Source: a virus
Lineage: Duplodnaviria > Caudoviricetes
Virus record (IMG/VR): IMGVR_UViG_3300037781_000018
Span: 1 to 40,822 of that record
DNA length: 40,822 nucleotides
Direction: 5' to 3' (one strand)
The translations under genes were made by a program, and so were the position numbers. Each line of letters opens with the position of its first letter. The stretch's first letter is position 1. Below the pieces are notes generated by a model. The model had not been told where the DNA came from. It saw only the letters and a list, made by a program, of their open reading frames with translations, and searched no databases. Of the stretch, positions 1-40,822 are shown in pieces.

Positions 1-127
1 GGCAGGGTGCTAGCGACCACGCACTTGACCAAAGAACAGCGAAAAAAATTAGAGTCGCCGCGCTAATTCGCAGCGGCTTGTTGTGCCGTGGATGCGGCAG
101 GCAATGCCTGGACGACGAGCAAGGCAT
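1..127 (+). repeat. 127-bp direct repeat, left copy (circularisation overlap)
   Basis: Identical to 40696-40822; falls inside the tail assembly chaperone gene. Confidence 0.95.
42..48 (+). promoter_or_regulatory. -1 ribosomal frameshift site A AAA AAA in the tail assembly chaperone gene
   Basis: CGA AAA AAA TTA near the 3' end of the chaperone ORF; a -1 slip gives ATT AGA GTC..., open and in frame with ORF 78..410; sits between tail tube and tape measure genes. Confidence 0.8.
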
Positions 128-410
128 AGAGATAGCGTGCGTGACATGTGAGGAATTTGGGTCAATCGGCACGGATGCCGTTTGCCCCACCTGCAATGGG
201 ACGGGTGTGATGACGGTTGACGGATGCCCGCAAAAGTATGTCGCTGGCATTTGCGATGCGATCAACTTGGCCGGACACGCGGGGAATGGGTTACTGCCGG
301 TCGCAGGTGCGATCCTAGACCAATCAGCTTGGTTCCTGGCGTGCTGGCAGGCGTTAGAGTCAGACCAGCACAAAATTGACGAAGAACGGACAAACCGGAG
401 CGGTCGTTAA
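48..410 (+). CDS. Frameshifted extension of tail assembly chaperone (gpGT-like), Cys-rich
   Basis: -1 frame of the chaperone ORF, directly before tape measure; CxxC motifs including CPTCNGTG. Confidence 0.72.
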   Translation: MRVAALIRSGLLCRGCGRQCLDDEQGIEIACVTCEEFGSIGTDAVCPTCNGTGVMTVDGCPQKYVAGICDAINLAGHAGNGLLPVAGAILDQSAWFLACWQALESDQHKIDEERTNRSGR

Positions 411-412
411 GA

Positions 413-2188
413 ATGTCAAAACGCGACATCGACATAGTAATCGGAGCAAAGGACGAAGCGTCGAAGATACTCGGTGACGTATCTAAATCGACGCAGGGTC
501 TTGCTACGTCGATGAGCAAAACCGCAGGGTCGGTCGATGACTCGGCAAGCACGGTCAACCTTAGTTTTGCTTCGCTTGCTGGGATCACGGCTGGCGTTGG
601 GATCGCTATTTCGGCAACCAAAGCACTGACCGGGGCGTTTACTGCTGCTGTCAACGCGGTGGCTGGAATGGGCGAAGCGGTGGAGGCATACGCGCAGCGG
701 TCGCGGGAGGTCGGACTAGCGACCGAGGCCGAGATCGCGTTTGCCGAGCAAGTGCAAGACACGACGAACGCGTCAGTCGCTTCAACGCTCGCGGCACTGC
801 GTCACGCACAGGCAATCGGGATGACGGCCGACGCGGCACAAGATGCGACGGTGATTGCCCAAGGGCTTGCTAAGGCGACCGGCACCGATCAGGTAACAGC
901 GATCAGTGCGCTACGCGATGCGATGCTAGGAAACGCCGACGCACTGTCAAACTTGATTCCAGGCATTGAGCTAGCAAACACGCACCAGGAGCGCATGGCG
1001 TTGGTGTCGGCACATGCCGAACGGGGGCTGGCGATGCTGACCGCCGAGGCTGGTGATTCGATCGGCATCATGGAGCGGCTACAGTCGGCACAGGAAAAGC
1101 TATCTCGGCAGATTGGCCAAGTGTTAGCACCTGCGTTTGATTTTGTTCGCAGTGCGATGGGATCATTTATTTCAGCGGTCTCCGACACTGTTCAACCGGC
1201 GATTGATCAGGTTGCGGGGTCGTTCGAGTCGCTCGCGCCGGTGTTCCAAATGGCTGGTGAAATCATGCGGACGGTGGGCGCAGTAATTGGCGTGGTTATC
1301 TCGTCGATTGTGCGAATTGCGTTTGATATGGCACAGGGATTCGCGACGGCATTTGGTGTCGCTGGCGACGTGGCGAACAGCTTGGTCGATGTCGTGCGGT
1401 CGGTGGCCGAAGGTGTTATTTTCGGGATTACCGCACTCGAGGTGGCGTTTCGCAATATCCCAGCGATCATCGAGTTTGCAGTCACCGAAGCACTGCTAGC
1501 AATGACGACTTTCGCGGCTGACGTTGGGCATCTGCTAACTGTCGAGATTCCCGCGTTCGCGTCATGGTTCGCAGACAACTTCACCAGCTTAATGGCCGAC
1601 GCATTTAACGCGGTGTCGATCGCGTTTGGCAACCTAGCAATAAAAATAATGTCGGTTGGCGATAATTTGCTGACCTACTTGAAATCAGGATTCCAGGACG
1701 GCGCGGTAGATCTTGCGTTGTCGATCAGTGATGCCCTGTCGGGGTCGCTGTTGCAAGGCTTTGAAGCACAGACCCAAGCACTGCCGGAAATAGCCGAGCG
1801 GGCGCAGACGGCCACCGAAAAGATGCTGCAAGAGCGATCGTCGAAGATCGCCAGCAACCTGACCGACGAGTTCAATAAAACGTACCAGTCAAACCTGGCA
1901 GAATTAAACAAAGTTGGCAAGCTAAATGTCGGCATTGAAATGCCGGACCTGTCGACGCTCGACATCGGAGCCATGCGATTTGCAGAGCCGGTGCAAGCTA
2001 CCGAGTCGCGGTTGCAAACTCGCGGGACGGTCGAAAAGCCGTTTGAGCGGGAGCTACTGAAAAACGCATCGGATCAGCTTAAAGAGCAGCAAAGGCAAAC
2101 CAAGGCTTTCGCTGAAATGTCAAAATTCATCCAGGACATGAAGCCGATCGAAGGCCAGCCCCCAATTATCGTTGGGACGGTGCAATAA
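413..2188 (+). CDS. Tail tape measure protein
   Basis: 591 aa, Ala-rich and helical, N-terminal DIDIVIGAKDEAS, position after chaperones. Confidence 0.85.
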   Translation: MSKRDIDIVIGAKDEASKILGDVSKSTQGLATSMSKTAGSVDDSASTVNLSFASLAGITAGVGIAISATKALTGAFTAAVNAVAGMGEAVEAYAQRSREVGLATEAEIAFAEQVQDTTNASVASTLAALRHAQAIGMTADAAQDATVIAQGLAKATGTDQVTAISALRDAMLGNADALSNLIPGIELANTHQERMALVSAHAERGLAMLTAEAGDSIGIMERLQSAQEKLSRQIGQVLAPAFDFVRSAMGSFISAVSDTVQPAIDQVAGSFESLAPVFQMAGEIMRTVGAVIGVVISSIVRIAFDMAQGFATAFGVAGDVANSLVDVVRSVAEGVIFGITALEVAFRNIPAIIEFAVTEALLAMTTFAADVGHLLTVEIPAFASWFADNFTSLMADAFNAVSIAFGNLAIKIMSVGDNLLTYLKSGFQDGAVDLALSISDALSGSLLQGFEAQTQALPEIAERAQTATEKMLQERSSKIASNLTDEFNKTYQSNLAELNKVGKLNVGIEMPDLSTLDIGAMRFAEPVQATESRLQTRGTVEKPFERELLKNASDQLKEQQRQTKAFAEMSKFIQDMKPIEGQPPIIVGTVQ

Positions 2189-3081
2189 TGGCTGTTGATT
2201 CCGTTTCGCTAATGTGGTCGAACAACGATTCGTCGATCGAGTCGCAAGACTTGAAGACGGCTACGTTAAGCCAAACCGACGTTTATCAAGTAACTACGAC
2301 GAGTCCAGATACTACGCGGCTCGATGTTCTTGGGCACGAGGACATACCAGCGATCGGCGATCGGCTGGGTGCTTCGTTCTTCATTTTCTGCCGGTCGGTA
2401 ACTCCGGTCAAAATATCGCCAATTTACTGGGTGGTCACGGTCAAGTGGTCGGGCAACGTCAGTGTGACGGCACTGAACGGCAACCCGCTAACGGCACCTC
2501 CCGAACTTAGCTGGTCGGACGTTGAGACGGCAGAGCCAACTGACGAGGACTTCGACGGCAACCCGATCGTAACGGCAAATAACGAACCGATCACGGGCGT
2601 TACAATTCCGATTGTTGACCAAATATTGACGGTCAAACGCAACTTCGCATCGATCAACACGTTTGCAATCGCACCTTACCGGCAAGCAACGAACAGCGAC
2701 ATTTTCGCTGGCTGGGCACCTGGAACGGTTCGATTGATTCGGTACCAGGCAACAGCAAAGAACAGCACAAATGATGTGACGAACATCGGGCCAAGTCCGC
2801 AGGATGGAGCCTACTGGGAGGTCAACGCCGCGTTTCAGTTTCGCTATCCTTATCGGACAACGAACGACAAAGCCTGGTACGCTCGCGTTCGACATGAAGG
2901 AATGTATGTCAAAGACTCGGCGGGGCGGATCACGCGGGCGACGGTATCGGGTGCCGACGCAACGAAGCCGGTTCTGCTAAAACCAGACGGCACGCGGGAA
3001 CTAGACCCAACAAACGCACACTGGCTAGAATTCAAGCGGCTGGGAAGCCTGCCGTTCAACCTTCTTGGGATGTTGAGTTAA
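2188..3081 (+). CDS. Putative tail tip/distal tail protein
   Basis: 297 aa, beta-rich, coupled to tape measure by TAATG overlap. Confidence 0.55.
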   Translation: MAVDSVSLMWSNNDSSIESQDLKTATLSQTDVYQVTTTSPDTTRLDVLGHEDIPAIGDRLGASFFIFCRSVTPVKISPIYWVVTVKWSGNVSVTALNGNPLTAPPELSWSDVETAEPTDEDFDGNPIVTANNEPITGVTIPIVDQILTVKRNFASINTFAIAPYRQATNSDIFAGWAPGTVRLIRYQATAKNSTNDVTNIGPSPQDGAYWEVNAAFQFRYPYRTTNDKAWYARVRHEGMYVKDSAGRITRATVSGADATKPVLLKPDGTRELDPTNAHWLEFKRLGSLPFNLLGMLS

Positions 3082-3083
3082 TA

Positions 3084-3716
3084 ATGGGCACAACACTTAC
3101 GAACCTATCTTTGCAGCTTCCAGACGGCGGCATTAAAGACGTTGATATAAACAGCGCGGCAGGCATCAAACCGTCGAAGCTGGAACAACAAGCAACGCAG
3201 GTTTTCGATATTCCACTAACCGACGCGCGGGTTTGGGATGACTTTCGGGCGTTGGTGCCATCAACAGCGGCTAACGATGATCTCGGATTGATCACGGGCA
3301 CCTGGGGCACCGACACACCGACGCTACAGAGCGGCGACGGCAAGGCAACCACAATCACGCGGCGGGCCGGGTTCGCGTTCCGGGTTCCGCATAACTTCGT
3401 ATCGGCTGGCACGCTGGTTATTCGCGTTCGAGGCGGGATGGTGACGACGATTTCGGACGACGTTGCGAGCGTCGATTTGGAAGTTTACGAAGCCGACTTA
3501 GATGGCGGTGTCGGATCAGACCTATGCCAAACCAGTGCGGTGTCGGTCAACTCGCTAACAAAAGTCAACGCCGACTTTACAATCGATTCCTCGGGCTTGG
3601 TCGCTGGTGACCTGCTTTACCTTCGGCTGACAGCGGCGATCACTGACGCGGCGACCGGGACCGCTGTAATTGTCGAAGTCTCAGACATTAACGCTCGCCT
3701 GACGACACAAGGCTAA
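3084..3716 (+). CDS. Putative virion/tail protein
   Basis: 210 aa, Thr/Asp/Gly-rich, in tail operon. Confidence 0.5.
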   Translation: MGTTLTNLSLQLPDGGIKDVDINSAAGIKPSKLEQQATQVFDIPLTDARVWDDFRALVPSTAANDDLGLITGTWGTDTPTLQSGDGKATTITRRAGFAFRVPHNFVSAGTLVIRVRGGMVTTISDDVASVDLEVYEADLDGGVGSDLCQTSAVSVNSLTKVNADFTIDSSGLVAGDLLYLRLTAAITDAATGTAVIVEVSDINARLTTQG

Positions 3717-3718
3717 CC

Positions 3719-4444
3719 GTGGCTGACTTTGTTGCCTTTGCATCTGCCGACGACGCTCGCCTAGTGCTCGAAACCGCTCGACGCATTAAGGCTAGCGGTT
3801 TGCTTAATCGGATCGGCGGAAGCGTCGAGGATAGGCCGATAGAGCAGCCGGTCTACTGGGTCAATACAACAGGCGTAACAATTCCGCCCTATTCATGCTT
3901 AACAGCGGCAACGCTCGTTACAAATGACACCCGCGACTATTTCACTGTCAATCGACAAAACTTTATGGATGCGACCGGGGCATCTCCAATCATATTCAGC
4001 ACTGGCGAAGAAGTGCCGTCTGGCGGAATGAGCATCGCGCAGCCGGGGCCGGTCTACAAAGTCAACGCGGACCTCGGGCAGCCTCCGCTAGTCCATAACA
4101 CTGGATTTGCAACGTTCGCACCGGTGGTTAATTCGTACAAACTTTCGGCACGCGCTGGCGGCATGTTTGCGGTAGCACCGATCGAAAACCTAAGCGGACA
4201 AAATGCAAACCAAGATTACAACGCAAAAGCAATTCGGATTTCTCACGGACTGTTTATCTTCAAAAACCGCAACTTCGGAAATGGTGTCGCGGATATTCAT
4301 TGGCTTGATGCTACTCAGTTGCCTACTGGAAAATCCGCTGTCGTCACGGACGGATTAAGTATTTTCGGTCCGAACGTACTAGAGGGCTTTTGTATGCTAT
4401 CTGGCGGAACGTTTGTGATGATTCAAGCACCCTGCCCAGGTTAA
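3719..4444 (+). CDS. Putative tail tip protein
   Basis: 241 aa, tightly packed in tail operon. Confidence 0.45.
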   Translation: MADFVAFASADDARLVLETARRIKASGLLNRIGGSVEDRPIEQPVYWVNTTGVTIPPYSCLTAATLVTNDTRDYFTVNRQNFMDATGASPIIFSTGEEVPSGGMSIAQPGPVYKVNADLGQPPLVHNTGFATFAPVVNSYKLSARAGGMFAVAPIENLSGQNANQDYNAKAIRISHGLFIFKNRNFGNGVADIHWLDATQLPTGKSAVVTDGLSIFGPNVLEGFCMLSGGTFVMIQAPCPG

Positions 4445-4447
4445 CCA

Positions 4448-4861
4448 ATGGCAAGATGGTTTGGACCTCCGAGCGGAAATTGCAGTTGCTGCGAAGCGGG
4501 CGACACAGAATACGGTGCGCCTTGGGTGGACGACGGCGATGCCGCTTTTAGATTTAGCAACTGGGATTTGATCGGAGCGACAAGCAGCAACACAACCAGC
4601 GGAACACTGTACGGCCGACTGGTTTACGCAGCGTCAGGATTTAGCGGCGAAACCACAAATGTTTTCCTTTATCGATTTCCAACGCGTTTACTTGAAAACC
4701 TAGTTGCCGAGTCTCAAAATTTCGGGCCGATATTTGCTGGCGCAGAGTTAACCTTTGCGGCTCGCGGCTTCGATGGAATTACCGGAACTGTGCAGTATGA
4801 CATTCCATTGCTTATCACCGGCAGCGAGGACTTCACCGTCACCGGCACGCCTGTCACCTAA
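4448..4861 (+). CDS. Hypothetical tail-associated protein with N-terminal CSCC motif
   Basis: Last + strand gene of tail operon. Confidence 0.45.
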   Translation: MARWFGPPSGNCSCCEAGDTEYGAPWVDDGDAAFRFSNWDLIGATSSNTTSGTLYGRLVYAASGFSGETTNVFLYRFPTRLLENLVAESQNFGPIFAGAELTFAARGFDGITGTVQYDIPLLITGSEDFTVTGTPVT

Positions 4862-5042
4862 TCGCGGCCGCGAAAATGCAAATTACATGCAGGCACAAGC
4901 CGGGAATCAGACAAGCGAAATACCCGCCCACAACAATTATCAGCCAAATCAACCCCGCCGCGACTTGGCCACGGTAAATTTGCCCGAGGCCGGGAATTAG
5001 GAAGGACAACACGGCGGCAACGCCCAGGTTCGGCTCTTGCAT
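4854..5042 (-). CDS. Small TM2-like membrane protein (possible superinfection exclusion)
   Basis: AAVLSFLIPGLGQIYRGQ motif, almost wholly hydrophobic, downstream of integrase on the same strand. Confidence 0.65.
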   Translation of the reverse strand: MQEPNLGVAAVLSFLIPGLGQIYRGQVAAGLIWLIIVVGGYFACLIPGLCLHVICIFAAAIR

Positions 5043-5095
5043 TTTTGGCTCTGTGGTTAGGAATCTGTCGGACGGGTCGCCATTATAGCGAGCTG

Positions 5096-6007
5096 TCAGC
5101 CGGTTTTGCGGCGGTCGGTGCCTTTTCTTCTGTCGCCCTGCGGATTGCCTAGGAACTCAGCGAGCGCGTCACAGGCTTGACGCTGACGAGTGTAACGCGG
5201 ATCGAGGTATCGTTGAGTCGTGCGGCGGTCCGAATGATCGAGCGTCTCTTGTGGATCCATGCCAGCGGCGTAAACCACCGAGCCAGTAGTTTTGCGAAGG
5301 CAGTGGGTTTGATATTTTCGCCCGGTCGGTAGTCCAGCAGCTTTTACGATCTTTTGGTAGCGGTTGAACAAGTAATTCTCGACATACGGCCAAGGCAAAA
5401 TGGCGGTTCCGTTGCCGCTGTACTTTCGTATCTGCTCGACTGTTTCGCAGGTTTCGTCCGACAGCCGATAGCGTCGATCTCTCGTTTTTCCTTTCCGAAC
5501 TTCGGCGGGCACAAGTAGCCAATCGCCTTGATACCACGTCCACTCCACCTTGCGGATTGCACCGATTCTCTCGCCTGTGTCGAGCATGAGGCGGATCAAT
5601 CCAGGCCACCACAAACCCGCCGGCACGCCAGAGAGCTCGCCTTTTGTTGTCGCTGCGGATTCCAGTAGTTGACGGATTTGCGGCTCCATCCACGCTATCG
5701 GAGCTCGTTCCGGTTCGTGTTCCTCGTCAATGTCGGGCCAGTCGGTCAGCAAGTTTTGCCTAACTGCTTGCCGCCACATGGCCAACAGTTGCGTGAGCTC
5801 TTTGTTTCGAGTTGCTGGCGCGACGTTACGACGCTTTGACAGGTGGAGCAAAACGTTTGTTTCAGTCAAATCGGCTACTTCGGCAGTCCTGCCGAGTGAT
5901 TCTGAAAAGCGTTTTACGCATAACCGGTACAGAATTGCCGATCTTTCGGACTTTCCGCGTAATCGTTTTGGAAAATAAATGTTTTCAAAGAAGTCTAGTA
6001 GTTTCAT
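5096..6007 (-). CDS. int: Tyrosine recombinase / phage integrase
   Basis: TGERIGAI (R), HCLRKT (HxxR), LDHSDRRTTQRY (H...Y); AGGAGG SD upstream. Confidence 0.92.
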   Translation of the reverse strand: MKLLDFFENIYFPKRLRGKSERSAILYRLCVKRFSESLGRTAEVADLTETNVLLHLSKRRNVAPATRNKELTQLLAMWRQAVRQNLLTDWPDIDEEHEPERAPIAWMEPQIRQLLESAATTKGELSGVPAGLWWPGLIRLMLDTGERIGAIRKVEWTWYQGDWLLVPAEVRKGKTRDRRYRLSDETCETVEQIRKYSGNGTAILPWPYVENYLFNRYQKIVKAAGLPTGRKYQTHCLRKTTGSVVYAAGMDPQETLDHSDRRTTQRYLDPRYTRQRQACDALAEFLGNPQGDRRKGTDRRKTG

Positions 6008-6181
6008 CTTTCTACCCTCCTATAGAGAGTAGTGCGCAAGTTAAGGAGAGGTAGGGAAAAAACGTAGAGTGTTGTAGGGGTCAATCGACTAGAGATCCAT
6101 TCTCTCGTCTAAGCGTTTCAGACTGGTATGGATTGCTTTCCAGCAACACCTGTGACAACCAGCCTGCAACGCTTTTTTCTA

Positions 6182-6210
6182 TTGCTCGTTCTATCGATAC
6201 CAGCTAAACT
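6182..6210 (+). promoter_or_regulatory. Sigma70-type promoter for the HTH gene
   Basis: TTGCTC-17bp-TAAACT, palindrome TATCGATA in spacer; ATG 8 nt downstream. Confidence 0.55.
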
Positions 6211-6218
6211 CGTGCCCT

Positions 6219-6437
6219 ATGATTTGTCAAATGAAAACGTCGAACTTCGTAAACGTCAAAGAGGCAGCGGAAATTATCGGCTGTCACGAGTCGCGAGTGC
6301 GCCAATTACTTAACGACGGAACGCTTGAGGGCGTTAAATTTAACGCTCGCGCGTGGGCTGTTGACCGAAAATCAGCCGAGGAAATGCGTGATTTTCATCC
6401 ATCCACCGGAAGACCGCGCGGAAAAAGTACAAAATAG
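6219..6437 (+). CDS. Excisionase-like (MerR-type) HTH DNA-binding protein
   Basis: VNVKEAAEIIGCHESRVRQLLNDGTLEGVKF...W pattern, divergent from integrase; alternative start 6231. Confidence 0.8.
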   Translation: MICQMKTSNFVNVKEAAEIIGCHESRVRQLLNDGTLEGVKFNARAWAVDRKSAEEMRDFHPSTGRPRGKSTK

Positions 6438-6478
6438 TCGTTATTCCTGTTGACGACTATTCTCTTTAACGATAAAAC
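6433..6478 (+). promoter_or_regulatory. Promoter with overlapping inverted repeat (operator-like)
   Basis: TTGACG(6450)-17bp-TAAAAC(6473); AATAGTCGT/ACGACTATT inverted repeat overlaps the -35. Confidence 0.55.
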
Positions 6479-6604
6479 TACCAGCGTCACAGTTGTTGCT
6501 GGTTTCGATTCCTGCACTAAGAGGAATCAACGCCAGCGTATTTAACTCGCTGGTGGACTTCTAGGGGCTTCTGTCCCGACCGTTCGCCATTCAGGAGAAC
6601 GGGA

Positions 6605-7192
6605 ATGCACAAGCAGTGGCACGTTTACGTGTTGCGTGACCCCAGGGACGGTTTTGTTCGTTACGTCGGAATGACGTGCAGTGCAAACGCTCGCAGTAAA
6701 TATCACAAAAGCTACGCTGACGGAACAGCAAGGCGGAAGCTTTGGACAGCAGAGCTCGCAATTTGTGGATGCCGTCCAGAATTCCAAGTCATCGCGACGT
6801 TTGACGGTAAAGACAAGGCAAAGCAAGCCGAGACACGGTTAATTGTTTTGCATCAAAACAACTACCCAGGAAGGCTGCTAAACGCGCAAGCGGTGTTCAC
6901 TCAAAAAGGGTTTTGGATTAACCGCGAGCCAAGCTGCACGCCATCGCCAGGCGACGGGCATTTCGCAGCATTTCTTTCCGGCTCGCGTCAGCTTGCTAGC
7001 CGCTACGTCGAGCGTGAGCAGTTAGTTGCAAAGCGACACCCAGAACTTGCTTTGCCTGTAATTCGTGCCTTGTACGACACCTGCCGCGATAAGTCGGCGA
7101 TGGCTAAGCGAAACCACGGCTTTCTTTACAACCATTCAATTCTTGAGATTGCCATTAAGCGTCTCGTCCGCAAACACATCTTCGCAGCATAA
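6605..7192 (+). CDS. GIY-YIG family nuclease
   Basis: HVYVLRDPRDGFVRYVGMT, downstream R, AETRLI (E) and LLN. Confidence 0.75.
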   Translation: MHKQWHVYVLRDPRDGFVRYVGMTCSANARSKYHKSYADGTARRKLWTAELAICGCRPEFQVIATFDGKDKAKQAETRLIVLHQNNYPGRLLNAQAVFTQKGFWINREPSCTPSPGDGHFAAFLSGSRQLASRYVEREQLVAKRHPELALPVIRALYDTCRDKSAMAKRNHGFLYNHSILEIAIKRLVRKHIFAA

Positions 7193-7203
7193 GGACTCAC
7201 AAA

Positions 7204-7581
7204 ATGCCAAAACAAAAACTAGAGATCGAAATTGAAGTCCCCGACGGCTACCGCTGCGTCGGTTTCGGCCATGTGCTACTAGGGACGCTGTTCTTGAACA
7301 GTAACAGCGGCGTTGATCGCTGGAATTTAAGCGACCCCAGCAAAGGCCAATACTTCATCCTCGAACGCGTTGAACGTTGGCGACCGGCAACGCTTGAGGA
7401 CGTTGTGCGCAGTCTGCAAGGCAGGGACGTTCCAGCACGCTTTCGAGGGCCTGCCACTAATGAATGGTGCGGCGGCAAGCTTTGCGGCTTACGTGAGTTC
7501 GACAAGTACGGAACTTGGCTCTGCCAGCACAGCGGATGGCAAGAGTGCGAAGTCCTCGACACTGAGGATTCGAGCCAATGA
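7204..7581 (+). CDS. Hypothetical protein
   Basis: AAGGA SD, operon packing. Confidence 0.7.
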   Translation: MPKQKLEIEIEVPDGYRCVGFGHVLLGTLFLNSNSGVDRWNLSDPSKGQYFILERVERWRPATLEDVVRSLQGRDVPARFRGPATNEWCGGKLCGLREFDKYGTWLCQHSGWQECEVLDTEDSSQ

Positions 7582-7721
7582 GCCACCTCGAAAGCTTTTG
7601 CAGCGGCTTGGCTGCCGGGTTCATTTTGGTAAGCCTGCTTGTGTGGGCGTGCCTTCTTTATTGCGATGTGATCGAAGCTCGCAACCGTGAAGCGGCCATT
7701 AAGGAATTAGAAGATGAATAG
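7578..7721 (+). CDS. 47-aa single-pass membrane protein (not in ORF track)
   Basis: ATGA overlap; MSHLESFCSGLAAGFILVSLLVWACLLYCDVIEARNREAAIKELEDE; fills the gap to the next gene. Confidence 0.65.
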   Translation: MSHLESFCSGLAAGFILVSLLVWACLLYCDVIEARNREAAIKELEDE

Positions 7722-7974
7722 CGAAAATGATTTGAACGAGGTAGTCAGCTCGCTGTCCATGTTTAAGCCAGATCAGTTGTGCGAAAAGCATCGTGCTGAA
7801 TTTGACAAGCAGCAAGAGAGGCTCAAGACACAATGCTCTTGGTGCGAGTCAAGAAAAGCAAAAACAGATATTAACATCGCAGATGTTGCCTTGCATTTAT
7901 TAATGCTTGCGGGTTTGTGCACAATGGTTTTTTGTGTCGTTTTGTTTGCATTTTATATTCTGGGGCCGCAGTAA
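7714..7974 (+). CDS. Hypothetical protein with Cys cluster and C-terminal TM helix
   Basis: AAGGA SD; hydrophobic C-terminus. Confidence 0.6.
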   Translation: MNSENDLNEVVSSLSMFKPDQLCEKHRAEFDKQQERLKTQCSWCESRKAKTDINIADVALHLLMLAGLCTMVFCVVLFAFYILGPQ

Positions 7975-8213
7975 TGAATAGCAAACCAATGGACATTGAA
8001 CAGCGAGTATCAACCCACCTTTCCGTCAGTCGTTACTTGCGATCCTCGGAACGTTTTAACGAAGCGTCGAAAGAGTTCACCGCGGCGTGTAAAGACTTAA
8101 GGGGGCGCGTCGGAACGAACAACCGCTTTGTAGTGCAGGTTGATTTTAAGCACTACTTAGTAACCAGCGACAACGCCGGAAACTTTGACGTGGAACAAAT
8201 CGAAAGCCTATAA
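7974..8213 (+). CDS. Hypothetical protein, resembles small planctomycete prophage proteins
   Basis: TAATG coupling; RFVVQVDFKHYLVTSD motif recalled from planctomycete sequences (not searched). Confidence 0.65.
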   Translation: MNSKPMDIEQRVSTHLSVSRYLRSSERFNEASKEFTAACKDLRGRVGTNNRFVVQVDFKHYLVTSDNAGNFDVEQIESL

Positions 8214-8226
8214 CCAACCAACTCAC

Positions 8227-8421
8227 CCCCGAGCGAGTCGCCTACAACCACGGTTGCAGGGACGAATGACATCTAAGCGACGTAGCTTATTTGGACTCGC
8301 CGGGGATTTATCTAAGCCAGTGGGCACCGCTACCTCGTGACGAATGTGAGGCGTCGGCGTGTTACCTTTCCCGCGTGATGAGGGGCGGAAGCTGATCGGC
8401 TACGGCTGAGCTGGCTGTTTT
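8227..8421 (+). ncRNA. Two tandem multi-stem RNA structures upstream of csrA
   Basis: Closing stems CCCCG(A)GCGAGTC/GACTCGCCGGGG and AGCCAG/CTGGCT with internal hairpins in an ORF-free gap. Confidence 0.4.
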
Positions 8422-8454
8422 TACTTTTAATTACAACCTACAAGGAAGTTACCA

Positions 8455-8724
8455 ATGTTAGTTTTGACACGACGAAGCGGCGAAAGCCTGACATTTACAA
8501 CGGCAACCGGCGAGACGTTCAAGGTCCTTATCGACCAGTGCCACCGCGGTAATTGTCGAGTTGCAATCGACGCACCAAAAAGTATCCGAATCCTACGGAG
8601 TGAGATTAATGACAAGGATCGCAAGGCAGGCTCACCTGGAACGCGACTACAGCCAAGTAAAGCCCGAACGGTTGCGTCTACTTGGTATCGTCCAGCCGGT
8701 GGGTGTGTGGACGCCGGAAAATGA
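8455..8724 (+). CDS. csrA: Carbon storage regulator CsrA/RsmA homologue
   Basis: MLVLTRRSGES...RVAIDAPKSIRILRSEI. Confidence 0.88.
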   Translation: MLVLTRRSGESLTFTTATGETFKVLIDQCHRGNCRVAIDAPKSIRILRSEINDKDRKAGSPGTRLQPSKARTVASTWYRPAGGCVDAGK

Positions 8725-8974
8725 AGCGGTGATTGAATGTGCGGTGACGGGCAACTGTGTCTCTTATTACGAACTAGTGAGCGACTTCTATGTGCCCGAT
8801 GCGAAAGAAATCGAAGCGAACTGCGAAAGATTCCGCAAAGAGTGGGCGGAAGACCGGCGGGAAATCGAATACTTCAACGCCGGCGAACGAACCATCGGCG
8901 GACGCCACTACTCGACAGGACTCGCCTCGGCCCGCTCGTCGCGCAAGGAGTTATTTATCGCGTTTATTGAGTGA
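8609..8974 (+). CDS. Hypothetical protein
   Basis: ATG at 8609 with GGAG upstream; overlaps the csrA C-terminal extension. Confidence 0.55.
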   Translation: MTRIARQAHLERDYSQVKPERLRLLGIVQPVGVWTPENEAVIECAVTGNCVSYYELVSDFYVPDAKEIEANCERFRKEWAEDRREIEYFNAGERTIGGRHYSTGLASARSSRKELFIAFIE

Positions 8975-9140
8975 TGATGATTACAAGCCAAAGAAGGCTC
9001 GTTACTCAACTTCGGCAATGCCGGGGAGTGCGGAAAAATTTAACGTTCTCTGCGAGCGAGCGGAGAACGGGGAGGAATTGTGGCATACGCTGGACCGTAT
9101 GTTTTGGGATGAGCAAAGGCATCAAGGAAGGTTGTTTTAA
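8967..9140 (+). CDS. Small hypothetical protein (PGSAEK...LWH motif)
   Basis: C-terminal part of ORF 8790..9140; motif recalled from planctomycete proteins; start uncertain. Confidence 0.55.
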   Translation: MSDDDYKPKKARYSTSAMPGSAEKFNVLCERAENGEELWHTLDRMFWDEQRHQGRLF

Positions 9141-9173
9141 GTTTGTAACGTTTTAACCAGTGAGAGAAATGAT

Positions 9174-9800
9174 ATGAAATTACCAAAAAGCAGTGGCGGG
9201 GAATCCGCTTTTGAGTTGACTCCAGACGGAAACCATTTGGCGGTGTGTTTTCAGGTTATCGACTTGGGCACGCATAAGATTGTCTACAAGGACAACGAAA
9301 AGGAACAGCGTAAGGTTATTATTGGCTGGGAGCTTCCGCACGAACGGATGAGCGATGGACGGCCTTTCATGGTTAAAAAACGCTACACGTTCAGCAGCAA
9401 CGAAAAAGCAACAATGCGGCGAGACCTCGAATCGTGGCGAGGCAAAAAGTTTCAAGATAGCGATTTTGGGCCAAATGGTTTTGATATTCGCAATCTGCTT
9501 GGCAAAGGGTGTTTCCTTCAAGTTGTCCACAATGACGTTGGCGATAAGACCTACGCCAACATCAACAGCATCGGTTCGTTACCAAAGGGCACGACCACGC
9601 CCGAGCTGGAAAACGCACCGGTCTATCTGTCGCTGGACGAAGAAGACTACGACCCCGCGGTGTTTGCCGACTTGCCGGAATGGATGCAAGAACTGATTGC
9701 CGAGAGTCCTGAATACAAGCAGCTTCACAGCAACAGCCCACCCGAGGACTACCGCCAACCCGCGGCGGCTGTCGATCCCGCTGACGAGTCGCCTTTCTAG
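9174..9800 (+). CDS. Phage replication/ssDNA-binding-like protein (NGO0469-like)
   Basis: IDLGTH, EKATMRRDLESWRG, YANI motifs; acidic tail ending DESPF. Confidence 0.75.
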   Translation: MKLPKSSGGESAFELTPDGNHLAVCFQVIDLGTHKIVYKDNEKEQRKVIIGWELPHERMSDGRPFMVKKRYTFSSNEKATMRRDLESWRGKKFQDSDFGPNGFDIRNLLGKGCFLQVVHNDVGDKTYANINSIGSLPKGTTTPELENAPVYLSLDEEDYDPAVFADLPEWMQELIAESPEYKQLHSNSPPEDYRQPAAAVDPADESPF

Positions 9801-10015
9801 TGAGCGACGGCTACGACGATATACCGCTCTCGCAAGTTCCGGCGTGCGAGTGCGGGAGGCTGAAAAATATGCTCGGCTGCGATAACCGCTGGCGGTGTGC
9901 AGTGTGTGAGGTTGCCGAGTGTAAGAAACGGTGGGCTAAAACGATGGACTGGCTGAAATGGCAGGCGGATATTAAGGCGGGGAAAGTTGTGAATAAGGGA
10001 CGGTGGAGGAAGTAA
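9800..10015 (+). CDS. Small Cys-rich (Zn-binding) protein
   Basis: CEC...CAVC; coupled to upstream stop. Confidence 0.55.
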   Translation: MSDGYDDIPLSQVPACECGRLKNMLGCDNRWRCAVCEVAECKKRWAKTMDWLKWQADIKAGKVVNKGRWRK

Positions 10016-10045
10016 AGTTTTTACAAATTCAAGGGAGTTGTTTAT

Positions 10046-10882
10046 ATGATCAATGAGGAAGGAATTAAGCACCGGGACGATTGGCATCCTGCTGCATGTA
10101 TTTTTCCAATGATGGCAGAGTTGGAGTTAAATGAGCTTGCCGATGACATTCAAAGGAATGGTCAACGTGAAGACATTATTATGCTTGACGGGAAAATACT
10201 GGACGGTCGCAATCGCTGGATTGCTTGCAAGCTTAGAGGCATAACGCCAAAAACTGTTAACGCAGGCAATGAGGTTAACGACCCTGTATCTTACGTGTTG
10301 AGCCTAAATCTTCACCGTCGGCACCTCACCCCGTCTCAGTCGTCAATGTGCGCGGCACGGGCACGAGATATTTACGACAAACAGGCTAAGGAGCGACAGA
10401 AGCTTAGCGAAGGTAGAGGACAAAAAGGTCCGGCAAATTTACCGGATGTTAAGGGTGACGCTCGCGACGCCGCCGGCAAGGCTTTCGGGGTATCTGGTAA
10501 GTCGGTAGACCTCGCGACGCGAGTAATTAAGCGGGGAATACCAGACCTTGCAAAAGCAGTTGACGCTGGACGCATAGCAGTAAGCAGTGCGGCCATCGTG
10601 GCAAATGACCCACCAGAGGAACAGCAAGCGGCGATTGATTCATTGCCAAATCGCAATTACGCAAAAACTTCCGGACGCAAAAAGGAAGAGGTGGAAAAGC
10701 CAGAAAAGAAACCGAAGCACGCTGGCGAGCACAATCAAAGCGATGTGTTTGCTTTAACGAAGGCTGACGTTGCAATCACTCAGCTAAAGGGAATACCGCT
10801 CAGCAATAAGTATAGGGCTGACGCGCTTAAAAAGGTTGTCGATTGGATTCAATTACAAACGGGGAAAACAGATGGTCGCTAA
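10046..10882 (+). CDS. ParB/Srx N-terminal domain protein with HTH
   Basis: ILDGRNRWIAC, LNLHRRHLTPSQ, AGKAFGVSGKSV. Confidence 0.82.
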   Translation: MINEEGIKHRDDWHPAACIFPMMAELELNELADDIQRNGQREDIIMLDGKILDGRNRWIACKLRGITPKTVNAGNEVNDPVSYVLSLNLHRRHLTPSQSSMCAARARDIYDKQAKERQKLSEGRGQKGPANLPDVKGDARDAAGKAFGVSGKSVDLATRVIKRGIPDLAKAVDAGRIAVSSAAIVANDPPEEQQAAIDSLPNRNYAKTSGRKKEEVEKPEKKPKHAGEHNQSDVFALTKADVAITQLKGIPLSNKYRADALKKVVDWIQLQTGKTDGR

Positions 10883-11642
10883 ATTATCAACAACAAAAGA
10901 TTATGGACGATTCGAGCTTTGCCAGTTTAACAGGAGTGTGTCAAAGAAAAAAAACTTGCTGGCAAGCATGAAGGAGCATGGCTACATACCGGCCTACCCA
11001 ATTCACTGCTCAAAGGGAATCGGCAATCGGCTAACAATTAAGGCAGGACACCACCGGTTTGAGTGCGCCCAAGAATTAGGCATTGCAGTCTATTACGTCA
11101 TTTCAGAAGACAGTGCTACGATTCATGAGCTGGAAAAAGCAACTAATCAATGGAGGATGCACGACTACTTAGAGTCGTATGTACGATGTGGGTTGCAAGC
11201 TTACCAGCGAATTAAAGAATACCATCTGGAGACAGGGATTAGCCTAAATGCCTGTGTATCAATTCTCGGAGGCGAATCAGCTCAGTCCGGAAACTTGATT
11301 AAAAGATTTAAGGACGGGTTGATTGAAATTCGAGGAGAAAAGCACGCCGCTGAGATTCGTGATCTTATCCTATATTGCCATCGATTGGACATCGCAACGG
11401 ACACGATTTTTACAAAGGCAATTTCTAGGTGCCTTTTTGTGCCGGAGTTTTCGGCTGATGTTTTTAAGGCCAGAGTTTTAAGCAACACAGCGATGGTCAA
11501 GAAATGCCGCACGCTGGTCGAGCAAATGCAGCAACTTGAAGACATTTACAACTTTAAAGCGACTGCAAAAAATCGGCTGCCACTTTGTTTTCTTGCAGAT
11601 CAAGCAATGAAAAACAGATGTCCCGTGGGCAGGAAGCAGTAG
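10872..11642 (+). CDS. Second ParB-like N-terminal domain protein
   Basis: NRSV...LLASMKEHG...PI...IKAGHHRFECAQELG; GGGG SD before ATG 10872. Confidence 0.7.
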   Translation: MVAKLSTTKDYGRFELCQFNRSVSKKKNLLASMKEHGYIPAYPIHCSKGIGNRLTIKAGHHRFECAQELGIAVYYVISEDSATIHELEKATNQWRMHDYLESYVRCGLQAYQRIKEYHLETGISLNACVSILGGESAQSGNLIKRFKDGLIEIRGEKHAAEIRDLILYCHRLDIATDTIFTKAISRCLFVPEFSADVFKARVLSNTAMVKKCRTLVEQMQQLEDIYNFKATAKNRLPLCFLADQAMKNRCPVGRKQ

Positions 11643-11659
11643 CAGTCACTTAAAAGAAA

Positions 11660-11686
11660 ACCCGCAAGCCTTTTTCGCTTGCGGGT
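11660..11686. terminator. Hairpin, possible terminator
   Basis: ACCCGCAAGC/GCTTGCGGGT 10-bp stem with A-tract on the left. Confidence 0.55.
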
Positions 11687-11734
11687 AATCGGTTTATTCA
11701 ACGTTTTTGACGGAACAAACGCTAGGCATTTGCA

Positions 11735-12583
11735 ATGGCACGCATCAGAACCATCAAGCCTGAATTTTGGCTGAACGAAGAGCTAGCCAGCCTTAGCGAC
11801 CGAGCAAGGCTACTAGCCATCGCACTGCTAAACCACTCGGACGACAAAGGGCTTTTCTTGGCAAATCCGGCGTTGGTTCGTGCGGCGTGTTTTCCATTCG
11901 ACGAACATTCCCAGAACGTTCTTGGAGGACTCCAGGAATTGTCCCGGATTGGTTACGTAGAGGTCCGGGAGTGCTCTGGAAAGACTATCGGGCGGGTCGT
12001 GAATTTTCTGGAGCATCAGCGAATCGACAAACCGCAGAAGTCCAAGCTGATTGCACTTTGGGAGCAAGGTGAGCCACAAGAAAACACCGTAAATAACGAG
12101 GATTCTGCACCATTCCAAGACCATTCCAAGAACGTTCCTGGAATACTCCCGGAAGACTCCGAGAACGTTCCACGCCCGGAAAGGAAAGGAAAGGAAGGGA
12201 AAGGAAAGGATCAGGTGGTCGCTACCGCTCCCTCGCCGCCGGAAAAAGTTTGGGGAACTCTCCCCACAAAGGACGGCAGCGAGTGGGAACTGAAGGATTC
12301 GTTTTGGCAGGAGTTGGTTAAAGCCTATCCGCGCCATGACATCTATGCGGAGTGCAAGGCCATGAAAATTTGGCTGATCAGCAACCCCGCTAAGCAGAAG
12401 ACTCCAGGCGGCATGAAGCGGTTTGTAAACGGCTGGTTGTCAAAAGCAAAGCCAACCAAGCCGGACCCAGCGGTCAACAAGCGACCACGGGGCAAGATGG
12501 TCTGGGAAATAGCGGCGGAACGCCACGCCCGAGAAGCGGCGGCAGCCGCAGCAGCAAAGGAATCAGCCCATGCCACAGCTTGA
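11735..12583 (+). CDS. Phage replication initiator
   Basis: MARIRTIKPEFW N-terminus, GKEGKGK linker, RFVNGWL C-terminal motif, upstream of DnaB. Confidence 0.8.
   Translation: MARIRTIKPEFWLNEELASLSDRARLLAIALLNHSDDKGLFLANPALVRAACFPFDEHSQNVLGGLQELSRIGYVEVRECSGKTIGRVVNFLEHQRIDKPQKSKLIALWEQGEPQENTVNNEDSAPFQDHSKNVPGILPEDSENVPRPERKGKEGKGKDQVVATAPSPPEKVWGTLPTKDGSEWELKDSFWQELVKAYPRHDIYAECKAMKIWLISNPAKQKTPGGMKRFVNGWLSKAKPTKPDPAVNKRPRGKMVWEIAAERHAREAAAAAAAKESAHATA
12111..12210 (+). repeat. Iteron-like 11-bp repeats plus purine tract, putative replication origin
   Basis: Six 11-bp units (cattccaagac cattccaagaa cgttcctggaa tactcccggaa gactccgagaa cgttccacgcc) followed by GGAAA-like purine repeats; a three-unit copy at 11906-11938. 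Confidence 0.6.
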
Positions 12584-13901
12584 AGACATCATCGACAGCG
12601 AAGTATCGATTCTCGGCTCTGCAATATGCGATCCCAACGTAATCGACATCGTAGGCGAAAGCCTCCATCGCTCTGACTGGCAAACGGAAGCCCACGGCAA
12701 GGCGTGGGACGTAATGCGGGATTTCAGGGCATCAGGAGGGCCGGTAAATGACTTACGGCAGCTAGTGCGACTGTTTACGCAAACGGGGCTTTTGGAGTCG
12801 CTAGGAGGGCAGCAGGGGCTTGCCACGTGGGCGAATGCAATACCGGGGAACGTGGAATACCACTGCAAGGTCGTGAGGCGCGCGGCACAGATGAGACACC
12901 TCGGACGACTAAAAGAACAACTGGAACAAAAGATACAAGCCGACAGCGAGCCGGCGGCGATTGCCGGCTGGCTGGATTCGCAGCTTGACGCGCTAACGGG
13001 CGAGCGTGGAATCGGGCTGCAAACGATTGGCGAGTCGGCAGAGGAGGCACTGGGGCGAATTGACAAGGCAATGAAGCTGAAGCAGACCACGGGTTTATCC
13101 ACGGGGCTGCGGTCGCTGGATGGAATGGTAGGCGGGCTGTTTGGCGGTGACATGGTAATTATCGCTGCTAGGCCGTCGGTAGGGAAAACAGCATTAGCAA
13201 CGCAGGTTTGCGTTGAAGTGGCGAGAACTCAGGGGCCTGTGTTGTTGGCCAGCCTGGAAATGAAAGGCTACGAATTGGCAATGCGGCTACTGGCAAAAGA
13301 AACTGGCATCTCGATGGCTGAACTGCGGGCCGCTGCGATAACCGACATTGACCGCGACAAGGTGGCGGAATCGGTCGAGTCTATTAAGCAGGTGGACTTG
13401 AGCTTGCTGTACTCGCGAAACGTAACAGTCAGCAAGATTCGTGCGGCGGCAAGACTGAAACGTGGGATGGGCGGGCTGTCGATGGTGGTGGTGGATTACC
13501 TCGGCTTGATCAAAGCTAACGACCCGCGGCGACCGCGCTACGAACAAATATCAGAGGCCAGTGCCGAGCTAAAAGATTTGGCAATGGAACTTGAGGTTCC
13601 GGTGATTGTGCTTTGCCAGTTAAACCGGGAGGCGGACAAAGGCCAGCCGATGCTGAGCCATTTACGGGACAGCGGCGCGATTGAACAAGATGCGGACGTT
13701 GTTATCCTGCTCAATCGCGAAAACAAAGCATCTACCGAGGCGACCTTAGACGTTGCCAAGAACCGTCAAGGCTCGACTGGTTGCGTGGAAGTTAACTTTG
13801 ATCCTGGGACTACAACGTTTAAGGACAAAGGGGCAAGGGATATGCCAAATTATGAGCCGAGTTTTTCAGATTATGAGATGGCAGATTCTACCCCTTTTTG
13901 A
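12570..13901 (+). CDS. dnaB: Replicative DNA helicase
   Basis: AARPSVGKT, SLEM, VVDYLGL, CQLNR, LRDSGAIEQDAD, KNRQG. Confidence 0.96.
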   Translation: MPQLEDIIDSEVSILGSAICDPNVIDIVGESLHRSDWQTEAHGKAWDVMRDFRASGGPVNDLRQLVRLFTQTGLLESLGGQQGLATWANAIPGNVEYHCKVVRRAAQMRHLGRLKEQLEQKIQADSEPAAIAGWLDSQLDALTGERGIGLQTIGESAEEALGRIDKAMKLKQTTGLSTGLRSLDGMVGGLFGGDMVIIAARPSVGKTALATQVCVEVARTQGPVLLASLEMKGYELAMRLLAKETGISMAELRAAAITDIDRDKVAESVESIKQVDLSLLYSRNVTVSKIRAAARLKRGMGGLSMVVVDYLGLIKANDPRRPRYEQISEASAELKDLAMELEVPVIVLCQLNREADKGQPMLSHLRDSGAIEQDADVVILLNRENKASTEATLDVAKNRQGSTGCVEVNFDPGTTTFKDKGARDMPNYEPSFSDYEMADSTPF

Positions 13902-13913
13902 AAGTTTTGATTT

Positions 13914-14441
13914 ATGAGCAGCAGCGAACAGAAACCCTGGGAACACCGAGTAATAGCCTGGGCCGACGAGCGGCGGATTTTAGATGGCTCAACGTGTTGG
14001 AATCAGTACGGCAAGCTCGTTGAAGAAATGGCGGAACTGCTCACGGCGATTGCCGAAGAGGACGCTGGCGAGCTTCAGGACGCGATTGGCGACTGTGCTG
14101 TTGTGCTGACGGTAATCGCGTGCCAGCGTGGACTCGATAGCGCGACCTGCAAATCTGCGTTTATTGACAAATCAACGTTTCAAGAGCGTTCGACGATTGC
14201 CCGCGAACGCTACACCGTCCCGTTCTTGGCCGAGGCGGTTGGAAAGATTGCGGACGGGCTGACAAAAGACTCGCAGCAGAAAATCGTTTTGGCGATTGGC
14301 GAAGCGTGGTATTGTCTCGCTCGAATTGGCGAACAGTGGCATTTGCCTTTGAACGAGTGCCAAGAAGCGGCGTGGGAAGAGATCAAGGATCGCCGCGGGG
14401 TTTGCATCGGCGGCGTGTTTGTTAAGGAGGAATCGTTGTGA
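13914..14441 (+). CDS. MazG-like nucleotide pyrophosphohydrolase
   Basis: KLVEEMAEL...DAIGDCAVVL...AWEEIKDRRG. Confidence 0.8.
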   Translation: MSSSEQKPWEHRVIAWADERRILDGSTCWNQYGKLVEEMAELLTAIAEEDAGELQDAIGDCAVVLTVIACQRGLDSATCKSAFIDKSTFQERSTIARERYTVPFLAEAVGKIADGLTKDSQQKIVLAIGEAWYCLARIGEQWHLPLNECQEAAWEEIKDRRGVCIGGVFVKEESL

Positions 14442-14650
14442 GCGAGCAGCAAACTTACCGAGGGATGAAATACTTAGACGAGGCAGCGGTTTGCGAAGTC
14501 CACGGGTTCTATTCGTGGATTCGTAGTTGCCCGTATTGCCAGCAAAGTTTGCGAGACGAGTTGCTGTGTGCGTTAATCGAAGAGCACGACTACGACAGGC
14601 TCTACGCTCGCTGCATGGAGCTTGTCGAGCGTTATGGGGAGCATAAGTAA
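14438..14650 (+). CDS. Hypothetical protein, CxxH/CxxC
   Basis: GTGA overlap, AAGGAGG SD. Confidence 0.65.
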   Translation: MSEQQTYRGMKYLDEAAVCEVHGFYSWIRSCPYCQQSLRDELLCALIEEHDYDRLYARCMELVERYGEHK

Positions 14651-14999
14651 GTTGTCCAACCCACCACCATCAACCCACAAAGAAGTAAGCGAATGGCTCG
14701 AAAAGCTGCCAAGCGGAAGCGTAGTAGTCGAAGTGCCGGTGAAGATGCCGAGCTGGAATTACTTGCTAGCGATGAATCGATTCAAGCGAGCCAAGGTCCG
14801 GCACTTAGTACACCAACTAGTCTCGTTGTCATCAATTACCGTTGTCGGCTCTGCGACGCAGATGGAGTCAGTGCAAAAGCCGCAATTGATGGGTGCGTGC
14901 ATCGGGGATTATTACCGGACGATTCAGCCGCGCACATCCAAGAAGTCCGCAGTTGGCAAGTCAAAGTCGGCAGCCAAGAGCAAGAGAAAACGTTGTTAG
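14622..14999 (+). CDS. ORF carrying a RusA-like N-terminal segment
   Basis: VEVPVKMPSWNYLLAMNRFKRAK; overlaps the next ORF in another frame. Confidence 0.45.
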   Translation: MSSVMGSISKLSNPPPSTHKEVSEWLEKLPSGSVVVEVPVKMPSWNYLLAMNRFKRAKVRHLVHQLVSLSSITVVGSATQMESVQKPQLMGACIGDYYRTIQPRTSKKSAVGKSKSAAKSKRKRC

Positions 15000-15028
15000 T
15001 TTTTATTCCTATCGAGAGCGGGGGTTGA
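14693..15028 (+). CDS. RusA-like Holliday junction resolvase catalytic portion
   Basis: RLCDADGVSAKAAIDGCVHRGLLPDDS (D-x-D, K, D, DD). Confidence 0.65.
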   Translation: MARKAAKRKRSSRSAGEDAELELLASDESIQASQGPALSTPTSLVVINYRCRLCDADGVSAKAAIDGCVHRGLLPDDSAAHIQEVRSWQVKVGSQEQEKTLLVFIPIESGG

Positions 15029-15029
15029 T

Positions 15030-15305
15030 GTGATTGCAATACCAGTGGACGAAAGACAGACGAGCTATCAAGCGAACGCGATTAACTACGCTCGCCGGGT
15101 TGAGCCGGACGGGCGGACGATTGCCGAGCATATTGATATTGTGTGGGCGAATTTTTTGGACGTGTTTCCAACGTATCGGAGCTACTTGGTTTGCGTTGCG
15201 GGGAATTTGCCATTGAGCGAAGTGCAAAAAGTCGCCAAGGCGATGGTCAAAGAACATGATTACCGGGAAGTGCGGAAGACTTTACGGGGGAAGGTGGCGA
15301 AATGA
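15030..15305 (+). CDS. Hypothetical protein
   Basis: Operon packing, ATGA overlap with next gene. Confidence 0.55.
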   Translation: MIAIPVDERQTSYQANAINYARRVEPDGRTIAEHIDIVWANFLDVFPTYRSYLVCVAGNLPLSEVQKVAKAMVKEHDYREVRKTLRGKVAK

Positions 15306-15550
15306 GCACATCATTTGAGGTGCGGACAATGAGCGTTGTCGTTATTCCGATTGGTGAAGAAATCTACAGCGAGCGTGCTACGGTTGTCTCGATTGAAGAC
15401 GAAGGCGGAGGGGAGTTTGTCTGCGTCAAACAGCCGGGGTTGTTAAGCAATCAAGCGGAGTTACGGCTAGACGCGGACGATTGGCCAGTAGTCAGGCAGG
15501 CAATAGACGACATGATTAAGCAGTGTAGGGACAAAGGAGCAAGCCAGTGA
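15302..15550 (+). CDS. Phage hypothetical protein
   Basis: IYSERATVVSIEDEGGGEFV...DDWP pattern; coupled at both ends. Confidence 0.7.
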   Translation: MSTSFEVRTMSVVVIPIGEEIYSERATVVSIEDEGGGEFVCVKQPGLLSNQAELRLDADDWPVVRQAIDDMIKQCRDKGASQ

Positions 15551-15963
15551 GCGTGCAAATAACAATCACAATTAAAGACAGATGCAGTCTGGACATTCAG
15601 CACCAAGGCGATGCCCACGTCCTCGAAGATTGCGGGATGGAAGCGGTGGAGCTGCTCGCGGGCTACGTTGACAAAATCGCACTCGTCCACGCCCACAACC
15701 GGGAGTGCGATTTGTGCGGTTCGGAAAAGTCCAACACGCTCAACAAGTTCGCGTGTCGCAACGGAATCGCCGATCCGGTCGTGAATCGGGTGGTCGATAA
15801 GTTCCGCAGTAGGTCGGTTGCCGGGACGCTGAAATACAAGACGAACTTGGAACGGAACGACTTGCCGAATTGGGCGTGGGTTCAGCACTTGCAAGAAGAA
15901 CTGATGGACGCGGTGAACTACCTTGAAAAGATTCAGGTTCTTGCTGAACGGGGAGAGGGGTAA
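15547..15963 (+). CDS. Phage protein with all-alpha NTP-PPase-like C-terminus
   Basis: KYKTNLERNDL...WVQHLQEELMDAVNYLEK. Confidence 0.6.
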   Translation: MSVQITITIKDRCSLDIQHQGDAHVLEDCGMEAVELLAGYVDKIALVHAHNRECDLCGSEKSNTLNKFACRNGIADPVVNRVVDKFRSRSVAGTLKYKTNLERNDLPNWAWVQHLQEELMDAVNYLEKIQVLAERGEG

Positions 15964-16227
15964 ATGAAAAAAGACTACCTAGGTCCGAACGGTGTTGAAA
16001 AGCCAAAGCAAATGCCACGGTTTGTGAAAAGCACAAATGTGATGGCAACGAGTGCACGGTCAGCAATTAACAAGACAGGCTGGCAAGTTGCTCAGTCCGA
16101 GGGGCGATTTCGTTTGGTTTCGATAAAAGCCGAAAGGAATTCTCCGTTTGGTTATACTGTTAGCTGCGAGTTTGAAGACACAGAGGATGCACTGGCAAAA
16201 GCGTGCTGCTTTGTTTATTACGCCTAG
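15964..16227 (+). CDS. Hypothetical protein
   Basis: GAGGGG SD, abuts upstream stop. Confidence 0.6.
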   Translation: MKKDYLGPNGVEKPKQMPRFVKSTNVMATSARSAINKTGWQVAQSEGRFRLVSIKAERNSPFGYTVSCEFEDTEDALAKACCFVYYA

Positions 16228-16236
16228 TAGCTGATT

Positions 16237-17193
16237 TTGCGAAAACGCCACCCACCCATACAATACGCCAAGCCACAAGAGCAACTCTTACGGATTGGCA
16301 AGATGGGCAGTGTGACGGACGCAAAAGATTCCATCGGCGATTGGCAGCTTGAAAAACCTGCTCGGAACGTGCTAGTTTTCCGTGCCACGTTTCCGACGGC
16401 AGATCATGAGTTTCCGCCTTTGCTGTTAGCCGGCGACGCCCACTGGGATAATCCGGATTGCGACCGGGAGCGGTTGGCCAAGGACTTCTCCGACGCCAAG
16501 GAAAAAGGATCGCCAATTCTAATTGGTGGTGATTTTTTCTGTGCAATGCAGGGAAAATTCGACAAACGCTCAGACAAGAAAAAACTACTACCCGAGCACG
16601 CAACCGGCAATTACCTAGACAGGCTAGTAGAGACTGCGGCGGAATGGCTGGAACCGTATGCAGCCAATATCGCTATCGTCTGTCGCGGCAACCACGAAAC
16701 GTCAATCGCCAACCACCACGAGACGGATTTAACCGACAGGCTCTGTGCCGAGTTGCGGCGAATGGGATCGCCGGCGGTAAGCGGTGGTTATGCGGGGTGG
16801 GTTCGTTTTCAGATGCACTACGGGACGATCCGGGGCAGCCTGCGGGCCTACTACCATCATGGCTATGGGGGTGGCGGGCCGATTTCGATGGGAAAGATAG
16901 ACTTTTCCCGTTATCAGATGCAAGCTGAGTATGACTTGATGTGGGCACAACACGTCCACCACACCGAGATTTTCGACACTCGCTGTGCATTTCTTAATGA
17001 CGCAAACAAGATTGGCCATAAGCAGAAGTGGCACATCCGCACGCCTTCATACAAAGACGAATACCGCGACGGCTACGGCGGTTTTCAAGTCGAGCGGGGG
17101 CAAGGGCCAAGGCCAAAAGGTGGCGTTTGGCTAAGCGTGTATATGACAAAGTCTAGCCGCTTTGCTTTCCATGCGGAGAGGACTCGTGAGTAA
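16237..17193 (+). CDS. Calcineurin-like metallophosphoesterase
   Basis: GDAHWD, GGDFF, RGNHE, HHG, HVH motifs; start uncertain. Confidence 0.85.
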   Translation: MRKRHPPIQYAKPQEQLLRIGKMGSVTDAKDSIGDWQLEKPARNVLVFRATFPTADHEFPPLLLAGDAHWDNPDCDRERLAKDFSDAKEKGSPILIGGDFFCAMQGKFDKRSDKKKLLPEHATGNYLDRLVETAAEWLEPYAANIAIVCRGNHETSIANHHETDLTDRLCAELRRMGSPAVSGGYAGWVRFQMHYGTIRGSLRAYYHHGYGGGGPISMGKIDFSRYQMQAEYDLMWAQHVHHTEIFDTRCAFLNDANKIGHKQKWHIRTPSYKDEYRDGYGGFQVERGQGPRPKGGVWLSVYMTKSSRFAFHAERTRE

Positions 17194-17443
17194 AACAGAC
17201 GCATTTCGCTGGCGATGCAGCGGCTACGTGCTTGGGGTTGTCGCGATTGGGTGGGGGCTACTTGCAAGCAACTTGTCACACGCACAAAAAGCTTACGATG
17301 CCGGCGATTTGTCGGCATTTGCTTGGACTGCGTTTTGGCCTTTCATTTATCCGCTGTTTTGGGTTGAGGCTTTTGCACTGGTGCTGCCTTTTGCTGCATT
17401 GGTCGAATTAGTGTTGTGGGTGGTGAGGCGTACCCGTGAGTAG
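17186..17443 (+). CDS. Membrane protein
   Basis: GTG start after GGAG; several hydrophobic segments. Confidence 0.6.
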   Translation: MSKTDAFRWRCSGYVLGVVAIGWGLLASNLSHAQKAYDAGDLSAFAWTAFWPFIYPLFWVEAFALVLPFAALVELVLWVVRRTRE

Positions 17444-17732
17444 CAACGACGAGCTACCACCCGATATGGTTTGGCTGGAGGACGACGCGTTGTGGTGGCG
17501 TTGTCCGGCGTGTGGGGCGAAAAACCTTGATCACTGGATACCGCTCGAAGTTGATTCGGACGTAGCGGATGCGTATCGCGAGGACGGCGAACCGATGGGC
17601 GAGAGCGTCTACGGCTATGAGATGCCGGAGTTTGTCCATTGCCGGCGGTGTAAGTGTCGCCTAGAAGTTGCCAACCATTACCTTTACGACGAGGAGCAAG
17701 ACGGTGGCACGCAAAACAACTCGGAAGCCTAG
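17436..17732 (+). CDS. Zn-ribbon protein
   Basis: CPAC...CRRC. Confidence 0.65.
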   Translation: MSSNDELPPDMVWLEDDALWWRCPACGAKNLDHWIPLEVDSDVADAYREDGEPMGESVYGYEMPEFVHCRRCKCRLEVANHYLYDEEQDGGTQNNSEA

Positions 17733-17931
17733 GTCGCTAAGGTCGGCTAAGAAGTCTGGGCATCAGGAGGTAAAGCTGTCGGGGCTGAGGATCATGTACT
17801 TGCAGGTCGAAAACGCATTCGGCGAGACGGAGCGAATAGCACTAACAGTGCCGGCGGACATCACATCGACGCGGGTAGTCGTGAGCTACACCGAGGGCGT
17901 TGACGTTAGCTTTTCTGAATCTGTGTTTTGA
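17704..17931 (+). CDS. Hypothetical protein with basic N-terminus
   Basis: GAGGAG SD before GTG 17704. Confidence 0.6.
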   Translation: MARKTTRKPRSLRSAKKSGHQEVKLSGLRIMYLQVENAFGETERIALTVPADITSTRVVVSYTEGVDVSFSESVF

Positions 17932-17955
17932 TGGTTTGCTATTTGGTGGTAAAAT
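17928..17955 (+). promoter_or_regulatory. Promoter upstream of the membrane/lysis cluster
   Basis: TTGATG-16bp-TAAAAT with TGn extended -10. Confidence 0.45.
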
Positions 17956-17991
17956 TCCGGCACAACAACCAACACTTTTTGAGGTGGTTCG

Positions 17992-18183
17992 ATGGACAAA
18001 GTTAAGTGGATCAAGTTTGCCAAGGGTGCGGCAATCGCGGCAGCGGGGGCAGTGCTTGCATACGGTTCGAGCGTAGTCGTGCCGGATTTGGAAGCGGCGG
18101 GACTTGCCACGATTGCGATGGTAGCAAGCTCGCTCGTCAATCTCGCAAAGCTTGCGTTATCCAAGGTCGATCCCAGTGAGTAA
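17992..18183 (+). CDS. Holin-like small membrane protein
   Basis: 63 aa, two hydrophobic helices, GAGGTG SD. Confidence 0.55.
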   Translation: MDKVKWIKFAKGAAIAAAGAVLAYGSSVVVPDLEAAGLATIAMVASSLVNLAKLALSKVDPSE

Positions 18184-18487
18184 TCCAGCCAACGAAAAGA
18201 CGCGGCTGCGACTTCGCACGCGGATGCTTGGATTTAACTCGGCTAGGCGTCGGTTGATTGCTGAGCTGGTTAGCGAGTGTCGGGACTGCACGAACCGCAG
18301 CGAAGTCAAGCGTAAGGTTGCGTCTCGCATAGACGAAATAACCGAAACGCGAAACGTGCGGTTCGGCGTGATTGAGATTTTGGCAATCGTCCAGCTTGTG
18401 ATGGCGATTTGGCGGTTTATCGATTCGATGGGCTGGCTGGAAGACGCAACGCCCGATGGCGTGGAGGAGCTGTTTGATGCTGCTTAA
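18176..18487 (+). CDS. Hypothetical protein with C-terminal hydrophobic helix
   Basis: FGVIEILAIVQLVMAIW. Confidence 0.6.
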   Translation: MSNPANEKTRLRLRTRMLGFNSARRRLIAELVSECRDCTNRSEVKRKVASRIDEITETRNVRFGVIEILAIVQLVMAIWRFIDSMGWLEDATPDGVEELFDAA

Positions 18488-18743
18488 TTTTATCCTCGGC
18501 GGTCTGATTGTCGCATTGCTCGGATGGGTGCTGTGGGACGTTTACCAGCAAACTTTTTCCGGCTGGCGGGACTATGTGCCGCCTGCGAGCGACGCGAACC
18601 AAGATCGATTGTCGGCCATCGCCTCGGCTGAGGAGTTCCGGCGGTACGCTCGGCAAGGTGGCTACAAAGAGGCGTATAACCTAACCGGCGAGGCTATTGC
18701 ATCGCTCTACAAGCCCGAGGAGCCAAGCAATGGCGAAGGCTAA
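18477..18743 (+). CDS. N-terminally anchored membrane protein
   Basis: GGAGG SD; MLLNFILGGLIVALLGWVLW. Confidence 0.65.
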   Translation: MLLNFILGGLIVALLGWVLWDVYQQTFSGWRDYVPPASDANQDRLSAIASAEEFRRYARQGGYKEAYNLTGEAIASLYKPEEPSNGEG

Positions 18744-19131
18744 GTTGGGCGTTGCCATGCTATTGGCTGTCGTGTTGGGCGTCCGCGTTGGCGGTTGCGA
18801 CTTGCCTGACTTTTCCAGCGTGTTGCCGATCCCGTCGCCAACGGTTGAGGGTGAGTTGTTTCTGATCGTGATCCACGAATCCGAGCAACCGGTTGACGGA
18901 TTGGCGAATCTGAAACGCAACTTGCCTTGGCTGGACGGGCTGAAAGACCGGGACGTGCGGTTCGTGGCTTATGACGACGACTTGCCCGAGGCGAGCGACT
19001 ACGCAGCGGAACTTGGCGGTCAAGGCGTTTTGATAGTTGATAAGGGCGGGCGTGTGGTGGCAAGCGCCAAGATGCCCGAGAAAATTACGAGCGTTTGGCT
19101 GGACGAATTACTCGCGAGCGTGGGACGATAA
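18730..19131 (+). CDS. Putative lipoprotein, possible thioredoxin-like fold without CxxC
   Basis: Signal peptide ending VGGC; VRFVAYDDD...GVLIVDKGGRVV. Confidence 0.55.
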   Translation: MAKAKLGVAMLLAVVLGVRVGGCDLPDFSSVLPIPSPTVEGELFLIVIHESEQPVDGLANLKRNLPWLDGLKDRDVRFVAYDDDLPEASDYAAELGGQGVLIVDKGGRVVASAKMPEKITSVWLDELLASVGR

Positions 19132-20015
19132 TGAGCAAGCCAGGCGACTATATCGAAACAAAAGCGGGCGAGTGTGACGAAGTAATCGGGCCGGAAGGTA
19201 ACCGGATCAAGCTCGGCTTGCTTCCGCCGACCCCAGCTAGCGGGCCGCAGGTTTTTGCCAGTCTCTCATCTGCCATTCCGCTATTAAGCAAGGACGAAGC
19301 GAAGGCGATAATCACAAGTCAATTTCGCAAGCCTGCAAGACAGATTTGGGGGCCTGCGTATATTAAAAATCAAGGAGTTCGCGGGGCTTGCCAGGGCTAC
19401 GCTTCGGCGGCGGCTGTCGAGCGAACAAGAGACTTAAATGGGCAAGACTTTATTTCATTGTCTGGCGATTTTGCTTACAGCCTAGTCAACGGCGGGCGGG
19501 ATAGGGGATCACAACTTAGCGACGGTTTCCGCGCGGCAAAGGAAATCGGTTATTGCCCCGAGGACACACCGGGGCTAGTTCGCTGGGAATACCGCAAGAG
19601 TCGGATGCCGCAAGCAGCGTTTGAGGCAGCCAAGAACTACAAAGGTTTCGAGGGCTTCGTCGCACAGACAGAGCAGGAATTAGTTAGCGGGATGGCTCAC
19701 GGCGGAATCGCTGTCGTCGCAACCCACGTTACCAACAGCTTTTCACGACTTGACAGATACGGTGTCAGCGGCGGTCGCGGTGGACCCGGCAATCATGCGG
19801 AGTGTTGCGACGATATCGTCTGGGACGACGAGCTAGGCGAATTCAAGTACGACTTAGCCAACTCGTGGAACACAACTTGGGGCGACAGCGGTCGCCACTA
19901 TTGCACGTTTGAGCGTCACTTTTCGACAACGATTCGCGTCCATAAGTTTTATGTTTTTTTCGAGGCGAGCGTTGACCCTCAAGGCAACAACCCGCCACCA
20001 CTAAGGATTGTTTAG
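19131..20015 (+). CDS. Papain-like (C1) cysteine peptidase
   Basis: NQGVRGACQGYA (Q, C), GNHA (H), ANSWNTTWGDSG (N). Confidence 0.88.
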   Translation: MSKPGDYIETKAGECDEVIGPEGNRIKLGLLPPTPASGPQVFASLSSAIPLLSKDEAKAIITSQFRKPARQIWGPAYIKNQGVRGACQGYASAAAVERTRDLNGQDFISLSGDFAYSLVNGGRDRGSQLSDGFRAAKEIGYCPEDTPGLVRWEYRKSRMPQAAFEAAKNYKGFEGFVAQTEQELVSGMAHGGIAVVATHVTNSFSRLDRYGVSGGRGGPGNHAECCDDIVWDDELGEFKYDLANSWNTTWGDSGRHYCTFERHFSTTIRVHKFYVFFEASVDPQGNNPPPLRIV

Positions 20016-20016
20016 T

Positions 20017-20625
20017 ATGAAACGGATTTTGGCGGCTAGCGTCGCACTAATAACCGGCATGGTTGCGGTCAATCAGCCGGCAACTAGGAAGTCAACCGTT
20101 GAGCCACCCGCGGCGGTCGTGGCGTTGCCTGTGGAGTGCTGCGGCGACGATTGCCAATGCTGCGATAATTGCGACTGCGACGGTTGCGAGCAACCTGCAA
20201 AAATGCAGGATGCGGAGCCCGCCAAAGTCGCAACGAAGGTGAGGGATTTTGGTCACATCGAAATTATTAACGGATTGGCACATCGAATGGTTGCCAGGTG
20301 GAAAGAGGGCGACGTGTGGAAATACCACTACGAACCAATCAGCCAACCTGCCCAAACCTTGCCAAGCGTTGCCAGCGGGACATACAGCGGGTCGAGCCAA
20401 TGGACATACCCAGGCACTATCGACGGTCATTTAACGTCAACACATGGTCTAAGTCGCTCGCAGCTTGCCGGGAAGTCTAAGCAAGAGCTGGAGCGACTCC
20501 ACGACAGCCTACATAACGCCACTCGCTACGCACCTGCTCAGTCTGTTTATCGGCAGCCGGTCATGCAGAGTAATTGCCCAGGAGGCGTCTGTCCACAACC
20601 ACAAAGACGAGGGTGGTTCCGGTGA
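20017..20625 (+). CDS. Secreted Cys/His-rich protein
   Basis: Signal peptide, CCGDDCQCCDNCDCDGC, HLTSTH...LHDSLH, CPGGVCP. Confidence 0.65.
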   Translation: MKRILAASVALITGMVAVNQPATRKSTVEPPAAVVALPVECCGDDCQCCDNCDCDGCEQPAKMQDAEPAKVATKVRDFGHIEIINGLAHRMVARWKEGDVWKYHYEPISQPAQTLPSVASGTYSGSSQWTYPGTIDGHLTSTHGLSRSQLAGKSKQELERLHDSLHNATRYAPAQSVYRQPVMQSNCPGGVCPQPQRRGWFR

Positions 20626-20921
20626 ATTTACCCGACGTATCAAACGGCTGGATCGCCGCGGGAGTCAGTACGATTATTGCTTCACTTGCAACCGCAGTCG
20701 CCACGCTTTTCAAGGTCAGCGAAAACAAATCAGTCTCGGCAGTCAAAGCACTTGAGGAACGAGTGAACTATCTTGACAAGGCGAACGCCGAGTGCATCGA
20801 GGACCGGATTAAGCTAAACGCGAATATCGTTAACCTGTCAGTGACGGTGGCGAGATTAGAGGGCAGGTTGTCCCATTTTATTTCGGACGTAAACGAGGCG
20901 AGCGGCGGGAATGGTAACTAG
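20622..20921 (+). CDS. TM plus coiled-coil protein (holin/spanin-like)
   Basis: GTGA overlap; N-terminal hydrophobic helix followed by heptad repeats. Confidence 0.55.
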   Translation: MNLPDVSNGWIAAGVSTIIASLATAVATLFKVSENKSVSAVKALEERVNYLDKANAECIEDRIKLNANIVNLSVTVARLEGRLSHFISDVNEASGGNGN

Positions 20922-23589
20922 ACGAGTGACAAGCCGAGTAACGACACCGACGGCGCGGCGAGTAACGGGCGATGGTGTGTCGGGTGGTAGTGGTTTGCTT
21001 CCCGGCTTTACCAAGCTGGGGGTAGCACTTGCTAATCCTTCTTGGCTCGCTACGGCTGGCAACAGGGGGCCTTATTTTCCAAGGCTGTTTGAAAATGACT
21101 TGCACCGCTCTGTTTTAAGTAGCTTGCCGACTGATAGGTTTTCAATTCTTTACAGTTCCGACCATGGCACGACTACGGGCTATATTGGCAGGGCGGACAC
21201 AGACAGCATCGAAACAATACCCTGGACAGATAGTGGGGCTGCGGTGCTAACGGGTGCTGACCAGCTAGAAACTCCGTTTCCAATTTATGATGCGGCACAA
21301 GAAAAAGTTTTGGTTTATTTTCACGACCAATCAAATCCCTATAAGTTTGGTTTTCAAAATACCCAACTTTACACAACTGAAGACTTAGATAGTTTTTCGT
21401 ATCAAAACGAAATTGGTAGCAACGTTAAGCACTCTGGTTATGCTCAGGTGATTGGTAGCGGCAACTTTTGGGTTATGCGGTCAATAGGCGATGACGGCTC
21501 CGTTTTTGCTGACGCTCTTTGGTACGGCACCAGTCCCGACCGCTTGAATGCCTGGCCACTATTGCTGCCGCCAGGTCAAGCAACTATTCTGCCGCCAACA
21601 AAGCAAACATCTGGCACGCCCTTTGTATTCCAATACGGTGGGAAGCTGTGGAGGCTTACTACCAGGACAGTCAGACCGCAGTCATCAACCACTCACGAGG
21701 CGTTTATTGCCTATCAGGTTGCCTCAGATGGATACACACCGCTTAGCGGCTATCAAGACCTGATCTTGCCAGGCGGCACAGATGACGCTGATAGATATTT
21801 AATTGAGACAGCGGCTGCGTATGTTGTGGATGGAACACTTTACATACTTTATATCGGGCAAAACACTGCTGGCGAAAACTCTATCATGCTCGCCAAAGGC
21901 AACGCAGATGAGCCTACGCAAACATCATTCTTGCTTCCGGTTAATTCAAGTGGCAAAATTGCCCGCAGTGCTGCCAGGACTTTAGAGGTTGATTGGGTAG
22001 GGTCGGACGGCATTATTCCAGATGCAACTGCGACTGTTGTAAGCGGAACAAATAATTCCACAGCTTTTTTGCATGGCTATGAATTGCGGACCGGTTCGGG
22101 CTCAGCACAGGATATTGCGTGGGACTTCCCGGCAGTTCAGCCGACAACAGATGGAGATTTAGAGTTTTCTTTGAATGGAATTTCAGCTTCGACGCTCAGC
22201 CATGAAAATGGCTATGGTTTTGAAATCGGCTTGCTTGACGATCTGGCAAGCCCGACAGATGGGTTTTTTTTAGATTGGTCAGTTGGGACGAACGGCACTC
22301 TTCACACTTTTGCAGATGGGGTTGAAGACACCGAAAACCTTCGGTCAATTGATTTTTGGGTCAATACGGCGTTTCGCGATTTACACGCAAACATTTCTTT
22401 CAGGGTCAGTGAGAATGGGGAGCGAGTCACGTTATTTCTAAATGACTCGCCAGCATATTCTGCCGACATATCTTCATCGGTTACATGGGGCAGTAACGTA
22501 AAGCCATATATTCGCATCAAGACAGGGAGCACTCACGCAGATGAGTTTTTCCTACGTTTTGAGCGGTTAATGATTCAGCGACAGGGCTCCGGAACAGATG
22601 CAATTATTGAAGACATTCGTGCGTTTGAAAATTTCCCTGCATCGTTTAGTTGCGTTGCTTCCGGTGGATCGTCGTATCAATGGCAAAAAAGGGACAGAGC
22701 GACCAAAGGCAGTTGGCTAAATGTAAGTGGTGCCACATCAAGCGTGCTTTCATTCGCGAACGTTTCGCGATACGACGCTGAGTATGAATATAGGTGTGTC
22801 GTCGATGGAAGTGTTAGCAGCAATCGTGCTTTTATGTTTGTTTCGCCTGAGTCAGATATTATCAACTGGATGGATTTAAGTCGAGCATACAATATGCAAG
22901 GTGCGACTGGAAACGCTCGCATCCCAACTACCGCTGTCGTTCGGTGTGATTGCCAGGTTCGTAGCAGTCCATTCTATCGACAATTAACAGTAGCAAATCA
23001 ACCAACTATCGGTAGCACTACCTACAATGGCCGCAAGTCTGTTGTTTTTGATGGTAACGATACCGTCGAAAACGCCACTACGTTAGTAATTGGGGATACA
23101 ACCGAAACTTGGTTTTGCGTGTTTAAGCGTGCCGCCGGTGCATCTAGGGGTGACGTTTATCAAAGCGGGAGTAGCACACAAAAAATCCTATACACCGCAG
23201 ACGATAGCACTTTACAAATATACGCGGGCACAATCTTGGCTGGCACAGCGGACGTTACAGAGCTTGGGGTGGCGACCGCAGTATTTAATGGATCAAGCTC
23301 GATTGTGCGGTGGAATGGTACAGAAATAGCGACTGGAAACGCGGGAACAAGAAGTTCTTCGGCTGGCCAGTATCTTGGCGGTCGAAGTTCGGAAAGTCCT
23401 CTAGATGGCGAAATATGCGAAGTCATTAGGTTCCGAGGCGTATTGCCAATTGAAAAAATACAAGCCGAAGAAGCAGCACTGATGGCAAAATGGGGAATTG
23501 GTTCGGCTGTCTCGACGGACAGTTTACTTTTGGAAGACGGCGACGGATTATTACTTGAAACTGGCGACAAGCTGTTACTTGAGGCTTAA
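20911..23589 (+). CDS. Large multidomain fibre/receptor-binding protein
   Basis: 892 aa; glycosidase-like beta-propeller N-terminal half, Ig-like FSC...YQWQK...YRCVV, LamG-like C-terminus, [12 protein letters not shown] tail. Confidence 0.6.
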
Positions 23590-23591
23590 CA

Positions 23592-24236
23592 ATGGCAGAT
23601 CAAAAAACCACAGCACTAACTGCGTTAACTTCGCTAGTTGATGCTGATTTATTCTATGTGATCGATGACGTTGCTGGGACGGCAACGTCGAAGAAGATTA
23701 CGGCGGCAAACGTGCTGGCGTATGTTTCCGCCAATGTTTCGGTTAATGATGCCAACTGGTCGGGTACAGATTTGGCAATAGCCAACGGCGGCACCGGTGC
23801 AAGTGATGCCAGCGGAGCACGAACAAATCTCGGTCTTGTGATCGGTACTGACGTGCAAGCGTATGATGCTGACACAGCAAAGACCGATGTTGCCCAGGAA
23901 TATTCGGCGGCTCAGAATTTCGACGCGGCTATCCTGACTGATGCAGCTTCGATCACCTGGGATCTCAACACTCAGCAGGTTGGTATTGTCACACTTGGCG
24001 GCAACCGAACACTTGCTAATCCGAGTAACCAAAAGGCTGGCGGGACGTATATTGTAATCGTCAAGCAAGACGCTACCGGGAGCCGCACATTAGCTTATGG
24101 CGACAACTACAAGTGGCCAGGAGGGACAGCACCAACTCTTACGACTGACGCCAATGCAGTGGATATTTTGACGTTTGTTAGCGATGGCACAAACATGCAC
24201 GGCGTTTCATCACTCGATTTCTCGGTGCCTGCATAA
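23592..24236 (+). CDS. Fibre protein
   Basis: [10 protein letters not shown]; [22 protein letters not shown]; [11 protein letters not shown]...[10 protein letters not shown]. Confidence 0.72.
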
Positions 24237-25159
24237 TGTTTACTTTTCCTATTGGGTTTCATTCGTTTTCGCCTGTCGGTGGTGGCTCTTTATTGCTTGA
24301 TACTTACAGCGGAGGGCAACTTGCATTTTCGCTTCGGAAAGTACGCAACGCATACTCTGGTAATTGCGTGCGGGTAAGGCGGTCGTCGGATAATGCAGAG
24401 CAAGATGTTGGTTTTGTAGATAGAGTTATTGATACCGCGTCAATGCTGACTTTCTGTGGGGCTGGAGATGGGTTTGTTGTTACTTGGTACGAACAGTCTG
24501 GTAATGGACTCAACGCAACTCAGGCAAGCAATTCGTTACAGCCGCAAATTGTCACTAGCGGTGCCGTTAATACCTTTGGAGGCAAGCCTTCGGTTGATTT
24601 TAATGGCTCGACGAGTGTGCTGTGGGGCACTGACGGCGGTGTGCTTAATGGGTTGAGGACCGGGCAGCTCTCTTATTTTGCGGCGGCCAGGTCGTTTGCA
24701 TTGCCGAAATATGCTTGCATCTTCACTCCGTCTGTCTCAAGCTCAGACGGACAGGGTTCTATTGCATTACAAAAATTTGGGGTTAGTGGGTCTATCTTCG
24801 GCCCACACAATACCTGGATCGCTGGGACTAACGTTGCATCAGTAGATTTAACTGGCGTCCGTGCTGAGCATTACATATTTTCCACATTTCGAGACTCTGC
24901 TGGCACAGCAGGAAACGGCGCTCAGCAATTGGTAGCAGTCCGCAATGGCGCGAGAAATCTCAGTAGCACTGGCACGCAAACCTGGACAAGCAATAATGGG
25001 ACAAAATTTGCGATCGGAAACCAAAGCGACGTAGATTCAGGAACGCCTGTTAACTGGGATGGCCCGATTCAGGAATTATTAGTCTTTAGCGTTGATCACC
25101 GTGCAAATCGTGCGGCTATCGAGGCTGACATGGCGGCAGCTCACGGGATTGCTCTTTAA
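24236..25159 (+). CDS. Lectin/LamG-like fibre-tip protein
   Basis: AFSLRKVRNAYSGNCVRVRRSSDNAEQDVGF...WYEQSGNG; coupled to fibre gene. Confidence 0.68.
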   Translation: MFTFPIGFHSFSPVGGGSLLLDTYSGGQLAFSLRKVRNAYSGNCVRVRRSSDNAEQDVGFVDRVIDTASMLTFCGAGDGFVVTWYEQSGNGLNATQASNSLQPQIVTSGAVNTFGGKPSVDFNGSTSVLWGTDGGVLNGLRTGQLSYFAAARSFALPKYACIFTPSVSSSDGQGSIALQKFGVSGSIFGPHNTWIAGTNVASVDLTGVRAEHYIFSTFRDSAGTAGNGAQQLVAVRNGARNLSSTGTQTWTSNNGTKFAIGNQSDVDSGTPVNWDGPIQELLVFSVDHRANRAAIEADMAAAHGIAL

Positions 25160-25270
25160 CACGCAACGATCCATCGCGTGTTACGTGAGCTGAGAAGCTG
25201 AGTCGAGTGCACGCGGCTCGGTGGAGCTCCCAGGCCCGGTACGTTAAGCCGGGCCGCCAAAACACCCGAC

Positions 25271-25303
25271 AGCCCCGACGCCCACCCGCGCCGGGGCTTT
25301 TTT
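25271..25303 (+). terminator. Rho-independent terminator
   Basis: AGCCCCG/CGGGGCT stem followed by T-tract. Confidence 0.7.
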
Positions 25304-25345
25304 GTGGGGTGGGGAAAGCCGCATAATTCTTTTCTGATTTTAGGC

Positions 25346-25373
25346 TTGACTGTTTTCTAGCCGATGTTAAAAT
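25346..25373 (+). promoter_or_regulatory. Near-consensus sigma70 promoter at the head of the accessory region
   Basis: TTGACT-16bp-TAAAAT with TGn extension and AT-rich upstream tract. Confidence 0.72.
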
Positions 25374-25417
25374 TCAGACATACAAGAGACGATATCACCT
25401 CACACGGGAAAACGAAA

Positions 25418-25576
25418 ATGACCGCCATTGAGCTGAAAAACGAAATCGCTGAGATCAAGGAAGAAATCGCAAACGTCAAGGAAATCGAGACAGGCGACTA
25501 CTTCCCAGCTTGGGAAAAAGAGCGAGACCTTGAAAGGCTTTACGCTCGACTCGGAAAGCTGATCGCGGAGCTTTGA
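25418..25576 (+). CDS. Small coiled-coil protein
   Basis: First ATG with GGGA SD after the promoter. Confidence 0.6.
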   Translation: MTAIELKNEIAEIKEEIANVKEIETGDYFPAWEKERDLERLYARLGKLIAEL

Positions 25577-25577
25577 G

Positions 25578-25769
25578 GTGAGAGGCGGCAAACGAGAGGG
25601 AGCAGGCAGGCCGCCCGCTCCCGAGGGCGAAAAAAAAGTGCCGTATGCGACTAAGCTCGATCCGCAGGTGGTCGAGTATTTGAGGGCGTGCGGCAACGGG
25701 GCACGGGCGATTGAGCAGGCTATTCAGCGTAGCAAGGCCTTTCGGGAGTGGATGGCTAACAGACGATAG
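25578..25769 (+). CDS. Small DNA-binding protein (RHH/BrnA-like)
   Basis: RGGKREGAGRP followed by TKLDPQVVEYLR. Confidence 0.65.
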   Translation: MRGGKREGAGRPPAPEGEKKVPYATKLDPQVVEYLRACGNGARAIEQAIQRSKAFREWMANRR

Positions 25770-25796
25770 GATTTTGACACTTACACGGGGAATGAG

Positions 25797-26078
25797 ATGA
25801 GCAGCAGATTCTACGCGGTCGCGGATGCTAACGGGCCAATCTCGGTAGCGATCAACACCCGAACGGCGGAGCAGGCTTGCAAGTGGTTTGCGAAGCATGA
25901 CGCGGCTGAATTCGTTGACCAAGGCCGCACCGACGCGGAAGATGATTTTGGCGCGGAGTGTGAGGGGATGAGCAAAGGGTTGTTTTTCCACGTGATGCGA
26001 AGCAACGGCTATGAAGTTGTCGAACTTGACATGGCTGGCGATTACAACTGGATGCTGTGGGCACGTGCGGAAGATTGA
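25797..26078 (+). CDS. Hypothetical protein (module cargo)
   Basis: Flanked by 28-bp sites at 25757 and 26084. Confidence 0.65.
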   Translation: MSSRFYAVADANGPISVAINTRTAEQACKWFAKHDAAEFVDQGRTDAEDDFGAECEGMSKGLFFHVMRSNGYEVVELDMAGDYNWMLWARAED

Positions 26079-26120
26079 CCAACTAACGGCCAATAACGAA
26101 TCCTTTGTAAAGGAGCGATA

Positions 26121-26396
26121 GTGAGTACCGAAAAAATACTGGTTGAGCGGTTGCGCGATTACGACCAGTGCCATGACGGCGATATAGACGAAGCGGCGGA
26201 TATGCTGGAGTTTTTCTTTGGACAGATGCAGATGCACTCACCGAAGATGGACGGCCAGCACAGCTACAGCTTTCGCGGCGGGTGGCCGATGCAACACTGC
26301 ATCGGGAACAGTCCAGAAGCTGCGGTAAGGGCTGCGATTGCGGAGATTCGCAAGGCTTCCGGTGAAGCGGCTTTGGGTATTAACAGCGAACAATAA
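26121..26396 (+). CDS. Hypothetical protein (module cargo)
   Basis: AAGGAG SD; flanked by sites at 26084 and 26381. Confidence 0.7.
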   Translation: MSTEKILVERLRDYDQCHDGDIDEAADMLEFFFGQMQMHSPKMDGQHSYSFRGGWPMQHCIGNSPEAAVRAAIAEIRKASGEAALGINSEQ

Positions 26397-26513
26397 ATCG
26401 GGTGTAACAGACGACGATTGAGGCAGCGTCACCGGGGACGCGAATTCAATAAGCCCGCGTTGGCCACTGACGCTACAGTGGAAGTCAAAGACGGTCAAAC
26501 CGGATTGGCGAGT

Positions 26514-26613
26514 GGATCGGCGGCGTGGACGGTGACGCGCGGAAAGCCTTGCTGGTTTGTTGCTACAAGACCTAGGTGACCAGCTAGAGCAGGTTCGACT
26601 CCTGCCCGATCCA
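26514..26613 (+). ncRNA. tRNA-like RNA 1 (no canonical anticodon arm)
   Basis: GGATCGG/CCGATCC acceptor, GCGT/ACGC D-like stem, GCAGG-TTCGACT-CCTGC T-arm; 100 nt. Confidence 0.65.
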
Positions 26614-26728
26614 TTATTTTTGCCTCAAAAAGTAGGTAGTTTTTCAGGCAGGCTTGTGGGAAAAAGTAGCCATTTTTACCCACAGGTAACGGCTAAGAAC
26701 AGATTCTTTGTAAAAGGCGACGATCAAA

Positions 26729-26956
26729 ATGGATGAGGCAAAGGAAAGAGCGGCGGCGTTTCTTGCTGACATGGTGGAGCTTTGTCGAAAGCACAGGGCA
26801 ATGGTCTACCTTGACGGAGAAGGCGAAGATGCTGACGTGGAGTTCGTCGAGCAGCCGATAGGCACCAGCGGCTATATGTTTTCGGTTGGGATTGCAGAGA
26901 TTGAGGAAGCAGTTCGACGAGAGCTTTGGAAAGAACTTTACGACGGCGAGTTGTAG
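26729..26956 (+). CDS. Hypothetical acidic protein (module cargo)
   Basis: Flanked by sites at 26687 and 26954. Confidence 0.65.
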   Translation: MDEAKERAAAFLADMVELCRKHRAMVYLDGEGEDADVEFVEQPIGTSGYMFSVGIAEIEEAVRRELWKELYDGEL

Positions 26957-26992
26957 CGGCCAAGTCTCGATTGACACTTAACGGGGTGATTT

Positions 26993-27307
26993 ATGTTGGC
27001 GGAAGATGCGATTCAAGCAATCAAAGCACTTGACGAAGCGGGGGCGTGTTCGTTTATCACTTGTGAGTCCGGGCACGGTACACGACCCCAAGTCACTGTG
27101 AAATTCAAGCACATTCAAGACGCGCAAAGCTTCCACCGTGCACTAATCCGGTGCGGTGAAGTCGCGAGGTTGATCGTGGCGGACACGCAAGAGAAACTTG
27201 AGCAGCAAAGCGTTCGAGATATGGCAGCGGCGGCTGGTATGGATATTAGCGACATCCGGGGCGAAGATATTGACAGCTTGACCGGCAAGCGGTCGTTTAA
27301 CGAGTAA
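26993..27307 (+). CDS. Hypothetical protein (module cargo)
   Basis: GGGGTG SD; flanked by sites at 26954 and 27298. Confidence 0.65.
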   Translation: MLAEDAIQAIKALDEAGACSFITCESGHGTRPQVTVKFKHIQDAQSFHRALIRCGEVARLIVADTQEKLEQQSVRDMAAAAGMDISDIRGEDIDSLTGKRSFNE

Positions 27308-27361
27308 GGCTGGATCGTGCGAGACGGGCAGCTGTCAAGTATTCCTTGACAGCTCAGTAAC

Positions 27362-27470
27362 GGACTAGAGGCACGGCAGTGCACTGCGCGACAACAATGG
27401 TTGGGCGTCGTCGAGGTGGCAACTCGCGACGGGAAGCAGGCCAAACCAGGTTCGACTCCTGGCTAGTCCA
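27362..27470 (+). ncRNA. tRNA-like RNA 2 (expanded anticodon domain)
   Basis: GGACTAG/CTAGTCC acceptor, GCAC/GTGC D-like stem, CCAGG-TTCGACT-CCTGG T-arm; 109 nt. Confidence 0.65.
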
Positions 27471-27504
27471 TTAACGGGTAAGTTTTGATCGGGTGTAAAA
27501 GACG

Positions 27505-27765
27505 ATGCGAGTAGTCCAGGCTAGTTTGTGCTTACGTTTTTATCGTTCGGCGGGTTGGACTCGCGAGGCTGTCCGTGAATTGTTGAGCGACGACAAGCGG
27601 CTTGCTCGCGTGTTTCCGAGATACTTCGACGATCGGGACCAAGCCGGGAACGGTAGCTTTGAGTTAGACGACGGGCTGCCTCACGACGATTGCGACTACT
27701 TTGCTGTCTACGGGGCGTGCAATCCGTTTTCGGCTGAGGCGTTGGCACAGCACGACATTGCGTAA
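27505..27765 (+). CDS. Hypothetical protein (module cargo)
   Basis: Fills the interval between sites 27472 and 27763; its stop is the TAA of the site. Confidence 0.55.
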   Translation: MRVVQASLCLRFYRSAGWTREAVRELLSDDKRLARVFPRYFDDRDQAGNGSFELDDGLPHDDCDYFAVYGACNPFSAEALAQHDIA

Positions 27766-27875
27766 CGGACAATAGATCATTGCGTTTTAATGATCGGCGG
27801 AAAGTTAAAATAACGGGCCGGTAATTTTAATCCGGCGTAACGGTCAAGGTTTCATTGGGTGTAAAGGAAAAGATC

Positions 27876-28061
27876 GTGAACTACATACGCAAGACATACG
27901 GTGTGCAGGCTTACCGTGGCGGAAGAGTGCTTTACACCGGTGGATCGGTGGCACGGTGGGGCACGATTAAATCGGCTCGTGGTCCGTATCTTAGGATTTT
28001 ACTGGACGGCGATAAACACGCAGGTAGCTATCATCCCACTTGGGAACTGAAATATCTGTAA
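27876..28061 (+). CDS. Small phage protein (SH3-like)
   Basis: YIRKTYGV..RGGRV...YLRILLDG...YHPTWELKYL; stop is the TAA of site 28059. Confidence 0.7.
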   Translation: MNYIRKTYGVQAYRGGRVLYTGGSVARWGTIKSARGPYLRILLDGDKHAGSYHPTWELKYL

Positions 28062-28080
28062 CACGCAAGGCGGTATCGGC

Positions 28081-28169
28081 ACCTAACGTTTGTGATAACC
28101 ACGCGGCGAGATTGATTTTACCATTGCGAAACCACGTTGCCGCCGCTGTGGTTCATCGCATTGTTCATC
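28081..28169 (-). mobile_element. attC site of cassette C
   Basis: Plus strand ACCTAAC-6-GATAACC-ACGCGGCG...CGCCGC(T)GT-GGTT(C)ATC-5-GTTCATC; two extrahelical bases. Confidence 0.85.
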
Positions 28170-28188
28170 GGCGGTTTTGGTCTATGAG

Positions 28189-28476
28189 ATGAAGCGAGCA
28201 GTAACCGAACCATACCCTTGCGATCAAGTTCAAGAAACGCACAGGGGCGACAACATAACCGTCTTTCGTGGTCAATCAGAGTTGATCGTCTACGGCGAGG
28301 GGTCGGACTGGATGATCCAGTATTCCAGAATCACGAATCATTGTGACGGCTGGCGGCGATGGTATGCACACCGTGACGATGCGGAAGCGAAGGCCCGCGA
28401 GGTGGCCAGAAAACCGTACGGAGGGCGTGGCGGTGTCGATGATGAATGCACAAAGGTGCCACAGAAGTTTGCCTAG
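28189..28476 (+). CDS. Cassette C hypothetical protein
   Basis: Inside cassette 28087-28618, inverted relative to attC. Confidence 0.6.
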   Translation: MKRAVTEPYPCDQVQETHRGDNITVFRGQSELIVYGEGSDWMIQYSRITNHCDGWRRWYAHRDDAEAKAREVARKPYGGRGGVDDECTKVPQKFA

Positions 28477-28612
28477 CGACACATGCAGCGGAGCCTAGAG
28501 GGACAAACACAGATCGGCGTGGTCGTGGATGCGATCAACCAAGGACGCGGTGAGATGTGCCTGGGAGTGGGCTTAGAGTTAACGGGATAGCAAAGACGCT
28601 GCATTTTCGTCC

Positions 28613-28700
28613 GATGAACGCTTTGATTAAACCGGCGGCGAGAGTATCGCTGCCATTGGAACCGACGCTGCCGCCGCTCGGTTTCAATCAATTGTTATGC
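28613..28700 (-). mobile_element. attC site of cassette B
   Basis: GATGAAC-6-ATTAAAC-CGGCGGCG...CGCCGC(T)CG-GTTT(C)AAT-5-GTTATGC. Confidence 0.85.
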
Positions 28701-28714
28701 GGCTAGGATAGCGA

Positions 28715-28957
28715 ATGATGTTTCAGAACATGGTGAAAGCACCAAAGGCGTTTGAGGATGCACTGGTTGCGTCGGCAGCATTGGACGCATTGCCGCCGGA
28801 GATGATTCAATACGGTGTTAAGCTCGCAACGAAAGCAGGCGAGAAGGTTGATTCTCTAAGGTGGCGTCTATGGGAAGATGCGGCACGCTTTGCCGAGGGT
28901 GAAGTGGCTGAGGGCAGGGCGACTGGTTTTTGGGTGTTCAAAGAGGCTGCGGTTTAG
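28715..28957 (+). CDS. Cassette B hypothetical protein
   Basis: Fills cassette 28619-28966; stop lies 1 nt before the terminal CCGCATAAC. Confidence 0.65.
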   Translation: MMFQNMVKAPKAFEDALVASAALDALPPEMIQYGVKLATKAGEKVDSLRWRLWEDAARFAEGEVAEGRATGFWVFKEAAV

Positions 28958-28960
28958 TCC

Positions 28961-29056
28961 GCATAACGTCGGTCATCAACGGGCCGGAAAGAAAGAAAGA
29001 ATTAACCATGAAAAATAAAGCTGCAAGTCCGGCTCCGTTGCATGACGTTGTTCTAC
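28961..29056 (-). mobile_element. attC site of cassette A
   Basis: GCATAAC-6-CATCAAC-GGGCCGGA...TCCGGC(T)CC-GTTG(C)ATG-5-GTTCTAC. Confidence 0.85.
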
Positions 29057-29376
29057 GTCCGCACTGGCCGGAAGGGCTAGAGCAAGGCCGGTTTTACCAA
29101 TTCAATTGTGACGATGACGGCAGAGACGGCGATGCGTTTTTCCGTGTGTTGGTTGCGAACGATGGCGACGTTCATTTGTGTGCGTCAAAGTTGATCGAGC
29201 CAGGATTTACGGACAAGGTATCCGGCGAGCGGAAACCATCGTTGTACGACAATTTCCCTTCGGTTCGGTGTCGAACCGGAATCGGCGGCGGAATGCATAG
29301 CAGAACGCGGCAGGCGTTGTTGTGGCTTGCGATGGCGATCAAGTTAGACAACGAAGAACTAGGGATCGTGGATTAG
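29008..29376 (+). CDS. Cassette A hypothetical protein
   Basis: ATG in the attC loop; stop lies 2 nt before the terminal ACGTAGAAC; cassette 28967-29386. Confidence 0.65.
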   Translation: MKNKAASPAPLHDVVLRPHWPEGLEQGRFYQFNCDDDGRDGDAFFRVLVANDGDVHLCASKLIEPGFTDKVSGERKPSLYDNFPSVRCRTGIGGGMHSRTRQALLWLAMAIKLDNEELGIVD

Positions 29377-29378
29377 GT

Positions 29379-29400
29379 ACGTAGAACTATTGATTAACGC
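29379..29400 (-). mobile_element. attI-like simple site
   Basis: Minus strand GCGTTAATCAATAGTTCTAC: TAA-6nt-GTT spacing as in attI1 (CCCTAAAACAAAGTT); no attC hairpin. Confidence 0.55.
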
Positions 29401-29462
29401 CAACTAAGTAGGGGCGTATTCGTGAAATGGCCCTACTCAGTAACGGCCAATGCGGGATCGAC

Positions 29463-29553
29463 GCCTAACGCTAATGTTTACCGAGCCCCCGCCGGTAGAC
29501 TCTCCACTTCAAACAACCGTTGCCGGGGGCGTCGGTACAACATTTTGTTATCG
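29463..29553 (-). mobile_element. attC site of cassette D
   Basis: GCCTAAC-6-GTTTACC-GAGCCCCCG...CGGGGGC(G)TC-GGTA(C)AAC-5-GTTATCG. Confidence 0.85.
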
Positions 29554-29561
29554 GGTGCGAT

Positions 29562-29990
29562 ATGTGGCAAGAAGAAGTATTGGTAGACAAGACAATCATC
29601 GATGTGAAGGTCAAGAGCCCATCTGTGTGGTTGCAAGTTAAGGAAGGTGGTTGGGTTGAAATTAACGTAGAGGGCGATTGTTGCTCAGAGGCGTTTGTGG
29701 ACGCTGTGCGATTGCATGGCACACCCAAGCTGACGGGCAAGAGCGAGGAAATCAGTTTTCCGTCGCAACCAACGTCGCAGGAAGTGGACGAAATTACGGC
29801 GGTGCGATTCTTGGGCGATCGAGGTAGCGTTTCGATCCTTCACCGCAATTCGTCAAACGGATATTACGGCAACTACTTGTCGGTCAACTCACGAGGCGAG
29901 CCACCAGTGGACGCAGTATACGGAAAAGAGTGGTTTCGGGACGTGCAAACAACCCGACTCAGTAACACGCAACGCGGAATCAACGTCTAG
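29562..29990 (+). CDS. Cassette D protein, DCC...SNGYY phage family
   Basis: EGDCCSE and HRNSSNGYYG motifs; alternative TTG start at 29520 inside attC. Confidence 0.7.
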   Translation: MWQEEVLVDKTIIDVKVKSPSVWLQVKEGGWVEINVEGDCCSEAFVDAVRLHGTPKLTGKSEEISFPSQPTSQEVDEITAVRFLGDRGSVSILHRNSSNGYYGNYLSVNSRGEPPVDAVYGKEWFRDVQTTRLSNTQRGINV

Positions 29991-30000
29991 CCGCTCGATT

Positions 30001-30028
30001 TTGCGATTGGCCAGAGGGACGCTAGAAT
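30001..30028 (+). promoter_or_regulatory. Putative promoter after the accessory region
   Basis: TTGCGA-16bp-TAGAAT. Confidence 0.45.
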
Positions 30029-30099
30029 AGCTTGCAAACAAATTGCAGCAACGCAAGAATGATGCAAGGTGGTTTCCCAACTGGCAAAAAGGATTGACG

Positions 30100-30381
30100 A
30101 TGACGGTCTTACTTAACGCGGTGACGACGGACACGGCAAGCAGCGGGCAGTCTTTAAGCGGACCCGCGACGGTTTACACAAGCGGCACATTCGACGGCGC
30201 TTCCGTCGAGATTCAGGTTGCACCCAGCGACACCGCAGCCAAGTACGTTCCTGCGGGCCGCGATGCTGTGCTACTTCAGCCTGGCGTTATTTCTATTGAT
30301 GTACTCGGCGCGTACTATCTCAAGGCCGTGTCGAAAGGCTCGGGAGCCAGCACGGCGATCACGGCAGAGGTCGTCCAGTAG
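30100..30381 (+). CDS. Small beta-sandwich protein, possibly virion-associated
   Basis: AAGGA SD; SGTFDGASVEIQVAP. Confidence 0.6.
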   Translation: MTVLLNAVTTDTASSGQSLSGPATVYTSGTFDGASVEIQVAPSDTAAKYVPAGRDAVLLQPGVISIDVLGAYYLKAVSKGSGASTAITAEVVQ

Positions 30382-30544
30382 CGGGCCGGTGGAACCGGGA
30401 AAATCTGGACCGACACCCCCCCCTACCCTTTAGGTTCCTTTGGGGGCATTTGAGGTTGTGTGGTCACCCAGATTCCCGTTTTTTCTACACATAGTCCGGC
30501 GAAAAGTCTGGTCGTTTTGGGCTGGGGGTTTGGGGGCATAGTGC

Positions 30545-30883
30545 GTGCCGATTCGCGACACTCGAATGATGGCAAAGGCTTTGATTCAACGTTGGCCAAT
30601 TAGTGTAGACGCAAAGGCTCAAATCATTGAGCGACTGGTTGACATCGTGTCTGACCCTAGCAGCAGTCCGCGCGAGGTGACGGCGGCGGCCAAAGGCTTA
30701 TTGAGTGCGGAGAAACAAAACCAGGACGACGAGCATAAGGTGGTAGATGTACGGATTCAGAGCCGACACGCTGAACTGGATGCGATTGCTGCCGACCTCG
30801 GAGTTGACCTTGGTGTTGTCGAGGATGCCAGTAGAAAAGCGGAAGGCGGCACTGTTGGCCCTGAAAGAATTGGCGGTTCGTGA
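30545..30883 (+). CDS. Putative terminase small subunit
   Basis: Helical 112 aa immediately upstream of and overlapping the large subunit. Confidence 0.55.
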   Translation: MPIRDTRMMAKALIQRWPISVDAKAQIIERLVDIVSDPSSSPREVTAAAKGLLSAEKQNQDDEHKVVDVRIQSRHAELDAIAADLGVDLGVVEDASRKAEGGTVGPERIGGS

Positions 30884-32921
30884 TGCGGAAGAAACCGACG
30901 AGTCAAAGGACGCAGCGCGGAAGCGGGAGAAACGATCGGAAGCGGCACGGGTCACAATTGGCACTTGTCAAAATCCAGCACGCAGGGAGGCGTGCTTGGC
31001 TGACCCTGAGCGGTTTTTGCGAACCTACATCGACTACCGATTTACTCGGGCGTTTTACCCACATCAGGTGCGAATGATCGAAGGCATCTACGACCGAGCA
31101 CGGTACGGCGGCAGTAAGAGCTACGCGGCACCTCGGGGCGACGGCAAGACGGAGGTTTGCACCGCGATGATTGTATTTGTCATGCTGGCCGGGTTGGTCG
31201 ATTACGTCGTTGCAATCGCGGCAACAACGAAGCTGGCGAGCGACATTTTCAAAGATGTTAAATATCACTTTGAAACGTCGCCGCTGCTGTCGGCTGACTT
31301 TCCCGAAGTGTGCGATCCGATCAAGGCATTAGAGGGTGCACCGCAGCGGGCGGGCAAGCAGCACGTTGATGGCGTGCTGACGCGGATTGAGTGGAAGCAA
31401 GATCGATTGATTTTGCCGGAGGTTAGCGGTTCGCCGTTCGGTGGTGCGTGCATGAATTACTACGGATTCGACGCGGCGATTCGGGGCGTGCGGATTCGTG
31501 GCAAGCGGCCAAGGCTGGCACTGGTCGATGACCCAGAGACGCGGGAAAGTGCCAAGTCTGATCAGCAAATTAAAGACCGAGGCGACATGCTCGACCGCGA
31601 CGTGGCGGGCTTGGGCGGGCAGGAGGGCAACGTGTCGATTGTGGCGATTACGACTTGCCAAAACAGGCGGTCGCTGTCGTGGAAGTTGACTGGGGAGGAT
31701 AAGGCGGGCAACAAGATCAAGCCAGCATACGAGGGCGAACGGTTTGCGGCTATCAAAGCCTGGCCGACGAACGCGGAACTTTGGGACGATTACGTCGCCC
31801 AGCGGAAAATCGATCAGAACAACGGCGACCCATACGGACAGACGGCGACAGCACTTTACCTAGCGAACCGAGAGGCGATGGACGCGGGTGCGGAGGTCAT
31901 CAACCCTGGCCGGTACGATCGCAACATTACGCCGGAAGGAGAGTCGATTGAGGTGAGTAACCTTCAGCATTGCTACAACTTCATCGCGGATCGCGGGCTT
32001 CCGTCATTCCTTGCCGAGTACCAAAACGAACCGGAGCCGGAGGAGGAACTGCAAACGGTCGGGCTGACTAGCGGTAAGGTGATGAGCCGAACTAACACGC
32101 TCGAGCGGCGGGAACTGCCGGAGGATTGCGAGTTGGTTTGTCTGGGAATCGACATTGGCAAGTACGCTTCCCACTGGTCGCAACTGGCGTTTGCTGGTAA
32201 CGCGGTCGGCTACGTCACGGACTACGGAGTGATCGAGACATACGGGCTGGACGTATCGTCGAGCGAACAGGCGATTGAGCGGGCGATTTTGGCATCGTTG
32301 CGAAACTTTGCTGACGAGTTAATGACAGAGGTGAAACCGCTGATCGTGCTTGTAGACTCGGGTGATTACTCCGATGCAGTCTATGAATTTTGCAGGTCAA
32401 CGGGTCCGCCCTTTTTCCCGTGTAAGGGTATGCCGGGATCAAACTTTAGGATGCCGGAGCAGTCAAAGACGAAGCAGCCGTTCCTTGAAGCCTGGGCGCA
32501 CTGGATCGAACGCGAGCAGTCGTGGTTGTATAACGTCAATTCCTGGTACTGGAAAAACTGGGTGCACGAGCGTTTTATGACGGACGCGCTAACCGATGGA
32601 GTCGCGAACGATGGGTCGTTGTCGCTGTTTGCTCCGCGTAATCACAAAGAGCACCTGTCGTTTGCAAAGCACATCGTCGCGGAGGAATTGCAATCGAAGT
32701 TTGAACCAGGCAAAGGCGTCAAAACCCATTGGGCACAGGTCAGTAAAAACAACCACTGGCTTGATGCCACATCGTATGCGTGCTGCGCGGCGGCATGTGC
32801 TGGGATGCGTTTAATACCGCAGACCCAGCGAACAGTTAGTCAGCAGGTTAAAGACAATCGAAAGCAAACCCAGACGGGCACGGGCTTACATGGTCGGTCG
32901 TTCGTTGCAACTCAACGGTAA
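30747..32921 (+). CDS. Terminase large subunit (GpA-like nuclease domain)
   Basis: APRGDGKT Walker A, LALVDDPE Walker B, LGIDIG, VDSG, NHWLDA; true start may be ~30825. Confidence 0.88.
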   Translation: MYGFRADTLNWMRLLPTSELTLVLSRMPVEKRKAALLALKELAVRDAEETDESKDAARKREKRSEAARVTIGTCQNPARREACLADPERFLRTYIDYRFTRAFYPHQVRMIEGIYDRARYGGSKSYAAPRGDGKTEVCTAMIVFVMLAGLVDYVVAIAATTKLASDIFKDVKYHFETSPLLSADFPEVCDPIKALEGAPQRAGKQHVDGVLTRIEWKQDRLILPEVSGSPFGGACMNYYGFDAAIRGVRIRGKRPRLALVDDPETRESAKSDQQIKDRGDMLDRDVAGLGGQEGNVSIVAITTCQNRRSLSWKLTGEDKAGNKIKPAYEGERFAAIKAWPTNAELWDDYVAQRKIDQNNGDPYGQTATALYLANREAMDAGAEVINPGRYDRNITPEGESIEVSNLQHCYNFIADRGLPSFLAEYQNEPEPEEELQTVGLTSGKVMSRTNTLERRELPEDCELVCLGIDIGKYASHWSQLAFAGNAVGYVTDYGVIETYGLDVSSSEQAIERAILASLRNFADELMTEVKPLIVLVDSGDYSDAVYEFCRSTGPPFFPCKGMPGSNFRMPEQSKTKQPFLEAWAHWIEREQSWLYNVNSWYWKNWVHERFMTDALTDGVANDGSLSLFAPRNHKEHLSFAKHIVAEELQSKFEPGKGVKTHWAQVSKNNHWLDATSYACCAAACAGMRLIPQTQRTVSQQVKDNRKQTQTGTGLHGRSFVATQR

Positions 32922-32926
32922 AGAGC

Positions 32927-33256
32927 ATGGCGAAGAAGACAACGCAACCGGCAGCACTTCCCAGCATGGGCGGCGAGGTGGAAAGCAAACCGCAGGAGCC
33001 AAAAGCAGTGGCGGCAACCGCTGTGGTTGAGGTTGAGCCGGTGGCAGTGATGATCGAGCTTGATGTTTTCCCGTGCTTCATGCGCGGGGCACACACAAGC
33101 CGATTCCTGAACATGACAAAGAGGCTAACGGGTCGGCAGTCGAAGGCTCTGAAAGCACTAGCAAACATGCACGACAAAGGCAACGCGGCGGCGGTGCAAA
33201 TCTTGCTTGATAAGATTGCGGACGCGATCGAAGAACAACACAACGTCACGTTGTAA
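32927..33256 (+). CDS. Hypothetical protein
   Basis: Between terminase and head genes. Confidence 0.6.
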   Translation: MAKKTTQPAALPSMGGEVESKPQEPKAVAATAVVEVEPVAVMIELDVFPCFMRGAHTSRFLNMTKRLTGRQSKALKALANMHDKGNAAAVQILLDKIADAIEEQHNVTL

Positions 33257-33310
33257 ATATGATGCAATTCATCGAGTGATAAGGTTGCGCCGGGTGCTAT
33301 GCTTTTCGGC

Positions 33311-33586
33311 ATGGCAGCACAAACGCTCGACGAAATTCTTGACGCGCTGAACGACTACTCGGACTACGAGGAGTTGGCGTCTGTCGCTCGCGCGCAGTCG
33401 TTCTTGACTGCGGCTAAGCGGTTCCTGCAAATCCCCAGCAGCATGAGCCACAACAGCGCGAGCCATAGTTACTCGCAGGCTAGCGTTCAAGAAATGATTC
33501 GCCATGCTCGGGCGTTCATTCAAGCCAACTCTGCCAACGGTAACGGCGTGCGTCACCTTGGGATCGGGAGCGACTTCCGCCGATGA
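33311..33586 (+). CDS. Head completion protein (gpW-like position)
   Basis: Precedes portal with ATGA overlap; TGcTATGCT extended -10 lies 7 nt before the ATG. Confidence 0.6.
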   Translation: MAAQTLDEILDALNDYSDYEELASVARAQSFLTAAKRFLQIPSSMSHNSASHSYSQASVQEMIRHARAFIQANSANGNGVRHLGIGSDFRR

Positions 33587-35169
33587 TCACCACAGCACGC
33601 AATGACCATGCAGGCGACTTTGACACAGCCCGCGCCGATTACGACGCGATGCGAGAGAGTCGTTTCGTTCGTCGCCGTCTAGGTCTGGCACCGCAGGGCG
33701 GGTCGGCTGATTATCACGTTCGCAACGAACCGCAGTACCTCGACCTGATCGAGAAGGCTCGGGATATGGCGCGAAACGATAACGTTATCGGCAAGACGAT
33801 CGAAAAGGCCGCGACAAATTGCGTTCAGAATGGTTTCGTGCTGGATCCGAAAACCGGGGACAAGTCGCTCGATGCCGACCTGAAAGCACGCTGGAAAGAG
33901 TTTGCGACCAATCCCGATCAGTGTGACATTCAGGGCGAATCGACCTGGAACGAGATTGAGCACACGGTTGTAACCTCGATTCTGCGGGATGGCGACATTT
34001 TCGCTATCGGCACGCAAGACGGGCAAGTGCAGATGATTGAGGGCCATTTGGTCCGCAACCCGTATGCGTTTCGCAAAAACAAGCTGAACACGGTGATCGG
34101 TGTCGAGCTTAATCAGTATCGAAAGCCGACCCGCTATCACATTCGCCAAGAGCCTAACGACCCGTTCCGAACCTCAAACCGATCGACCTCGACTGCTTAC
34201 CGAGCGCGAGACTCCCAAGGGCAGAAGCAGGTTTTCCATATCTACGACCGGACCCGGTTTAGCCAGACGCGCGGCGTTACTGCGTTGGCTCCGGTGTTTC
34301 AAATCGGCGGGATGTTTGAAGACATAAATTTTGCCAAGGTCGTTCAGCAGCAAGTTGCTAGTTGCTTTGCAGTTTTGCGGTATCGCGAGGCTGGCACGGC
34401 TGGCATGTTCCCGACGATCAACAACAAAGACCTCGGGCCGACGACGACCGACGCGACCACCGGGCGGATCACTCCCGAGCTTGCACCGGGGATGGAGTAC
34501 ACGGCAGACGTTGGCGAAAAGCTGGAGGCGTTTTCGCCGAACATTCCCAACGCCGAGTATTTCCAGCAGGCCAAGATGTTGATGCAGATGATCGGCATAA
34601 ACATCGGTGTGCCATACGTCGAAATGATGATGGATGCCGAGTCAACCAACTTTTCGGGCTTCCGTGGAGCACTCGACACCGCTCGCCGCAACTGGCGTAA
34701 GGTTCAGACTCGACTACGCGAGCACCTGCACGAGCCTGTTTACCGTTGGAAGGTCCGGCAGTGGATGGCGGAAGACGGTGCGTTGGCTCGCGCAGCTGAG
34801 GCTTCGGGCGTCAAGATCTTATCTCACGATTGGCGACCGCCTTCCTGGCCGTACATTCAGCCGATCGATGACGCTGCGGGGCAGTTACTCCGTGTGCGAA
34901 ACGGGCTAATCAGTCCGCGCAGGCTTCACTCGGAAATGTCGCAAGACTGGCAGGAAATTGCCATCGAGACGATCGAAGACAACGCTTTCGCAATCCATCG
35001 AGCTATCAGAGCAGCCCAGGCACTCGCGGAACGAACGGGCGTCGATGTCCACTGGCGAGAGCTTCTAGCGTTGCCGATGCCTGACGGCTTGCAGATTACA
35101 GCACCGATCACGGTCGGATCACCTGGCGAAAACCCACAGCAAAGGGGCAACGATGCACTTGGAAATTGA
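33583..35169 (+). CDS. Lambda-family portal protein
   Basis: ARDMARND, RDGDIF, GVELNQY, QTRGVT, TNFSGFR, WPYIQP. Confidence 0.93.
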   Translation: MITTARNDHAGDFDTARADYDAMRESRFVRRRLGLAPQGGSADYHVRNEPQYLDLIEKARDMARNDNVIGKTIEKAATNCVQNGFVLDPKTGDKSLDADLKARWKEFATNPDQCDIQGESTWNEIEHTVVTSILRDGDIFAIGTQDGQVQMIEGHLVRNPYAFRKNKLNTVIGVELNQYRKPTRYHIRQEPNDPFRTSNRSTSTAYRARDSQGQKQVFHIYDRTRFSQTRGVTALAPVFQIGGMFEDINFAKVVQQQVASCFAVLRYREAGTAGMFPTINNKDLGPTTTDATTGRITPELAPGMEYTADVGEKLEAFSPNIPNAEYFQQAKMLMQMIGINIGVPYVEMMMDAESTNFSGFRGALDTARRNWRKVQTRLREHLHEPVYRWKVRQWMAEDGALARAAEASGVKILSHDWRPPSWPYIQPIDDAAGQLLRVRNGLISPRRLHSEMSQDWQEIAIETIEDNAFAIHRAIRAAQALAERTGVDVHWRELLALPMPDGLQITAPITVGSPGENPQQRGNDALGN

Positions 35170-36565
35170 CGCACCGTTTGCTCGTATCCCATATGCTCGC
35201 AACTGGGTTGGTGCGTGGGCGATGCACGAGCCGGAGTTCCACGCACTGCGTGCGCAACTCGAGCAAATCAGTGTTCGACACCACTTGGCGGAATTGAACG
35301 CCGAGGACGTGCTGCGATCCGAGGAAGAACTGTTTTCGATGGTCGAGGGTGGCGTTGCAATCGTCAACGTCAACGGACCAATGATGAAACACGCGTCGAG
35401 CTTTGGCGAATCTTGCTCGACTGTCGAGATGCGTCGAATTATCGGCAAGCTGAAACGCGATCCAATGGTTCAGGGCTTAGTGCTGCGATTTGAAACGCCG
35501 GGCGGCACGGTCGCGGGGACGCAAGAACTAGCCGAGGACGTTAAGAATTTTGGCAAACCGACTATGGCGTTTTGTAGTGACCTGACCGCCTCGGCTGGTT
35601 ACTGGGTCGCTAGCCAGTGCGACACGATCGTCGCAAACGAAATGGCAATGGTCGGGTCGATCGGTGTTTACTCGGTCGCAATCGATTCGTCGGAAGCCTC
35701 AGCCAAAAAGGGCTTTGCTGTCTACGTCATTAAGGCTGGCGAGCACAAAGGCGACGGCACGCCGGGCACACCGATCACAGAAGAACAGCTGGAAGAAAAT
35801 CAAAAGCTGATCAATACGCTGGGCGACTACTTCATTAACGCGGTTGCCACTGGTCGCGGAATTGATGCGGGGCAGGCTCGCAGCCTAGCCGATGGCAGAA
35901 TCCACCTAGCCAAAGACGCACTCGCGTTGGGGCTAATCGATGAGGTCGATTCCTATGAGTCGGCACTGACAAAGTTCGTTGATGGTTTTTCACAAACGCC
36001 GGTATCGGCAACAACTCAGGAGAATGAAATGGCTGATGGTCAACAACAGTCGCCGGTAACGGTAGCAGAACTGAAGGCACGTTTCCCGAAGTCTACCGCA
36101 GCGTGGCGTGAGCGCGCCATCGAAAACGGATGGTCGATCGAGCAAGCCGCCGATTCGTATCTCGCACTGCAAGAGGCACGAGCTGAGGCCGCTGAAAAGC
36201 GTGCTGTCGCTGCTGAACGTCGGGCGTCAAAGCCTGGCCTTCGTCCCGTGAAGATGGGATCGGCCAAGAAGCGCCGCAAGGGCTTCCGGGCGATGGAAGA
36301 CGAAGAAGCGATGGACGAAGAAAAGGAAATGGAAGACGAAGAGGCGATGGAAGATGAAGACACCGAAGCGATGGATGACTACGACGACGAGGACGACGTT
36401 GAGTCACCCTCGGCTACCTGGCGCCGGGAAGTCGCGGCGGCAATGAAGGCCACACGCGGAAACAAGATGAAGGCCGTAAGCCTTGCGAATCGTCGCAACC
36501 CTGGCTTGCGGGCCGCAGTCGTTCAAGAAGCCAACGCCCGCCGCGTTCGTCGATCGCGCCGCTAG
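35153..36565 (+). CDS. S49 (SppA-type) head maturation protease with scaffold C-terminus
   Basis: ETPGGTVAG, TASAGYWVAS, VGSIGV, GLIDEV. Confidence 0.92.
   Translation: MHLEIDAPFARIPYARNWVGAWAMHEPEFHALRAQLEQISVRHHLAELNAEDVLRSEEELFSMVEGGVAIVNVNGPMMKHASSFGESCSTVEMRRIIGKLKRDPMVQGLVLRFETPGGTVAGTQELAEDVKNFGKPTMAFCSDLTASAGYWVASQCDTIVANEMAMVGSIGVYSVAIDSSEASAKKGFAVYVIKAGEHKGDGTPGTPITEEQLEENQKLINTLGDYFINAVATGRGIDAGQARSLADGRIHLAKDALALGLIDEVDSYESALTKFVDGFSQTPVSATTQENEMADGQQQSPVTVAELKARFPKSTAAWRERAIENGWSIEQAADSYLALQEARAEAAEKRAVAAERRASKPGLRPVKMGSAKKRRKGFRAMEDEEAMDEEKEMEDEEAMEDEDTEAMDDYDDEDDVESPSATWRREVAAAMKATRGNKMKAVSLANRRNPGLRAAVVQEANARRVRRSRR
36029..36565 (+). CDS. Nested in-frame scaffold protein (Nu3-like)
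   Basis: Internal AGGAG SD at 36018 before in-frame ATG at the protease/scaffold boundary. Confidence 0.6.
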   Translation: MADGQQQSPVTVAELKARFPKSTAAWRERAIENGWSIEQAADSYLALQEARAEAAEKRAVAAERRASKPGLRPVKMGSAKKRRKGFRAMEDEEAMDEEKEMEDEEAMEDEDTEAMDDYDDEDDVESPSATWRREVAAAMKATRGNKMKAVSLANRRNPGLRAAVVQEANARRVRRSRR

Positions 36566-36622
36566 TCGGCAGCGACCTAACTTCGTTTTTCAAATAGCAA
36601 ATACATTTTTGAGGTAGAAGAA

Positions 36623-37006
36623 ATGAGTCAATTCGTAGACGGCAATTACAAAACTTTCGAGGCTGATGCGGCGATCGCGTTGTATCAGCGTGTCAAGCTT
36701 GATTCAGACGGCAAGGTGACTGTTGCCGGGCTGGCAGATTTGGACATCGGCACTGCGGTAAAGCCTGCTTTCGCAGCCGGTGATTTAGTTACCGTTAAGC
36801 TGCGAACGGCTAGCGGTACTCACAAGATGATTGTGAGCGAAGCCGTTGCGGCTGGTGCGTTGCTTTACACCGAGTCAGACGGCGAAGTGCAGGACACTGC
36901 ACAAGCAACCGCCTTTGCAATCGGCACTGCGTTGGAAGCGGCGACAGCCGATCAAGACGTTATCGAAGTGCTTTACAACACTCACGGCGATACTGCCGCG
37001 AGCTAA
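36623..37006 (+). CDS. Capsid decoration/cement protein (DUF2190-like)
   Basis: Ala/Gly-rich, IGTALEAATADQDVIEVL. Confidence 0.78.
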   Translation: MSQFVDGNYKTFEADAAIALYQRVKLDSDGKVTVAGLADLDIGTAVKPAFAAGDLVTVKLRTASGTHKMIVSEAVAAGALLYTESDGEVQDTAQATAFAIGTALEAATADQDVIEVLYNTHGDTAAS

Positions 37007-37102
37007 CCAAGCCCCGAGCGCGTCCCGGTGGCGGTGGCCACCAAAGCCGGGGCGCTTTTATATTTTCTAGTTTTGCGTTGCTCGGGGGAATGGATTTGAG
37101 CA

Positions 37103-38083
37103 ATGCCTACGTCGAGTAGCAGTTTAGCGACCTTGCGGCCAGACCTGGCCGAATCGTTCATGGAATTCGACTTGGAAGCCGATGCTGCTGGCATGGTGGC
37201 TCCCTTCGTTTTCCCCATTATTGAAGTTCAGAAGCAAGCGGGGGTTTTCGGCAAGATTACCTTGGAGAGTTTGCTTCAAAACCCTGAAACCAGGCGAGCA
37301 CCTGGGAGTAATTACAATCGAAGCAACTTCGAGTTCGATGACGCTTCATATTCGTGTGTCGAACACGGCATGGAAGAGGTCGTTGACGATCGCGAAGCGA
37401 TGATGTACGCCGAGTATTTCGACGCCGAGTTGATCAGCACAATGCGGGCCTACAGCGCCGTCTTGCGTGACGCTGAAAAGCGGGTGGCCGACGCCGTGTT
37501 CAACACCACGACCTGGACCGGTGGCAGTCTGACAACTGCGATCACTCACGAGTGGGACGACGCGGTAAACTGCGTTCCAATTACGGACGTTGAAGCAGCG
37601 GTTCAGTCTGTATATGACGGCAGCGGCCTTTGGGCAAACGCTCTGATCATCAATCGCAAGGTGTTCCGCAACCTGCGAAACTCCGAGCAGATTATCGAGC
37701 GCATTAACTCGGCTGGCGCTGGAAATCCTAGCAAGGCTTCCGACGTTACCGCCGCTATGCTTGCTCAAGTGTTCGATCTTGAGCACATCATTGTCGGTGG
37801 TACAAGTCGCAACACTGCGAACGAAGGCCAAACTGCATCGGTCGGCCAAATCTGGTCGGACGAATATGCGATGGTTTGCAAGATTGCTACCGGGCCTGAC
37901 TTCCGCGAGCCTTGCATTGGCCGCACCTTCCACTGGTCGGAAGATGGATCAACGCCGGGCGGAACGATTGAAACTTACCGCGACGAGAATGTTCGTGGTA
38001 GCGTCGTCCGCGTTCGCCACGACGTTGACGAGGTGGTTTTGTATCCGCAGGCAGGTCACCTGTTGAGCAACATCACGACCTAA
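37103..38083 (+). CDS. Major capsid protein
   Basis: 326 aa after decoration gene; lambda gpE-like size and position. Confidence 0.85.
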   Translation: MPTSSSSLATLRPDLAESFMEFDLEADAAGMVAPFVFPIIEVQKQAGVFGKITLESLLQNPETRRAPGSNYNRSNFEFDDASYSCVEHGMEEVVDDREAMMYAEYFDAELISTMRAYSAVLRDAEKRVADAVFNTTTWTGGSLTTAITHEWDDAVNCVPITDVEAAVQSVYDGSGLWANALIINRKVFRNLRNSEQIIERINSAGAGNPSKASDVTAAMLAQVFDLEHIIVGGTSRNTANEGQTASVGQIWSDEYAMVCKIATGPDFREPCIGRTFHWSEDGSTPGGTIETYRDENVRGSVVRVRHDVDEVVLYPQAGHLLSNITT

Positions 38084-38085
38084 TC

Positions 38086-38427
38086 ATGAGCCGTTTTCAA
38101 TCGTCATTCGCGAAATACGCCGCAGCTGATCTGGTTTTCCAGTTCGGGGAGCCTGGGGTGTATTTCGCGGGCGGGGTTGGAGGCGGTCGGTCAATCCAAG
38201 GGATCGTTGAGCGCGACGTTCAGACGATTACGGATGCCGGAATACCTGCACTAGCAACGTTTGTAACGGTCAAAGACTCGGCAACCACTGGAATATCAAA
38301 GACGGAAATTGACACCGGGAGCGACACCTACAGCGTGGCTCTGCGGCAAGGGGAAACGCCACAGGTGCGGCAGATTGTTTTTGTCGAGTCGGTGGAAGGT
38401 GGGTTAGTACGGTTCCAGGTTAATTGA
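38086..38427 (+). CDS. Head-tail joining protein (gpFII-like)
   Basis: FGEPGVY...IQGIVER; position. Confidence 0.7.
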   Translation: MSRFQSSFAKYAAADLVFQFGEPGVYFAGGVGGGRSIQGIVERDVQTITDAGIPALATFVTVKDSATTGISKTEIDTGSDTYSVALRQGETPQVRQIVFVESVEGGLVRFQVN

Positions 38428-38918
38428 TGAGCACACCCGTTCCCGAATTGATCGCTACAACGCTAATCACGCGGCTACAGGCAATCACTATCGCCGGTGG
38501 TTATGCGTTTGATGTGGCGAGCGTGGTACGGGTTAATCGCGACGGCACTGGATGGGCACCGGCTAACCACACAATCGCGGTAATTCAGGCTAGCAACGCA
38601 AGAGACCCAGAGGGCGATCACGAAGGCAACCCGCCTGCAATCGCCCACTTGCTGACGTTTGCAATCGTCGGATTTGTTCGGCAGTCAGACAGGGCAACGG
38701 CGGCGGATCAGACGCAGGAAAACATTATCGACGCGGCGATGCGGAAAGCGATTACCACGCCGGTTGACTGGCACACCTTTGGAGGGCGTTCGTACAACGC
38801 AAACCTAGGAGATACGGAACGGTTTACGTCAGACGATGGCAAGCATACGGGCGCAACGCTGACGCTCGAAGTGATGTACCGGGTGAGCGAGACAAGCCCG
38901 TTTACGGTGCGTCACTAA
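38424..38918 (+). CDS. Tail terminator-like protein
   Basis: ITRLQAITIAGGY N-terminus; position. Confidence 0.65.
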   Translation: MMSTPVPELIATTLITRLQAITIAGGYAFDVASVVRVNRDGTGWAPANHTIAVIQASNARDPEGDHEGNPPAIAHLLTFAIVGFVRQSDRATAADQTQENIIDAAMRKAITTPVDWHTFGGRSYNANLGDTERFTSDDGKHTGATLTLEVMYRVSETSPFTVRH

Positions 38919-39475
38919 TGCTAAAAGTCGAGGCAAATAACCGGGCCTTAAAGCGGCTCGCCAAAGTGATTGAGGGCAGCAGTTTTCAAATCAAAAAAGA
39001 AACAGCAAAGGCAATCAACGAAACGGTGCGGAAAGCAACTCGGCTGATGTCGCAAGAAGTGACTCAAGAGCTTGCCATACCACAGAAAACAGTGAAGGAA
39101 AAGATTAAAGGCAAGGACAGGGCTAAACCTCGCAAGCTAAACGCAAAGGTAACGCTCCAACATTCCGAGCGGATTCCGTTGCGAGACTTTAAGGCGAAGC
39201 AAACAAAAAAAGGCGTTGCCTACAAGATCAGTAAGCGCAGCGGCAGGAAACGGATCGAGGGTGCGTTTATGGTTGCGAGCATGGGGAATAACGTTTTTGC
39301 ACGAGCAACGAACAACCCATTTCCGCTTTACAAGCTGCAAGGGGCATCGCCTTGGGGTGCGTTTGTCAAACAAAAATCAGGGCGCAAAGTTAGGCGGGAA
39401 GTTCGCAAGGAACTGACCAAGCAAATCGACAGGCGAGTTCGCTTTATCAAACTAAAAAAAACCGGAGCAATTTAA
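38918..39475 (+). CDS. Minor tail protein Z-like
   Basis: Very basic; KAINET, IEGAFM, VFAR motifs. Confidence 0.72.
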   Translation: MLKVEANNRALKRLAKVIEGSSFQIKKETAKAINETVRKATRLMSQEVTQELAIPQKTVKEKIKGKDRAKPRKLNAKVTLQHSERIPLRDFKAKQTKKGVAYKISKRSGRKRIEGAFMVASMGNNVFARATNNPFPLYKLQGASPWGAFVKQKSGRKVRREVRKELTKQIDRRVRFIKLKKTGAI

Positions 39476-39476
39476 T

Positions 39477-40406
39477 ATGCCACTGCTGAAACGCAAGCGA
39501 GTTTTCGCCGCCAAGGTCGAAGCGACCGCAGGAACTGCTGAAACACTAACGGCGTCAGAAGGCGTCTACAATGCCTACAACGTAATGATTCAACCGAACA
39601 TTACAGTTGAGGAACGCGAGGCCCAAGGGGCATTTAATCGCTTGGCTGGTGTGCCGGGTGCACGCACAGGAACGGCGACGTTCCGCACAGACATCAGCTA
39701 CAACGCAACGACACTCCCGACTTGGGCGTCGGTACTTTTGCCTGGCTGCGGGTTCGCTGATGACGACCCGTCGTTTTTACCGAGGACGGAAGTGCCGGGA
39801 ACTAATGTTAAAACGTTAACGATCGGATGCTTTCAAGACGGCATGTTCAAGTCGATTTATGGGGCTGTCGGAACTGCACAATTAGTGTTCCCTGCGGGCC
39901 GGATGGCGTACATCGACTGGACGTTTACCGGAATTTGGGCGGCACCAACTGACACGGCACTTATCGGGCCAACGTACCCCACTGACCCGGCGTTGCGATT
40001 TGCGTCGTCAACGATCACCTACAACTCGGTAGCGGCAAAGGTCGAGCAGGTAACGGTTGACCTCGGCAATAACGTCGTGATGCGCGAAGACGCTTCGACG
40101 GTCGCAGGATTTTCAACTGGGATCATTACGGATCGCAACCCGCGAATCAGCCTGAATCCCGAATCGGTACTGGTCGCGACAAACAACATTAACGGGCTTT
40201 TTCTTGCAGGGACGCAGGCAGCCTTTTCGCTTTCAATTCCGACCGGTGGGGGAACGTTTGTAGTCGCCGCCGACGAAGCGCAAGTGATGAACCAACAGGA
40301 AGGTGACCGTAACGGAATGGTCACGGACGAGATTGAACTGGCTTGCCAAAAAGATGGCACGGTCAATGACCAGGAATTGTCAATCACATTCAACCCAGCA
40401 CCTTAA
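39477..40406 (+). CDS. Major tail tube protein
   Basis: AAKVEATAGT N-terminus, 309 aa, precedes chaperone. Confidence 0.78.
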   Translation: MPLLKRKRVFAAKVEATAGTAETLTASEGVYNAYNVMIQPNITVEEREAQGAFNRLAGVPGARTGTATFRTDISYNATTLPTWASVLLPGCGFADDDPSFLPRTEVPGTNVKTLTIGCFQDGMFKSIYGAVGTAQLVFPAGRMAYIDWTFTGIWAAPTDTALIGPTYPTDPALRFASSTITYNSVAAKVEQVTVDLGNNVVMREDASTVAGFSTGIITDRNPRISLNPESVLVATNNINGLFLAGTQAAFSLSIPTGGGTFVVAADEAQVMNQQEGDRNGMVTDEIELACQKDGTVNDQELSITFNPAP

Positions 40407-40425
40407 TTTTAACCTCGGGGAAACA

Positions 40426-40761
40426 ATGGAATCTGACGGAATTGTGCAAGTTGAGCCGGGCGACGAAATACCAGTCGAGTACGGGCGGGGAAAGACAGTT
40501 ATTGCGAAGGCTTTAAGCGGTCGCGGCAAGCGGCGGCTGGTGGCACTGTTGCAGCAGATGGACGCGGTTAAAACGCAGCCCGAAAACGTCGTTAAGGTCT
40601 TCGAGTTGGCTGAGGAAGCGTTCAAGCTGTGCGTGCCAGATGCTAGCGAGGAATTACTGGAAACACTTGACGAACGGCAGCAGATTCAGGTTGCGGGCAG
40701 GGTGCTAGCGACCACGCACTTGACCAAAGAACAGCGAAAAAAATTAGAGTCGCCGCGCTAA
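40426..40761 (+). CDS. Tail assembly chaperone (gpG-like)
   Basis: GGGGA SD, follows tail tube gene, ends with slippery site. Confidence 0.75.
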   Translation: MESDGIVQVEPGDEIPVEYGRGKTVIAKALSGRGKRRLVALLQQMDAVKTQPENVVKVFELAEEAFKLCVPDASEELLETLDERQQIQVAGRVLATTHLTKEQRKKLESPR

Positions 40762-40822
40762 TTCGCAGCGGCTTGTTGTGCCGTGGATGCGGCAGGCAAT
40801 GCCTGGACGACGAGCAAGGCAT
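40696..40822 (+). repeat. 127-bp direct repeat, right copy
   Basis: Identical to 1-127. Confidence 0.95.

Follow-up and report, generated by a model that had tools for sequence, protein, structure and literature searches.

Background

The pdif sites of Acinetobacter Rep_3 plasmids are substrates of XerC/XerD, and the pdif reactions described in PMC13141974 required spacers that were identical or alike in five of six bases. For integrons, IntI1 is described as able to recombine two double-stranded attI sites (PMC4792948). A repressor with a tyrosine-recombinase fold is reported to bind a repeated intergenic element in SPbeta (PMC10516654), and PeSL-mediated shuffling is reported for T4-type phages (PMC2839356). 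For planctomycetes, PMC3025954 did not determine a dif site.

The window analysed here, i.e. the whole stretch of DNA (40,822 nucleotides), is the complete 40.8-kb genome of a temperate phage from a pond; the relatives of its integrase are planctomycete, and planctomycete bacteria are likely the hosts of the phage. Thirteen copies of a 28-bp element lie between positions 25157 and 29990, and we read these elements, at a probability of about 0.55, as pdif-like double-stranded recombination sites whose centres would be addresses for slot-by-slot gene exchange.

Properties of the 28-bp site

All 13 sequences that had been listed in the initial annotation were found at their coordinates. A degenerate pattern with at most one mismatch gave 14 matches against 0.36 expected (100 shuffles, none of which reached 14); these matches comprise 11 listed sites, plus 26954, the reverse reading of 27763 and a weak extra match at 29349, with 25757 left out. 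When the genome was scanned with a profile of the 13 sites, these ranked top and the reverse reading of 27763 was the only intruder; leave-one-out scores ranged from 9.3 to 25.7 bits, the lowest being those of 25757, 27298 and 29963. A possible 14th copy (20963, reversed, within a tail-gene reading frame) was not counted, because null sequences reach such a score in 9 of 100 cases.

The consensus is a two-armed dyad, TAACRSNCRA-N6-A-TYGNNNNTA, with a 10-7-10 division in which position 17 (A in 12 of 13 copies) belongs to the centre side. Conservation is mirror-symmetric and patchy, with two patches in each arm and little information in the centre. The 9/10 palindrome noted earlier in the first copy (25157) was confirmed, as was the stop codon of the upstream gene within eight copies (25157, 25757, 26381, 26954, 27298, 27763, 28059 and 29963). 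The direct orientation ascribed to all copies holds for 12 of the 13, but in 25757 the inner asymmetry is reversed. The dyad and the variable 6-bp centre support the proposed two-arm core-site layout of tyrosine recombinases and the comparison with pdif.

Pairing between the two arms of one site is not stronger than pairing with arms of other sites (5.23 for own site vs. 5.60 across sites, p=0.94), and the element is therefore not a folded, attC-like substrate; sites 8 and 11 gave no fold. As a candidate attC the 28-bp site was rejected, being without hairpin or extrahelical bases; the attC finder gives only four true attC.

The right arms group into families that reach into the ribosome-binding region (sites 3/5, 4/8/10, 2/6 and 11/12/13). 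Sites 12 and 13, each taken with 10 upstream bases (29431-29468 and 29953-29990), are identical at 29 of 38 positions.

Organization of the array

All 13 sites lie at module borders, each module being a gene or an RNA. The features are as follows (coordinates, strand, description).

25157..25184, +, site 1; centre CGATCC; dyad almost perfect; last tail gene (24236-25159) has its stop codon here
25271..25304, +, likely terminator of the tail operon; GC-rich hairpin and T-run; fold z=-3.7; absent from the terminator-scan list
25346..25373, +, sigma-70-like promoter; 10/12, extended TG
25418..25576, +, small ORF, 52 aa, module 1; alternative longer start at 25364
25578..25769, +, 63-aa ORF; BrnA-antitoxin-like by a weak match under the cut-off (E=0.012); ends within site 2
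25757..25784, +, site 2; centre TAGGAT; inner asymmetry reversed
25797..26078, +, 93-aa ORF, module 2
26084..26111, +, site 3; centre TAACGA
26121..26396, +, 91-aa ORF, module 3; belongs to a 73-protein family; terminates within the centre of site 4
26381..26408, +, site 4; centre CAATAA
26514..26613, +, tRNA-like RNA, module 4; acceptor stem and T-arm by fold
26687..26714, +, site 5; centre GAACAG
26729..26956, +, 75-aa ORF, module 5
26954..26981, +, site 6; centre GTCTCG
26993..27307, +, 104-aa ORF, module 6
27298..27325, +, site 7; centre GGCTGG; right arm degenerate
27362..27470, +, second tRNA-like RNA, module 7; lake relative with 3 differences in 143 nt
27472..27499, +, site 8; centre GTTTTG
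27505..27765, +, 86-aa ORF, module 8
27763..27790, +, site 9; centre TAGATC
27838..27865, +, site 10; centre GGTTTC
27876..28061, +, 61-aa ORF, module 10; phrog_2730
28059..28086, +, site 11; centre GGCGGT; right end overlaps the attC1 crossover core
28081..28169, -, attC1, host-type integron attC
28177..28476, +, cassette gene 1, 99 aa; antisense relative to the top strand of the attC
28613..28700, -, attC2
28715..28957, +, cassette gene 2, 80 aa
28961..29056, -, attC3
29008..29376, +, cassette gene 3; start in the attC3 loop, read through the attC3 arm
29381..29440, -, attI-like element; closes the three-cassette array
29441..29468, +, site 12; centre TGCGGG; overlap of its right end with the attC5 core
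29463..29553, -, attC5, fourth intact attC
29562..29990, +, DUF7448 gene; reads through the entire site 13
29963..29990, +, site 13; centre CGCGGA; array end

The promoter at 25346..25373 is the only plus-strand sigma-70 match within the array and likely drives the accessory operon; the supposed absence of sigma-70 promoters at the sites was borne out by a scan that found no match at any of the 13 copies. The closest relative of gene 25578 (84%) retains the site-encoded ending ANRR, and after the same gene the position of site 2 is taken by an attC in L260 and by an attI-like element in L261. The RNA of module 4 scored 23.9 bits for Rfam tRNA-Sec, under the gathering value of 47, and ARAGORN called no tRNA in it. 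The 75-bp interval from site 9 to site 10 has no plus-strand ORF of 30 aa of its own.

Four true integron attC and one attI-like element are placed between three of the 13 copies (sites 11-13). Relatives of the attI-like element were found in L253, L254/L255 and L261 (three copies). An AAC core followed 4-6 nt on by an AT-rich L box is present in this element and absent from the 28-bp site; among host-group attI, AAC, 4-6 nt and an AT-rich box were found in 13 of 15 traced loci. The family of the 91-aa protein of module 3, which lies between 28-bp sites here, forms an inverted attC cassette in L254/L255, and this suggests traffic between both systems.

Centres of the sites

The centre had been described as freely varying. 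All 13 centres indeed differ, and the best of the 78 site pairs shares four of six bases, a maximum that chance would give as well; neighbouring centres, however, are related (2.5 of six bases shared vs. 1.59 for all pairs, p=0.0035), hence the description was too strong. The likeness of neighbours weakens to p=0.06 once the three attC-flanking copies are removed, and neighbouring arms have no excess likeness (p=0.21-0.35). The centre is constrained also because three genes end within or past it.

Rearrangement joints in relatives

In run X7, a lake metagenome from an independent study, four joints fall within 25500-30060, and three of them are on sites at both ends (25769>26084, 26709>26953 and 29467>29996), each represented by one contig with a short side (30, 21 and 20 letters) at 80% likeness; short-sided joints often arise from repeats, and the 28-bp sites resemble one another. 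These joints are weak support, from one study and one contig each, for the idea that breakpoints of relatives fall at the sites; three pond runs yielded no joint. Joint 25769>26084 fits the left arm of site 2 continued by site 3 from the centre through the right arm to the leader; in another reading it is gene 25797 with a different leader, both genes starting with ATGAGC/GTGAGT. In joint 29467>29996 the attC5-DUF7448 module is absent, and the address of site 12 is followed immediately by the terminal flank.

In one lake contig the match starts at position 9 of site 6 and runs to the right, the 173 letters on its left being unlike, and the match of a relative stops at the last base of site 8, followed by 25 unlike letters; among the six contig ends listed with at least 20 unlike letters, two are on sites (p=0.07). 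At site 7, one lake contig retains both neighbours across the site.

Candidate recombinases and proposed mechanism

The initial annotation had read the array as a gene-capture system driven by the phage integrase or a host recombinase. Gene capture agrees with the core-site layout and, weakly, with the joints at sites; the phage integrase as its driver is not supported. The features concerned are:

5096..6007, -, phage tyrosine integrase, 303 aa
6065..6091, no strand, likely attP of the phage integrase; TAG-N4-TTG-N7-CAA-N4-CTA

A match to the attP core lies at the prophage junction of a Stieleria relative. This attachment core is tRNA-type and separate from the sites, and its inner triplet is TTG compared with CAA/CGA in the 28-bp sites. 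None of seven viral records with relatives of the integrase (mostly fragments) carries the 28-bp site, nor does the Stieleria genome. With this likely attP of its own, which differs from them, the phage integrase is probably not the enzyme of the 28-bp sites. Its integron-integrase score of 28.6 bits is far under the cut-off of 265, and it was rejected as an IntI as well; its gene is 19 kb from the sites.

A host Xer-like recombinase is a candidate, though one for which the host-group chromosomes searched gave no enriched or common match. The motif was not enriched in Pirellulales (4 of 301 genomes matching vs. 5 control matches), five complete genomes gave 28 motif matches vs. 24 for the control, and no chromosomal match was common to the host-group genomes examined. 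In G298, which may not be the true host of the phage, 430 kb of sequence at the skew terminus contained no good copy. None of the retrieved sequences carried a second array.

For the pdif-like reading, we propose that a tyrosine recombinase of the Xer/integron family, most likely supplied by the host, would act on the 28-bp sites, with each arm presumably bound by one monomer and strand cleavage presumably at the borders of the centre. Matching sites would allow small modules to be swapped, gained or lost among related phages, in the manner of the pdif modules of Acinetobacter plasmids. The 13 direct copies would not delete each other because exchange needs matching centres, which here are at most 4/6 alike. 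New slots may arise by entry of a module into a site, whose address is thereby duplicated and drifts afterwards (sites 12 and 13), and the host integron integrase would separately have loaded attC cassettes into two modules. Given this reading, host XerC/D or another Xer-like protein would stand at about even odds of being the enzyme; an integron integrase in double-strand mode would be a much less probable choice, a helper element a doubtful one, and the phage integrase the least probable of these.

A further-reaching and tentative version, which we hold to be rather less probable than its opposite, is a two-tier system: an addressed direct-repeat slot array would be read by a tyrosine recombinase of new specificity, perhaps revealing the planctomycete Xer site, with nested mini-integrons (attI and inverted attC cassettes), so that a common set of gene families would be loaded and exchanged by two host systems.

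Alternative explanations

It is unlikely, on balance, that the sites derive from attI or serve the host integron integrase as secondary targets, with crossover at an outer TAA^C and with the enzyme of the neighbouring attC cassettes also moving the modules, which would be cassettes that lack attC. An outer TAAC of a site is an integron crossover position at four places; sites 11 and 12 have the crossover cores of attC1 and attC5, respectively, as their right ends, the DUF7448 cassette is expected to end near the left TAAC of site 13, and site 2 begins at the position of the L260 attC and L261 attI-like element. Joint 29467>29996 fits a right-end crossover exactly, and IntI is above the cut-off in 24 of 61 Pirellulaceae genomes. 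However, the variable centre stands where host attI has the AT-rich box, the inner register (AA-N6-ATY) has the C of AAC in 3 of 13 sites only, the surroundings of 30 intI loci (102,638 bases) gave no profile score above 14, and the ends of the DUF7448 cassette are complementary over 4 bases compared with 8-9 in the three true cassettes.

The sites are also unlikely, and somewhat more so, to be operators or roadblocks of a dimeric phage regulator, possibly an MrpR-like, recombinase-derived repressor that silences the accessory operon. Such a reading does not predict related neighbouring centres, and RNA modules and the ORF-less 75-bp interval are bounded by copies as well; a dimeric binder would suit the dyad with its free centre, and the sites are specific to this phage group, but no copy overlaps the strong promoter at 25346-25373 or sits in the int/excisionase control region, and scans of the larger ORFs against PHROG, Pfam and NCBIfam revealed no repressor and no second recombinase-fold gene.

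Improbable in our view is a role as part of short repeated leader units (site and ribosome-binding region) that are homology linkers for ordinary, PeSL-like recombination. The extension of the right-arm families into the ribosome-binding region and the 10 further upstream bases common to sites 12 and 13 would fit such units, whereas the repeats are short and 60-80% alike, their conservation is patchy and mirror-symmetric rather than uniform, the unit is without promoter or stem-loop, and the scanned ORFs included no recognisable annealase.

It is very improbable that each copy is a promoter read by an alternative sigma factor of the ECF type, since, although site 13 (AAC, 17 nt, CGTCTA) would resemble ECF promoters and genes start 5-15 nt past several copies, one copy of the 13 has this -10-like hexamer, conservation is highest in the would-be promoter spacer, the purine-rich leader starts at the last bases of the site, and sigma-70 matches are likewise absent.

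Comparison with known systems

If the pdif-like reading is true, it gives phage mosaicism a concrete and testable cause, i.e. fixed crossover points with sequence addresses instead of chance recombination at gene borders; module exchange of the pdif type would then reach from Acinetobacter plasmids to a phage of the planctomycete phylum, and a defined 28-bp substrate would be available for learning what planctomycete Xer or integron integrases recognise. A description of such an array in a phage was not found in the open-access literature (subscription journals were outside the scope).

The array shares with PeSL, as described in PMC2839356, short repeats in a hypervariable phage region in which modules are gained and lost; PeSL consist of a strong sigma-70 promoter and a stem-loop, whereas the array has neither and instead a recombinase-type dyad symmetry. 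With the SPBRE/MrpR system of SPbeta it shares an intergenic motif, repeated and specific to the phage, to which a tyrosine-recombinase fold could bind; the SPBRE described in PMC10516654 are 15 bp long, in promoter regions and prophage-wide, in contrast to 28-bp copies within 4.8 kb and off promoters, and scans of the larger ORFs found no MrpR-like gene in the phage.

As in integrons and integrase-less attC clusters, promoterless single genes stand in a row behind one promoter, stop codons lie inside the site, and true attC and an attI-like element are in the array and overlap two copies; the 28-bp site differs in having no hairpin, extrahelical bases or invariant inner AAC, and the phage integrase is not an IntI.

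From pdif, the phage sites differ in their arms, which are unlike the XerC/XerD arms given in PMC13141974 (only the inner AA and T agree), in orientation (direct in 12 of 13 copies here, whereas pdif are described as alternating) and in their location on a phage, with no matching chromosomal dif in the host-group genomes searched. They share with the pdif described in PMC13141974 and PMC9947245 the length of 28 bp, unequal arms and a variable 6-bp centre, as well as many copies that bound small accessory modules and spacers that differ within one molecule.

The array of 28-bp sites

The 28-bp array is a real feature of the window. All 13 sites of the initial annotation were confirmed in the sequence (starting at 25157, 25757, 26084, 26381, 26687, 26954, 27298, 27472, 27763, 27838, 28059, 29441 and 29963; sites 1 to 13), as was the presence of a stop codon inside eight of them; the enrichment predicted for 25-30 kb was also found, with 14 matches against 0.36 expected and the copies confined to 25157-29990. 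The consensus reads TAACRSNCRA, six variable bases (the centre), A, TYG, four variable bases and mostly (G/C/T)TA; its symmetry is 10-7-10, with the conserved patches 1-4 and 8-10 mirrored by 25-27 and 18-20. Of the 12 inter-site intervals (modules, numbered after the preceding site), six contain a single small gene, two a tRNA-like RNA, two integron cassettes, and one a terminator, a promoter and two genes; one is gene-less. A hairpin reading of the site was rejected, own-arm pairing being no better than cross-site pairing (5.23 vs 5.60, p=0.94), and so was a sigma-70 promoter, for which the sole plus-strand match within the array is at 25346-25373.

The two tRNA-like RNAs (26514-26613 and 27362-27470) have a 7-bp acceptor stem, a GGTTCGA T-arm and no normal cloverleaf; both are kept in lake relatives and both were missed by ARAGORN, the first being a weak tRNA-Sec match. 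Small hairpins are located at 27330-27352 within module 7 and, AT-rich, at 27818-27836, where it fills the ORF-less 75-bp module 9. A reversed weak copy of the site at 20963-20990 (chance level 9%), near the start of an 892-aa tail gene, would together with site 1 flank the tail-fibre block.

The six-base centres

The centres had been described as freely varying, which holds only in part: all differ, with at most four of six bases in common across all 78 pairs of the 13 sites, a maximum that chance alone also permits, but adjacent centres share more bases than expected for a random order (2.5 vs 1.59, p=0.0035; p=0.06 without sites 11-13), and three are constrained by genes, since gene 25578 (63 aa, ending inside site 2) and gene 26121 (module 3, ending inside site 4) stop within a centre and the DUF7448 gene (29562..29990) reads through one. 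Neighbouring left and right arms were not more alike than in random order (p=0.35 and 0.21). Sites 12 and 13 match at 29 of 38 bases, 10 upstream bases included, and this likeness suggests a duplication on either side of the DUF7448 module.

We favour, with a probability of roughly 0.55, the reading that the array consists of putative address-bearing recombination sites resembling pdif, the plasmid-borne XerC/XerD sites of Acinetobacter plasmids; the general tyrosine-recombinase mechanism underlies this reading. According to partial texts of PMC13141974 and PMC9947245, pdif rearrangements involved sites whose spacers were identical or matched at 5/6, and replacement of individual pdif modules was seen between matching site pairs. 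Under such a spacer rule, the direct copies of this array would be stable inside one genome and exchangeable with a relative.

Integron cassettes within the array

The array contains the following integron-type elements:

28081, attC site (attC1; the host-type cassettes span 28081-29553)
28613, attC site (attC2)
28961, attC site (attC3)
29463, attC site (attC5)
29381-29440, attI-like element (related elements in phage loci L261, at 130-170, 3685-3725 and 6965-7005; L254, at 6237-6272 (L254/L255); and L253, at 6240-6280)

The four attC sites have the same build as those beside Pirellulaceae integron integrase (IntI) genes, and the ends of the three array cassettes are complementary over 8-9 bases. 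The cassette genes are antisense to the attC top strand, in contrast to host cassette ORFs at most of the intI loci that were traced (15 of the 30 fetched); translation of cassette gene 3 (29008) begins in the attC3 loop and continues across the arm. In many database members of the gene 26121 family the N-terminus resembles a translated attC arm, and in L254/L255 this family is an inverted attC cassette. The attI-like element comprises AAC, about 6 nt, an AT-rich box and a CCAACT-N-AGTTGG palindrome, and occurs at gene ends in several phages, with three copies in L261; an assignment of 29381-29440 as a truncated attC was dropped once these related elements turned up. A metagenome contig of 4,047 bases (depth 380 in pond run X2 and 84 in pond run X5) has 19-base arms in common with attC2 and attC3 (28621-28639, 28967-28985), and might be an abundant small element that carries attC sites.

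The main rival to the pdif-like reading, though a rather unlikely one, is that IntI acts on the 28-bp sites themselves: the crossover cores of attC1 and attC5 coincide with the right ends of sites 11 and 12, the place of site 2 is taken by an attC in L260 and by an attI-like element in L261, 24 of the 61 Pirellulaceae genomes have an IntI above its cut-off, and recombination of double-stranded attI pairs by IntI is reported in the part of PMC4792948 available; however, the site has neither the attI box spacing at its outer core nor the invariant C at its inner core.

Phage, host and candidate recombinases

The window is a complete virus record of 40,822 bases with direct terminal repeats, and its gene set comprises siphophage head and tail, replication, an excisionase-like gene and a tyrosine integrase (Int, 5096-6007), in addition to:

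6605-7192, GIY-YIG nuclease gene
8455-8724, CsrA-like regulator gene
19095-20015, papain-family peptidase gene

Named relatives of Int are from Aureliella (49%) and, in a set of 7 loci, from Stieleria (60%), Pirellulaceae/Planctomycetaceae genomes and one Kordiimonas bin; the planctomycete relatives make a planctomycete the likely host. DNA of the phage was found in pond metagenomes, and relatives at 80-99% in one lake metagenome.

Int had been proposed as a driver of the sites, which its own predicted attachment site argues against. Two copies of the Stieleria element with the 60% Int (44 kb apart; L199 and L200) turn identical at a core resembling a tRNA 3' end; this core recurs in the window directly upstream of int (6065-6091), flanked by TAG-N4-TTG and CAA-N4-CTA, and is likely the attP of Int. 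This attP is equal in size to the array site (10-7-10), but in the array the inner triplets are reversed. Furthermore, the site was found in none of seven viral records with Int relatives, only one of which is at least 90% complete. The 28-bp site is thus probably not a target of Int.

For host Xer proteins, the site is not enriched in the host group: matches occur in 4 of 301 Pirellulales genomes, where the control gives 5, and five complete genomes gave 28 matches against 24 in the control, none common to two genomes. Matches inside long reading frames (G009:C73, G007:793764) and one that looks coding, though no ORF is listed there (G298:636887), were treated as chance. The canonical dif-like pattern gave fewer matches than its control in the five genomes. 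By GC skew, the terminus is clear in G298 (C1, about 3.42 Mb), where no recognisable dif was seen, and G007 was too noisy to place one; within 430 kb around the G298 terminus the top profile score was 17.8, for a match that looks coding, and an 11-6-11 palindrome at 3427127 was rejected as dif, being present in one of five genomes. The planctomycete dif was not determined in the portion of PMC3025954 available, which leaves room for a host Xer target.

Relatives and breakpoints

No second array was found in viral contigs with single-site patterns (1 and 62 loci): one locus is an identical fragment of this phage, the others are isolated matches, with up to three weak matches also in AT-rich loci of large phages. 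Such records of about 200 kb (L024:944-2528; also L008, L014, L031 and L034) have two to three weak, directly oriented profile matches within 5 kb, which may be chance. Loci with double-site patterns (13 viral, at least 120 metagenome) were discarded as tandem repeats or chance pairs. No array was present in 8 loci with gene 26121 relatives or in at least 72 loci with gene 25578 relatives (680 kb), no array match in 50,697 annotated phages, and no viral locus matched the 61-aa module protein; terminase relatives comprised one identical fragment and one 34% relative only. The system seems restricted to a narrow group of phages.

Three of four joints (contigs linking two distant window positions directly) in 25500-30060 have both ends on sites in lake run X7, but only three of nine over 23500-31500, each X7 joint being one contig at 80% likeness, of a kind that similar repeats can produce; against the sites as breakpoints, only two of the six long unlike ends listed fall on them (p=0.07), with 90 further loose ends outside this count. 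In joint 25769>26084, a 30-letter side leads into a loose end that aligns with the leader after site 3; absence of module 2 would be the simplest reading, but gene 25797 of that module begins with identical letters. Joint 26709>26953 has a 21-letter side, and gene 26729 (module 5) is barely covered by X7; joint 29467>29996 connects site 12, by its centre and right arm, to the terminal flank, with attC5 and DUF7448 missing. One lake contig starts to match at site 6, position 9, to the left of which it has 173 unlike letters, another stops at the last base of site 8, followed by 25 unlike letters, and at site 7 one contig retains the neighbours on both sides. No joint was seen in pond runs X2, X4 and X5; X4 and X5 are of low depth, and their contig breaks at sites, which may reflect gaps in coverage, were left uncounted. 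The site-encoded ending of gene 25578 is kept in one of 13 relatives, the closest (84%).

Comparison with known systems

Operators of the MrpR/SPBRE kind, as in the accessible part of PMC10516654, are a slightly less probable account of the sites than IntI targets, and homology linkers of the PeSL kind (PMC2839356, partial text) a doubtful one, ranking lower still. No account of such an array in any phage was found in the open-access literature. Promoters are very improbable, for all the likeness of site 13 to ECF promoters.

As address-bearing recombination sites, the array would work like pdif modules; it differs from these in arm sequence and in orientation, and on both counts stands outside the pdif group.

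Follow-up and report, generated by a model that had tools for sequence, protein, structure and literature searches.

Integrons are tools of bacteria, often directed against phages. The closest described counterparts of the locus analysed here are phage-borne CALINs, i.e., groups of attCs in phage genomes with no accompanying IntI; Qi et al. (2023, PMC9892861) describe such arrays, report that IntI1 recombined five of six tested phage attCs, and include an attI-headed CALIN from the Shewanella prophage M16-3. The possibility that CALINs are served in trans has been discussed (Cury 2016, PMC4889954), and Planctomycetota are listed among integron hosts (Ghaly 2021, PMC8618304). Outside integrons, IntI inserts cassettes at short GWT sites, and the preprint by Loot et al. 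(bioRxiv 10.1101/2022.09.11.507474) found no orientation bias among such insertions in bacterial chromosomes. When attC bottom strands lie on the lagging-strand template, they fold and recombine more and excision is raised, and large chromosomal arrays are described as avoiding that orientation (Loot 2017, PMC5371416).

The stretch of DNA analysed (the window) is an entire viral record of 40,822 bp, which represents a complete genome with direct terminal repeats. It belongs to a tailed phage with a gpA-type terminase (positions 30747-32921), and the metagenome runs containing it are pond metagenomes. A search with the terminase returned the same phage (L001) and one relative at 34%; L001 is 100% identical to the phage over an overlap restricted to the part from 29433, and no match was found among 50,697 GenBank phages. 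The locus of interest belongs to a series of small plus-strand genes that separates the packaging genes from a tail-region gene, whose end is at 25159. The best explanation, to which we assign a probability of about 70%, is that the phage carries an integrase-less cassette array, made up of three cassettes headed by an attI-like site, plus a lone fourth cassette, all with genes antisense to planctomycete-type attCs, and that this array was likely built by host IntI acting in trans. The CALIN with its attI-like head is real in this phage, and it may recombine there. The features are listed in Table 1.

Table 1. Positions of array, cassette, promoter and dyad features in the 40,822-bp window
Feature	Position	Strand	Remarks
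attC 1 (AAC to GTT span)	28085..28165	-	65.2 bits; crossover G^TT between 28087 and 28086
attC 2	28617..28696	-	53.9 bits
attC 3	28965..29052	-	53.5 bits; A/G-rich stretch and predicted ORF start codon in loop
attC 4	29467..29549	-	56.1 bits; second insertion, of a single cassette
attI-like simple site	29379..29401	-	crossover G^TT between 29387 and 29386
Cassette 1	28087..28618	-	532 bp; 9-bp self-complementary ends
Cassette 2	28619..28966	-	348 bp; ends complementary over 9/9
Cassette 3	28967..29386	-	420 bp; ends complementary over 9/9
Cassette 1 ORF	28189..28476	+	95 aa; antisense to attC; 5 database matches, one being its own protein
Cassette 2 ORF	28715..28957	+	80 aa; antisense; 10 homologues
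Cassette 3 ORF	29008..29376	+	122 aa; widespread phage-type family; 71 homologues, N-terminus variable
Cassette 4 ORF	29562..29990	+	DUF7448 / phrog_2650; antisense to attC 4
Sigma-70-like promoter candidate upstream of the small-gene operon	25346..25373	+	10/12 match, TG extension; count not above chance for the region
Zone of twelve 27-bp imperfect dyads	25157..29989	+	at gene junctions
Dyad starts	25157, 26084, 26381, 26687, 26954, 27298, 27472, 27763, 27838, 28059, 29441, 29963	+	
Dyad supplying the R-box half where the first array ends	28059..28085	+	attC 1 junction
Dyad supplying the R-box half adjoining attC 4	29441..29467	+	attC 4 junction

The initial annotation, made from the letters of the window, had proposed three attCs on the minus strand; the sites and their polarity proved real, but their actual number is four, attC 4 having been overlooked. 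All four lie within 1.5 kb, compared with the at least two clustered attCs by which a CALIN is defined. A structural scan with the pattern AAC-N5-L''(8, one bulge)...L'(7)-N6-GTT returned four attC-like sites, every one of them on the minus strand; 20 shuffled genomes gave 0.05 on average. Along that strand each site begins with AAC and a 5-nt spacer; an 8-nt L'' carrying one bulge follows, then a second bulge, the loop and an L' of 7 nt, with a 6-nt spacer before the closing GTT. Each folds into a hairpin, mismatches in the L box and inner stem are absent from all four, and in every case two bulged, extrahelical bases in the 3' arm of the plus strand set the strand polarity. Rfam returned no match to the phage sites. 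An attC model was built from 18 chromosomal planctomycete sites, 11 of them from an IntI-linked array (L180) of the Pirellulaceae MAG G001 and seven from Roseimaritima (L064). The model is 96% paired, with 12 of 19 pairs changed on both sides (covariation), and it matched the phage genome exactly four times, always on the minus strand, with 53-65 bits (E 1e-12 to 1e-15), the next match reaching 9.9 bits. The phage sites are true attCs of planctomycete type. It is very hard to credit that the hairpins are unrelated phage regulatory palindromes merely resembling attC: they do precede genes, and one holds a start codon, but their E values against the host model, their 96-98% identity to attCs of planctomycete MAGs and the complementary ends specific to each cassette all speak against it.

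All six terminal 9-mers are located where the initial annotation had placed them. Each end of cassettes 1-3 is complementary to its own far end over 9/9 bases and to the other five ends over 3-4, and the circle sizes derived for these cassettes were also correct. Cassette 4 has no attI-like site, and its far end is complementary over 4/9 bases, reading like a 5-base insertion in an otherwise matching end. The claim that the ORFs run antisense to the attCs held as well, with plus-strand frames corresponding to conserved protein families: the four phage cassette genes, each of which has homologues or belongs to a family, are all encoded on the plus strand, opposite to the attC top strand. The gene of cassette 1 has no Pfam, PHROG or NCBIfam family, and the cassette-2 alignment found nothing in the viral contig database. 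The ATG of the cassette 3 ORF, at 29008, lies 42 nt inside attC 3, and the first ~14 codons are contained in that site; the stops of ORF 2 and ORF 3 are found 8-9 nt (8 nt for ORF 2) ahead of the R-box AAC. The structure model of the cassette 3 protein (pLDDT 88.6) gave no match in the PDB, one unnamed viral model at E = 7e-4, and Atlas matches below 0.9. Cassette 1 also contains ~140 nt without a long ORF (28477-28610), a 115-nt piece of which is conserved in a contig of metagenome run X7.

At the right end of the array, the TAA-N6-GTT spacing reported earlier is present. The bottom strand of the G001 attI has the sequence AAC-N5-ATTATC; a single match to AAC-N5-ATTA[AT]C exists in the phage genome, at 29385. 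A matrix was derived from 14 host attI sites, the first-cassette junction having been located in 13 of 20 further intI regions and in G001; it places the phage right end sixth among 1519 GTT sites, with five others scoring higher, and the score of 6.6 falls within the leave-one-out range of the host sites (-1.1 to 11.7). Repeats like those behind the G001 attI were not found at the phage right end. These comparisons give good, not decisive, support for the right end as a putative attI; the match itself is modest. In G001 itself, the attI region (L180:13490-13680) contains several TTATCCC-type repeats and a duplicated palindrome between attI and intI, and the start of the attI stretch recurs on contig C15 with a different first cassette. 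In the Planctomycetaceae MAG G002, two intI genes have related repeat stretches on their downstream side (L126:1523-2020 and L129:674-1180), the former followed by a tRNA-like sequence.

No intI adjoins the attI-like site, as it does attI in a complete integron, and the complete phage genome encodes no IntI, as had been claimed. The sole tyrosine recombinase found (5096-6007, 303 aa), which is also the sole PF00589 match, reaches 28.6 bits with TIGR02249 against a cut-off of 265. In planctomycetes, IntI above the cut-off was found in 4/5 genomes picked for matching attCs and in 56/121 genomes of the family of G001; G002 encodes three.

The zone containing the array also holds the twelve 27-bp imperfect dyads, which the initial annotation had overlooked. 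Their form is TAAC-RSSY-AA, six variable bases and AT-Y...TGTWA, with 10-bp arms and a 7-bp centre; a regular expression gave 10 matches against 0.11 per shuffled genome, and the 12 best scores of a dyad matrix in the genome all fall within 25157-29990 on one strand, with none elsewhere. Both attC 1 and attC 4 join the last bases of a dyad ending CCTA, and the sole other dyad of this subtype (29963) ends TAGC, lacks GTT and carries no insertion at its end. As attI sites the dyads were rejected: 11 of 12 have a scorable GTT, ranking 274-1434 of 1519 with negative scores. Minimal attCs were likewise discarded on inspection, the 19 nt between AAC and GT being too short for R and L boxes. Searches of viral contigs with dyad patterns gave single, unrelated matches (6 loci, and 19 loci of which one was the same phage), the dyad-junction pattern had no match in the metagenome contigs, and dyad arrays were not found elsewhere. 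Our best guess, at slightly better than even odds, is that the dyads are operators for a phage regulator; a second recombination site is considerably less probable, and decayed att scars are a shade less probable still. The operon's second gene encodes a 63-aa protein (25578-25769) whose Atlas neighbours are ribbon-helix-helix-like (0.88-0.90), a lead that makes it a candidate dyad binder. In layout, the dyads resemble intergenic dyads of phages such as the ESAS of cluster K mycobacteriophages: in both cases imperfect inverted repeats recur where small accessory genes adjoin. In the present phage, two of them double as cassette insertion points.

Two further repeats were observed in this zone. 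The motif CTCAG-TAAC occurs three times (27331-27358, 29403-29440 and 29951-29962), twice closing a short hairpin and twice preceding a dyad. A hairpin resembling a tRNA T-arm is present in two 34-nt copies (26583-26616 and 27440-27473; 79% alike), each followed by CCATTA; a sub-threshold, weak tRNA-Sec match covers 26514-26612, and a 27-mer similar to the copies is present in viral contig L004.

The dyads bear on whether a phage-encoded recombinase, either the 5096-6007 enzyme or that of a co-infecting phage, moves the cassettes and perhaps also uses the dyads as a second site. The genome does encode a tyrosine recombinase, the dyads have the arms and centre described above and are placed at gene junctions, and three of six joints detected in X7 contigs within 25157-29990 touch a dyad, but mapping errors can mimic joints between copies of a repeat. 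Classical tyrosine recombinases require matching centres, and the dyad centres all differ. The enzyme shows no significant likeness to the IntI of G001 (BLASTP E = 3), its gene lies 22 kb from the array, and the attCs are of host type with their extrahelical bases intact. We consider this explanation quite improbable.

In gene orientation the phage differs from the mostly canonical host arrays. It was called by the longest open frame, units shorter than 150 or longer than 1100 nt being skipped, with 42 of the 92 host and viral units unassigned. Among 61 host units (10 loci), 39 were canonical, two inverted and 20 unassigned; the 31 viral units (eight sequences including this phage) comprised two canonical, seven inverted and 22 unassigned, and two phage-like MAG contigs contributed none, two and six, respectively. 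The resulting Fisher p = 1.2e-5 overstates independence, the loci being few and non-independent. Five of ten tested L180 ORFs on the attC strand belong to Pfam families. The viral contig L149 carries an array of mixed orientation (159-7408; 14 attC matches), with mostly inverted genes, including one for a DNA methyltransferase, and some canonical cassettes.

If host IntI built the phage array, it would cut the folded plus strand, i.e., the attC bottom strand, during infection or lysogeny, and circular cassettes would be inserted at the attI-like site or at GTT in a dyad, a GWT target. The inverted genes would be read from the phage plus-strand operon promoter instead of an attI-side Pc. A promoter had been proposed at 25346; the site is present, matching 10/12 positions with an extended -10, but the scan yields 4 sites where 3.7 are expected. 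The best minus-strand promoter matches 9/12, which is at chance level. Inversion would make the coding strand the recombinogenic one. Should the genes run with replication, the coding strand would serve as the lagging-strand template, and the inverted cassettes would take the high-recombination orientation; the GC skew of the plus strand is +0.10. Since IntI showed no strand bias at genomic GWT sites in the preprint by Loot et al., the inversion would need selection or a biased origin.

The attCs had been expected to match host integrons, and near-identical sites were indeed found in planctomycete MAG arrays, in agreement with a planctomycete origin. For attC 1, a counterpart with 95-96% identity occurs in two G001 arrays (L181 and L182). 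One G001 cassette with an attC 1-like site shares its first 12 and last 13 bases with phage cassette 1 and holds a different inverted gene; it sits inside a mostly canonical chromosomal array, whose MAG contig could conceivably be mis-binned, and against viral contigs its gene gave just a 22-residue zinc-finger-like match. attC 2 shares 97.7% identity with a G002 site (L061/L183), in an array among phage-like genes, including a helicase with PHROG matches, at the end of a chromosomal contig. It is also 95% identical to a site in viral contig L008 (2946-3034), which has a different gene behind it and GAT in place of GTT at the R' end, features consistent with insertion at a non-canonical GWT site. 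With two candidates per genome scored, a search of 401 genomes of the family of G001 did not turn up the cassette bodies; six of these genomes gave attC matches alone. A 5.2-kb contig binned to Microbacteriaceae (L094), probably a mis-binned phage contig, has seven attCs of planctomycete type together with small inverted genes.

The predicted movement of the cassettes was not seen directly. Neither excision circles nor an empty site occurred in the contigs of seven runs, which counts only weakly against movement, since contigs drop rare variants; no joint was found at the array in the X1-X7 contigs, six of these runs containing the phage or pieces of it. Cassette gain, loss or reordering was likewise not seen in the phage's own lineage, and the search for close relatives gave none with another gene order. 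A joint from 29467 to 29996 in X7 was considered as a cassette loss and not counted, having a 20-base side between two similar dyads. Of the proposed phage-type cassette pool, movement at G^TT could be recognized in other phage contigs but not for these exact cassettes. Starting at the AAC of one attC, viral contigs L004 and L005 are near-identical through three cassettes on the right, but on the left their cassettes are unrelated, the difference falling exactly at the crossover. X7 contigs contain attC 2-like and attC 4-like sites with other flanks, the similarity beginning at AAC. Of 35 fetched loci of the cassette-3 family, 30 were scanned with the host attC model (five duplicates omitted). 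The family occurs as an inverted cassette in L149 and L157, joined at AAC to different neighbours; L148 has an attC-like hairpin recognized by eye only, and the remaining scanned loci have no attC beside the gene. An ordinary phage gene, free in most loci, thus also exists in cassette form. A 4047-nt contig (X1-X3, X5 and X6; depth up to 380) contains two 19-mers matching arms of attC 2 and attC 3 in opposite orientations, and is perhaps a small element with divergent attCs.

The proposal that host IntI assembles the array in trans draws on the attC identity and polarity, the self-complementary ends, the planctomycete origin, the missing IntI and the cassette replacement at G^TT in other phage contigs. 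Its strongest competitor, though still unlikely, is that the block is a relic, put together a single time or taken over as one piece from a host integron or a different phage; it would have ceased to recombine in this lineage, with the hairpins retained as translation starts and spacers. The lack of rearrangement in any contig of the phage fits such a relic, as does the degenerate far end of cassette 4, and the start of ORF 3 could preserve attC 3 without recombination. Decay of this kind is, however, difficult to reconcile with perfect L boxes and inner stems in 4/4 attCs and 9/9 ends in three cassettes; with host arrays mostly canonical, one of them is unlikely to have supplied three consecutive inverted cassettes, and two separate insertions occurred at the same dyad position.

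Going beyond the proposed assembly by host IntI, we tentatively suggest, with more doubt than confidence, that planctomycete phages are a source of new cassettes. Phage genes would be built into a reusable chassis, with an attC in front and a matching 9-bp end behind the stop, and host IntI would carry the resulting backward cassettes from phage to phage and into chromosomal integrons. The cassette-3 family and the cassette-1 chassis would be snapshots of cassette birth, and the dyads preferred landing pads. Cassette birth and phage-host cassette traffic can be studied on concrete substrates: a gene family that occurs with and without a cassette, and a chassis whose cargo differs between phage and host.

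Compared with known systems, the locus shares with the phage CALINs of Qi et al. (2023) the clustering of attCs without IntI in a phage genome, whereas the main text of that paper does not report systematically antisense genes, a gene start inside an attC, a phage-type pool or planctomycete phages; its figures or supplements may show ORF orientations. The sedentary chromosomal integrons of Pirellulaceae (G001 contig C8, i.e., L180, and 20 further intI regions) have the same attC family, attI sites that the phage's attI-like site resembles, and complementary cassette ends of 7-10 bp, and their cassettes include SMI1/KNR4, Sel1 and DUF families. In contrast to the phage, which lacks intI and has 4/4 genes inverted, they carry intI beside attI, and 39/41 called units are canonical. 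IntI insertion at short GWT sites, which the preprint of Loot et al. presents as SALINs or attG insertions, would explain the lone cassette 4 and the L008 site. That work concerns bacterial chromosomes, whereas here the two insertions fall at one and the same position of a phage repeat, with every gene inverted. Our literature search, which covered few subscription journals, found no paper on systematically inverted phage cassettes. Phage CALINs are already known, and what is new here is the reversed architecture together with the apparent traffic with host integrons: the phage appears to draw on its host's integron chemistry to handle accessory genes of its own, and the reversal of the layout suits phage transcription.
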